From contig JBBSCB010000002.1 of NCBI GenBank assembly GCA_038250675.1, forward strand, positions 2,658 to 66,657: 64,000 bases of DNA, given 5' to 3'. Source of the DNA: Gemmatimonadales bacterium (GTDB lineage: Bacteria > Gemmatimonadota > Gemmatimonadetes > Gemmatimonadales > GWC2-71-9). Shown here one piece after another: positions 1 to 64,000 of the stretch (the first letter of the stretch is position 1; every line of letters starts with the position of its first letter). The notes beneath the pieces were generated by a model. That model saw only the letters and a program-made list of their open reading frames with translations, made no database searches and was not told the DNA's origin. Made by a program: the position numbers and the translations under genes.

Positions 1-669
1 GCCGAGCGGGTCCACCGTCAGGACGCCCGAGCGGATGTTCCGCAGAATGTCGTCCGCCTCGAGGCGGACGCGCTGGAGCTCGGTCTCCAGCGTGGCCTGC
101 TCCATCCCCGCCTCGCGCAGGCGGTGGCCCAGCAGCGCCACTACGGCGAACACAATGTTGAAGAGCAGCAGCTGCGCCCAGAACGCCAGGTCCACGCTGC
201 CCGGGATGTAGTGCGTAGCGCCGATGGCGTAGGCGATTGACGCCGCCACCACGGTCAGCGCGCCGGCCCTGAGCGGCATCAGCACGGCGTACGCCGCGAT
301 AACGAGCACGTAGATGGCCGGCGCGAGACTGGTGCTCGGTCCCACCAGATAGACCAGGAGCGTGGCGAGGCCGAGGTCGGTCACGGCCTGGACGCCAAGG
401 AACAGCGCGCCAACATCGCGTCGACGCACGAACACCGCCCAGGCGCCGTACGTCGTCACCGTAAAGGCGACGAGGACCGCGATGGCGACGAGAAATGCGG
501 CATCGGGCCGGACGGTCGACACGAGCGCGGCGCCCACCAGCATGCCGAGGGCGAGCAGCAACCGGCCCGCGAAGAGCCAGGAAAGCAGCGTGGGCTGGTT
601 GGGCAACGACTTGGCGTGCCGGCGGGCGGCGGGTGCGGTGCCGGGCCGTCCGGAGGTCGCGTCGTGCAT
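1..669 (-). CDS. Sensor histidine kinase, N-terminal part (gene continues past position 1)
   Basis: Not in the ORF track. Manual minus-strand translation from ATG (669..667) gives MHDATSGRPG...LLSWLFAGRLLLALGMLVGAALV... with about 6 hydrophobic helices. This is followed by a coiled coil and LEADDILRNIRSGVLTVDPLG (start of a PAS-like domain). The frame is open to the window edge. Confidence 0.45.
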   Translation of the reverse strand, partial: MHDATSGRPGTAPAARRHAKSLPNQPTLLSWLFAGRLLLALGMLVGAALVSTVRPDAAFLVAIAVLVAFTVTTYGAWAVFVRRRDVGALFLGVQAVTDLGLATLLVYLVGPSTSLAPAIYVLVIAAYAVLMPLRAGALTVVAASIAYAIGATHYIPGSVDLAFWAQLLLFNIVFAVVALLGHRLREAGMEQATLETELQRVRLEADDILRNIRSGVLTVDPLG

Positions 670-731
670 CACACCTCGGAGAGCGGCGACGGATTTCGCA
701 GAGCGAGCCGCAAATATAGCATATTCCGCCC

Positions 732-1109
732 ATGCCATGGTTCGTGTACATCGCCCGCTGCGCGGACGGGAGTCTCTATACCGGCGTCACCACCGATGTG
801 GTGCGTCGGCTGCGCCAGCACAACGCCGCGCGCGGCGCCGCGTACGTGCGCACCCGGCGGCCCGCGACGCTGGCCCACAGCGAACCGGCACCAGATCGCG
901 GTGCCGCGTTGCGGCGCGAGCATGCCATTAAGGCAATGACGCGCGACGCGAAGCTGCAATTGATCAGTGCGTCGATGTCGCCGGCGGCACGGATTGATGC
1001 AGACCGGCCGGGCGCCGCAAAGGCGCCCGGCCGGCACGAACGGAATGTGACGGGCCTCAGTGGCCGACGTGCTTCTGTGCCACCTGTGCCGCGGCGAGGT
1101 GCGCCCTGA
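732..1109 (+). CDS. GIY-YIG nuclease superfamily small protein (UPF0213/YhbQ-like)
   Basis: The N-terminus MPWFVYIARCADGSLYTGVTTDVVRRLRQHN fits the GIY..YxG..R..N core of small GIY-YIG proteins. The 3' tail overlaps the convergent gene by about 50 nt. Confidence 0.8.
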   Translation: MPWFVYIARCADGSLYTGVTTDVVRRLRQHNAARGAAYVRTRRPATLAHSEPAPDRGAALRREHAIKAMTRDAKLQLISASMSPAARIDADRPGAAKAPGRHERNVTGLSGRRASVPPVPRRGAP

Positions 1110-1659
1110 GCACCGGAATCGTGTTCTGCAGCAGCGCCTTTACGCCGGTGCCGGCGGCGGCCGGAAGCAGCGTGTTCTGCAACTTGTCGATCGTCGCCGT
1201 ATGGTCGTCGATCTCCTGCTGGACCCAGGCGCTGTCGGCGGCGGCACCGCTCAGGCCCTGGAGCCCGGCCGGTGCGGCAGTGGCGGTGTCGACCGCCGGC
1301 AGCGTCACATTGAGCGTGGCGGCGGCATCGGTAACCTGCCGGAGATTGGCGACGTGGTCGGTGGCAAGCCGCGTCGCGAGGGTCCGCACGGACGCGTTTG
1401 AGGTCTGGACGCGCATGTAGCGCGCGCCGCCGATCTCGGCCGCATCGGCGCGCGCCACCTGAGAGAGGATGCCCGCATCATCCAGCGCTATCGTCGTGTC
1501 GGCGGCGGGGGCCGCCATCGGCGCTGTGGTATCGGGAGTTGCCATTGCCGACGTGTCGCCGACGGCGTTGGCCGGGCGTTCGCCGCCCGAACAGGCAGCG
1601 GCAAATGCGGCAAGGGTGAGGAGTGCCCACTTCTTGACCGGTCTCCTGCTGAAGGTCAG
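1057..1659 (-). CDS. DUF4142-family lipoprotein
   Basis: C-terminal ~190 aa of ORF 1057..2061. It has a lipobox signal (KKWALLTLAAFAAAC), then ARADAAEIGGARYM...LATDHVANLRQV...EIDDHTATIDKLQ, typical of DUF4142. No in-frame ATG/GTG/TTG lies near the signal peptide. A CTG at 1659..1657 overlaps the upstream stop (CTGA), so the start is uncertain. Confidence 0.65.
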   Translation of the reverse strand: MTFSRRPVKKWALLTLAAFAAACSGGERPANAVGDTSAMATPDTTAPMAAPAADTTIALDDAGILSQVARADAAEIGGARYMRVQTSNASVRTLATRLATDHVANLRQVTDAAATLNVTLPAVDTATAAPAGLQGLSGAAADSAWVQQEIDDHTATIDKLQNTLLPAAAGTGVKALLQNTIPVLRAHLAAAQVAQKHVGH

Positions 1660-1970
1660 CGCGAGGCGCGGCCTTCGGGCGGGGCACCTGCCTCGGTGAC
1701 CGTGCCGCGCCGTTCCGGCGGGCGCCCGCTGTTGCCGTCGGCCGCCGGGTGATGGATCGTCTCCGAGGTGTCCTGCTGAATCCGGCCCGAGACGGCCGTG
1801 GGATCGGAGCCGCCGGTGACGCCCTCCGACCCGGGCGCCGTCTCGACCGTGGCGCCGCGGTTGGCCGAGCTGTCCGCGTAATCGTCGGGCGAGCAGCCGG
1901 CGAGCATGAGCGTGACGCCCATCGCGATCGCGGGCACAAGGAACGGGTACCGGCCATGGCGCTTCCGCAT
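1656..1970 (-). CDS. Small hypothetical lipoprotein
   Basis: Internal ATG (1970..1968) of ORF 1656..2162 gives MRKRHGRYPFLVPAIAMGVTLMLAGCSPDD (lipobox LAGC), followed by a low-complexity Gly/Thr/Ser/Pro tail. No recognisable domain. Confidence 0.4.
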   Translation of the reverse strand: MRKRHGRYPFLVPAIAMGVTLMLAGCSPDDYADSSANRGATVETAPGSEGVTGGSDPTAVSGRIQQDTSETIHHPAADGNSGRPPERRGTVTEAGAPPEGRASR

Positions 1971-2085
1971 CGGCTTCCTCGGGTCGAGATGAATGAGTTC
2001 CGGCCGGCCCGGCCGGATCGCCACGGCGTCGTTCAAGATGCGCCCACCGCGCGCACGACAATGTGACAGATGACCACCGGATTTT

Positions 2086-5000
2086 CTAGCGGTCGAGCAG
2101 CTGACGGATCCGGGCCGTGAGGCTCTGGGGTGAAAACGGCTTCTCGAGCAGGGCGACGTCACGCTCGTCGCCGCCCCGTCGCAGCGCCTCGCTCCCGGTG
2201 TAGCCCGACATGAACAGGATCGGGATGCCCGGACGGCGCTGGCGCAGCTGACCCGCCAGCGACTTGCCGTCCATGCCGGGCATGACCACGTCGCTCAGCA
2301 CGGCGTCGACCTCCAGGCCGCCGTCTACCAGCGCCAGCGCTGCGGCGCCGCCGCTCGCCTCGGTGACGGCATAGCCGGCCTGGCGGAGAATGCGTGCGGC
2401 CAGCGCCCGGACGGCGGCCTCGTCCTCCACCACGAGAATCCGCTCGGTCCCTCCCACTGGCGGGGCGCCCGGCTCGGGATCGGGCTCGACCGGTTCGGCC
2501 ACCTCAGGCAGCCACACGGTGAACGACGTCCCCTGCCGCGCCTGGCTCTCCACCCAAAGATAGCCGCCGGTCTGCGACACGATGGCGTACACCACCGAGA
2601 GGCCCAGTCCGGAATTCTGCGCACCCGGCTTGGTGGTGAAGAACGGCTCGAAGATGCGGGCCCGCGTGTCGGTGTCCATCCCCTGCCCCGTGTCCCGGAC
2701 GATGAGCCGGACATACCGGCCGGCCGGCATCTCGAGCCCGAAGAGCCGGTAGGCGGCGCCCGGCGCCAGCGAGACGCTCCGGGTCTCGATGGCGAGCGTG
2801 CCGCCCCCGGGCATCGCATCGCGCGCGTTGAGCGCGAGATTCATGATGACCTGCTCGAGCTGGCCGCGATCGGCCCGCACCGCACCGAGCGCCGGCAGGG
2901 ACGTCTCGAGGGCGATGCGCTCTCCCACCAGGGGGCGGAGCATCTTTTCCATGTCGCGCACGACGACGTTGAGGTCCACGAGACGGGGCCGCACCAGCTG
3001 CGCGCTGCCGAACGACAGGAGTTGCCGGGTGAGCCCCGAGGCCCGCTCGGCGGCCTTCCGGATCTCCTCGGCGTCGCGCCGGCGCGGGTCGTCGGCGTCG
3101 ATCGCCTGGTAGAGAAAATCCGCGAAGCCGATGATGATCATCAGCATGTTGTTGAAGTCATGCGCCACGCCGCCGGCCAGCCGCCCCACCGCCTCCATCT
3201 TGTGCGCCTGCCGGACCTGCTCCTCAGCGCGTCGGCGCTCGGTCAGGTCCTGCACGTTGGCCGCATAATAAAGAAGGGTGCCGTCCGCATCGCGAATGGC
3301 CGCGAGGTCGACGACCGCGGGGATCTCCTGTCCGTCGTGCCGCCGGTGGGTCACTTCGAAGGTCGCGCGCCCCTCGCGCCGGGCGACGTCGAGCCGCCAG
3401 GCCTCCTCCGGATCGGCCCCTTCCCCAAGGAGCCGCGTGACCGGCCGGCCCACCAGCGCCTCCGGCTCGTAGCCGTGGATCCGGGCGAACGCCGGGTTGA
3501 GGGCCTCGAGCGTCTGGCCGTCAGCGCCGAGGATCACCACCCCCCACCCGGCGTGCTCGAAGATGTGCGCCCACTTGCGGAGACCGGCCTCGGCCCGGGC
3601 GCGCTGCTCCAGCTCCGACTGCGCGGCGCGGTAGAGCCGCGCATTGAGCACGGCGAGCGCGGCGCGCGCCGCCAGATCGCGCGTCACCGCCAGGTCTGCC
3701 TCCTCGTAGTGGCGGCCCGATTCCGCGAAGCAGAAGGTGAGCGCACCCAGCGTCTGGCCGCGCGCGATCAGCGGTACGCTGATGAGCGATCGCGGCGCAA
3801 GGTCCCGCAGATAGGTTCGATGCGCGTCGTCGCGCCCGATCCCGGTCAGCTCCTGCGCCGTCATCTCGGGGATGAACGTCGGCTCGCCGCTCACCAGTGC
3901 ACGCGAGATCGGATGATTGGTCCAGCGAGGATCCGGCGCGTGTCGAAGCGACTCCGCGCGGAGCCGTTCCCCCTTGGCGGGATCGCGATGGGCAAACTCC
4001 ACCCGCTGCACCTGCCCGCCCTCCTCCAGCAGATCCACCAGGCAGTAATCGGCCAGCGCGGGCACGGCCATGCGGCCGACGGCGGCGAGCGTCGAGGCGT
4101 ACTCGAGCGAGGAGCTGAGCGCCGCGCTCGCGTCGGCCAGCGCCCGCTGCGCGCGCTCCTGCTGGCGGCGGGAAGTGACATCGAGATAGGCGCCGACCGC
4201 ACCGCGGATGTGGCGCGGCCGGTCGAGGATCGGGGCGACGTAGCACAGGATCGCCAGGATCCGGCCGTCCGCCCGCTGGATCTCGACCTCCTCGCCGTCG
4301 ATCAGCTCGCCGCGCTCGGCCCGCGACATGGGCAGCTCATCGGCCTCGAGCGGTCGGCCATCGCGATAGAAGCGATAGGGGACCCGCTCCGCGGCGTCTG
4401 CGTCAGCCGACGGTACCGTCCCTGGCGGAATCCCGAGGATGCGAGCGAGCGCCGGATTGATCCGGAGCGCTCGTGCGTCGGGATCGAGGCTGATGCCGAT
4501 GCCCACCGGCATCACGTCGAGCAGGGTCTGCAGCTCGGTGACCCGGCGCGCGAGGTCGACATTGAGGCGGCGGATCTCGACTTCGGCGCTCTTCCGCTCC
4601 GTCACGTCCCGCGAGTACGAAACGACACCGTCGGCGGTGGGACTGATGCGAACGCTGAACCAGCGTTCGAACGGTCCGGGCTGGACCTCGATCTCGACCG
4701 GCCGCTGAAGGGCCACCGCGCGCTCGGCCGCGGCCTGAAGATCGGTGCCGGCCAGCGCCGGTATCGCCTCCCAGAGCACGCGTCCCACGAGGGCATGCCG
4801 GGTGAGGCCGAGCGGGGCGAGGTACGGCTCGGCCCGGGCGTTGACGAGGGTCACGCGCCATGCGTGATCGCAAGCGATGAACACTTCGCGGATCGAGTCG
4901 AGCATCGTCGACGCGTCGACCGTCGGACCGGGCGCCGCACTCGCGACGGCGGTGAGCCCTCCGGATGCCGCGTAGAGCCGGATGTCCACCGGTGACGCGA

Positions 5001-5259
5001 CGGCGTCGGCGAGTCGGACCCACTGTACGCCCGCCCCGGCACGGAGCGCCGCCGACACGGCGGCCGCCAGCGACGCCGCGGTTGAACCGGCCGGCGACGA
5101 CGTCAGCAGCAGGCCGGCATCGGCCGATCCGTACATCCGCGTGAGGAGCCCGCCGGCCGCCGCGTTGGCAAACGTCAGGCGGCCGTCGGCATCCGCGACA
5201 AAGACCGGATCGGTGATCCGCTCGAGCGCGGCCTCACCGCCGGGAGACGCGTCCGCCAT
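2086..5259 (-). CDS. Hybrid sensor histidine kinase/response regulator (multiple PAS, GAF, HisKA, HATPase_c, REC)
   Basis: H-box AHKMEAVGRLAGGVAHDFNN; N/G boxes NLALNARDAMPGGG, DTGQGMD, GLGLSVV; receiver RILVVEDE...DAVLSDVVMPGMDG...KPF. The start is taken at MADASPGG (ATG 5259), 4 nt after the upstream gene's stop. The longer track ORF (to 5526) overlaps that gene. Confidence 0.9.
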   Translation of the reverse strand: MADASPGGEAALERITDPVFVADADGRLTFANAAAGGLLTRMYGSADAGLLLTSSPAGSTAASLAAAVSAALRAGAGVQWVRLADAVASPVDIRLYAASGGLTAVASAAPGPTVDASTMLDSIREVFIACDHAWRVTLVNARAEPYLAPLGLTRHALVGRVLWEAIPALAGTDLQAAAERAVALQRPVEIEVQPGPFERWFSVRISPTADGVVSYSRDVTERKSAEVEIRRLNVDLARRVTELQTLLDVMPVGIGISLDPDARALRINPALARILGIPPGTVPSADADAAERVPYRFYRDGRPLEADELPMSRAERGELIDGEEVEIQRADGRILAILCYVAPILDRPRHIRGAVGAYLDVTSRRQQERAQRALADASAALSSSLEYASTLAAVGRMAVPALADYCLVDLLEEGGQVQRVEFAHRDPAKGERLRAESLRHAPDPRWTNHPISRALVSGEPTFIPEMTAQELTGIGRDDAHRTYLRDLAPRSLISVPLIARGQTLGALTFCFAESGRHYEEADLAVTRDLAARAALAVLNARLYRAAQSELEQRARAEAGLRKWAHIFEHAGWGVVILGADGQTLEALNPAFARIHGYEPEALVGRPVTRLLGEGADPEEAWRLDVARREGRATFEVTHRRHDGQEIPAVVDLAAIRDADGTLLYYAANVQDLTERRRAEEQVRQAHKMEAVGRLAGGVAHDFNNMLMIIIGFADFLYQAIDADDPRRRDAEEIRKAAERASGLTRQLLSFGSAQLVRPRLVDLNVVVRDMEKMLRPLVGERIALETSLPALGAVRADRGQLEQVIMNLALNARDAMPGGGTLAIETRSVSLAPGAAYRLFGLEMPAGRYVRLIVRDTGQGMDTDTRARIFEPFFTTKPGAQNSGLGLSVVYAIVSQTGGYLWVESQARQGTSFTVWLPEVAEPVEPDPEPGAPPVGGTERILVVEDEAAVRALAARILRQAGYAVTEASGGAAALALVDGGLEVDAVLSDVVMPGMDGKSLAGQLRQRRPGIPILFMSGYTGSEALRRGGDERDVALLEKPFSPQSLTARIRQLLDR

Positions 5260-5263
5260 CGCG

Positions 5264-7543
5264 TCAGCGGCTTCCCGTACGGGCGCCGGCGGGCGCGGCA
5301 AAACCGTACAGCGCACGATAGATCTGCCGGTTGCGCTGGATGATGCGGACGTAGTCCCGGGTCTCGCGATAAGGAATTCGTTCGGCGAACAGCTCTTCGT
5401 CGTCCATGCCGACCTTGGTTCCCCAGCGCTCGACCCGCGTGGTCCCCGCGTTGTAGGCCGCGAGCACCTGCACCGTGGCAGGATAGCGGCGGACCAGCTC
5501 GGCCAGGTGGCGGGTGCCGAGCTCAAGGTTCACGTCGGGCTGATAGAGCAGCACCGGATCCCAGAGCGGAAAGCCTGCGGCCCGGGCCAGCGCGTGGCCC
5601 ACCGCCGGCATGAGTTGCATCAGCCCGCGCGCGCCCGCCGGCGACGTCGCGCCCGGCGTGAAGATCGACTCCTGCCGGATGAGCGCGGCGACGAAGGCCG
5701 GGTCGAGCCCCTCGTCGCGTGAGTACGCGTCCAGCGCCTCCGGCGCCGCCAGCGGAAATAGCAGGCGGAAGGTCCTCGCATCACGCGCGGCCCCGCGGCC
5801 GACGGCGCGCCATGCCGTCTGCACCGCGCAGGAGGCGAGTCCGTGAGCGCGAAATGCGGCGGCGGTGGCGAGCAGCCGGTCGACCGAGCTGTCGGCGGCG
5901 CGCGACAGGGCGTCCTGCTCCCAGCGCGCCTCGCGCGCCATGCCGAGACTGTCGAGCAGCTCGGAGCGGGCGAGCGCACTGTCCACGTCGGGCACCGCGA
6001 CGAATGAATCCGCGGCCGCGGACGGCACCCACGGCGCGCGGCCAAGGCGTTCCTCCGACGCGGCGGCATAGTACGACAGCGGATCGCGCGTCGCGACGTC
6101 CTGCCACCGGATCCGGGCGCCGGCCGAGTCGCCGGTCGCCGCGAGCGCGCGTCCGGCCCAGTACCGTGCCGCCAGCACTTCCCCGCTCTCGGGATAGCGC
6201 CGGACCAGACTGTCGAGTTCGCGCCCGGCGGTCCGGGTGTCTCCGGCGGCGAACGCGATGATCGCGGCGCGAAAGAACGCACCCGGCGCCAGGCGGCTGC
6301 CGGGATACTGCCGTACCAGCGACAGCAACGCGCCGCGGGCAGGCGCATCCCGCCGTTCATCGGTGGCGAGATCGGCGAGGAGCAGCAGCGCCGTCGCGGA
6401 TGCTTCGGTGACGTCGGGATAGCGGCGCAGCACTTCCCGCAGCGCGGAGCGTCCCTCGCCGCCCTCGCCGGCACGCACGAGCGCCCGGGCCCGGGCGTAG
6501 GCCGCGTTGGCGGCCAGGCTGCGCGGTGCCCGCACGAGATTGTACTGGAAGGCCGCGTCCGCGTACCGCCGGAGCCCGAAGAGTGCCGTCGCGTACGCAT
6601 AGCGATCGTCCGCGGTGCCCGCCCCGGCCTTGAGCGCACGACCGAGTGCCGCGGCGGCGGCCGCGGCCGCGCCGGCATCGGCCAGCGCCCGTCCCACCAG
6701 CAGCTCATCCCCCGGCGCGAGCGGGCGGAAGGCATCGAGCGCGACCGCGGCCGCGTGGCCCTGGGACGAGGTCCGCGCCTCGGTCACCGCCGCCAGGAGC
6801 TCGGCACGGAGCGCCGCGCGCGCGGCGGGGGCGGTGTCGGCGGCGAGCCGAAGCCGATAGGCGTCGGTCCAGCCGCTCAGCGCGGCATACCGCGCGGCGG
6901 CACCCCTCAGGTCGCCCGCGCGCTCCCGCGCCTCGGCCTCGGCCAGCGGCAGCCGGTTGCGCACGACGCCGGACGCAATGGCCGCCGCGAGCTGCCCGCG
7001 GGCAGCGCTGTCGTCGGTGAGAGCCACGGCGCGGAAGGTGAGCCAGTCGGCCACGCGCGGCAGTGCGGCGGCGGCCGCCCGATACGCCATCGACGCGCTG
7101 TCGCGTCGGTCGAGCCGGTCGAGCGCCCGCGCCGCCAGCACCTGCCGCATGGCACGGGTCCGATCGTTGCGCGCCGCATCGACAGCGAGCCGGGCGTGGC
7201 GCAGTGCCACCGAATCGGCCTGACGATCGAGCGCAGCGCGGGCCAGCAGCTCGCGGCCCCGGCCGCCCTGCAGTGAATCCACCCAGCCCGCGCCGGCCAG
7301 GAGTCGTTCAACTTCGGTCCACCCGCCCCACGCCCCGGCGGCTTGCGCGGCGAGGAGGAGCACGGCGGGGGTCCGGCTGCCGGAATCGCGGAGCACCGGC
7401 GCAAGCATGCGGCTGGCGCGCCAGGGCTGGCCATGCGCCAGCGCGGCGGCCGCAGCGGCCACGAGCGAGTCCGGCGGAGGGCGTCGGGGCAGGGCCTGCG
7501 CGGAACCGAGGATGGCGAGCGAGACGGCGAGCAGACTCATCAC
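5264..7543 (-). CDS. Soluble lytic murein transglycosylase (Slt70-like: helical-repeat N-domain + SLT domain)
   Basis: C-terminal SLT motifs ALIRQESIFTPGATSPAGARGLMQLMP...AAYNAG. Long Ala/Leu/Arg-rich superhelical N-domain. Signal peptide MMSLLAVSLAILGSA|QA. Confidence 0.85.
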   Translation of the reverse strand: MMSLLAVSLAILGSAQALPRRPPPDSLVAAAAAALAHGQPWRASRMLAPVLRDSGSRTPAVLLLAAQAAGAWGGWTEVERLLAGAGWVDSLQGGRGRELLARAALDRQADSVALRHARLAVDAARNDRTRAMRQVLAARALDRLDRRDSASMAYRAAAAALPRVADWLTFRAVALTDDSAARGQLAAAIASGVVRNRLPLAEAEARERAGDLRGAAARYAALSGWTDAYRLRLAADTAPAARAALRAELLAAVTEARTSSQGHAAAVALDAFRPLAPGDELLVGRALADAGAAAAAAAALGRALKAGAGTADDRYAYATALFGLRRYADAAFQYNLVRAPRSLAANAAYARARALVRAGEGGEGRSALREVLRRYPDVTEASATALLLLADLATDERRDAPARGALLSLVRQYPGSRLAPGAFFRAAIIAFAAGDTRTAGRELDSLVRRYPESGEVLAARYWAGRALAATGDSAGARIRWQDVATRDPLSYYAAASEERLGRAPWVPSAAADSFVAVPDVDSALARSELLDSLGMAREARWEQDALSRAADSSVDRLLATAAAFRAHGLASCAVQTAWRAVGRGAARDARTFRLLFPLAAPEALDAYSRDEGLDPAFVAALIRQESIFTPGATSPAGARGLMQLMPAVGHALARAAGFPLWDPVLLYQPDVNLELGTRHLAELVRRYPATVQVLAAYNAGTTRVERWGTKVGMDDEELFAERIPYRETRDYVRIIQRNRQIYRALYGFAAPAGARTGSR

Positions 7544-7569
7544 GAGCGGCAGTTCGTGTAATTTGAGGA

Positions 7570-7989
7570 ATGGGACGACGAGACGCCGACCGTGCGGAAG
7601 ACGAAAACGGGGCCCAGGTCCGCCTCGACAAGTGGCTGTGGGCCGCGCGCTTCTTCAAGACGCGCGCGGTCGCGGCCGAGGCGGTCGCGGGCGGCAAGGT
7701 CGAGCTGAACGGCGATCGGGCCAAGCGAGCCCATCCGGTCCGCCCCGGCGACCAGCTCCGCATCCGCCTCGGGCCCTACGAGCATCACGTGGTGGTCCGG
7801 GCGCTCTCGGCGCGACGCGGCCCGGCGGCGGAAGCGGCCGGCCTCTACGCGGAAACCGCCGCCAGCCGGGCGGCGCGCGAACGACTGGCGCTGCAGCTCA
7901 GGAACGCTGCCCCGCTCTTTCACCATGACCGCGGACGCCCCTCCACGAAGGACCGTCGCGACATCGACCGGCTCAAGGGCCGCTCGTGA
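7570..7989 (+). CDS. hslR: Ribosome-associated heat shock protein Hsp15 (S4 RNA-binding domain)
   Basis: VRLDKWLWAARFFKTRAVAAEAVAGGKVELNG is near-identical in pattern to E. coli HslR (VRLDKWLWAARFYKTRA...GGKV..NG). The basic C-terminal tail is also as in HslR. Confidence 0.85.
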   Translation: MGRRDADRAEDENGAQVRLDKWLWAARFFKTRAVAAEAVAGGKVELNGDRAKRAHPVRPGDQLRIRLGPYEHHVVVRALSARRGPAAEAAGLYAETAASRAARERLALQLRNAAPLFHHDRGRPSTKDRRDIDRLKGRS

Positions 7990-8001
7990 CGCGATGCCAG
8001 C

Positions 8002-9258
<1,257 letters not shown>

Positions 9259-9378
9259 GGTGTCGGGATGGACGTGGGAAAGGCGGCCGGAATCCATTCC
9301 GGCGCGGGCACTGTCGAATTCTAGCGACTTGCCCGAGGGGGGCAACCGCGGCGCGAACACTCCGCGGCGACGCGCGGG

Positions 9379-11187
9379 CTATGCCGGCCGACCCGAGGCC
9401 GCGAGCGCGCGATCGATCTCGAATGCGGCGCTGATCAGTGCGAGGTGGGTGAAGGCCTGCGGAAAATTCCCCAGGAACTCGCCACGCGGCCCCAGCTCCT
9501 CGGCGTACAACGCCACATGATTCGCATACCCCAGCATTTTCTCGAACTGGAACCGCGCCTTGTCGGGATCGCCGCCCCGCGCCAGCACCTCGGCATACCA
9601 GAACGAGCACATGCAGAAGGTGCCGTCCTGCCCCCTGAGCCCGTCCGGCGCGGCCTCGGCCACCCGATAGCGATAGACCAGCGAATCGGAGACGAGGTCC
9701 GACTCGATGGCCTTGAGCGTGGAGCGCCAGCGCGGGTCGGTGGGGCTGATGAACAGCATCAGCGGCATCAGCAGCGTGGACGCATCGGTGGTGGTCGCGC
9801 CCAGGTGCTGCACGAAGGTCTGGCGCCCGGGATCCCAGAAGCGGTCGAAGATGTCGCGATAGATCCGGTCGCGCTCGGCGAGCCAGCGGTCCAGTGGCGC
9901 CGGAAACGATCGCTTGTTGGCCAGCCGGATCCCGCGGTCGAGCGCCACCCAGCACATCACCCGGGAGAGCAGGAAGTGCTGCGCCCCGCCCCGCACCTCC
10001 CAGATCCCCATGTCGGGCCGATCCCAGTTGGCGCAGACCCAGTCCAGCAGCCGGACGAGATCCAGCCAGAAATCGTAGCCGATGGGCTGGCCGTACTTGT
10101 TGTACAGATAGACCGCGTCCATCAGCTCGCCGCAGATGTCGAGCTGCAGCTGGGTGTGCGCCGCGTTGCCGATTCGGACGGGCGAGCTGCCGCGATAGCC
10201 TCCCAAGTGCCCCAGGACGTGCTCCGGCAGCGCATGACGTCCGTCGATCCCGTACATGACCTGCAGGAAGCCATCCGGCTCCAGCTCGGCGCAGCGGTCC
10301 TGGATCCACTGCATGAATGCGCCGGCCTCCTCGGTATAGCCCAGGCGGATCAGTCCATAGATCGTGAACGACCCATCGCGGACCCAGGTATACCGATAGT
10401 CCCAGTTCCGTGCGCCGCCGATGACCTCGGGCAGCCCGAACGTCGGCGCCGCCACGATGGAACCGAACGGCTGCGACGTGAGCATCTTGAGCGTGAGCGC
10501 GGACCGGTTGACCACCTCGCGCCAGCGGCCGGCATAGGTCGACCGGCCCACCCAGGATCGCCAGAAGTTGGCCGTCTCCTTGAACGATTCCGCGACGTAG
10601 CGCTCATCGGCCGACGGGGATCGCTCCCGCCGATCGGCCTCCTCCAAAATGAAGGACGCCGTTTCCTCGGCGCCGAGCGTAAACTCGGCCGTGGCGACAC
10701 CGTTCTCGATGGTCACCGGTACGGTGCTGCGGAGCCGGATGGCCGGGAGGTTGGCGTCATCCGGCACGAACACCGTCTCGCCGTCGGACGATTCGACCCG
10801 GTGGCCGGACCGTCCGTAGTCAAACGCCGGCGCACAGATCATCCGGTACCGCACCTCGCCGCGGACCGTCTTGGCGCGGCGCACAATATCGTGCCGGCCG
10901 CCGATCACCGGCATGAAATCGGAGATCTCCGCGACGCCCGCGTCGGAGAGAAAGCGGGTGAGCAGAATCGTCGTGTCCGGCAGGTAGAGCTGCCGGCAGC
11001 GCGCCTCATCGAGCATCGGCGCCAGCTTGAAGTAGCCGCCTTTTGCCGCGTCGAGCAGCGCGGCAAAGATGGTGGGCGAATCGAAGCGGGGAAAGGCCAG
11101 GAAATCGATCGACCCGTCCATACCGACCAGTGCGACGGTATGCAGATCGCCGATGATGCCGTGATTCTCGATCGATTCGAACGTCAT
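9379..11187 (-). CDS. Glycoside hydrolase family 15 (glucoamylase/trehalase-type)
   Basis: N-terminus ENHGIIGDLHTVALVGMDGSIDFLAFPRFDSPTIFAALLD and (alpha/alpha)6 catalytic region (NWDYRYTWVRDGSF, GIWEVRGG). The ATG overlaps the pgl stop (ATGA). Confidence 0.8.
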   Translation of the reverse strand: MTFESIENHGIIGDLHTVALVGMDGSIDFLAFPRFDSPTIFAALLDAAKGGYFKLAPMLDEARCRQLYLPDTTILLTRFLSDAGVAEISDFMPVIGGRHDIVRRAKTVRGEVRYRMICAPAFDYGRSGHRVESSDGETVFVPDDANLPAIRLRSTVPVTIENGVATAEFTLGAEETASFILEEADRRERSPSADERYVAESFKETANFWRSWVGRSTYAGRWREVVNRSALTLKMLTSQPFGSIVAAPTFGLPEVIGGARNWDYRYTWVRDGSFTIYGLIRLGYTEEAGAFMQWIQDRCAELEPDGFLQVMYGIDGRHALPEHVLGHLGGYRGSSPVRIGNAAHTQLQLDICGELMDAVYLYNKYGQPIGYDFWLDLVRLLDWVCANWDRPDMGIWEVRGGAQHFLLSRVMCWVALDRGIRLANKRSFPAPLDRWLAERDRIYRDIFDRFWDPGRQTFVQHLGATTTDASTLLMPLMLFISPTDPRWRSTLKAIESDLVSDSLVYRYRVAEAAPDGLRGQDGTFCMCSFWYAEVLARGGDPDKARFQFEKMLGYANHVALYAEELGPRGEFLGNFPQAFTHLALISAAFEIDRALAASGRPA

Positions 11188-20546: not shown

Positions 20547-22414
20547 GCGACGTCCGCCAGCTGGCTGCCGAGACTCTCCGCCATGCCGGCAATGGTAGGC
20601 GCGTCGAACAATGCCAGCAGAGAGAACTCCACATGCAGCGCCTCGCGCAGACGCGCGGCCAGCTGCGCCGCCAGGATCGAATCGCCGCCGACCGCGAAAA
20701 AATTGTCGTGTACGCCACCCGGGCTGCGGCCGAGGACCCCGGCCCAGATGGAGGCGATCACTTCCTCGACCGGCGTCCGCGGCGCGACGCTTTCAGTCGG
20801 CGCGAGCGGCCACTCCGCCTCGATTCCGAGCGTTGCGGCCAGCCCGATGCGCTTGGGCTTGCCGGTTGGGCCCTTCGGCAGGGACTCGAGGAACACGATT
20901 CGGCGCGGCACCTTGAAATACACCAGCCGTCCGGCGACATGCTCCCGCAGCTCGAACGGTGACGCGACGGCACCGGGTCGCAGCACGACCGCCGCGGCGA
21001 CCTCTTCGCCGAGCGCCGGGTGCGGCACCGCAAAACTCAGCGCCTGTCCCACCGCCGGGTGCGCCATGAGCGCCTCGTCGATCTCGAGCGGTGAGATCTT
21101 CTCGCCGCCGCGATTGATCAGCTCCTTCAGCCGCCCGGTGAGGAAGAGATAGCCGTCCTCGTCGAGATGCCCCTGGTCGCCGGTACGGAACCACCCATTG
21201 GTGAATGCGGCCGCGTTGGCCCCGGGGTTGTGCGCGTACCCCGGCGTGACGTTGGGCCCGCGGATGACCACCTCGCCGGTGGCGCCGGCCGGGAGCAGGG
21301 CACCAGCCGCATCCATGATGGCGATCTCGGGGCCCGCCGCGAGGCCGACAGAGCCGGCCTTCCGCTCCCGCGGCGGGAGCGGATTGCTCGCCATTTGATG
21401 CGCGGCTTCGGTCATGCCGTACGCCTCGACCACGGGCACGCCGAACGTGCGCTCGAGCTCGAGCAGCGTGGGGCGCGGAAGTGCTGACGATGAGGACCGG
21501 ATGAAGCGAAGCCTCGAGCGCGCGATGATGTCGGCATGTTCGCCGGCGCGATCCAGTATCGCCTGGTGCATCGTGGGCACCGCGGTGTACCAGGTCGGCG
21601 CAAACTCCGCAATCCAGTCAAAGAAACGCGGCGCCTGAAATCCGGGCGGGCACGCCACGCTGGCGCCGGCCGCGAGCGAGGAGAGCGTCGCGCCGATCAG
21701 ACCGTGAATGTGGAAGAGCGGCATGACGTTGAGACAGCGATCGGCCGGACTGAGAGCCAGCGCCCGGCCGATGTGGCCGGCCGACGCCGCGAGATTGGCG
21801 TGTGCGAGTGGTACCATCTTGGGGCGGGAAGTCGTTCCCGAGGTATGGAGCGCCAGGGCGACGTCATCGGGTGACGGCTCACGAACCTCCGCCGCCGCCG
21901 GCAACAGGCCGTCGACGGTAAACCGGCCGGCCGTCTCACCTGCGGCCGGTGCAAGCTCCATGATGCCGATGCCCCGGGCTCGGGCCACGTCACGCGCGGG
22001 CGAGTCGAGGTCAGTGGCGATGAGCAGCGCCTTCGCGGACAGATCGTCGAGATAGAACTCGAGCTCCGCTCGGCCGTACGCAGGATTGAGCGGGGCGCAC
22101 ACCGCGGCACCGGCCACGGAGAGGAACGCAGTCGCCATGTCGGGACCGGTGGGGACTATCACCGCGACGGCATCGCCGCGCCCGAGCCCACGGTCGGCCA
22201 GCGCGGAGGCGACGCCACCCATGTGGGCCATCAGCCCGGCGAACGACAGCGGCGGGCGGTCCACCGAGTGAATGGCGAGCGCGCTTGGCGTGCGCTCCGC
22301 GCGTCGGGCAATGAGCTCGGGAAGAGTGCTCGGATGCGACAAACCGATCTCCCTGAATACGAGTGGACCGCCGGAGTGCAAGTCCCATGCTCTGGCTGCA
22401 CTCCGCCGGACCAT
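20543..22414 (-). CDS. AMP-dependent acid ligase (AAE3/Pcs60 oxalate-CoA ligase-like) fused to C-terminal carrier (PCP/ACP) domain
   Basis: LHTSGTTSRPKMVPL, MPLFHIHGL, TWYTAVPTMHQAILDR, EAYGMTEA, GEVVIRGPNVTPGY, WFRTGDQGHLDEDGYLFLTGRLKELINRGGEKISPLEID, PKGPTGKPKR, then the carrier motif NFFAVGGDSILAAQL. An alternative TTG start at 22342 is preceded by AGGGAG. Confidence 0.9.
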   Translation of the reverse strand: MVRRSAARAWDLHSGGPLVFREIGLSHPSTLPELIARRAERTPSALAIHSVDRPPLSFAGLMAHMGGVASALADRGLGRGDAVAVIVPTGPDMATAFLSVAGAAVCAPLNPAYGRAELEFYLDDLSAKALLIATDLDSPARDVARARGIGIMELAPAAGETAGRFTVDGLLPAAAEVREPSPDDVALALHTSGTTSRPKMVPLAHANLAASAGHIGRALALSPADRCLNVMPLFHIHGLIGATLSSLAAGASVACPPGFQAPRFFDWIAEFAPTWYTAVPTMHQAILDRAGEHADIIARSRLRFIRSSSSALPRPTLLELERTFGVPVVEAYGMTEAAHQMASNPLPPRERKAGSVGLAAGPEIAIMDAAGALLPAGATGEVVIRGPNVTPGYAHNPGANAAAFTNGWFRTGDQGHLDEDGYLFLTGRLKELINRGGEKISPLEIDEALMAHPAVGQALSFAVPHPALGEEVAAAVVLRPGAVASPFELREHVAGRLVYFKVPRRIVFLESLPKGPTGKPKRIGLAATLGIEAEWPLAPTESVAPRTPVEEVIASIWAGVLGRSPGGVHDNFFAVGGDSILAAQLAARLREALHVEFSLLALFDAPTIAGMAESLGSQLADVA

Positions 22415-22499
22415 CCGCAGCTGTTGCCCTGCAACGTCTTAGACGAATCGCACCAGCCTCGCGCGCGGGACCCGAGGCGGGCGTGCCACACAAGCGGCG

Positions 22500-24140
22500 C
22501 TACTTGAGGCGCGGCTCCGTGGTACGCGGAGCCTTCACGCACGCCGGCCAGGTCGTGGGGAAACGACGGCCGCGCCCGGCGCCCGGACCGGTTTGCGGTG
22601 CCGCGGCCTCGCGCGCCGCGGCGATGGCCGCCAGGTCCACCCGCTCACGCGTGATCGTGGTCGGGTCCTCGGACGCGAGGTAGGCCAGCATCGCCGTCAG
22701 CGTCGCGTTCGACTTGAGATCATCGAACACGATCTTGTCGTAGGTGTCCCGGTTCGTGTGCCACGTATAGTTGCCGTAGTCCCAGCTGAGCGCCCCGAGC
22801 CCAAACGCCGGCGCACCGTAGCAGGCAAACGAAAAATCGTCGCTGCCGCCGCCCGCGGGAAAACCGGGACCGCCGAAATTCACCTGAGCCTTAAACTCCG
22901 CGGGGACCTGGTCGAGCCAGCGGGTGATGTGCTCGGCGGCGTTGGGGAGTCCGGCGCCGCCCATGCGCACGACGCGGCCAGTGCCGTTGTCCTGGTTGAA
23001 GAGCGCCTGCAGCCCCTTGATGACCTCGGGATGGTCTTCCGTGAATGCCTTGGAGCCGACCTCGCCCTCCTCTTCGCCGGCCCAGTGGCCCACCAGGATG
23101 GTGCGCCTGGGGTGCGGATACACCTGCTTCAGGATCCGCATCGCCTCCAGCATCGTGATCGTGCCGGTGCCGTTGTCGGTAGCGCCCGACGAGCCGTCCC
23201 ACGAATCGAAGTGGGCCGACAGCATCACGTACTCATCCGGCTTCTCGCTGCCCTTGATCATCGCGATCGTGTTGAAGACCGGCCGCTCGCCCAGCAGCTC
23301 GGCGTCAAGATTGAGGCGCAGCCTGGGGTGCTGATCGTTTTCGGTCAGGCGGAAGAGCAGCCCGTAGTCCTCGCAGCTCAGCGCGATCGCCGGCGCGCGC
23401 GTGTTGTAGGTCTCGAAGATCTCGATCGTGCCCCAGGCATCCTTGGGCCGGGAGGTGACGACGCCGGCGACACCGCCCTCCTCCAGCCGGAGGCCGAGCT
23501 CCCCGGTGCCGATCGCCAGGCTGTAGCCGGTGCCGCGCACGTCGCGCCCGCCCCACTCCCGCTGGAGCTGTGCGCGCAGACTGTCCATTCGCGCCTTCGA
23601 CTCCGGCGTGGCGTTGGTCGCCCAGTCCTCGCGGGGCCGACAGGTGGGCTGCGGAGCCGCCACCAGCACCAGCTTGCCGCGGGCGCTCGCCAGCCACTTC
23701 ACGAACTCGGTGCTGTCGGCAAAACGCGGCAGGATGACGGTGCTGGCGACGAGGTCCTTTCGCCCCGTGCCGGGACTGTACCCGAGCATCGTGCCCTCCA
23801 GCGAGCGCACTCGCGGCTCGACGAGGTCGATGTGCGAATAGCCCCGTCGCCAGCCGCGCCACGTCCCGAACTGCTCGTTCTTCGCGTCGATACCCCACGA
23901 CTTGTAAACATTCACCAGCCAGTCATTGCCGCGTCTGGCGTCCGGCGATCCGGTCAGCCGCGGCCCGATCGAGTCGAACAGCGCCTGCGAGAGCTGCATC
24001 GTGTGCGAGCTGTCCATCCCGATGGCCCAGATCCGCCCGATGACCGGATCGTTGCCGGGGAAGGTTTGCGCGTCCACCGCGGCGGGCAGCGTACCCAGCG
24101 CGAGGGCGGCGGCGATGCACAGTCCGAGCTTGCGAGTCAT
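22500..24140 (-). CDS. Secreted M28-family metallopeptidase (aminopeptidase-like)
   Basis: Start at MTRKLGLCIAAALALGTLPAAVDA|QTF. Zinc motifs SAHFDSWDGSSGATDNGTG, GHWAGEEEGEVGS, WHTNRDTYDK. Confidence 0.8.
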   Translation of the reverse strand: MTRKLGLCIAAALALGTLPAAVDAQTFPGNDPVIGRIWAIGMDSSHTMQLSQALFDSIGPRLTGSPDARRGNDWLVNVYKSWGIDAKNEQFGTWRGWRRGYSHIDLVEPRVRSLEGTMLGYSPGTGRKDLVASTVILPRFADSTEFVKWLASARGKLVLVAAPQPTCRPREDWATNATPESKARMDSLRAQLQREWGGRDVRGTGYSLAIGTGELGLRLEEGGVAGVVTSRPKDAWGTIEIFETYNTRAPAIALSCEDYGLLFRLTENDQHPRLRLNLDAELLGERPVFNTIAMIKGSEKPDEYVMLSAHFDSWDGSSGATDNGTGTITMLEAMRILKQVYPHPRRTILVGHWAGEEEGEVGSKAFTEDHPEVIKGLQALFNQDNGTGRVVRMGGAGLPNAAEHITRWLDQVPAEFKAQVNFGGPGFPAGGGSDDFSFACYGAPAFGLGALSWDYGNYTWHTNRDTYDKIVFDDLKSNATLTAMLAYLASEDPTTITRERVDLAAIAAAREAAAPQTGPGAGRGRRFPTTWPACVKAPRTTEPRLK

Positions 24141-24178
24141 GTCGTCGAGTCCAGTCCAGAGTGGAAGGAGGTGATGGG

Positions 24179-26032
24179 CTACCGTCCGGCGACAATCGGG
24201 AAGACCACCTGCGACTCCGGCTCGCTGAGCACCACCAGCCGATAGCGCCCCGGCGATGGTGTCCACTCGAAATCATAGGTTTCCCCCACCCGGACGGGCT
24301 GCACGGCGGGCCGGGCGAGGGACTGGCCCGGCGGAAGATCGGCGCCGTCCTTGGCCACCGGGCGCCAGCCCACCAGGGTCGTGTCGCGGAGCAGTCTCAC
24401 AGTTACGCGCGCGGCAAACTGCATGTTGATGAGCCGCAGCCGGTGCGGGATGCCCGCGCGCCAGTGCTGCGGGGCCGGCAGCGAATCGCCGTTGACGAGC
24501 AGGTGCGGCGGATCTGCCGGGCCATCGCTGCCGGCGATGAAAACGTGGTCGACGGCCGGCTGGAACCGATGGCCCGGCTCCAGCACCACGATGGCGCCGT
24601 ACATTCCGGCCGTCAGCTGAGCCAGGTCGTTCATGTGGGTATGGTAGATGAACGTGCCGGCCCGGGCGAGCGTGAGGTGGGCATCGAAGGAAGCTCCCGG
24701 CGCGATCCACGGCGCCCGGCGGGCTCCAACGCCGCTCCAGCCCGCCACGCCGTCGGACCAGCTCTCCAGCTCCAGCCCGTGCCAGTGCACCGCCGTGGCC
24801 TCGCTGAGGCGATTGACGACGCGGACCGTGGCCGGCTCGCCCCGTGTCAGCACCAGCACGGGCCCCGGGATCGCCACCGAATCGCGCGCGGGCGGGTGGT
24901 CGCCGCGCTGCAGCACGTACCCGCGCGTCACCGGAGCACGGCCGCGGCGCGGGCCCTGCTGCACATACAGGCGAAGCAGGTGCGGCGCCCCGACGGCGGC
25001 CGGCGCCGCGCCCGACCCCGGCGCCACACTGATGCCGAGCACCAGCCCGGCCATGTGCCGCTCAGGGTCATGTGCCATGCGCATCGCCGTGTCCTGCTCG
25101 GCCGGTGCCTCCAGCGTGGCATCGACGGTCACGTGGTACCCGATATGGCAGTGAAACAGCCAGTTGCCCTCCCGCTCGGGTACCCAGGTGATCGCCATCG
25201 TCGAGAACGCCGTCATCGGTTCCGTCACGGCCAGTCGCCGCTCCGCGGGCGCGTAGACGGTATCCGCCCCGACATCCCCGCGCGAATCGACCCGGAAGAA
25301 AAAGCCGTGCAGGTGCATCGGATGCCCGCGGCCGTTGGCGTTGACCCAGCGCCAGCGCAGCGTATCGCCCACCGTCGCCGTGATCCGCTCATCGTAGGGC
25401 CAGGAGCGGCCATTGATCGTCAGCGCATTGATGTAGCGCGTCGAATCCACCTGTCGGCCCCAGACGTTCATGACGAACACCCGGTCGGGTGGGACCGGAC
25501 CCGGCGGATCCACGATGAAGGCGCCACCCGTCGTTTCGCGTTCGTCATCGACGTCGACCTTGTGCCGCCCCAGCACCGCGCCGTAGAGGTAGGTGCCGGG
25601 CAGACCGGCGACGAAGTGCACCGCCGCGCGCTCGCCCGGGTGGAGCACCACCGAATCGGCCGCCGCGCCCGGGTGCGGCGCCAGGCCGTGCCAGACGATC
25701 GTCGAATCGGTGAGCGCGTTGTACAGGTGGGCGATCACGATGGTACCGACGCGCACCCGGATCAGCGGTGCGGGAATCTCGGGCGGCCGACCTTCCTCAC
25801 CGATGGCCGCCACCTCGATGCCGGCTCCGCTGTCGGCCTCGGGATGCCACCGCGCCATGGCAACCGCGAGATGGACCTCGAAGCTGTCCCCGACCATGCG
25901 GCCCGCCGGTGTTCGATTGTCGTTGGGATGCACCTCGGGCAGCACGGAGCCGCGCTCGCGGGCACCGCCCACCAGCAGCGCCGCGACGGCGACGAGCAGC
26001 GTCGAACGGCGCCCGAACCGGACGGAAGTCAC
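24179..26032 (-). CDS. Multicopper oxidase (three-cupredoxin type)
   Basis: Copper motifs [33 protein letters not shown]. Possible Tat-like N-terminus [19 protein letters not shown]. The start is ambiguous (GTG 26032 or ATG 26089). Confidence 0.8.
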
Positions 26033-26157
26033 CGCGGATGGCCTTTGCAGGGGTCCCGCAACGTACGGCCCGGTACGGGCGCACGCCATCCCGCGGTACG
26101 GGTCGCTTGTTCCCGGTGGCCGCTCCGGCCTATGATCCGGCTGGAATGGAGGCGCCA

Positions 26158-27810
26158 ATGGACCCACGCGCAGGCCGGCCCGCGCCGGCCGAACTGCTGA
26201 TCGACCCGGCCCGGCTCGAGGACGAATACTACGCCCGCCGGCCCGACCCGGACGATCCGCAGCAGCAGGTGAGCTTCGGCACCAGCGGGCATCGCGGCAC
26301 GCCGCTCGACGGCAGCTTCACCGAAGCCCACATCCTGGCCATCACCCAGGCCATCTGCGAATACCGGCGGGATCACCAGATCACCGGTCCGGTCTACCTC
26401 GGCCGGGACACGCATGCCGTCTCGGGGCCGGCCGAGCGCACCGCACTCGAGGTGCTGGCCGGCAACGGCGCCGCGGTGATCATGCAGGCCGGTGACGGAT
26501 TTACCCCCACACCGGTCATCTCGCGCGCCATTCTCGCCCACAATGCCGCCGGTCCCGCCGCGCGCGCCGATGGCATCGTCGTCACGCCATCGCACAACCC
26601 GCCGGCCGATGGTGGATTCAAGTACAACCCGCCGGATGGCGGCCCCGCCGACACCGGCATCACCCGCTGGATCCAGGACCGCGCCAACGCGCTGCTCCGG
26701 ACCGGCAATCGCGGGGTCCGCCGGCTGACGCTGGAGCGGGCCCGCGGCGCCGAGACGACGACAGCCATTGACCTTGTCGCACCCTACGTCGAGGCGCTGG
26801 CGCAGGCGATCGACCTGGAGGCGATCCGCCGGTCGGGCCTGCATATCGGGGTGGATCCGCTGGGCGGCGCGTCGCTGGCCTACTGGCCGCGCATTGCCGA
26901 GCGATACGGGCTCGACCTCACCGTCGTCAACCAGGCGCTCGATCCGAGATTTGCGTTCATGCCGTTGGACCACGACGGCACGATCCGGATGGATTGTTCC
27001 AGCCCATGGGCCATGGCCAACCTGGTCAAGCTGAAGGATCGCTATGACGTCGCGTGGGGCAACGACCCCGATGCGGATCGTCACGGCATCGTGACGCCCT
27101 CGGCGGGGCTGCTCAATCCCAACCACTACTTGTCGGTGGCGATTCACTTTCTGCTGGCGCACCGGGACGGCTGGCCGCGCGCCGCGACGATCGGCAAGAC
27201 GCTCGTGTCGAGCGCGCTGATCGATCGCGTGGTGGCGGAGGCCGGCCGAACGCTGTACGAGGTGCCGGTGGGGTTCAAGTGGTTCGCGCACGGGCTGTTT
27301 GACGGGAGCTGCTGCTTTGGCGGCGAGGAGAGTGCCGGCGCCAGTTTCCTGCGTCGGGACGGCGGCGTCTGGACTACCGACAAGGATGGACTGCTGCTGG
27401 GGCTCCTGGCCGCGGAGATCACCGCCATCACCGGCCGGGATCCGGGCCGGCACTACGAGGAGCTGACGGCGCGACTGGGGGCGCCGGTCTACACGCGCAT
27501 CGACACGCCGTGCACCGCGGAGGAGAAGGCCGGCTTTGCCAGGGTGACGCCGGCAACGATCGATGCCGACGTGCTGGCCGGCGATCCCGTCACCGCCACG
27601 CTCACCCGCGCGCCCGGCAACGACGCCCCGATCGGCGGGATCAAGGTCACAACGGCCAGCGGCTGGTTTGCCGCGCGGCCCTCGGGCACCGAGGACGTCT
27701 ACAAGCTTTACGCCGAAAGCTTCCGCGACGCCACGCACCTCGAGCGGATCGTGACGGAGGCGGGCGCCATGCTGGCCCGCGCCCTTGCTGGGCCCGGCCC
27801 CGGGCACTGA
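26158..27810 (+). CDS. pgm: Phosphoglucomutase (alpha-D-glucose phosphate-specific)
   Basis: [25 protein letters not shown]...FGTSGHRG parallels the E. coli Pgm N-terminus. [16 protein letters not shown] (active-site Ser loop), [19 protein letters not shown] lies 5 nt upstream of ATG 26158. Confidence 0.9.
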
Positions 27811-27825
27811 CGGATCTGCCGGAAG

Positions 27826-28965
27826 TCAGGTGTCGTCGTCCTCGCCCGGCGGCTCGCGACGCCCGATCCATCCGCGGCCGCGGAAATACATGACCATGGC
27901 CAGCGCGATGGCCAGCATGACGAGCAGGAGCGCCGGATAGGCCCAGTGGACGCCCAGCTCCGGCAGGTAGCGGAAGTTCATCCCATAGAGACCGGCCAGG
28001 AACGTCAGCGGGATGAAGATGCTGGACATGATCGTCAGCACCTTCATCACTTCGTTGGTCCGCTGACTCATGCTGGACAGGTACAGGTCCATCAGACTCG
28101 ACGCGAGCTCGCGGTAGGTCTCCAGCACGTCCGCGATGTGCACCGCGTGGTCGTGACAGTCGCGGAGATACTCCCGGACCGCGGAGCTCACGAGCGGAGA
28201 ATCTTCCCGGATGAGCGCCTGCACCGCCTCGCGCTGGGGCCACACCGCGCGGCGCAGTGCGAGGAGATCGCGCCGCATCCGGTGCACCCGTCGCATCCCC
28301 TCCGGCGAGGGGCGAAACAGGATCCGGTCCTCGAGCGCGTGCATCTGCTCCCCCAGCGCCTCGATCACTGGATAGTAGCCGTCGATGACCGTGTCGATGA
28401 TGGCGTACGCCAGATAGTCGGCGCCGAGCCGGCGGATCTGGCCCTTGCCCGCACGGATGCGGGCCCGGACCGTGTCGAGCACGTCGCCGGGCAGCTCCTG
28501 GAGTGTGAGGACATAGTTGCGCCCGATGAACACGCTGATCTGTTCGGCCGTGATCTCGCCGGTCTCGCCCAGGCGCACCATCCGCGTGATGAAGAGCTGC
28601 TGCCGCTCGTAGGCCTCCGACTTGGGCCGCTGCGGCACGTTCACGGCATCCTCGAGCGCCAGCGGGTGGAGGCCGAACACGTCGCCGATGGTGCGGAGCA
28701 CGGTCTCGTCGCCCAGCCCCTGCACGTCCACCCACACGACGCCGTCCCGGTCCAGCTCCGCCGTCAGCGCGCTGGCGTCGGGAACGTCACGCTCCTCGAC
28801 GCCGGACTCGGTGTAGGCGATCAGGTGGATGTCGGGCGGCGGCGATTCCGGGGCGACGGCCAAGGTGCCCGGGGCCGCGCCGACCGGGGCCCGGTGCTTG
28901 GCAAAGCTGAGGAGGCGGGAGGCGACGCGGATGCGGCGGATGATGCGGGGGGTTCGGCGCGACAT
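27826..28965 (-). CDS. corA: Magnesium/cobalt transporter CorA
   Basis: C-terminal TM pair with the YGMNF signature (LAGLYGMNFRYLPE). Start at MSRRTPRII (ATG 28965). Confidence 0.9.
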   Translation of the reverse strand: MSRRTPRIIRRIRVASRLLSFAKHRAPVGAAPGTLAVAPESPPPDIHLIAYTESGVEERDVPDASALTAELDRDGVVWVDVQGLGDETVLRTIGDVFGLHPLALEDAVNVPQRPKSEAYERQQLFITRMVRLGETGEITAEQISVFIGRNYVLTLQELPGDVLDTVRARIRAGKGQIRRLGADYLAYAIIDTVIDGYYPVIEALGEQMHALEDRILFRPSPEGMRRVHRMRRDLLALRRAVWPQREAVQALIREDSPLVSSAVREYLRDCHDHAVHIADVLETYRELASSLMDLYLSSMSQRTNEVMKVLTIMSSIFIPLTFLAGLYGMNFRYLPELGVHWAYPALLLVMLAIALAMVMYFRGRGWIGRREPPGEDDDT

Positions 28966-29001
28966 ACTGCAACCTACGCCGGTCGGCGGGTGAAGGGACC
29001 C

Positions 29002-29055
29002 TTGACGCCATTGGCGACATACCGTACGATATATCGGCCAATATGTCGTACGATA
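29002..29055 (+). promoter_or_regulatory. Candidate padR promoter with repeated operator-like elements (corA/padR divergent region)
   Basis: TTGACG (29002-29007), a 17-nt spacer, then TACGAT (29025-29030). Direct repeat CGTACGATA at 29023-29031 and 29047-29055. Perfect 10-bp palindrome CGATATATCG at 29027-29036. This is the only AT-rich island in the area. Confidence 0.4.
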
Positions 29056-29072
29056 CTTCGCCAGGAGGCGGT

Positions 29073-29654
29073 ATGAGCAGTGCGCGAGAGGATTGGGGGT
29101 TCGGGCCGGGGTTTCCATTCGGGCCCGGCGGGTGGGGCGGCCGCGGCGGGCCGCGGGGGCCGCGTCGGCGCGGTCCGATGTTCGGGGCCGGTGAGGTGAA
29201 GTTCGTGATCCTGCGGCTGCTCAAGGAAAAGCCGCGGCACGGCTACGAAGTGATCAAGGCGCTGGAGGAGAAGATGGGCGGGTGCTACACGGCCTCCGCC
29301 GGCACCGTCTACCCCACCCTGCAGCTGCTCGAGGACGAGGGGTACGTCCGCGCCGAGGATACCGACGGCAAGAAAGTCTATCACGTGACGCCTGAGGGCG
29401 AGCGCTATCTCGAGGAGCACCGCGATCTGCTGGACGAGATCATCGACCGCGTGCGCGAGACGGTGCGGGACTTTACCGGCGGCGGCATCGGCGAGGTGCA
29501 GGGCGCCTTTGCCCGGCTCGCCGGCGTGACGTTCAAGCGCGCGTGGCGGCGCGGTCCGGAGGACGCCGCACTCAAGCGCGTGGCCGAGATCCTCCGCAAG
29601 GCCGCCGACGACGTTGAGGCGGCGTGGCAGGCGGGCACGGCGGCGGCGGAATAG
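29073..29654 (+). CDS. PadR-family transcriptional regulator with Gly/Arg-rich N-terminal extension
   Basis: Winged-helix core FVILRLLKEKPRHGYEVIKALEEKMGGCYTASAGTVYPTLQLLEDEGYV. AGGAGG lies 4 nt upstream of ATG 29073. Confidence 0.85.
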   Translation: MSSAREDWGFGPGFPFGPGGWGGRGGPRGPRRRGPMFGAGEVKFVILRLLKEKPRHGYEVIKALEEKMGGCYTASAGTVYPTLQLLEDEGYVRAEDTDGKKVYHVTPEGERYLEEHRDLLDEIIDRVRETVRDFTGGGIGEVQGAFARLAGVTFKRAWRRGPEDAALKRVAEILRKAADDVEAAWQAGTAAAE

Positions 29655-29735
29655 CTCGCATGCGCTTGGGCAATCTCTTCGGGATCATTCCGGTCCACTC
29701 GGCTTCATGACGGGGCCGCCGGCTTTCCAAGCCGT

Positions 29736-29758
29736 GCGGCCGCCGCGGGGGCGGCCGC
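29736..29758. terminator. GC-rich hairpin between convergent padR and prfC
   Basis: GCGGCCGCC-gcggg-GGCGGCCGC (9-bp stem), immediately after the prfC stop. No U-tract. Confidence 0.4.
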
Positions 29759-31351
29759 CTACGGCGCGGCCTCGAGAAATTCCACCGGTGATTCGCGCTG
29801 CATCGATGAGCGCAGCAGCCATTCGCTCTCGAAGATGATCACCGGGTTGTTCCACGCGTCGAAGAGCCGCATGCGGCCCTGCTCGCCGGCAATGTGTTCG
29901 ATCTCCGCCACCGGTCCCACTACCCAGCGCGGGTAGCGATAGCTGATCGGCTCGAGGCGGCAGCGCACGCCATACTCGTGCTCCAGGCGGTGGAGCATCA
30001 CGTCGAACTGCAGCATCCCCACGGCACCTACGATCGGCATGGGCCCGGCCACTTCGGTCGCCTGGGTGTAGAAGACCTGCGCGGCGCCTTCCTCGGTCAG
30101 CTGGCGCAGTCCCGCGTCGAGCTGCTTGCGGCGCATCGGATCGGACAGCACCACGCGGGCAAAGTGCTCCGGCGGAAACCGCGGGATGTCGCTGAACTCG
30201 AGGTCCTCCCGTTCGGACAGCGTGTCGCCGATGCGCAGCATCCCCCGATCCAGGATCCCCACCACATCCCCCGGCCACGCCTCCTCGATGACGGTGCGCT
30301 CGCGGGCCATGAACTGCTGCGGCGCGGTGAGCCGCAGGGTCTTCCCGGTGCGGACGTGACGCACCGGCATGCCGGCCTCGAAGCGCCCGGAGCAGACCCG
30401 CACGAAGGCGATCCGGTCACGATGCTTGGGGTCCATGTTCGCCTGGATCTTGAAGACGAACCCGGTAAAGTCGGGCCGGTCGGGGGGCACCGGGCCGATA
30501 GTGGACTGATGGGCCAGCGGTGGCGGAGCGAGTTCGAGGAATTCGCGGAAGAACGGCTCGACCCCAAAATTAGTCAGGGCACTGGCAAAGAAGACCGGCG
30601 TCAGCCGTCCGGCCAGGATCTCGCCATGATCAAACGGGTGCCCCGCCCCATCCAGCAGATCCACATCGTGCCGGAGCTGGTCGTGGGCGTCGTGTCCCAG
30701 CAGTTCCCGGATGGCCGGGCTGTCGAGCGTGCCCACGTGCACGGCGGCGCGGCGCGCGCCGTGATGCTCGTCGCGACCAAAGAGATGGATGTATCGCTGG
30801 CGCCGGTCATAGACGCCGGCAAATGCGCCGTCCCGATGAATGGGCCAGGTGACCGCGTGGCAGGCGATGCCGAGATCCGCTTCGACATCCCCGATGAGCG
30901 TGAGCGGGTCCTCACCGGCACGATCGCACTTGTTGACCAGCGTGAAGATCGGCATCCGGCGGCGCTTGCAGACCTCGAAGAGCTGGCGGGTGCGATCCTC
31001 GACCCCGCGGCGGTTGTCGAGCAGCATGACCGCGCTGTCAGCCGCCACCAGTGTCCGATAGGTATCCTCGGAGAAGTCCTCGTGGCCCGGCGTGTCGAGG
31101 AGGTTGATCTCGTAGCCGTCGAACTCGAACTGCATCACGCTGGAGGTGACCGAGATGCCTCGCTCCTGCTCCAGCTTCATCCAGTCCGACGTGGCGTGCC
31201 GCTGGGCACGACGCGCCTTGACCGAGCCGGCGAGGTGAATCGCGCCGCCGTACAGCAGCAGCTTCTCCGTGAGCGTGGTCTTGCCCGCGTCCGGATGGCT
31301 GATGATGGCGAACGTCCGCCGGCGGCGGATGGCTTCTTCCAGGTGCTCCAC
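29759..31351 (-). CDS. prfC: Peptide chain release factor 3
   Basis: RRTFAIISHPDAGKTTLTEKLLLYGGAI, DWMKLEQERGISVTSS, LLDTPGHEDF, NKCDR. About 530 aa, as for RF3. Confidence 0.95.
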   Translation of the reverse strand: MEHLEEAIRRRRTFAIISHPDAGKTTLTEKLLLYGGAIHLAGSVKARRAQRHATSDWMKLEQERGISVTSSVMQFEFDGYEINLLDTPGHEDFSEDTYRTLVAADSAVMLLDNRRGVEDRTRQLFEVCKRRRMPIFTLVNKCDRAGEDPLTLIGDVEADLGIACHAVTWPIHRDGAFAGVYDRRQRYIHLFGRDEHHGARRAAVHVGTLDSPAIRELLGHDAHDQLRHDVDLLDGAGHPFDHGEILAGRLTPVFFASALTNFGVEPFFREFLELAPPPLAHQSTIGPVPPDRPDFTGFVFKIQANMDPKHRDRIAFVRVCSGRFEAGMPVRHVRTGKTLRLTAPQQFMARERTVIEEAWPGDVVGILDRGMLRIGDTLSEREDLEFSDIPRFPPEHFARVVLSDPMRRKQLDAGLRQLTEEGAAQVFYTQATEVAGPMPIVGAVGMLQFDVMLHRLEHEYGVRCRLEPISYRYPRWVVGPVAEIEHIAGEQGRMRLFDAWNNPVIIFESEWLLRSSMQRESPVEFLEAAP

Positions 31352-31379
31352 TCACGGTCTCCTGACGGCGTCCCCGCAC

Positions 31380-31414
31380 GAACGCCCCGCAGGCAGATGG
31401 CCTGCGGGGCGTTC
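31380..31414 (-). terminator. Perfect 15-bp stem-loop between the Fpg/Nei gene and prfC
   Basis: GAACGCCCCGCAGGC-agatg-GCCTGCGGGGCGTTC. No U-tract on either strand. Confidence 0.45.
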
Positions 31415-31482
31415 CGGCGGTACCGGCGCGATGCGCCTGCGCCTGAAAACTAACCGGATCGGGGCAGCCGCGCGGCGGCCGA

Positions 31483-32382
31483 TCACTGCCCCAGCCGGGC
31501 GTCCCATTCATCGAGCGAACGGGGCCAGTCGTCCTTGAGCAGCCGGGACAGCGCACGATCGGCGAGGAGCCGGCCGCCGGTCTGGCAGGTGGCGCAGTAG
31601 TTGGCCTCGTTCTCGGCGTACCGGATCCGCTGCACCGGCGAGCCGCAGACCGGACACGCCTCGCGGTAGCGGCCATGCACCGCCATGCCGGGACGAAATG
31701 CGGTCACCTTTTCCGGAAACCCGTCGCCCACGTCATCCCGGAGACGCGCGGTCCAGCGCGTCAGCGTCTCCCGCGTGGCGAGGTACAGCCGGTCGACCTC
31801 CGCCGCATCGAGATTGCCGGTGACCTGCAGCGGCGAAAGCCGGGCGGCATGGAGAATCTCGTCGGAGTACGCGTTGCCGATCCCGGACAGGATCGTGGGA
31901 TCGGTCAGGAATCGCTTCAGCGTGTGCCGCCTCGCGGCCACGGCGGCCGCAAAATCCGCCGTGGTCATGGTCAATGGCTCCAGTCCGCCCCGGTCGTGGG
32001 CGGCCAGCGCCGCGCGGCCTCGCACCAGCCAGAGGCCGGCCCGGTGCTTCTTGCCTTCCTCGGTGAAGAGGAGCGTCCCCGCGTCGAAGTCGAACGCCGC
32101 CAGCCCCCGCCCGCGCGGCAGCACCGCCCCGGCCAGCCGCCAGCGGAGCCGTCCGGCGATCATGAGATGCAGCACGACGAACAGCTCCTTGTCCAGCGCG
32201 ATCACGACCCGCTTGCCGAGGTGGGTCACCCCCCGCACGCGAAGCCCCTCGGCGGCGGCCGGCGGTGGGTCCACCGACCGCAGCGCGAACGGCCCGCCGA
32301 CGCGAATCCGCTCCAGCACGGCGCCGGCGAGCTGGCGCTGGAGCGCTTCCACGTAGACGGTGATGTCGGGCAGTTCGGGCAT
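31483..32382 (-). CDS. Fpg/Nei-family DNA glycosylase (formamidopyrimidine/endonuclease VIII-like)
   Basis: Start at MPELPDITVY (catalytic Pro2/Glu3). H2TH region ILSGIGNAYSDEILHAARL. C-terminal zinc finger CPVCGSPVQRIRYAENEANYCATCQ. Confidence 0.85.
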   Translation of the reverse strand: MPELPDITVYVEALQRQLAGAVLERIRVGGPFALRSVDPPPAAAEGLRVRGVTHLGKRVVIALDKELFVVLHLMIAGRLRWRLAGAVLPRGRGLAAFDFDAGTLLFTEEGKKHRAGLWLVRGRAALAAHDRGGLEPLTMTTADFAAAVAARRHTLKRFLTDPTILSGIGNAYSDEILHAARLSPLQVTGNLDAAEVDRLYLATRETLTRWTARLRDDVGDGFPEKVTAFRPGMAVHGRYREACPVCGSPVQRIRYAENEANYCATCQTGGRLLADRALSRLLKDDWPRSLDEWDARLGQ

Positions 32383-32615
32383 CGCCGCGGGCTCCGGTGG
32401 CGGACGACTCAATATGCGCATCCAGGCCGATCCCGGGAGCCGGTGGGCCGGGCGAGCGGCGGGCACGCGCCTGGCCCATAGGGCGCTCCAGCGCGGCGTG
32501 CGTGCCGGGGCAGCATGACCGGCCCGTGCGTTTCCGCGACGGATCCCCGGAACCACGAGCGCTGCTCCGTAACCGGTCCGGCCCCGTCCATTCGGCCGCG
32601 CGGCCGCGCGGCCGC

Positions 32616-32659
32616 AAGCGGGCCCCGGCATATCCGTGATGGAGTGCCGGGGCCCGCTT
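32616..32659. terminator. Strong stem-loop downstream of pilC
   Basis: AAGCGGGCCCCGGCA-(14-nt loop)-TGCCGGGGCCCGCTT, 15-bp perfect stem, 27 nt after the pilC stop. The T4 run is on the plus-strand side. Confidence 0.5.
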
Positions 32660-32685
32660 TTCACATCGACCGATGGCGTCGCGGT

Positions 32686-33894
32686 CTACTGCACCGCGTT
32701 CATCATGTCGAAGATCGGCAGGTACATCGCCACCACCATGCCGCCGACGATCACGCCGAGGACCACGATCATCACCGGCTCCATGAGGGACAGAAGCGCG
32801 CCCACGGCGACGTCCACTTCCTCGTCGTAGAAGTCGGCGATCTTGGTCAGCATCTCGTCGAGGCCGCCGGTCTGCTCGCCAACCGCGATCATCGAGATGA
32901 CCATGGGCGGGAAGACCTTGGACTTGTCGAGCGGCGCCGCGATCGTTTCACCGCCGGCGATCGACTGCCGCGATTCCATGACCGCGTCGTGAATGACGCG
33001 GTTGCCCGACGTCTTGGCTGTGATCTCCAGGCCGTCGAGGATGGAGACGCCGGAGCTGATCAGCGTGCCGAGCGTGCGGGTGAAGCGGGAGACGGCCGAC
33101 TTCCGGAGCATGTCGCCCAGGACCGGCGCCTTCAGCATCATGCTGTCCACGTTCTTCCGTCCCACCGGCGTCGCGGCGTACTTCCGGAACGCAAAGACCG
33201 CCGCGCCCAGCGCCAGCAGGATGGCCCACCAGAAGCCGATCAGGATATGCGAGGCGCCGATCACGACGCGGGTCGGCAGCGGCAGCTCCATGTTGACCGA
33301 CGCGAACATCGCCTGGAAGGTCGGGATGACGAAGATCAGCAGCACCGTGATGGCGATGCCGGCGACGCTCATGATGACCGCGGGATAGACCATGGCGCTC
33401 TTCACCTTGCGCACCAGCGCGTCGTTCTTCTCGAGGAACGTCGCGAGGCGCAGCAGGATGGTGTCGAGAATACCGCCGGCCTCGCCGGCCGCCACCATGT
33501 TCACGTAGAGCTGGGTGAACGCCTTGGGGTGCTTCTGGAAGGCATCCGCCAGCGTGTTGCCGCTTTCCACGTCGTAGACCACCGCGCGGGTCACGTCCTG
33601 CAGCGACTTGTTCTCGGTCTGCTGCGCCAGGATGGTGAGCGACTGCACCAGCGGCAGGCCGGCGTTGATCATCGTGGCGAACTGCCGGGTGAAGATGACG
33701 ATGTCGCGCGTCTTGATGCGCGGCCCGCCCCCGAAGCTCAGCTTGATCGCCTTGGGCGCCTCCCGCACGTTCACCAGGATCATGCGGTTCTTGCGCAGGT
33801 ATGCGCTGACCTCGTCCTTCGAGGCCACGTCCATCTGGCCCTTCTGGATCTGTCCGGTCGACGCGTTGCGCGCGGTGTACTCGAAGACTGGCAT
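32686..33894 (-). CDS. pilC: Type IV pilus assembly platform protein PilC (GspF family)
   Basis: 402 aa, duplicated T2SF domains, N-terminus MPVFEYTARNASTGQIQKGQMDVASKDEV, GEQTGGLDEML motif. Confidence 0.9.
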   Translation of the reverse strand: MPVFEYTARNASTGQIQKGQMDVASKDEVSAYLRKNRMILVNVREAPKAIKLSFGGGPRIKTRDIVIFTRQFATMINAGLPLVQSLTILAQQTENKSLQDVTRAVVYDVESGNTLADAFQKHPKAFTQLYVNMVAAGEAGGILDTILLRLATFLEKNDALVRKVKSAMVYPAVIMSVAGIAITVLLIFVIPTFQAMFASVNMELPLPTRVVIGASHILIGFWWAILLALGAAVFAFRKYAATPVGRKNVDSMMLKAPVLGDMLRKSAVSRFTRTLGTLISSGVSILDGLEITAKTSGNRVIHDAVMESRQSIAGGETIAAPLDKSKVFPPMVISMIAVGEQTGGLDEMLTKIADFYDEEVDVAVGALLSLMEPVMIVVLGVIVGGMVVAMYLPIFDMMNAVQ

Positions 33895-33936
33895 CAGTGT
33901 GCTCCTGTGGAGTTCGGCGGAACGTCCGCCTTCCGC

Positions 33937-35076
33937 CTACCGCCTGCCGCCCGCCATGGCCGTCCGGCCGCTGCCGTTCTTGTCCGCGCCAACGCCCTCG
34001 TCGTCCAGCGGGCGCTCCCCGATCATCCGGAGGAACTCGTTGGGGTCGGAGGACACGCGCAGGCACTCTTCCCGGGTGACTTCCCGGCTGGTGTACAGCT
34101 GGTACAGCGAGTCGTTCATCGTCTGCATGCCGAACTTCTTGCCCGACTGCATCGAGGAATAGATCTGGTGAATCTTGTCGTCGCGGATGAGCGCACGGAT
34201 CGCCGGCGTGGCGATCATGATCTCCGACGCCATGCAGCGCCCCCGGCCGCGGGCGTTCTGCAGCAGCGTCTGGGTCAGCACCCCCTCGAGCACGAACGCC
34301 AGCTGCGCCCGCACCTGGGCCTGCTGGTTGGCCGGAAAGACGTCGATGATGCGGTTGATCGATTCCGCCGCCGAGTTGGTGTGCAGCGTGGCCAGCGCCA
34401 GGTGGCCGGTCTCCGCGATCGTCAGCGCCGCGGAAATCGTGTCCAGATCCCGCATCTCGCCCACGAGAATCACGTCGGGATCCTCGCGGAGGGCATACTT
34501 GAGTGCGCTCTGGAAGCTCTTGGTGTCGGTGCCCACCTCGCGCTGGTTGACGATGCACGAGTGGTGGCGGTGGATGAACTCGATCGGGTCCTCCACCGTG
34601 ATGATATGCCCCTTGCGCTCCTTGTTGATCTTGTCGATGATGGCGGCCAGCGTCGTGGACTTGCCGGAGCCGGTCGGGCCGGTCACCAGGATCAGCCCGC
34701 GGGGCCGCTCAGCGAGCTTCGAGACCACCGGCGGCAGGCCGAGGTCCTGGAAGGTTCGCACATTGAACGGAATCATGCGGATTACCATGGCCACGCAGCC
34801 GCGCTGCTTGAAGCAGTTGCCGCGGAACCGGGCCAGATTCTGGATGCCGAAGCTGAAGTCCAGCTCGTCTTCGGTCTCGAACCGCTTCTTCTGGTTCTCG
34901 GTCAGGACCGAGTACGCCAGCTGGAGCGTATCCTTGGGCGTGAGGAGCTCGGGGACGGAGCTGTTGGTGATGTCGCCGTCCACGCGAAGCTTGGGACGCT
35001 CGCCCGCGGTGATGTGCAGGTCGGACGCCTCCTTTTCGATCATCTCCTCGAGCAGGGCCCGCAGGTTGAAGCTCAT
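33937..35076 (-). CDS. pilT: Twitching motility ATPase PilT
   Basis: ASDLHITAGERPKLRVDG, Walker A GPTGSGKSTT, TVEDPIEF, DPDVILVGEMRD, GHLALATLHTNSA (Asp/His boxes). Confidence 0.9.
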   Translation of the reverse strand: MSFNLRALLEEMIEKEASDLHITAGERPKLRVDGDITNSSVPELLTPKDTLQLAYSVLTENQKKRFETEDELDFSFGIQNLARFRGNCFKQRGCVAMVIRMIPFNVRTFQDLGLPPVVSKLAERPRGLILVTGPTGSGKSTTLAAIIDKINKERKGHIITVEDPIEFIHRHHSCIVNQREVGTDTKSFQSALKYALREDPDVILVGEMRDLDTISAALTIAETGHLALATLHTNSAAESINRIIDVFPANQQAQVRAQLAFVLEGVLTQTLLQNARGRGRCMASEIMIATPAIRALIRDDKIHQIYSSMQSGKKFGMQTMNDSLYQLYTSREVTREECLRVSSDPNEFLRMIGERPLDDEGVGADKNGSGRTAMAGGRR

Positions 35077-36800
35077 TCGGCCGTCTCCTTCACGACTTCC
35101 TCGAGGGTGGTGACGCCCTTTTTGATCTTCACGAGCCCGTCCATCCGGAGGGTCAGCATCCCCTCGGCCACGGCCTGGTCGCGAAGCTCAGCAACGGACG
35201 CGCCACGCAGGATCATCCGGCGCAGCTCGGGTGACATCGACATGACCTCATACAGCCCCGCGCGACCCTTGTAGCCGAGTCCGCCGCAGGTATCACACCC
35301 CTTGCCCTTCATGAACGGGATCTGGCGCATGGACTCAAGATCCGTGCCCAGGGAGACGAGTTCCTCCTCCGTGTACCGGGCGGGGGCCTTGCAATCCTTG
35401 CAGACCCGCCGGACCAGCCGCTGGGCCACCACGAGGTTGACGGCGCTGGCCACGTTGAAGGCCTCGATGCCCATGTCGATCATACGGGTGATCGTGCTGG
35501 GCGCGTCGTTCGTGTGCAGCGTCGAGAGGACCAGGTGGCCGGTGAGCGCGGCCTTGATGGCGATGCCGCCGGTTTCCAGGTCCCGGATTTCGCCGACCAT
35601 GATGATGTTGGGGTCCTGCCGCAGGAACGCCTTCAGGGCGGCGGCAAACGTCATCCCGATCTCGTTTCGCACCAGCACCTGGTTGATGCCCATCAGGTTG
35701 TACTCGACCGGGTCCTCGGCCGTCATGATGTTGACCCCGATCTTGTTGATCTGCGACAGGGCCGAGTAGAGCGTGGTGGTCTTGCCCGAGCCAGTCGGCC
35801 CGGTGACGAGCACCATGCCATACGGATTGAGAATCGCCTTCATCAGGTCGGCTTCCGCCTTGGGCTCGAAGCCGAACTTCTGGAGGTCGAGCGTCAGGTT
35901 GCCCTTGTCCAGAATACGGAGCACGATCTTCTCACCAAACAGCACCGGCAGCGTGGACACGCGGAAGTCAATCACGCGATTGCCCATCTTGAGCTTGAGG
36001 CGGCCGTCCTGCGGCACCCGGCGCTCGGCGATGTTGAGCTGCGAGAGGATCTTGATGCGCGAGGTCAGCGCCGCCTTCATCTTCATCGGCGGCTTCATGA
36101 TCTCGATCAACGCGCCGTCGATGCGATAGCGGATCCGGATCTCATGCTCGAACGGCTCGATGTGGATGTCGCTGGCGCCGCGACGCACCGCGTCGGTGAG
36201 CACGCCGTTGATCAGCTTCACCACCGGCGCATCGTCGATCTGCGCCTGGCTCGCGGCCTCGTCCTCCTGCTCCTCGAGGATCTCGACGTCCTCGTCGCCC
36301 ATCGCCTCCATGTCGCGGAGGATGTTGGTGAGCTGCTGCTGCTCGGCGGCACCGGTGTCGTAGTGCTTTTCGATCAGCGCGCGGAGCGTGTATTCCCCGG
36401 CGATGACCGGGAAGAGATCGTAGCGGGTGATGAACTTGAGGTCCTCCAGCAGGCCGATGTCGGTGGGATCGGCCATGGCGACGGTGAGCGTGCGGCCTTC
36501 GCGCTTGAGCGGGAGGACGACGTTCTTTATGGCCATGTCGGAGGGAATCAGCTTGACGATCTTGGGATCGACCTCGAAGCGCGAGAGGTCCACCGCCGGC
36601 ATCCGGTACTGGCGGGCCAGCACCTTGGTGATATCCAGCTCCTGCACCAGGCCCATCTTGACGAGCAGGTAGCCCAGGCGATGCTTGGTGGTCTTCTGCT
36701 CGGCGAGCGCCTGTGCCAGCTGCTCGCGCGTCAGGAGACCCTCCTGCAGGAGGACCTGGCCCAGCCGGTCGCCTGTTGCCGCTGCCGCAACTGTCGTCAT
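35073..36800 (-). CDS. pilB: Type IV pilus assembly ATPase PilB (GspE family)
   Basis: N-terminal MshEN-type domain (LGQVLLQEGLLTREQL), GASDIHIEP, GPTGSGKTTT, zinc tetracysteine CKDCKAP...CDTCGGLGYKGR. 4-nt overlap with pilT. Confidence 0.9.
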   Translation of the reverse strand: MTTVAAAATGDRLGQVLLQEGLLTREQLAQALAEQKTTKHRLGYLLVKMGLVQELDITKVLARQYRMPAVDLSRFEVDPKIVKLIPSDMAIKNVVLPLKREGRTLTVAMADPTDIGLLEDLKFITRYDLFPVIAGEYTLRALIEKHYDTGAAEQQQLTNILRDMEAMGDEDVEILEEQEDEAASQAQIDDAPVVKLINGVLTDAVRRGASDIHIEPFEHEIRIRYRIDGALIEIMKPPMKMKAALTSRIKILSQLNIAERRVPQDGRLKLKMGNRVIDFRVSTLPVLFGEKIVLRILDKGNLTLDLQKFGFEPKAEADLMKAILNPYGMVLVTGPTGSGKTTTLYSALSQINKIGVNIMTAEDPVEYNLMGINQVLVRNEIGMTFAAALKAFLRQDPNIIMVGEIRDLETGGIAIKAALTGHLVLSTLHTNDAPSTITRMIDMGIEAFNVASAVNLVVAQRLVRRVCKDCKAPARYTEEELVSLGTDLESMRQIPFMKGKGCDTCGGLGYKGRAGLYEVMSMSPELRRMILRGASVAELRDQAVAEGMLTLRMDGLVKIKKGVTTLEEVVKETAE

Positions 36801-36876
36801 GAGCTCGTGGGTTTGGACGTAGAATGAGGCCGATTGGGGCCTCGCAAAGCTAGAATCGGGCCAGCGGGCGCAAGCT

Positions 36877-37521
36877 TTAGCGCACGACCGCCAGATTCTG
36901 CAGCCGGCTCAGGAGGGCGGGCCCGATGCCCGGCACCCGGCCCAGCTCCCGTACCGAGCCAAACCCGCCCACGCTATCTCTAAATCTGACAATCCGTTGC
37001 GCCTTGGCCGGCCCGATGCCGGGGAGGGACTGAAGCTGGGCCGTGGTTGCGGTATTGAGGTCCAGTGGGCCCGCCGAGACGCCGCCCGCGCCCACCGGCG
37101 CCGCCCCGGCGGACCGCGGGCCGGAAGCGCGGGCGGCTCCGGTAAAGCGCAGGTGGGGGCCCAGTGATGCCAGAAGGGCCGGACCCACCCCGGGCACCGA
37201 ATCGAGCCCCGCGAGGCCGCCAAAGGGGCCGTGGGCTTCGCGGTATGCCACGATGGCCCGAGCCAGCCCGGGGCCAACCCGGGGCAGCCGGGCCAGTTCG
37301 GCGGCCGGGGCCCGGTTGGCGTCGATCGCCTCGCCGGCTGCCAGAGGCCGGGCAAGGTGCACTGCGCTGTCGCGGTGCGCCAAGGGGGCACCCGGTCTGG
37401 AATCGGCCAGTATCTCGACAGCGCCCGGCGCCCCCCCGGGCCGGAGGAGGAGATAGCGGACCCCCTGCCCGGCCGTGGCCAGGGCCAGCAGCAGGAGAAT
37501 CGCGCGGTGCTCGGCTGACAT
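36877..37521 (-). CDS. ComEA-like helix-hairpin-helix DNA-binding protein (two HhH modules, N-terminal membrane anchor)
   Basis: IDANRAPAAELARLPRVGPGLARAIVAYREAHGPF and LDLNTATTAQLQSLPGIGPAKAQRIVRFRD. Start at MSAEHRAILLLLALATAG. Confidence 0.75.
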   Translation of the reverse strand: MSAEHRAILLLLALATAGQGVRYLLLRPGGAPGAVEILADSRPGAPLAHRDSAVHLARPLAAGEAIDANRAPAAELARLPRVGPGLARAIVAYREAHGPFGGLAGLDSVPGVGPALLASLGPHLRFTGAARASGPRSAGAAPVGAGGVSAGPLDLNTATTAQLQSLPGIGPAKAQRIVRFRDSVGGFGSVRELGRVPGIGPALLSRLQNLAVVR

Positions 37522-37594
37522 GGAGCGGATACTACCGGTGGGGGTGCCGCGCGGCGGATCCAATCCGCGCCGCGTGGTACGGAAAGCCGGGCGG

Positions 37595-38515
37595 CTAGTG
37601 GCCGGCTTCCCGTATCAGCGCCATGGCCACGTCACCAACCGCGGCGAGACTCCGGGCGCTGACCTTGTCGATGGTGTCGTCCCTGGTATGCCAGTAGGAA
37701 TTGGACGGGCCGTAACTGAAGTCCACCAGGTCAACCGCGCGGAGCCCCGCCTTCTGCAGCTCCACGTGATCGTCGGTGAGCGCTTCGCCGTCGGCGTCCA
37801 CAAAGACGTCGGCGTGCCCGGTGCGTCGCGCGGTCTTCCAGATGTTGGCCATCACGTCCGGCGCCGCGATGACCGAGTTGGGCTCACGGGGGATCCGGAG
37901 ATCCCGATCGCCCACCATGTCGAAGAGCACGGCGTAGTCCGGCCTGGCCCCCGGCGCCTGGTGACCGGCGTAGTAGCGGCTGCCGATCAGCACATCGTTG
38001 GGCTCCTTGTAGAAATCGGCGAAGTCCTCGCCGTCCACGAAGAGCAGATCCACGCCGATCCCGGGCGGGGTCTTGCGCAGCGCGTCGGCCACACCGAGCA
38101 GGACGGCCACGCCCGAGGCGCCGTCGTTGGCGCCGGGCACCGGCGCGGCGCGATCCTGGGACCCGGGGCCGTCCGAATACGGCCGGGTGTCCCAGTGCGC
38201 CAGATAGAGCACGCGCTCGGCGGCCGCCGGCCGGAACCGCGCGATGAAGTTGGTGAGCGCCAGCGTATCGCCTTTGGCGGTGACATGGTTCCATCGCTGC
38301 ACGATCAGCGTGTCCGCCCGGACGCGCAGCATGCTGTCGAGCCACGTGGCCTCCTGCCGGTGACCGTCGGTCCCCGGTATCCGCGGGCCAAAGCCGACCT
38401 GCGCCTCGATGTACTGGAAGGCGCGGGCGCCGTCGAACTCGCGCGGCGGCGCGGCGGGGGCGTCCCGGCATGCGGCCAGGAGCGAGACCAGGGCGATCAG
38501 CTTGACCGACGACAT
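37595..38515 (-). CDS. M28-family lipoprotein, glutaminyl-peptide cyclotransferase (QC)-like
   Basis: Lipobox LLAAC. Colinear matches to animal-type QC motifs as I recall them: GANDGASG (GATDSA), LLFVDGEDF (FFDGEEAF), LIGSRYYA (LYGSRHLA), LFDMVG (LLDLIG), DDHVELQKAGLRAVDLV (DDHIPFLRRGVPVLHLI), WHTRDDT (WHTMDDN). Confidence 0.6.
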   Translation of the reverse strand: MSSVKLIALVSLLAACRDAPAAPPREFDGARAFQYIEAQVGFGPRIPGTDGHRQEATWLDSMLRVRADTLIVQRWNHVTAKGDTLALTNFIARFRPAAAERVLYLAHWDTRPYSDGPGSQDRAAPVPGANDGASGVAVLLGVADALRKTPPGIGVDLLFVDGEDFADFYKEPNDVLIGSRYYAGHQAPGARPDYAVLFDMVGDRDLRIPREPNSVIAAPDVMANIWKTARRTGHADVFVDADGEALTDDHVELQKAGLRAVDLVDFSYGPSNSYWHTRDDTIDKVSARSLAAVGDVAMALIREAGH

Positions 38516-38542
38516 GCGGAGTCCTTTGGACCGGGGGCGGGG

Positions 38543-41500
38543 CTAGCGGTAATCACCCGCAAAGAGCGACAGGGAAAAGGTAACCAGCAGGTACAGGTTG
38601 GCGGTCTTGCGGTCGAGCGCACGGAAATCGTTCACCTCGTAGCCCATCTCGACACTGCCGGTGAGGGTCCGGAGGACATCGGTCCGGAGCGAGCCGCGAA
38701 TCGCCTGATTGCGGGTGTCGCCGGTGACCTGACAGATCGAGTCTCCCTCCCGCTGGATGCAGCTCGAATTCGTGTTGCGGGTGATCGTCAGCTGCGACTG
38801 GACCTGCTTGCGGGCCCGGCTGATCGAGGCCGGCAGGCGGAAGCCGTAGCTGAACTGACCGAGCACGTTGCTCTGATCCACGATGGTGCTGCTACCATTG
38901 TTCGCCTGTTCCTGGCTCAGCGAGGAGAGGCGAAAGGTGAGCTGCATGCCGTTGCGGAGGCTCAGCTGCGCGTCCGGCGCAAAGCTGCTCGAGTTGACGT
39001 CGCTCACGACGGCGGGTTCACTGGCCTGGCCCGGCTGCGTAGACGTTCCCGATCGCTTGCGGAATGCGGTGCTGAGTGCCAGCAGCGTGAAGGGGCCGCC
39101 GCGAAAGGTTCGGGTCCACCGGAGACTGCCCGACGGCCAGTCGCGCTGGACGTTGGTGGTGCGCACCTGCTGGTCTCCCGTGAACTGGTAGTACGCCGCG
39201 TCGGTCAGGCTGTACTGCAGCGAGAAGCTCAGTCCGAACGGCAGGTCGGCGCCCGAATTCAGGACCCGCGTGTGCACGTCCGACGCGCTGATGGCGGGTG
39301 CCCCCTGTCGCGAGAGGAAATTGTCGAGGCCGCCGAGCGCCAGCTGATAGCCCAGCGTCGGCTCGAACACGGCCAGGTCGAAGGTGGAGCCGCGGGTGGT
39401 GCGCGCGCTGAGATCGATCGGCCGCATGCGCACGATGCCCCGGGCGATCCGGCTGCTGTCGCCGAGCAGCACGCGCAGCAGCGCCGGCAGACTGGCCGAG
39501 GCACCGAGCTCGCGGGACTGCGAATTATTGAGCGTCTGCGGCAGGATGAACGCGCCGATCGTGTCGCCATCCACGCGGACCAGCGGCCGGCTGGTGAGGC
39601 TGCGTGAGAGCACGAATCCGCCATTCATCGTGTAGCGGGGCTGGATCCAGCTCGAGACGCGGGGCGTGAGCTGGAGCGACGTGACGAGATTGCGGTCGCG
39701 CTCCACACCCGCGTCGATGCCCAGAATCGCCCGGCGGGAGAGTCCGGCAAGCCGGCCCAGGGGTGTCGAATCGGAGTAATGGCGCAGATCGCGGGTACTG
39801 GACAGGTCGCCGTTGAGTGTCAGCATCCCGAGCGGCTGCCAGGTGAGCCCGGCGCTGTTGCGCCAGAGCTGGGAGAGCGAGGTGGTCGGCGTGAGCAGCG
39901 TGTCGGCATCGCGAAACACCGGCACGAGGTAGGTCGTCGAGCTGGCGCGGTCATGGGAGAGCCCCGAGGCGAGCCGGATACTGGTCGGCGTGAGGCTGAC
40001 CGTCGGGTTGCGGAGGGCGCGGCCGATTTCACTTTGCCGGAGCCATTCCGGCAGACTGTTGACCAGTCCGGCGATCGGCAGCCGCGGACCCCGGCGCTGC
40101 AACTGGAGATTGTAGTTGGCGTTGAAGGCGGAGTTGGCCGCGTCCGCGTCGCTCAACTCGGTCCGCGTGTGGCCCCGCGTGACGGCGGCGGCGAGGGTGA
40201 GCGGGTCCAGAAATCCCTTGGCCAGCCAGGTTGTGCCCCGGCGGCTCCGCCGGATCTGCATCGTATAGTTGGTGGTCCACCCGTCAGGCCGACGGAGGCC
40301 CGCGAGGTCGGCGCCGCGCAGGTCCGTTCCCGTGAGCAGCTCGGGATCGACCCGGCTCCGCGTCACGCTCATCGTCACCGGAATGGCCAGCCCCAGCGAC
40401 GTGGGAAGAAAGCGATCGAGTCGCCATGTGCTGCTCACGGCAATGCTGTTGGTGGTTAAATACGATGGGGTCTGGCCGATCTGGCGGAACTGGCCGTCCT
40501 GCCGGATGTAGGCCAGGGCGACGTCGCCGACGTCGGATGCGGTGAGACGGGCGTCCAGCGCGATCGCCTTCCCGGTCTGTGACACGGGGCTCGCCAGCCG
40601 GATGTCGTCGATCCACAGCTCCGCCTCGGGGAGCGGCCCGTGATCGGCCACCCGGTAGATCCCGCCCGCCACTTCCTGGATCGCCGCGAGATTCGGCGGG
40701 TTCACGCCCGGATTGGCGACGTGGACGACGTATCCGTTCTCGCACGCGACGTAGGCCTGCGTGTCGGTGCTGCCGCATTCCGTCGCGCCCGACGGCGGGA
40801 GGCCCTGCAAATACTGACTCTCGATCTGCGCCCGGAGCCGCCGCCAGACCGAGAGGTCCACGACGAACTCGGGCTCCCAGTCGGTCGTCCTGGCCGGCGC
40901 ATGGTAGAGATAGAAGTTGTTGACGTCACTCCCCAGCTTGATGAAGGCGTGAAGATCGCCCGCCTCCCAGCCAGCGCCGCGCCCGCGCATCCAGACGCGG
41001 AGCTCGCTGTAGTTGAGGAGATTCTGCGGGCCGCTCTGGAAGCGCAGGTAGGCCTCGGCGCGCTCGCCGACCCGGAGGTCGCGCCCGATGACGCGGAGCG
41101 ACTTCTCGTTGATCTGCTGGCCCAGGGCCTGCTGGCCGACGTCCTTGCGGTCGGTCGCACTCAGCACGCCGGGTGGCGACACGTAGCCCAGGTCGCCCTT
41201 GTTCTCGGTCGAGATGATGGACGTGAGCACCTCGCCGTGCGCCTCACCGACCGAGCCGCTCAGTCCGGCGACCGGCTGGTCGGTGCGCCGGACCCAGGGC
41301 GCGCCGACAAACCGCATGCGGGCAAAGGCAAAGCGCCCCACCACATCGGGCTGGCCGTTGTCGTTGGGCGCCACGACCGTGATGCGCAGCGACTTGATCA
41401 GCCGGATGTTGGGGGTGCCGATCGCGCGCGCATTGGTGATGGCCAGCGGGACCCGGTACAGCGTCCAGCCGGACAGCCGGCCGTTGGTGCCGATCGTCTT

Positions 41501-44500
41501 GATGCCGCGGTTGGGTACCTTGAAGGAATCCGACGAGATCGGCACGACGTAGCGGTAGACGTTATCGTTGGGCCCCGTCGCGTTGAGCTGGAGGTCGCCG
41601 TCGAGGTCCTCGGTGTCCAGCGAGCCGTTCCCGTTGGTGCATCGCGCACTGAGATCGCCCCATGGGAACACCGGCACCACCGAGCTGAGCTGCCGATCGC
41701 ACAGCGCCGCAAACCGCTGCACCTCGCCGTTGACGATCAGCGAATCGGGCCGGTCCTGCAGGATGCCGATGTCATCCGCTTCGGCGTTGAAGATGCCGGT
41801 GGTGGACCGTTCCGTGTCCAGCCGTCCCTGCCCCACGTACTGGCGACCGGTGAACAGACTGTCGCTGCCGGCTACCGTGAGGGACTCCGGTGCGATCGCC
41901 AGCGCGTCCTCGTTGACCGTACCGAGGTCGAACACGAGCTGGAGCCCGGCGGAGTCCGCCGACTCGGCCTGGGACTGGAAGACCCAGAACTCGAGGTATT
42001 CGGTCTTGGAGAGGTCGAGGCCGGTGGTGCTGAGCGATGTGACCATCGAGCGCCAGCGCGGCCGGTTGGAACGGACGGGCAGATGCCACTGCGAACTGTT
42101 GTCGTTGCGCACCAGGCCGCCGGCCGTGTCGGCATGGAGCGTGATGAAGAGCGGCGTCTCGTACTGCGTCCCCGTTCCGGCGAATCGAAACGTCGTATCG
42201 ATGTCCTGCGGCCGGATCTGGACCGGCTTGCCGTCGGCGCCGGCCACCAGGTTCTGCCAGACCAGCTGCACCGCGTCGGCCGGATCGAACTGCGCGCCGA
42301 AGATCGTCTCCAATCCGTCAGTGTGCTGCGGGACGCTGCCAAATTCCCAGCTTTGCTCGCGCATCGGCACCGCGATGCTGGCATCGCTCTCGAATTCCTC
42401 CAGATACGCCGCGCCGGAGCGATTCGGGTCGGGGCGCGAAAAGGCCAGCTCCGCGTTCAGATCCAGCAGCGACGGCGCGGAGGCGCCGGAGGTCACCACG
42501 CCGTCGAGCAGGCGAGTAAGCCACGTGGGTTTGAAATGCAGCTCCGCCGTCGCTCCTGCCATCAGGTTGGCCTTGGCCTCGAAGCCGAGGTGCGGCCGAT
42601 TGAACGCACTGGCCTCGCGCTGCAGCATGCCGATGAAATTGATGGCACCGCGCTCGCCCAGTGAATAGCGGGACGTGAGGCCAATGATGGAGGTGGGCGC
42701 GATGGCGAAGGCGTCCTGCTCCTCGAAGCGGGCGGTGACGGTGGCGCTCCCCGCGCCGAACAAAGCGTCGGGGTTGAGGAACGTCACGCGCCCGGTGGCA
42801 TAGTCGATCGAGTAGTCCACGCCACGCACGAGCTGGCGGCCTCCGACCTGAAGCTGTTCGCTGTTGTCCTTGATCTGCAGGGCGTTGAGCACCAGCGTTG
42901 ATCGGTCGCCGCCGCCGGTGGCGTTGTAGTGCAGGCGGAGCTGAAAGCGCGACGGCGGCCCCTGCGACAGCAGCAGGTACTGCGGCGTCCGATAGAGCGA
43001 ATCCGCCCGCTCGGCCGGCGAGAGACCGGGCGTGTCGAAGAACGGGCGCAGCGTCGGGAAGACGATGTACGACTCGCGGAGAATCTGCTGCGCCGTCGGG
43101 TCCCGCGGGCGGGGAAAGAGCCGGTTGTCCCGGTCGAAATAGCTGGGATCGGTGGGCACCGACAGTCCGAAGAGGGCCAGATAGCTCGGCGCGCCGGACG
43201 CGGGGCGCTCGGAGCGATTGAGTGTGACCGCCGCACCGAGCGACGCCGGATCGAGGTCGGTGCCGGCCACCCGGTAGACCTGCCGCATCTCGTGGTAGAA
43301 CGTGCCCGAGGCGGGGCCCTGGTTGGGCGCCACGATCAGCTCGAGCGTGTCCACCGCCGCAGGGTGATCCTGGCTGGGAAAGGTGCCGACCGTCGTGCCC
43401 GCGCCCGTGGTGTAGCTGACGGCCAGGTAGTCGCGGGTGTCGAGCTTGGTGGCCAGGGCAAACCAGAGCCCCGACCGATCCACGAAGTAATCGGTGCCCT
43501 GAACCAGCAGTTCCCACCGTGGACCCTCATCGAGCTGTCGGGCTCCCACCAACTGCGTCGTGTCGCTGGGATTGTCGTGGTTCCGGGCGAACGCGGCCAG
43601 CCCGGCGAGGTTGGGGTCGAGGCCGGTCCGCGGCACCCCCGACTTATAGCGGTAGACGCGAATCTGCACCGGCCGAGCCGCGGCCGGCACGAGTGTCGGA
43701 TCCAGATTCAGGATGTCGAGTTGCGGGTAGCCCGCCACCCGACGCGGATCCACGACCCAGAAAAAGCGGCCGGACTCGTAGTCGAGATCGCGCACCTGCC
43801 GGTCCTGCGGCTGGCTCGTGGTGGTGCCGCCGATCGTGTAGACGCGGTTGGCGAGCGCGCTCCCCTTCTGGGTGGCCAGGAGCGCCTGGAACTGCATCGG
43901 GCCGACCTCGAAGGTGGCGTTGACGCCGAAGTTGTTGGACGGGATCGCCGCCGTGAGGAAGCGCGAGGGCGGAGGCCGGAACGTGACGGTGCCGATCTCG
44001 ACCCGCCGCAGCACTTCGTCCTCGAGGCCCTGGTAGTAGACCTGGATGAGGTTGTTGGCCGTAAAGTCCCGCTCGGAGTTGTAGTCCACGTTGACGTGGA
44101 ACCGCTGCCCGATGATGCCGCCGACCCGGGCGTTGATCTGGTTCTCGAGGCGGGGCGGCTTGATCTTTCCGTTGCACCCGGCCAGCGGGTCCTGGAGCTC
44201 GGCCGCGGTGCAGCGCAGGTTCTTGAACCGCTCGGTCCGGATATCGATCGTGGCATTGCCATCGATGGCCAGATCGACATCTTTCTCCGGCAGCCCGAAC
44301 GCGCCCAGCCGGACCGGCGCTTCCTGCCCGCCGGCTTTCAGCGGTGCGCCGTAGCCGTAAAGGACCGCTCGGCGCCGGGCCCCGGCACGTGCCGTCCGCG
44401 CCGAATCGAGAGCATGACCCACCGCACTGTCAAATCGCGCGCCGAACCACCGCCCCTGCAGCACGGCGGGAATCCGCAGCGTAAGTGCCGGCGCAGGAAA

Positions 44501-44605
44501 ATGCAGTTGGAAGCCGATGCCAGCGGTGTCCGACTGGGCTGCCAGAACGCGGGGCACCGCGAGCAGCAGGGTCAGGGCAAGGAATGGACGCGCCAGGCTA
44601 GGCAA
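38543..44605 (-). CDS. sprA: Giant outer-membrane protein, SprA-like (putative T9SS translocon)
   Basis: 2020 aa with a Sec signal peptide (LLLAVPRVLAA|QSD). Beta-rich Ser/Thr/Gly/Asn/Tyr composition throughout, and a C-terminal aromatic-ended strand (...SLSLFAGDYR). A QC-like gene lies immediately downstream, and PorV-like and CTD-cargo genes are in the same window. The assignment rests on size, architecture and context, not on a search. Confidence 0.5.
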   Translation of the reverse strand: MPSLARPFLALTLLLAVPRVLAAQSDTAGIGFQLHFPAPALTLRIPAVLQGRWFGARFDSAVGHALDSARTARAGARRRAVLYGYGAPLKAGGQEAPVRLGAFGLPEKDVDLAIDGNATIDIRTERFKNLRCTAAELQDPLAGCNGKIKPPRLENQINARVGGIIGQRFHVNVDYNSERDFTANNLIQVYYQGLEDEVLRRVEIGTVTFRPPPSRFLTAAIPSNNFGVNATFEVGPMQFQALLATQKGSALANRVYTIGGTTTSQPQDRQVRDLDYESGRFFWVVDPRRVAGYPQLDILNLDPTLVPAAARPVQIRVYRYKSGVPRTGLDPNLAGLAAFARNHDNPSDTTQLVGARQLDEGPRWELLVQGTDYFVDRSGLWFALATKLDTRDYLAVSYTTGAGTTVGTFPSQDHPAAVDTLELIVAPNQGPASGTFYHEMRQVYRVAGTDLDPASLGAAVTLNRSERPASGAPSYLALFGLSVPTDPSYFDRDNRLFPRPRDPTAQQILRESYIVFPTLRPFFDTPGLSPAERADSLYRTPQYLLLSQGPPSRFQLRLHYNATGGGDRSTLVLNALQIKDNSEQLQVGGRQLVRGVDYSIDYATGRVTFLNPDALFGAGSATVTARFEEQDAFAIAPTSIIGLTSRYSLGERGAINFIGMLQREASAFNRPHLGFEAKANLMAGATAELHFKPTWLTRLLDGVVTSGASAPSLLDLNAELAFSRPDPNRSGAAYLEEFESDASIAVPMREQSWEFGSVPQHTDGLETIFGAQFDPADAVQLVWQNLVAGADGKPVQIRPQDIDTTFRFAGTGTQYETPLFITLHADTAGGLVRNDNSSQWHLPVRSNRPRWRSMVTSLSTTGLDLSKTEYLEFWVFQSQAESADSAGLQLVFDLGTVNEDALAIAPESLTVAGSDSLFTGRQYVGQGRLDTERSTTGIFNAEADDIGILQDRPDSLIVNGEVQRFAALCDRQLSSVVPVFPWGDLSARCTNGNGSLDTEDLDGDLQLNATGPNDNVYRYVVPISSDSFKVPNRGIKTIGTNGRLSGWTLYRVPLAITNARAIGTPNIRLIKSLRITVVAPNDNGQPDVVGRFAFARMRFVGAPWVRRTDQPVAGLSGSVGEAHGEVLTSIISTENKGDLGYVSPPGVLSATDRKDVGQQALGQQINEKSLRVIGRDLRVGERAEAYLRFQSGPQNLLNYSELRVWMRGRGAGWEAGDLHAFIKLGSDVNNFYLYHAPARTTDWEPEFVVDLSVWRRLRAQIESQYLQGLPPSGATECGSTDTQAYVACENGYVVHVANPGVNPPNLAAIQEVAGGIYRVADHGPLPEAELWIDDIRLASPVSQTGKAIALDARLTASDVGDVALAYIRQDGQFRQIGQTPSYLTTNSIAVSSTWRLDRFLPTSLGLAIPVTMSVTRSRVDPELLTGTDLRGADLAGLRRPDGWTTNYTMQIRRSRRGTTWLAKGFLDPLTLAAAVTRGHTRTELSDADAANSAFNANYNLQLQRRGPRLPIAGLVNSLPEWLRQSEIGRALRNPTVSLTPTSIRLASGLSHDRASSTTYLVPVFRDADTLLTPTTSLSQLWRNSAGLTWQPLGMLTLNGDLSSTRDLRHYSDSTPLGRLAGLSRRAILGIDAGVERDRNLVTSLQLTPRVSSWIQPRYTMNGGFVLSRSLTSRPLVRVDGDTIGAFILPQTLNNSQSRELGASASLPALLRVLLGDSSRIARGIVRMRPIDLSARTTRGSTFDLAVFEPTLGYQLALGGLDNFLSRQGAPAISASDVHTRVLNSGADLPFGLSFSLQYSLTDAAYYQFTGDQQVRTTNVQRDWPSGSLRWTRTFRGGPFTLLALSTAFRKRSGTSTQPGQASEPAVVSDVNSSSFAPDAQLSLRNGMQLTFRLSSLSQEQANNGSSTIVDQSNVLGQFSYGFRLPASISRARKQVQSQLTITRNTNSSCIQREGDSICQVTGDTRNQAIRGSLRTDVLRTLTGSVEMGYEVNDFRALDRKTANLYLLVTFSLSLFAGDYR

Positions 44606-44642
44606 TCAGGACCGCTTCGGGCTTGTGGGTGGAGGAGCGCAA

Positions 44643-44648
44643 TATAAT
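44643..44648 (+). promoter_or_regulatory. Candidate -10 hexamer (TATAAT) upstream of lptF in the sprA/lptF divergent region
   Basis: Perfect TATAAT 38 nt upstream of the lptF GTG. Weak -35. Confidence 0.3.
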
Positions 44649-44685
44649 GGCCGCAAAAACCCGGTACAACAAGCGTGGTTAGGCC

Positions 44686-46155
44686 GTGCGACTGATCCGC
44701 CGGTACCTGCTGCGCCAGCTCACCGGCCCGTTCCTTTACGCGCTGGCCGGCCTCACCGGCTTCATGCTGCTCAACCAGGTGGCGCGCCGCTTTGGCCAAC
44801 TGGTGGGTAAGGGACTGGAATGGACCGTCATCGCCGAGGTCTTTGCGCTCAGTCTCCCGTTCATCGTGGCGATGACGCTCCCCATGGCCGTGCTGGTGGC
44901 CGTGCTGTACACCTTCAGCCATCTCGCCGCCGACAACGAGGTGACCGCCATGCGGGCCGGCGGCCTCAGCGTCCTCCAGATCCTGGCCCCCGTGGTGCTC
45001 TGGGGCGCCCTGACGGCCAGCGCGAATTTCGTCTTTGTGGATCAGGTGCTGCCGCGCAGCAACGCGCGGCTCAAGGCGCTGCTGACCGACATCTACCGCA
45101 AGAAGCCAACGTTCGAACTCCATGAGCAGGTCATCAACAACGTGCCGCCCTCGCAGTACTTCCTGCGCGCGGGACGGATCGAGGCCGGCACGGGGCGGCT
45201 CCGGGACGTCGTCATCTACGACGTCGGCGACCAGACCGGGCGCCGGATCATCTATGCCGACAGCGGGCTGATGGGCCTGGCCCCGGGCCAGCGTGATCTC
45301 AGTCTGCTGCTGTATGACGGCGCGGTCCATGAGCTCAAGACGTCGGCGCCGTCGGAGTTCCGGCTCACCTACTTCCGCACCAACCGGATCCGGGTGCGGA
45401 ACGTCTTCGACGAGCTGGAGCGCAACACCAACACGTCACGCGGCGACCGCGAGATGAGCACCTGCGAAATGCTGGGTGTGGTCCGGCTGGCGGACCGCCA
45501 ACGGCGCCAGGCGGAACTGGACCGCGACGCGCTGCTGGACCGCGACCTCCGCACGCTCGTGGGGCTCGGGCCCCGCACCGCCGGCGCGCCCGCCGCCGAG
45601 CGCCCACTGCCGCGCTACTGCACCCTCGGCGCCGTGCTGGCCCACAGACTGGGGGGGACGGCCAAGCCACCGCCGCCCGCACAGGCGGCACGTCCGGCCC
45701 CCATCGTCGCGACACCGGGCGCGGTGCTGGCCACGTGGTCCGACGTCGCGTCGCTGCGCGACCGGATCACCGAGGCGGACGGCCGGGGTGACCGCTATCT
45801 GGTCGAAGTGCATAAGAAGTGGTCGATCAGCGCCGCCTGCATCACCTTCGTGCTGATGGGCATCGTGCTCGCGCTACGGTTCCCACGGGGCGGCATCGGG
45901 CTCGTCGTGGGCGGCGGATTCGGCATCTTTGCCGTGTTCTACGTCTTTCTCACCGCCGGCGAGGCGCTCGCGGACCGCGGCATCGTCGAGCCGGCCCTCG
46001 CCATGTGGGGCCCCAACCTCATCTTCATCCTGGCCGGCATCATCGGCCTCGTGGTGGTGAACCGGGAAACCGGCAGCACCCGGGGCGGCGACTTTCAGGA
46101 GATCATCGAGAACCTGCGCGCCTGGCTCCGGCGCCGGCGCCGGAGCGCCGCGTGA
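44686..46155 (+). CDS. lptF: LPS export ABC permease LptF (YjgP/YjgQ family)
   Basis: MRLIRRYLLRQLTGPFLYALAGLTGFMLL...EVTAMRAGGLS, a periplasmic beta-jellyroll insert, then 3 C-terminal TM helices. Confidence 0.8.
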   Translation: MRLIRRYLLRQLTGPFLYALAGLTGFMLLNQVARRFGQLVGKGLEWTVIAEVFALSLPFIVAMTLPMAVLVAVLYTFSHLAADNEVTAMRAGGLSVLQILAPVVLWGALTASANFVFVDQVLPRSNARLKALLTDIYRKKPTFELHEQVINNVPPSQYFLRAGRIEAGTGRLRDVVIYDVGDQTGRRIIYADSGLMGLAPGQRDLSLLLYDGAVHELKTSAPSEFRLTYFRTNRIRVRNVFDELERNTNTSRGDREMSTCEMLGVVRLADRQRRQAELDRDALLDRDLRTLVGLGPRTAGAPAAERPLPRYCTLGAVLAHRLGGTAKPPPPAQAARPAPIVATPGAVLATWSDVASLRDRITEADGRGDRYLVEVHKKWSISAACITFVLMGIVLALRFPRGGIGLVVGGGFGIFAVFYVFLTAGEALADRGIVEPALAMWGPNLIFILAGIIGLVVVNRETGSTRGGDFQEIIENLRAWLRRRRRSAA

Positions 46156-47237
46156 GCCGGGTCCGGCTGCTCGACCGCTACGTCATCGGCACCTGGCTTC
46201 GGCTGTTCGTGCTCACGGCGCTCGGCTTTCCCTTTGTCGCGGTGCTCATTTCGATGATCGACGGGCTCAACGCGCTGCTCGACAAGGGCCTCACCATGCG
46301 CGAGATCCTGGTGAGCTACGCCTATGCGCTGCCGGAGAACATCTCCCTGGTGATGCCGGCCGCGGTGCTGGTGGCGACGGTGTTCACCATCGGCAACATG
46401 AGCCGCCATTCGGAGCTGACCGCCGCCAAGGCGAGCGGCATCAGCTTCCATCGGCTCCTCCAGCCGATCCTCGGGGCGGCGGCGATCGCCTCGATCGTCG
46501 CCCTGGCCACCGGCGAGCTCGCCGTGAGCGCGACAGCGCGGCAAAAGGTGCTGCAGCATGACCGCGAGGACCAGCCTACCGCGGGCCGGTTCAATTTCGT
46601 CTATCGGGCGGATGGCGGCTGGACCTACGCGATCCGGTCGCTGGACGTCGGCAGCCGGCAACTCAAGGACGTCATCCTGGAGCGGCCCGGCCGGGGCGCC
46701 GAGTATCCCAGTCTGGTCGTGACCGCCGACAGCGCGGGCTACGTGGACAGCCTGCACGCCTGGGAGCTGCGCGACGGCGCCAGCCGGGTGGTGGCCGATG
46801 CGCAGCACCAGGCCACCTTCCGCTTCCGGACGATGCATCTCCGCGCGATGACGCAGAGCCCGGCCGAACTGCTGGCGCCGCCCAAGGCCCCCGACGAAAT
46901 GCGCTACGCCGAACTGGGCTACTATATCGACGCGCTGCGCCGCTCCGGCAACGACACCAACAAGCTGCAGGTGGAGCGGGCGCTCAAGCTCGCCATTCCC
47001 GCGACATGCCTCATCGTGGCGCTGTTCGGCGCGCCGCTCGCGGTGGGCGGGCCGCGCTCCAGCCCGGCCACCGGCATCGCGCTCAGCTTGGCTACGACGA
47101 TCGTCTTCCTGCTCCTCACCCAGATCGCGCGCGCGGTCGGCGCCGGCGGCGTGGTGAATCCGGTGGTTGCCGCGTGGCTGCCCAACGCCGTCTTTCTCCT
47201 CGCGGCGCTGGTCCTGCTGGATCGCGTCCGCACCTAA
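46152..47237 (+). CDS. lptG: LPS export ABC permease LptG (YjgP/YjgQ family)
   Basis: The GTG at 46152 overlaps the lptF stop (GTGA). VRLLDRYVIGTWLRLFVLTALGF...ELTAAKASGIS. Same architecture as lptF. Confidence 0.8.
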   Translation: MSRVRLLDRYVIGTWLRLFVLTALGFPFVAVLISMIDGLNALLDKGLTMREILVSYAYALPENISLVMPAAVLVATVFTIGNMSRHSELTAAKASGISFHRLLQPILGAAAIASIVALATGELAVSATARQKVLQHDREDQPTAGRFNFVYRADGGWTYAIRSLDVGSRQLKDVILERPGRGAEYPSLVVTADSAGYVDSLHAWELRDGASRVVADAQHQATFRFRTMHLRAMTQSPAELLAPPKAPDEMRYAELGYYIDALRRSGNDTNKLQVERALKLAIPATCLIVALFGAPLAVGGPRSSPATGIALSLATTIVFLLLTQIARAVGAGGVVNPVVAAWLPNAVFLLAALVLLDRVRT

Positions 47238-47255
47238 CCCCCGACGATGGCGCAC

Positions 47256-47296
47256 GAGAAACGGCCCTCCCGACGATCGTCGGGAGGGCCGTTCTC
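47256..47296. terminator. Bidirectional terminator-like palindrome between lptG and the TonB-dependent receptor
   Basis: A perfect 34-nt palindrome at 47260-47293 (AACGGCCCTCCCGACGA|TCGTCGGGAGGGCCGTT), extendable with one bulge to 47256-47296. Confidence 0.5.
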
Positions 47297-47330
47297 ACTG
47301 CGGCGACCGCGTGTTCAGGGCCGCGTCAGA

Positions 47331-50300
47331 TCAGAACGCGTACTTGGCGCCGACCTGCATCCGCCAGCGCGAGGAGTTCGCGCCGAACGACGTCCGCAGG
47401 ATGGTGCTCGGCGGGGCAAAGCTGTAGATCGGGCGGTTGTTGCCCGGATCGTAGCCCACCACCTTGAGGAATGCCGGTCCCTCTTCGAAGCCGCTGACCT
47501 GATTGCTCAGGCCCCAGTTGTGGCTCATGAAGTTGAGCACGTTGAACATGTCGAGCGAGAGCTGGATGCCGCGGCCGCGGATCGACGGCAGGGTGGTGGC
47601 CAGGCGCGCATCCAGGAAATTGCGCCAGGGATTCCGGCAGGCATTGCGCGGCAGCAGGCTGCCGCGGCTGGCCGCCAGACAGGGCTGACTGGCGATGAAT
47701 GCATCGACCGCGGCAAAGCTCGACCCGCTGGCCAGCGTGATCTGGGATGCATCGCCCGGCACAAACGTCATGTCGTTGCCGTTGATGCCGTCGGCGTTGG
47801 CATCGCCGCTCGTCGTCCAGCCGTACGGCGTGCCGGACAGTCCCTGGTAGATCAGCGAGAACTGGCTGTGGAACGGCAGATCGGCCGTGCCACTGATCGT
47901 GATCTTGTGAGGCACATCGAACGCCGATGTGGTCACGTTGCGGTTGAAGAGCGAGCCGTCCAGCGACGCGAACTGGTAGTTCGAGAACGCGATGCTGCTG
48001 GTCAGCGAGATCACGTCCTTGGTGTTGGCATACGTGTACGCCGCATTCAGCGCCAGTCCGTGGCCAAAGGTCTTGGACAGCTGGCCCGTGATCGAGACGC
48101 TGCGCCCGCCAGAACTGTTCCGGTGGAACAGCGCGTTGCCGATATCGCTCCGGACCAAATCCTTGGTGGCGCGGCCGTTGCTGGCCGCGAAGGTGCCGTA
48201 GAGGTACCGGCCCTCGCCCGACAGCGCCGCACTCTCCTTCAGATTGTTGTCCTGGATGTAGAGATTGTTGCGGTTCTTGGCGTAGAGGAAGTCCGCCGAC
48301 GCCACGAAACCGTGGGACAGCTGGCGGTCCAGGCCGAGCGCCACGCGGAGACTCTGCGGGAACCGGAAATTCTTGTCGAAGTAGACCGGGTTGGCGGTCG
48401 CCGGCGTCGCGCCACCGCCGCCGGCGCAAGCGGTCGGCTGATCGGCGAGGGAGCCGCCGGGAAACGTCGGAATCGTCGCCCCCGTGAGGCACGACAGCGT
48501 GGCCGTCTCGAGGCCGGTGCCCACATAGGCGTTGGAGAGCCACACGTAGGCCGGTCGGCCGGAGAAGATGCCGGCGCCGCCGCGGATGACCGTGGTTGAC
48601 TTGCCGTCCGCGTCGATGTTGAACCCGAGCCGCGGCGACCAGAGCGCGTTGCCGCTCGGGAACACCCCGGTGTCAATCGGAAGATTGGGATCCGCCGTCA
48701 GATTGGGATTCGTGATCGGCGCATTGAACAGCGGCACGTCCACGCGCACACCGCCGGTGACGCTGATGCGGTCGTTGACCGTCCAGCGGTCCTGCAGGAA
48801 AGCGCCAAGCTGCTTGACCGAGAAATCGGCGACGGCGCCGTCCGGGCGCAGGGTGGGGTCGCCCGGCAGGCTGATCTGGTACCCCTCGGCCTCACCGTTC
48901 GCCAGGCTGTCCAGCGACGCAAACGCCCAGGCGCCGTAGGAGCCGGCCGTGAACACGTTGTGGAACTTGAAGAACTCGTCGCTGGTGCCCACCGTCATCC
49001 GGTGGTTGTTCGCGATGTCGAAGCTCAGATTGTCGGCCACCGAATAGATGTTCTGGTTCAGCAGGTTGCCCTGCGAGAACTTGTCGGCGCCGGCGGCGAG
49101 CCAGGAGTCGAGCGAGCCTACCTTGCCCACATCCACCAGGATGAGCGGCGTCTGATTGGTGATCGCGCGATGGTCGCGCACCCACTGGCCGCCGGCCAGG
49201 AACTCGTTCGCGTAGTTGTTCCCGAACGTCGTGGTCCACTTGAGCCGCGTCGTGTTGGTCCGATTGGCCTGCTGGTAGCCGCTGGCCGAGAGCTGGTAAC
49301 CGTCACGATAGTTGGGGCTCGTGGTCGAGAATCGCGGGCTGGTCGGGCCCCGGGTGAGCTGGTCCTGGCTGGCATCCACCCAGTTGTGGGAGAGCTCGAC
49401 GCGGCTGTTGGCGCCCACCTGCCAGGTGAGCTTGCCGAACAGGTTCTTGTCCGGATTGCTGAGCGGCGGGGCTGTGCCCAGGCCCGGCTCACCGAAGTTG
49501 TACTGGTTCACCAGGATGTCGTGGAACCGCTGCGCATCGGCCAGGGTGAAGCCTGTGGTCGCAAGGTCCGACGTATTGTCGCCGGTGAGCTGGAACGTGC
49601 TGGAGTACGAGCTCTTGCTGCTCTGCAGGTCCGCCGACAGGAAGAACTGCAGCTTGTCCCGCATGATCGGCCCGCTGAACGTGCCGCCGTACTGGTAGAC
49701 GTTGAACGAGTTGAAGGTCGGATCGTCCCGGTATCCGGCGATCCCCTTGCCCCGATAGTAGCTGAACAGCGAGCCGTGGAACTGATTGGTGCCGGACTTG
49801 GTCACGGCGTTGACCAGGCCGCCGGTGAAGTTGCCCTGCCGCACGTCGAACGGTGCCACCTCGACCCGGAACTCCTGCACCGCCTCCAGCGAGATCGGCT
49901 TGGCATTGGCCTGGCCGCCCGGCGTGCCGCTCGACGCGAGGCCGAACAGGTCGTTGTTGACGCCGCCGTCGATCTGGATGTTGTTGAACCGGTTGTTCTG
50001 GCCGGCGACCGAGGTGCCGCTGACCTGCGGCGCCGTCTGGATGAGGTCGGTAAAGTTGCGCCCCAGGAGCGGGTAGCGCTGAATGGCCGTGTCCGAGACG
50101 ACCGTCGATGGGCCGGTCCGGGAGACGTCGGTCAAGATTGACACCGACGGCACCCGCACGTCCGCCAGCTGCACCGCCGCCCGTGTCATCTCGACGTTCC
50201 GGGAAAGCCGCTGGCCCAGCAGCAGGCGGAGTCCCTCGACCCGGATCGGCTGGTAGCCGATGGCCCGGATCGAGAGCGTGTACGGACCGCCGGCCGAGGC

Positions 50301-50531
50301 GTTGTCCACAATGTAGCCGCCGTCGGAGCGTGAGGTGACGGTGTGGGTCTCACCGGTCGCAACCTGGGTCAGCGTCACGTTCGCGCCCGGCACCGGAGTG
50401 CCGCCCGCTTCGCTGATGACGCCGGTGATGGCCGCCGACGTGATGCCCTGGGCGCTCGCCTGCCGGCCGCTCGCGGTCGCCAGTGCGACGAGCCCAAGGA
50501 CGTACCCTGCCTGACGTATCCACTGCTTCAT
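47331..50531 (-). CDS. TonB-dependent outer-membrane receptor with N-terminal carboxypeptidase-regulatory-like domain
   Basis: Start MKQWIRQAGYVLGLVALATASGRQASA|QG. CarbopepD_reg-like ITGVISEAGGTPVPGANVTLT...SDGGY. Plug and barrel follow, ending in ...RMQVGAKYAF (terminal Phe). Confidence 0.85.
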   Translation of the reverse strand: MKQWIRQAGYVLGLVALATASGRQASAQGITSAAITGVISEAGGTPVPGANVTLTQVATGETHTVTSRSDGGYIVDNASAGGPYTLSIRAIGYQPIRVEGLRLLLGQRLSRNVEMTRAAVQLADVRVPSVSILTDVSRTGPSTVVSDTAIQRYPLLGRNFTDLIQTAPQVSGTSVAGQNNRFNNIQIDGGVNNDLFGLASSGTPGGQANAKPISLEAVQEFRVEVAPFDVRQGNFTGGLVNAVTKSGTNQFHGSLFSYYRGKGIAGYRDDPTFNSFNVYQYGGTFSGPIMRDKLQFFLSADLQSSKSSYSSTFQLTGDNTSDLATTGFTLADAQRFHDILVNQYNFGEPGLGTAPPLSNPDKNLFGKLTWQVGANSRVELSHNWVDASQDQLTRGPTSPRFSTTSPNYRDGYQLSASGYQQANRTNTTRLKWTTTFGNNYANEFLAGGQWVRDHRAITNQTPLILVDVGKVGSLDSWLAAGADKFSQGNLLNQNIYSVADNLSFDIANNHRMTVGTSDEFFKFHNVFTAGSYGAWAFASLDSLANGEAEGYQISLPGDPTLRPDGAVADFSVKQLGAFLQDRWTVNDRISVTGGVRVDVPLFNAPITNPNLTADPNLPIDTGVFPSGNALWSPRLGFNIDADGKSTTVIRGGAGIFSGRPAYVWLSNAYVGTGLETATLSCLTGATIPTFPGGSLADQPTACAGGGGATPATANPVYFDKNFRFPQSLRVALGLDRQLSHGFVASADFLYAKNRNNLYIQDNNLKESAALSGEGRYLYGTFAASNGRATKDLVRSDIGNALFHRNSSGGRSVSITGQLSKTFGHGLALNAAYTYANTKDVISLTSSIAFSNYQFASLDGSLFNRNVTTSAFDVPHKITISGTADLPFHSQFSLIYQGLSGTPYGWTTSGDANADGINGNDMTFVPGDASQITLASGSSFAAVDAFIASQPCLAASRGSLLPRNACRNPWRNFLDARLATTLPSIRGRGIQLSLDMFNVLNFMSHNWGLSNQVSGFEEGPAFLKVVGYDPGNNRPIYSFAPPSTILRTSFGANSSRWRMQVGAKYAF

Positions 50532-50579
50532 GGCTGATGTCCTCACCGGAGAAGGAAGGTGTGCGCCGACGGCGCGCGG

Positions 50580-50603
50580 CCGGACCGTCCGGTGACGGTC
50601 CGG
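50580..50603 (-). other. Stem-loop in the permease/TBDR intergenic region (terminator or leader structure)
   Basis: CCGGACCGT-ccggtg-ACGGTCCGG, 9-bp stem. It lies downstream of the candidate TBDR promoter, so it could sit in the receptor's 5' UTR. Confidence 0.35.
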
Positions 50604-50650
50604 CGTAAGGCGTTGAATGCGCAGATGGCCGGGGACTTCATTCCGGCGGA

Positions 50651-50678
50651 AGTATACGCCCGGGACCTTGGAGGTCAA
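50651..50678 (-). promoter_or_regulatory. Candidate sigma70-like promoter for the TonB-dependent receptor
   Basis: Minus strand: TTGACC (50678-50673), 16-nt spacer, TATACT (50656-50651). The -35 overlaps the permease stop codon. Confidence 0.35.
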
Positions 50679-52045
50679 GCAGTGTTCTCCCCCGTGACGC
50701 CCGCGTTACCCGATCGGCCGCCCCACCGCCGCCAGGCGTAGAACGCCGGGATGCCGACGGCGATAATCCCGAACGTGACGCCGGTGTTCCGCGGGTCGGT
50801 GATCAGCGCATTGACGACCATCCCGACCGACGCGAGGAGAAAGAGAATCGGGACCACCGGATAGCCCCAGGTCCGATACGGCCGCGGCAGATCGGGCCGG
50901 GTCCGCCGCAGCACGAACACCGCACCCACCGCCAGCGCATAGAACGGCCAGATGCCCAGGATGAACTTGTCGGCCAGTTGCTGGAAGTCGTTGAGCAGCA
51001 CGTAGATTACGCCGAGCGATGTGGCCAGCAGGATGGAGATCGACGGGCTCTGGAACCGGGGCGAGATCCGCGCGATACCGCGGAAGAAGAGTCCCCGGTC
51101 CGCCATCGCGAAGAAAATGCGCGGCCCCGTCATCATCGAGCCGTTGAGCGATCCGAAGCACGAGAGCATGACGATGGCCGCGATGACGCCGGCCCCACCG
51201 GCGCCGAGCAGCGGAATCCGCTCCGCCGCCGTGGCCGCGATCAGCTTGGCCCCCGCCATCTGCGGCAGGGGCACCAGATAGATATACGCCATATTCAGCA
51301 CCAGGTACACCACGATGATCGCCGCGGTCCCGAGAATCAGCGCCAGCGGCAGCGTCCGCGCCGGATCCTTGACCTCGCCGCCCATGAAGGACAGGTCGGC
51401 CCAGCCGTCATAGGTCCACATCACCGGAATGAGCGCGGTGGCGATCAGCGACAGATTGAGGCCGCCGCTCCAGGCGGGCAGGAAATGGCCGCTGCTGCCG
51501 TCGCCGGCGACAAAGGCGAGCACACAGAGCCCCGCGAGCGCGGCATACTTGGTCACGGTGGTCAGGTTCATCACGACCGCCGCCAGACTCACGCCCAGGT
51601 AGTTGAAGATGCCCACCAGCGCCACCGCAACAGCGGCGACCCAGCGGACCTCCTGCGGAGTGAGGTGGATGAAGTAGCCGAGATATTCCGCGAAGATCGT
51701 CGCGATGGCGCCGAGCGCCGACGCCCGGATGACGGTCATTTCCGACCAGCCGAAGAGAAAGGCCGGCAGCGGTCCGAACGCCTCGAGGATATAGGCAAAG
51801 ACGCCGCCGGATCGCGGCAGCGCGGCCGCCAGCTCCGCGTAGGTCAGTGCGCCAAACAGCGCCACGGCGCCCCCCAGCACCCACACCAGCACCACGGGCC
51901 CCGGCTGGCCCAGCGTGGCGGCGACGCCGGCCGGCACCCGGAAGATGCCGCTGCCAATCGTGGACCCGACCAGCACCGCGATGGCACTCCAGAGGCCGAG
52001 GTGGCGGGGGAGTCGCTCACCCCAGGCATCGCGGTGTTCAGTCAT
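50675..52045 (-). CDS. APC-superfamily amino acid permease
   Basis: Start at MTEHRDAWGERLPRHLGLWSAIAVLVGSTIGSGIFRVPAG (the GSGIF motif of APC transporters). 12 predicted hydrophobic segments. The 137-aa N-terminal extension in the track ORF is rejected. Confidence 0.85.
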   Translation of the reverse strand: MTEHRDAWGERLPRHLGLWSAIAVLVGSTIGSGIFRVPAGVAATLGQPGPVVLVWVLGGAVALFGALTYAELAAALPRSGGVFAYILEAFGPLPAFLFGWSEMTVIRASALGAIATIFAEYLGYFIHLTPQEVRWVAAVAVALVGIFNYLGVSLAAVVMNLTTVTKYAALAGLCVLAFVAGDGSSGHFLPAWSGGLNLSLIATALIPVMWTYDGWADLSFMGGEVKDPARTLPLALILGTAAIIVVYLVLNMAYIYLVPLPQMAGAKLIAATAAERIPLLGAGGAGVIAAIVMLSCFGSLNGSMMTGPRIFFAMADRGLFFRGIARISPRFQSPSISILLATSLGVIYVLLNDFQQLADKFILGIWPFYALAVGAVFVLRRTRPDLPRPYRTWGYPVVPILFLLASVGMVVNALITDPRNTGVTFGIIAVGIPAFYAWRRWGGRSGNAGVTGENTA

Positions 52046-52157
52046 GCAGTCAGATTCCGTGGTTGAGAAGTCTGTAACGTGGGCCCGGAAATTTGGCTTG
52101 ACAAGGGGGGAACACGGGCCGTTCTTTCGCCACTTCGGACACACTCTCAGGCGGACC

Positions 52158-54065
52158 ATGACATCTACGGAAGAGGACGCGGCGGACCGGACCCGGCCAC
52201 TGCGCTGGCTGGCCTGGGCCGGAGTGGCACTGGCCTTTGCGCTGATCGTCCTGGGCGGTGTCGTCCGGATCTCGGGATCGGGACTGGGATGTGGCGACCA
52301 CTGGCCCCGCTGCAACGGCCACTGGTTCCCGCCGTTCAACGACATCCGGACCGTCATCGAGTGGAGCCACCGCTGGGTGGCCGCCATGGTCAGCGCCGTC
52401 GTGGCCGCGGTCGCCGTGACCGCCTGGGCCCGGCACCGGTACGAACGCGCGCTCACCTACCCCGCCACCGCCGCAGTCATCCTGCTCGTGGTCCAGGTGC
52501 TGCTCGGCGCCGTCACTGTCAAGCTCGACCTGCCACCCTGGGTGGTCATCACGCACCTGGCCAACGCCATGGTGCTGCTGGCGACGCTCCTCATTCTGGC
52601 GCTCCGCACCGGCCGCGATGTACGGCCGGCCCTGCCGGCCGTGGCGCGCCATCCCGGCCACGGCCTGGTCCACCTGACCGCGCTGCTCGGGTTCGTCGTC
52701 ATTCTGTTCGGCGCGCAGGTCGCCAATTTCAATGCCGGGCTCCTCTGCCTCGGCTTCCCGCTCTGCAACGGCTCGATCGCGCCGCCGGCGTCCAGCCTGG
52801 CGATGCTGCACTGGACCCACCGGCTGCTGGCGTTCACCTTCGTCGCCCTGGCCATCGTGCTCGCGGCGCGGTTGCGCGCGCGCCGGGAGCGGCCGGGCGG
52901 CCGGGCGCTGGCACGCGCCGCGCTGGCGACCGCCTCGCTGGCCGTGCTTCAGGTGGTCGTAGCCGCGGTCATGGTGCTCCACCTGCTCCCGCCATCACTC
53001 CGGGCGCTGCACCTGCTGGTGGGCACCGCCGTCTGGGTCTCGCTGGTGGTGCTCGCGTTCATGTCGGCGCGCGCCGGAGTCGAGGCGCCCGAACCGGGCG
53101 CCGCCCGCGGCCCGTCGGCGATGCGGGACTATGTCACGCTCACCAAGCCACGGATCATCTCGCTGCTGCTGGTGACCACGGTCGCGCCGATGTTCATCAC
53201 CGATCGCGGCATGCCGTCGTTCTGGCTGGTCGTCTGGGTCATCGTGGGCGGGTACCTGATGGCGGGCGGAGCCAACGCCATCAACATGTGGTTCGACCGG
53301 GACATCGATACGCGGATGACCCGGACCCGGCTCCGGCCCATTCCGTCCGGCCGGATTTCGCCCGCCGCCGGCCTGGCCTTTGGCATCGGGCTCGGCGCCA
53401 TCGCCTTTGCCGTCTTCTGGTTCCTGGTCAATCCGCTCGCCGCCTGGCTGGCCCTGGCCGGGCTGCTCTTCTACGTCTTCATCTATACGGTGTGGCTCAA
53501 GCGGACCACCACGCAGAACATCGTCATCGGTGGCGCCGCCGGCGCCTTCCCGCCGCTGGTGGGCTGGGCTGCGGTCACCGGCCGGATCGATCTGGCCGCG
53601 ATCTACCTCTTTGCCATCATCTTCTACTGGACGCCGCCCCACTTCTGGGCCCTCGCCCTGATGAAACAGGGTGAGTATGCCAAGGCCGGCGTGCCAATGA
53701 TGCCGGTGGTGCGCGGGGAGCGGCGGACCAAGGTCGAGATGCTGCTCTACACCCTCTTTCTGATCCCGCTGACCGTCATGCCGTCGCTCTTTGGTGCGCT
53801 GGGGCCGTTCTATCTGGCGGCGGCGCTCCTGTTGGGCGGCCGGCTGCTCTGGTACTGCATCCAGCTCCTTCGGGAGCCCACCGTCACCGCGACCGCCTGG
53901 AAGATGTATCGCTTCTCGCTCCTGTACCTGGCGCTGCTGTTCGTGGCCATGGGCATCGATCGCGCCCTGCCGTCGAGCCGTCACGAGCAGCCTGGCGAGA
54001 TTCTCATCCTCGATAAACCGGACCAGACGCTCGCGATGCCCGCGGGCGCGACCCCCGCCCGTTGA
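52158..54065 (+). CDS. Fused heme A synthase (CtaA/COX15) - protoheme IX farnesyltransferase (CtaB/heme O synthase)
   Basis: N-half: VRISGSGLGCGDHWPRCNG...WSHRWVA...HLANA...LHWTHR (CtaA His/Cys motifs). C-half from in-frame ATG 53121: YVTLTKPRIISLLLVTT...GGANAINMWFDRDIDTRMTRTRLRPIPSGR (UbiA-type motif). No stop codon between the halves. Confidence 0.85.
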   Translation: MTSTEEDAADRTRPLRWLAWAGVALAFALIVLGGVVRISGSGLGCGDHWPRCNGHWFPPFNDIRTVIEWSHRWVAAMVSAVVAAVAVTAWARHRYERALTYPATAAVILLVVQVLLGAVTVKLDLPPWVVITHLANAMVLLATLLILALRTGRDVRPALPAVARHPGHGLVHLTALLGFVVILFGAQVANFNAGLLCLGFPLCNGSIAPPASSLAMLHWTHRLLAFTFVALAIVLAARLRARRERPGGRALARAALATASLAVLQVVVAAVMVLHLLPPSLRALHLLVGTAVWVSLVVLAFMSARAGVEAPEPGAARGPSAMRDYVTLTKPRIISLLLVTTVAPMFITDRGMPSFWLVVWVIVGGYLMAGGANAINMWFDRDIDTRMTRTRLRPIPSGRISPAAGLAFGIGLGAIAFAVFWFLVNPLAAWLALAGLLFYVFIYTVWLKRTTTQNIVIGGAAGAFPPLVGWAAVTGRIDLAAIYLFAIIFYWTPPHFWALALMKQGEYAKAGVPMMPVVRGERRTKVEMLLYTLFLIPLTVMPSLFGALGPFYLAAALLLGGRLLWYCIQLLREPTVTATAWKMYRFSLLYLALLFVAMGIDRALPSSRHEQPGEILILDKPDQTLAMPAGATPAR

Positions 54066-55885
54066 GCGCGGCCCCGGCTCCGGCGCCTGCGTCCGGCGGT
54101 CGCCGCCAGCTCCCCTCCCCCCGGCAACTGGCCCGGCTCTGGCCCCGGGTCCGGCCCTACCGCACGGCGCTGGCAGGCGCGGTCGTCACCCTGCTCATCA
54201 GCAGCGCCATCGGCCTCGCGTTCCCCGGCGTGGTGCGCTACCTGCTGGACGCCGCCTTTGTCCATGGCGACCGCCGGACGCTCGACCGTATCGCCCTCGG
54301 TCTCCTGGTCCTCTTCGCCATTCAGGCATTCCTCAACTACGCCCAGGCCTATCTGCTGAGCGCCACCGGCGAACGCGCCGTCGCCGGCCTCCGGCGGGAG
54401 CTCTTTTCCCGTCTGCTGGACATGCCGCCGGGCTTCTTTGCCGAGCGCCGCACCGGTGAGCTGACCAGCCGGCTCACCGCCGATGTCGCGCTGGTGCAGG
54501 GCGTGATGAGCCATCAGCTGGCGGAGTTTTCCCGGCAGGTGATCCAGCTCGTGGGGGCCATCGCGCTGCTCACGCTGCGCCAGCCGCGGCTCACGCTCAC
54601 GGCGCTCGCCGTGGCACCCCTGGTGGTGCTTTCGATCGTCTTCTTTGGGCGCCGTCTCCGGCGGATCACTACCGGGGTGCAGGACCGGGTGGCGGACGCC
54701 AATGCCGTGGCCGAAGAGGCGTTGAGCCAGATCCGCACAGTGCAGAGCTTTGTGCAGGAAGGCGCGGAGCGGGCGCGTTACGGTGAGCGGGTGCAGGAGG
54801 GGGTGCGCCAGGCGCTGCGCCGGGCGCAAGTGCGCGGGGTCTTCGTGGGCATCATCACCTTTGCCAGCTTCAGCGGCATGGTGGTGGTGCTCTGGCAGGG
54901 CGGCCGCCTGGTGCTCAACGGGCGCCTCACTCCGGGATCACTGGTCGAGTTCCTGCTCTACACCATCTTCATCGCGGCCTCGATCGGCGGGCTGGCGTCG
55001 TTCTTCAGCGCGTATCAGGAAGCGGTCGGCGCCGTCGAGCGGGTCTTCCAGATCATCGAGAGCGACCCCGCCATCGCCGATCCGGCCGACCCGGTGCCGC
55101 TGCCTGCGGTCCAGGGCGGCGTCACGTTCGAGCATGTCTTCTTCCGCTATCTGCAGGATGCGGACGCGCCCTGGACGCTGGCCGACATCAACATCACGGC
55201 CCGCCCCGGCGAGGTGGTGGCGCTGGTTGGCCCCTCAGGCGGCGGCAAGACCACCCTGGTGTCGCTCCTGCCCCGCTTCTGGGACGTGGATCAGGGCCGC
55301 ATCACCCTCGACGGCGTGGACATCCGCTCGCTCCGGCTGGCGGACCTGCGTGAAGCGATCGGCATCGTGCCGCAGGAGCCGGCGCTCTTCAGCGGCAGCG
55401 TCGCCGAGAACATCGCCTACGCCCGCCCCGCGGCTACGCGAGAGGACGTGGAGGCGGCGGCCCGGGCGGCCCATGCGCATGAGTTCGTGGAGCAGCTTCC
55501 GGAAGGATATGACACGCTGGTGGGGGAGCGCGGCGTCAAGCTGAGCGGCGGGCAACGCCAGCGGGTGGCTATCGCCCGGGCGATCCTGAAGGACCCATCG
55601 GTGCTGATCCTGGACGAGGCCACCAGCAGCCTCGACACCGAGAGCGAGCGGCTGATCGAAGACGCGCTGGGGCGGCTGCTGGTGGGGCGGACGACGCTGA
55701 TCATTGCCCACCGCCTCAGCACCGTCCGCCGGGCGGACCGGCTGCTGGTGCTGGACCATGGGCGGATCGTCGAGGAGGGCACCCACGCCGAGCTGCTGGA
55801 GCAGGGCGGGCTCTATGCCCGCCTGTACCTCCGGCAGTTCCGGGAGGACGATGTGATACCGGCGGACGGATCAGCCTTGTCGTAG
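54062..55885 (+). CDS. ABC exporter, fused permease/ATPase (MsbA/multidrug-type)
   Basis: 6-TM N-domain. Walker A GPSGGGKTT, signature LSGGQRQRVAIARA, Walker B LILDEATSSLD. The TTG start overlaps the ctaA-ctaB stop (TTGA). Confidence 0.85.
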   Translation: MSAAPAPAPASGGRRQLPSPRQLARLWPRVRPYRTALAGAVVTLLISSAIGLAFPGVVRYLLDAAFVHGDRRTLDRIALGLLVLFAIQAFLNYAQAYLLSATGERAVAGLRRELFSRLLDMPPGFFAERRTGELTSRLTADVALVQGVMSHQLAEFSRQVIQLVGAIALLTLRQPRLTLTALAVAPLVVLSIVFFGRRLRRITTGVQDRVADANAVAEEALSQIRTVQSFVQEGAERARYGERVQEGVRQALRRAQVRGVFVGIITFASFSGMVVVLWQGGRLVLNGRLTPGSLVEFLLYTIFIAASIGGLASFFSAYQEAVGAVERVFQIIESDPAIADPADPVPLPAVQGGVTFEHVFFRYLQDADAPWTLADINITARPGEVVALVGPSGGGKTTLVSLLPRFWDVDQGRITLDGVDIRSLRLADLREAIGIVPQEPALFSGSVAENIAYARPAATREDVEAAARAAHAHEFVEQLPEGYDTLVGERGVKLSGGQRQRVAIARAILKDPSVLILDEATSSLDTESERLIEDALGRLLVGRTTLIIAHRLSTVRRADRLLVLDHGRIVEEGTHAELLEQGGLYARLYLRQFREDDVIPADGSALS

Positions 55886-55986
55886 TTCCCGACCCACGCC
55901 GCGCTGAATTCCTGCACCAGCCGGCGCGAGCCGGCCGACGGACTCGCAACGCCGGACTGGCCCGGCGCTCATCGAATACACAAGCG

Positions 55987-56020
55987 CAGAACGCCCCGGC
56001 GAAATCGCCGGGGCGTTCTG
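55987..56020. terminator. Bidirectional terminator-like hairpin between the ABC exporter and the convergent lipoprotein gene
   Basis: CAGAACGCCCCGGCG-aaat-CGCCGGGGCGTTCTG (15-bp perfect stem). Confidence 0.5.
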
Positions 56021-56043
56021 TGTTCCGCAGTCAGCCGCTCGCG

Positions 56044-57411
56044 TTATGGAGCCGCGTGCGGAGTAATCTGCAATCCGTAATAATCTGCTGCCGTCGTGTA
56101 GTTGAACCACACGACCGCGAGGTAGTACGTTCCGGGATCGAGCGTTACGGTACCCGACTCGGTGGCGCCGCCGCCGCCGGCGTCGACAAAGTCGCTCAGC
56201 CCGGTCATGGTGTTGTCGTAGATGTAGACGCCGAGATCGGAGCCGCTGCCGACGAACGGGATGCTGATATCCAGGTCCGTCTTCTCGACCAGGGTGATCT
56301 GGAAGAGCTGGGCCGTGCCGCCGAAGCCGCCCGCGTCCGGCGCGCCGAACGGAGCGCCACTCACAACACCCACTGTGTGGCCGTCGGCGATCGAGAGCGT
56401 GGGAGCCGTGCCAAAGGCGTCGGTGCCCGCGACAGCGGTCGCCGGACCCGCGCCGGCCGTTACAGTCAGGCCGGTCGGGAGCGGACCCAGCGCGAATCCG
56501 TTACCCGCGGCGCCGGTGATCACAAGTGCGCCGCTGCTGCCCGGGGTGGGTACGAACGTCAGCGTCGAGCTGTCGGCGGCGCTTCCGATCGTGACGGCGT
56601 CGGCCCCTCCGACGGTCACCGTCGCGCTCGGCGACACCTTGAAGCCGACGCCAGTCAGCACCACGCTCTGGCCTGACGCAGGTGCGGCGGTGCTCAAGGT
56701 GCCGCTGAATGCGGTCGGGGCCGGCAGCGAAACGGTGGACGTCGTCGGCACCGTGAACGTCAGCGGTGGATTGGCCCGGATGCCCACATTGGACACCGTC
56801 GCGATTCCGTTCGTCCCCGGCTGTACCAGGAACGAGATGGACGAACTATCAGCCGCCAGTGCGGTGACGATCGCATTGGACACGCCCGGGAAGGAAACGA
56901 CCGACGTGGGGCGGAAGAACGTGCCCGCTGGTGCGGTCAGAACGACAGCCTCGCCGATTGCCGGTGTCCCGGTCGACGCCGTCGTCGGGAGGGTCACGGG
57001 CGTTGAGGTGACCGTGATCGTCGTCGTCAGCCCGCCAGCCGTAACATCGAACGTTGACGTCGCGTAACCAGTCGCAGCGACAAAGAATCGGGTGCTGGAG
57101 GCCCCGGTTGGCTGCACCAGGTTGCCGGCGGCATCGTACACCAGGGTCTGTGACGTATCCTGATGGACGCTGAAGCTGGCACTGGCTGGCGTCGTAAAGG
57201 TAAACGCGCCCGCCGGCACCGGATTGTCGTTGGCGTCGCGGAGCTGCACCGACACCGCTTCGGAGTCGCCCTGCGCGATGAAGAGTGTCTGCGGACTCGC
57301 CACGAGCTTGGTGGCGATTCCTGTCGTGCTGGGAACAGTCGGATCGCTCTTGCATCCCCAGACCAGCGCGGGAATTGCGAGCAGGAGCATTGAACGTGTC
57401 CATTGCTTCAT
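56044..57411 (-). CDS. Lipoprotein with Ig-like (Big/IPT-type) repeats and a PPC-like C-terminal domain
   Basis: Start MKQWTRSMLLLAIPALVWGCKSD (lipobox). Repeated Thr/Ser/Val/Ala beta-sandwich-like segments. C-terminus DLGVYIYDNT...GTVTLDPGTYYLAVVWFNYT resembles pre-peptidase C-terminal domains. Confidence 0.55.
   Translation of the reverse strand: MKQWTRSMLLLAIPALVWGCKSDPTVPSTTGIATKLVASPQTLFIAQGDSEAVSVQLRDANDNPVPAGAFTFTTPASASFSVHQDTSQTLVYDAAGNLVQPTGASSTRFFVAATGYATSTFDVTAGGLTTTITVTSTPVTLPTTASTGTPAIGEAVVLTAPAGTFFRPTSVVSFPGVSNAIVTALAADSSSISFLVQPGTNGIATVSNVGIRANPPLTFTVPTTSTVSLPAPTAFSGTLSTAAPASGQSVVLTGVGFKVSPSATVTVGGADAVTIGSAADSSTLTFVPTPGSSGALVITGAAGNGFALGPLPTGLTVTAGAGPATAVAGTDAFGTAPTLSIADGHTVGVVSGAPFGAPDAGGFGGTAQLFQITLVEKTDLDISIPFVGSGSDLGVYIYDNTMTGLSDFVDAGGGGATESGTVTLDPGTYYLAVVWFNYTTAADYYGLQITPHAAP

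Positions 57412-64000: not shown

Follow-up and report, generated by a model that had tools for sequence, protein, structure and literature searches.

A predicted lipoprotein glutaminyl cyclase paired with the type IX secretion gene sprA, and glutamine at signal-peptide junctions, in Gemmatimonadota

A lipoprotein gene directly downstream of sprA in a Gemmatimonadales genome raises the question whether the N-terminal pyroglutamylation system of the Bacteroidetes is also present in another phylum. In Bacteroidetes, most Sec substrates, T9SS and outer-membrane (OM) proteins included, carry Gln after the signal peptidase I site, and a lipoprotein glutaminyl cyclase (QC) accompanies this Q-rule (PMC5837995, PMC10653852). 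Bochtler et al. (2018, PMC5837995) consider the rule specific to Bacteroidetes ("not the entire FCB group"), and the literature presents it, with its cyclase, as a peculiarity of that group and as a target for selective drugs against oral pathogens. Gemmatimonadetes have no entry in the Q-rule paper or its data sheets and supplementary tables (PMC5837995), and nothing was found on glutaminyl cyclase in Gemmatimonadota in the literature searched. The analysed DNA, a stretch of 64,000 nt (contig JBBSCB010000002.1, positions 2,658 to 66,657; hereafter the window), contains the following features at the locus in question; the slash marks signal-peptide cleavage.

38543..44605, minus strand: SprA/Sov T9SS outer-membrane translocon, 2020 aa, signal peptide ...PRVLAA/QSD (TIGR04189)
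38516..38542, minus strand: sprA-QC spacer, 27 nt, with Shine-Dalgarno-like AAAGGA at 38522-38527 (sequence read)
37595..38515, minus strand: predicted type II (bacteroidal/animal-type) QC, 306 aa, M28 fold (PF04389, phmmer, AF2/Foldseek)
38468..38515, minus strand: lipoprotein signal peptide MSSVKLIALVSLLAA/C, lipobox LAAC, Cys16 (read from the translation)

SprA matched TIGR04189 at 1.5e-146 with 490 bits (curated cutoff 200). The QC reading frame runs from an ATG at 38515 to a stop at 37597-37595 (306 aa, GC3 0.88–0.90); since the TAG of sprA occupies 38543-38545, the gap between both genes is exactly 27 nt, with AAAGGA standing 6 nt ahead of the QC start codon. The N-terminus of the protein, MSSVKLIALVSLLAAC, has a canonical lipobox (LLAAC), and a type II signal peptide with an N-terminal lipid anchor (LLAA/C) is thereby predicted; Cys16 was unchanged in 30/30 close homologues, and lipoboxes were also present in most of the Gemmatimonadota QC orthologues. 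The coordinates, spacing and lipobox given for this gene in a previous, sequence-only reading of the window were all borne out.

The same reading had found the protein colinear with animal-type QC motifs, which understated the case, the best PDB matches being bacterial type II QCs. In a phmmer search the highest scores were reached with 3gux (8.5e-53), TfQC 6qro (3.5e-52) and PgQC 6qql (5.5e-48), making the Bacteroidota type II QCs the nearest solved relatives (E 1e-48 to 1e-53, residues 24–301), while human QC matched at 1e-8 only and the best aminopeptidase at 1.7e-8. The AF2 model (pLDDT 94, pTM 0.90), built from an alignment of the window protein with database proteins, found exclusively QCs among its best 50 Foldseek matches in PDB, among them the Fimbriiglobus and Acidobacteriales enzymes, and superimposed on the bacteroidal QCs with TM 0.85–0.92 and rmsd 1.9–2.6 Å. 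Across 76 homologues D131, G132, E163, D164, D199, D248, D249, H250 and H276 were invariant. The predicted zinc ligands are D131, D164 and H276 (76/76; roles by PMC7948796), matching the single-zinc triad D149, D183 and H299 of PgQC, which is Asp/Asp (Glu in animals)/His (PMC7948796); the catalytic Glu would be E163, directly before ligand D164, and D199 and D248/D249 are the counterparts of human D248 and D305, all of them unchanged in the 76 homologues. The motif GED, previously pointed out as a deviation from animal GEE, is no oddity but typical of the bacterial type II enzymes: where human QC binds zinc through Glu202, the bacteroidal QCs characteristically use Asp (PgQC Asp183; PMC7948796).

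It might be argued that the gene encodes just another M28 aminopeptidase of the periplasm, to which the Gln at the signal-peptide junctions is unrelated. Its sole family-model match was indeed the generic Pfam M28 (PF04389, 2e-31), no QC model existing in NCBIfam, and the residues that form the second zinc site in aminopeptidases (H107, D131 and D199) are all in place; these are, however, conserved in true QCs as well (PMC11312887). The names in databases point both ways, "M28 family peptidase" being used for the homologues by NCBI and glutaminyl-peptide cyclotransferase already for many of the close ones by JGI. What decides against an aminopeptidase is that validated QCs matched 40 orders of magnitude better, in sequence and also in predicted fold, and that the two residues discriminating the families stand on the QC side: QCs have Gly (bacterial) or Ser (animal) behind the first ligand where aminopeptidases have Asn/Asp, and Trp instead of Tyr ahead of the His ligand (PMC7948796), here D131-G132 and W275-H276. 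An internal contrast was provided by another protein of the window.

22500..24140, minus strand: second M28 protein, aminopeptidase-type, signal peptide ...AAVDA/QTF (PF04389)

In the same PDB search this genuine aminopeptidase-type protein behaved differently, matching aminopeptidases and carboxypeptidases and not a single QC. Sequence, fold, active-site residues and this contrast support the assignment of the predicted lipoprotein as a type II QC and not a generic M28 aminopeptidase, the latter being highly improbable. In one respect the protein departs from its bacteroidal relatives: the Trp of their GSQ(Y/F)W motif near helix alpha6, present in 42/42 Bacteroidota homologues, is replaced by Tyr182, and Tyr or Phe occupies this position in all homologues from Gemmatimonadota and other phyla. 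The bacteroidal-specific Trp is therefore lacking in the window QC; Tyr182 is the mark of a sister lineage, no catalytic residue having been lost. The loop ahead of the WH motif is 3–5 residues shorter than in the bacteroidal QCs, and together with Tyr182 this suggests that substrate access may differ.

The pairing with sprA was followed through the gene neighbourhood, which in the window includes the following genes.

44686..47237, plus strand: divergent lptF/lptG-like pair, permease-type membrane proteins (tentative names from N-terminal sequence pattern)
36877..37563, minus strand: ComEA-like helix-hairpin-helix protein with N-terminal membrane anchor (PF12836 at 4e-37)
35073-36800, minus strand: pilB/gspE-like ATPase (PF00437 at 3e-141)
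33937-35076, minus strand: pilT-like gene (tentative label from gene order and tblastn matches in the loci, 73–94% identity)
32686-33894, minus strand: pilC-like gene (tentative label from gene order and tblastn matches in the loci, 65–90% identity)

In all 22 Gemmatimonadota loci examined, sprA lay directly upstream of the QC gene, with SprA identity down to 29%. The gap could be measured in the 14 loci where a QC start was callable, and was -4 nt in four, 1–30 nt in seven (the window among them) and about 100 nt in three; in locus L018 a 4-nt overlap is given by the longest-ORF start only, no lipobox start having been called. The spacer of the window contained no terminator-like hairpin, a terminator scan of the minus strand over 32000-45500 gave zero sites, and the matches from promoter and terminator scanning were at shuffle level and were dismissed. 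The pair was also present, among different neighbours, in a Calditrichaceae MAG (L022) and an unclassified MAG (L032), the ORFs upstream of QC in L016, L022, L024 and L032 scoring 497–796 bits against TIGR04189, whereas not one of some 44 Bacteroidota loci had sprA within 10 kb of QC. The adjacency is thus kept throughout the Gemmatimonadota loci and recurs in two other lineages, and the sprA-QC operon-like pair is previously undescribed. The earlier wording that the system is "hard-wired" to the translocon gene holds for the gene order, while a functional dependence of SprA or the T9SS on QC would be hypothetical.

Another reading of this adjacency is that a real, general QC merely stays beside sprA by functionless inheritance of a slowly rearranging envelope block (lptFG, sprA, QC, comEA, pilBTC). 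The entire block, and not only the pair, is conserved in Gemmatimonadota: the lptF/lptG-like pair keeps its position upstream of sprA in 16 loci, the ComEA-like gene is the next one downstream of QC and syntenic in 17, and the pilB/pilT/pilC-like genes (32686..36800) form the downstream end. Moreover, the Q-rule works in Bacteroidota without sprA near those 44 or so QC genes, Gln occurs at +1 of non-T9SS proteins of the window as well (Slt and M28), and experiments in P. gingivalis speak against a role of pyroglutamate in T9SS targeting. Since pyroglutamylation was found experimentally not to control this targeting (Bochtler et al., PMC5837995), the operon may mean only co-expression of envelope functions. 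On the other hand, the pair has outlasted changes of its neighbours: insertions of 1–5 kb part the ComEA-like gene from QC in 4/17 loci, while none was seen between sprA and QC in the Gemmatimonadota loci; start and stop codons overlap in four or five loci, and the pair recurs without pil/comEA in the Calditrichaceae and the unclassified MAG. Functionless synteny is therefore a possible reading to be taken seriously, at somewhat below even odds.

The second part of the question concerns the putative substrates of the cyclase. Apart from SprA and the second M28 protein, the following exported proteins of the window were considered.

47331..50531, minus strand: CarboxypepD_reg plus outer-membrane beta-barrel (TonB-dependent-receptor-like), signal peptide ...RQASA/QGI (PF25183 at 3.7e-51, PF13620)
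57566..59038, minus strand: GWxTD-domain protein, signal peptide ...ASAAA/QGP (TIGR04514 at 6e-25)
59235..60356, minus strand: PorV/PorQ-family outer-membrane protein, signal peptide ...GLAA/QATNQ (NF033709 at 3.6e-41)
5264..7543, minus strand: Slt-type lytic transglycosylase, N-terminus VMSLLAVSLAILGSA/QAL (PF01464 at 2.5e-24)
24179-26167: multicopper oxidase, RR-type signal, no Q (exception to the Q-rule)

Four of the six Sec signal peptides had unambiguous AxA/Q-type sites (M28 VDA/Q, OM barrel ASA/Q, GWxTD AAA/Q and Slt GSA/Q), although that of Slt is without a basic n-region at the sole canonical start; the blind predictor placed Q at +1 in the second M28 protein and in the OM barrel. For SprA and PorV a scorer using only positions -3 and -1 favored VLA/AQS and AQA/TNQ, respectively, and comparison with orthologues resolved both sites to A/Q. 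Gln at +1 was thus counted in 6/6 signal peptides, or in 6/7 with the 1323-aa protein beside PorV, which starts just beyond the window and has Lys at +1 (ASA/KPE); at the control Q rate of about 0.2 the chance of either outcome is about 1e-4 to 1e-3. The claim of Gln at every site of the window stands for these six, four directly and SprA and PorV through orthologues, but not as a rule of 100%, the multicopper oxidase and the adjoining ASA/K protein being exceptions.

Among orthologues, which are not phylogenetically independent, Q was present in 88/88 distinct PorV N-termini (A in 80, G in 6 and S in 2 at -1, with +2 variable) and in the junction segment of 73/73 distinct GWxTD N-termini, and ten SprA orthologues had A/Q or S/Q with a variable +2. 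At the proteome scale, 700 kb of the megaplasmid of Gemmatirosa, a cultured member of the phylum from a family other than that of the window's organism, were sampled with a home-made signal-peptide caller (not SignalP or LipoP). Q at +1 amounted there to 26/66 (39%) in the blind calling and to 0.60 only after EM refinement over positions -3 to +2, compared with 44/105 (42%) and 0.52 for Bacteroidota loci and with 11/67 and about 0.2 (range 16–23%) for the proteobacterial controls (Fisher p = 0.004 for Gemmatirosa against control in the blind calling and 4e-6 with EM-MAP assignment). In the blind calling Gemmatirosa and control differ only moderately, since Q stands at +1 in about 20% of the alphaproteobacterial signal peptides too, and AQA/ sites are frequent among them. 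The control from Indioceanicola was enlarged, since a Ralstonia megaplasmid gave only 9 signal peptides. The plasmids of Gemmatirosa, the only part of its genome covered, carried no QC gene. Two measures were discarded: the blind calling on the 22 syntenic Gemmatimonadota loci, where EM ran one residue out of register (Q at "+2" 0.44), because these contain too few independent signal peptides, mostly SprA orthologues or LptF/G and ComEA anchors; and the share of signal peptides in which at least one site permitted by -3/-1 precedes a Q (63% in Gemmatirosa vs 47% in control), which failed to discriminate because of AQA c-regions and was replaced by EM.

The same AQA c-regions could make the whole pattern an artefact of composition and site choice, with A-rich, high-GC junctions truly cut as AQA/x and Q located at -2. 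Such an origin is suggested by the -3/-1-only scorer, which sets VLA/A in SprA and AQA/T in PorV, and by the alphaproteobacterial control, where Q is at -2 in 18% of the sites and 47% of the signal peptides have some allowed site then Q. It fits poorly with PorV, where Q is followed by a small residue (A, S or G) in only 27/88 N-termini and preceded by A, G or S in 88/88, with SprA orthologues having A/QT, A/QE and A/QG, and with the Gemmatirosa EM, where the frequency of Q is 0.00 at -2 and 0.60 at +1; an artefact is hardly credible. Gln at the signal-peptide junction is under selection in Gemmatimonadota. By the proxy of Gemmatirosa and the orthologues, Gln occupies +1 of most signal peptidase I substrates, and the Gemmatirosa megaplasmid has a Q frequency of Bacteroidota grade relative to proteobacterial controls.

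The reading preferred here, with a probability of roughly 0.8, is that the gene encodes a zinc-dependent type II QC, Sec-exported and lipidated on Cys16, which caps the Gln exposed by signal peptidase I on envelope proteins and is co-transcribed with sprA. The enzyme would be tethered in the periplasm and, by analogy with PgQC, a lipid-anchored enzyme of the inner membrane (PMC7948796), probably seated on the outer face of that membrane. Signal peptidase I would cut exported pre-proteins after a small residue, exposing Gln, which the cyclase would turn into pyroglutamate with release of ammonia, leaving an N-terminus blocked against aminopeptidases. Putative substrates in this Gemmatimonadales organism include SprA and PorV as components of the T9SS, barrels of the outer membrane and enzymes of the periplasm. 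QC is very probably co-transcribed with sprA as the second gene of an sprA-QC(-comEA-pilBTC) block, and every synthesis of the translocon, which is very large and starts with Gln, would consequently bring the cyclase with it. We infer that the enzyme is catalytically active and sits at the membrane, that mature proteins carry pyroglutamate and that both genes share a transcript, and likewise any benefit specific to SprA. In a more far-reaching version, QC serves T9SS biogenesis as its own accessory in the non-Bacteroidota FCB, the sprA-QC operon is ancestral, kept by Gemmatimonadota and Calditrichota and dispersed in Bacteroidota, SprA and PorV need pyroglutamate for survival or assembly, and the Q-rule was born with T9SS and later became proteome-wide; this version seems unlikely.

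The proposal that pyroglutamylation operates in a non-Bacteroidota lineage has gained computational support from the Gemmatimonadales host, the predicted lipoprotein QC and Gln at +1. A sprA-adjacent lipoprotein QC and Gln-initial exported proteins would place a trait labelled Bacteroidetes-specific also in Gemmatimonadota, supporting this phylum as a candidate new phylum-level case of the known Q-rule/QC system. The extension is incremental, since high-Q outliers had already been noted elsewhere (Ignavibacterium 77%, Chloroherpeton 55%; PMC5837995). If the system operates in this major soil phylum, the trait would have arisen at a deeper point of the FCB group, signal-peptide cleavage should be placed before Gln in annotation of Gemmatimonadota genomes, and the label "M28 family peptidase" should give way to glutaminyl cyclase. 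The conserved sprA-QC operon would then also be a testable handle on whether pyroglutamylation and type IX secretion are mechanistically tied or merely co-occur.

Among known systems, the di-zinc M28 aminopeptidases (Vibrio/Aeromonas AAP 1AMP, SgAP 1CP7, YwaD 6HC6) share the Pfam family and the metal-binding residues with the window QC, but match it much more weakly (E 1e-6 to 1e-8), and their bridging Asp is followed by Asn/Asp and their His ligand preceded by Tyr (PMC7948796); by sequence, the second M28 protein of the window belongs with them. The animal QCs (human QPCT 2AFM, Golgi isoQC 3PB4, Drosophila 4F9U) have the same M28-derived single-zinc fold with the catalytic Glu and Asp kept, at about 20–23% identity and TM about 0.7, and differ in a Glu as third ligand (GEE), in Ser after the first ligand and in being without a lipid anchor. 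The type II QC is already known outside Bacteroidota from the structures of Fimbriiglobus ruber (7D1B) and an Acidobacteriales bacterium (7D18), which are more distant from the window protein than the Bacteroidota QCs (TM 0.80–0.84, E 1e-30 to 1e-33); we know of no link of these organisms to T9SS or the Q-rule. Closest are the Bacteroidota type II QCs (PgQC PG2157/6QQL, TfQC 6QRO, BtQC 4FUU/7D1D, PdQC 3TC8), with about 32–40% identity over the full catalytic domain and a common predicted fold (TM about 0.9); shared as well are the Asp/Asp/His zinc ligands, with Asp for human Glu202, the Gly that follows the first Asp ligand, the catalytic Glu, the Trp preceding the ligand His, and a lipobox at the N-terminus. 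The window QC is unlike them in its Gemmatimonadota host, Tyr182, the shorter pre-WH loop and the pairing with sprA (0 of about 44 Bacteroidota loci), while the pattern of the Bacteroidetes Q-rule, with Gln after the signal peptidase I site, T9SS and OM proteins and a predicted lipoprotein QC, likewise appears in the organism of the window.

Three genes of the window (64 kb, about 69% G+C) bear on the enzyme and its linkage:
37595-38515, minus strand, glutaminyl cyclase (QC) gene, 306 aa
38543-44605, minus strand, sprA, 2020 aa
22500-24266, second M28 protein of the window

The QC gene, with an ATG start and a third-position G+C of about 0.9, is a real gene, and the product of its neighbour scored 490 bits (cutoff 200) with the NCBIfam equivalog model of SprA/Sov, the T9SS translocon. 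The TAG stop of sprA lies 27 nt ahead of the QC ATG, exactly the spacing given by the sequence-only reading; the spacer has AAAGGA six bases ahead of the ATG, and no terminator-like hairpin was found in it. The translated N-terminus, MSSVKLIALVSLLAAC, with its basic n-region, hydrophobic core and lipobox L-A-A-C, bore out the lipoprotein call.

Pfam recognized only the generic M28 peptidase domain in the QC-gene product, and no specific NCBIfam model was found for it. The top matches among all PDB sequences spanned residues 24-301 and were Bacteroidota type II QCs and their structural-genomics twins (3GUX, 8.5e-53; 6QRO, T. forsythia QC, 3.5e-52; 3TC8, 1.6e-49; 6QQL, P. gingivalis QC, 5.5e-48), with human QC at about 1e-8 and true aminopeptidases at 1e-6 to 1e-8; the matches of the second M28 protein were confined to aminopeptidases, glutamate carboxypeptidases and transferrin receptors. 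With an alignment of 30 close homologues as input, AlphaFold2 gave a model (mean pLDDT 94) whose best 50 Foldseek matches in the PDB were exclusively QCs, the bacteroidal enzymes first (TM 0.85-0.92, rmsd about 2 Å), followed by QCs from Fimbriiglobus ruber and from an Acidobacteriales bacterium. The zinc ligands of bacteroidal QCs are PgAsp149, PgAsp183 (in place of human Glu202) and PgHis299; the first is followed by Gly, where aminopeptidases have Asn or Asp, the His ligand is preceded by Trp, where aminopeptidases have Tyr, and counterparts of human Glu201 and Asp248 are kept (Taudte et al., PMC7948796). When the window protein was aligned with homologues taken from the fetched loci (76 sequences in all), D131, G132, E163, D164, D199, D248, D249, H250 and H276 were invariant and W275 was predominant. 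Since the Asp ligand is typical of bacterial QCs and D164 is invariant, GED in place of GEE, previously taken for a difference, is a family hallmark and no deviation. The QC-type identity itself was upheld by sequence matches, structural matches and ligand and catalytic residues alike, and a plain aminopeptidase is very unlikely. The sole consistent lineage difference in the alignment was Tyr182, a position with Trp in 42 of 42 Bacteroidota homologues and with Tyr or Phe in every homologue from outside Bacteroidota; the loop ahead of the WH motif is also shorter in the window QC than in Bacteroidota QCs.

A scan of species-representative genomes yielded 328 loci with QC relatives, the closest of which (50-76% identity) all came from Gemmatimonadales or Gemmatimonadota MAGs, and the next (33-43%) from Ignavibacteriales, Calditrichaceae, Latescibacterota, KSB1, Zixibacteria, Poribacteria, Armatimonadota and many Bacteroidota. 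Many metagenomic homologues with 62-75% identity were labelled 'glutaminyl-peptide cyclotransferase' by the JGI pipeline; the NCBI name is 'M28 family peptidase'. Homologues with 38-43% identity and all catalytic residues intact occurred in Poribacteria, Armatimonadota/Fimbriimonadales, Latescibacterota, KSB1 and Zixibacteria at loci without sprA nearby (L021, L023, L025, L033, L036, L073, L028, L029, L027, L041), and in some loci (e.g., L021 and L022) the QC seems to carry an ordinary signal peptide rather than a lipobox.

When the window proteins were compared with 80 retained loci by tblastn, sprA was immediately upstream of QC and co-directional in all 22 Gemmatimonadota loci, which answers positively the question of conservation raised with the sequence-only reading; SprA identity in the most distant of these loci went down to 29-34%. 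The pair is part of a block with the order lptG-lptF (divergent) / sprA-QC-comEA-pilB-pilT-pilC. This block (window 32686-47237) is conserved across Gemmatimonadota loci L001-L019, L024, L039 and L067, placing type IV pilus/competence genes directly behind a T9SS gene. One of its carriers is contig JBLMWC010000077.1 (L003, 70% G+C), from a MAG labelled 'Bacillota bacterium'; the sprA-QC-comEA block there is the Gemmatimonadales one, with 73-74% identity at the protein level, and a wrong assignment of the contig or bin is probable. Among the 14 loci with a QC start callable from the lipobox, the distance from the sprA stop was -4 nt (ATGA-type overlap) in 4, 1-30 nt in 7, including the window, and about 100 nt in 3; at L018, where no lipobox start was called, a 4-nt overlap appeared only with the longest-ORF start. 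Insertions of 1-5 kb separated QC from comEA in four loci, and none was found between sprA and QC among the Gemmatimonadota loci compared. The ORFs directly upstream of QC in a Calditrichaceae MAG (L022, 2118 aa) and an unclassified MAG (L032, 1996 aa) were also SprA (TIGR04189, 796 and 737 bits, respectively), the other neighbours differing from the Gemmatimonadota block. By tblastn, sprA was found within 10 kb of QC in 0 of about 44 Bacteroidota loci and in none of the Ignavibacteriales, Latescibacterota, KSB1, Poribacteria and Armatimonadota loci. Because the junction is tight and often overlapping, the gene spacing implies that sprA and QC would be co-transcribed and possibly translationally coupled. 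The adjacency may, alternatively, be inherited synteny without specific function, in line with the finding of Bochtler et al. that pyroglutamate (pGlu) has no role in T9SS targeting.

Under the Q-rule, most substrates of signal peptidase I have a Gln at +1 that is later cyclized to pGlu. Window genes were called by third-position G+C and signal peptides by a simple n/h/c model, the cleavage being scored on -3 and -1 only, with +1 left out of the choice. The classical Sec substrates were the six previously listed, i.e. Slt, M28 peptidase, SprA, outer membrane (OM) barrel, GWxTD and PorV proteins, and family scans agreed with these names. The claim that all six have Gln at +1 held with the scorer's own sites for the M28 peptidase (VDA/Q), OM barrel (ASA/Q) and GWxTD protein (AAA/Q). 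Slt has GSA/Q, but no basic residue ahead of the hydrophobic core at its only canonical start codon. For SprA and PorV the scorer favored VLA/AQS and AQA/TNQ, Gln at +1 requiring Leu at -3, and this ambiguity is real, since the alphaproteobacterial control often has AQA/ with Gln at -2. The orthologues supported Gln for both. Among 120 PorV homologues (69-100% identity), Gln directly followed the hydrophobic core in all 88 distinct N-termini, preceded by Ala (80), Gly (6) or Ser (2) and followed by T, D, A, S, G, E, N and others, with a linker of varying length to the conserved NQDNTxYGTT motif; with the preceding residue constrained and both +2 and linker length variable, A/Q is the only conserved cleavage frame. 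Ten SprA orthologues from the loci had A/QS, A/QT, A/QA, A/QG, A/QE or S/QD, and GWxTD orthologues (46-100% identity) had Gln 6-16 residues ahead of the conserved RAVRxYR motif in 73 of 73 distinct N-termini. The orthologue N-termini thus refuted the explanation that the apparent Q-rule is an artefact of cleavage-site choice.

Three further proteins, the first two being exceptions to the Q-rule:
24179-26167, minus strand, multicopper oxidase
60415-63993, minus strand, 1323-aa protein directly upstream of PorV, start beyond the window end (461-4432 on the identical Logan contig L110)
56044-57495, minus strand, PPC-domain protein

The multicopper oxidase has an RR-containing, twin-arginine-like signal without Gln at +1 and is probably a Tat substrate outside the Q-rule. 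The signal peptide of the 1323-aa protein, read from the identical contig, ends ...TAASA/KPE, so that one protein of this genome departs from Gln at +1; no Pfam match was found in this protein, and its C-terminus, weakly matching PorZ, is possibly a T9SS C-terminal-domain-like tail. The PPC-domain protein has an atypical lipobox-like N-terminus, MKQWTRSMLLLAIPALVWG followed by C, and keeps its position beside GWxTD and PorV on L110.

For the wider test, Gemmatirosa kalamazoonensis, a cultured species of the Gemmatimonadaceae (a family other than that of the window), was sampled over 700 kb of its plasmid 1 (1.1 Mb). Bacteroidota loci from the QC scan served as positive control, and there were two control organisms only, Indioceanicola (alphaproteobacterium, 500 kb of plasmid) and Ralstonia (250 kb of megaplasmid).

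Gln at +1 by the scorer ignoring +1 (blind) and after refinement over positions -3 to +2 (EM)
Gemmatirosa: n = 66; blind 39% (51% at a stricter threshold); EM 0.60 (bootstrap 0.51-0.69)
Bacteroidota loci: n = 105; blind 42%; EM 0.52
Indioceanicola: n = 58; blind 16%; EM 0.23
Ralstonia: n = 9; blind 22%; EM 0.18

The signal-peptide caller was crude and undercounts. The Gemmatirosa replicon looks like the Bacteroidota and differs from the pooled controls (Fisher p = 0.004 blind, 4e-6 by EM-MAP assignment), and its EM frequency of Gln at -2 was 0.00; a QC gene was not found on the Gemmatirosa plasmids. Arg was the second commonest predicted +1 residue after Gln on plasmid 1 (11/66; L081-L088, L095-L100), which may reflect sites mis-called upstream of the true A/Q, or Tat-type or anchor sequences. 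On the Indioceanicola plasmid (L089-L094, L106-L109), Gln stood at +1 in about 16-23% of the sites and at -2 (AQA/) in about 18%. An organism outside the Q-rule thus has Gln close to the cleavage site not infrequently, and Q-rule claims need such a baseline. The pooled Poribacteria, Armatimonadota, Latescibacterota, KSB1 and Zixibacteria loci, a small sample, had 32-37% Gln at +1.

In the proposed scheme, pre-proteins would be exported by Sec and cut by signal peptidase I after Ala, Gly or Ser, exposing Gln, which the lipid-anchored cyclase at the periplasmic membrane face would convert to pGlu; the blocked N-terminus would resist aminopeptidases, as demonstrated in P. gingivalis (PMC10653852).

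The enzyme class and the Q-rule are already known. The Q-rule paper (Bochtler et al., 2018, PMC5837995) described the rule as a trait of Bacteroidetes and not of the FCB group as a whole; its analysis covered Bacteroidetes, Chlorobi, Spirochaetes, Chlamydiae and Cyanobacteria, noting outliers such as Ignavibacterium album (77%), and Gemmatimonadetes are absent from its text and data sheets. For Gemmatimonadetes, a 2024 review goes no further than that the T9SS 'may also be present', and our literature search found no paper pairing Gemmatimonadota with glutaminyl cyclase. Type II QCs beyond Bacteroidota have already been solved from one planctomycete and one acidobacterium. The documented occurrence of the QC and the Q-rule in Gemmatimonadota is new, and so is the conserved sprA-QC pair; these are not categorically surprising, and are relevant to T9SS and Bacteroidota secretion specialists and for better annotation of soil MAGs.
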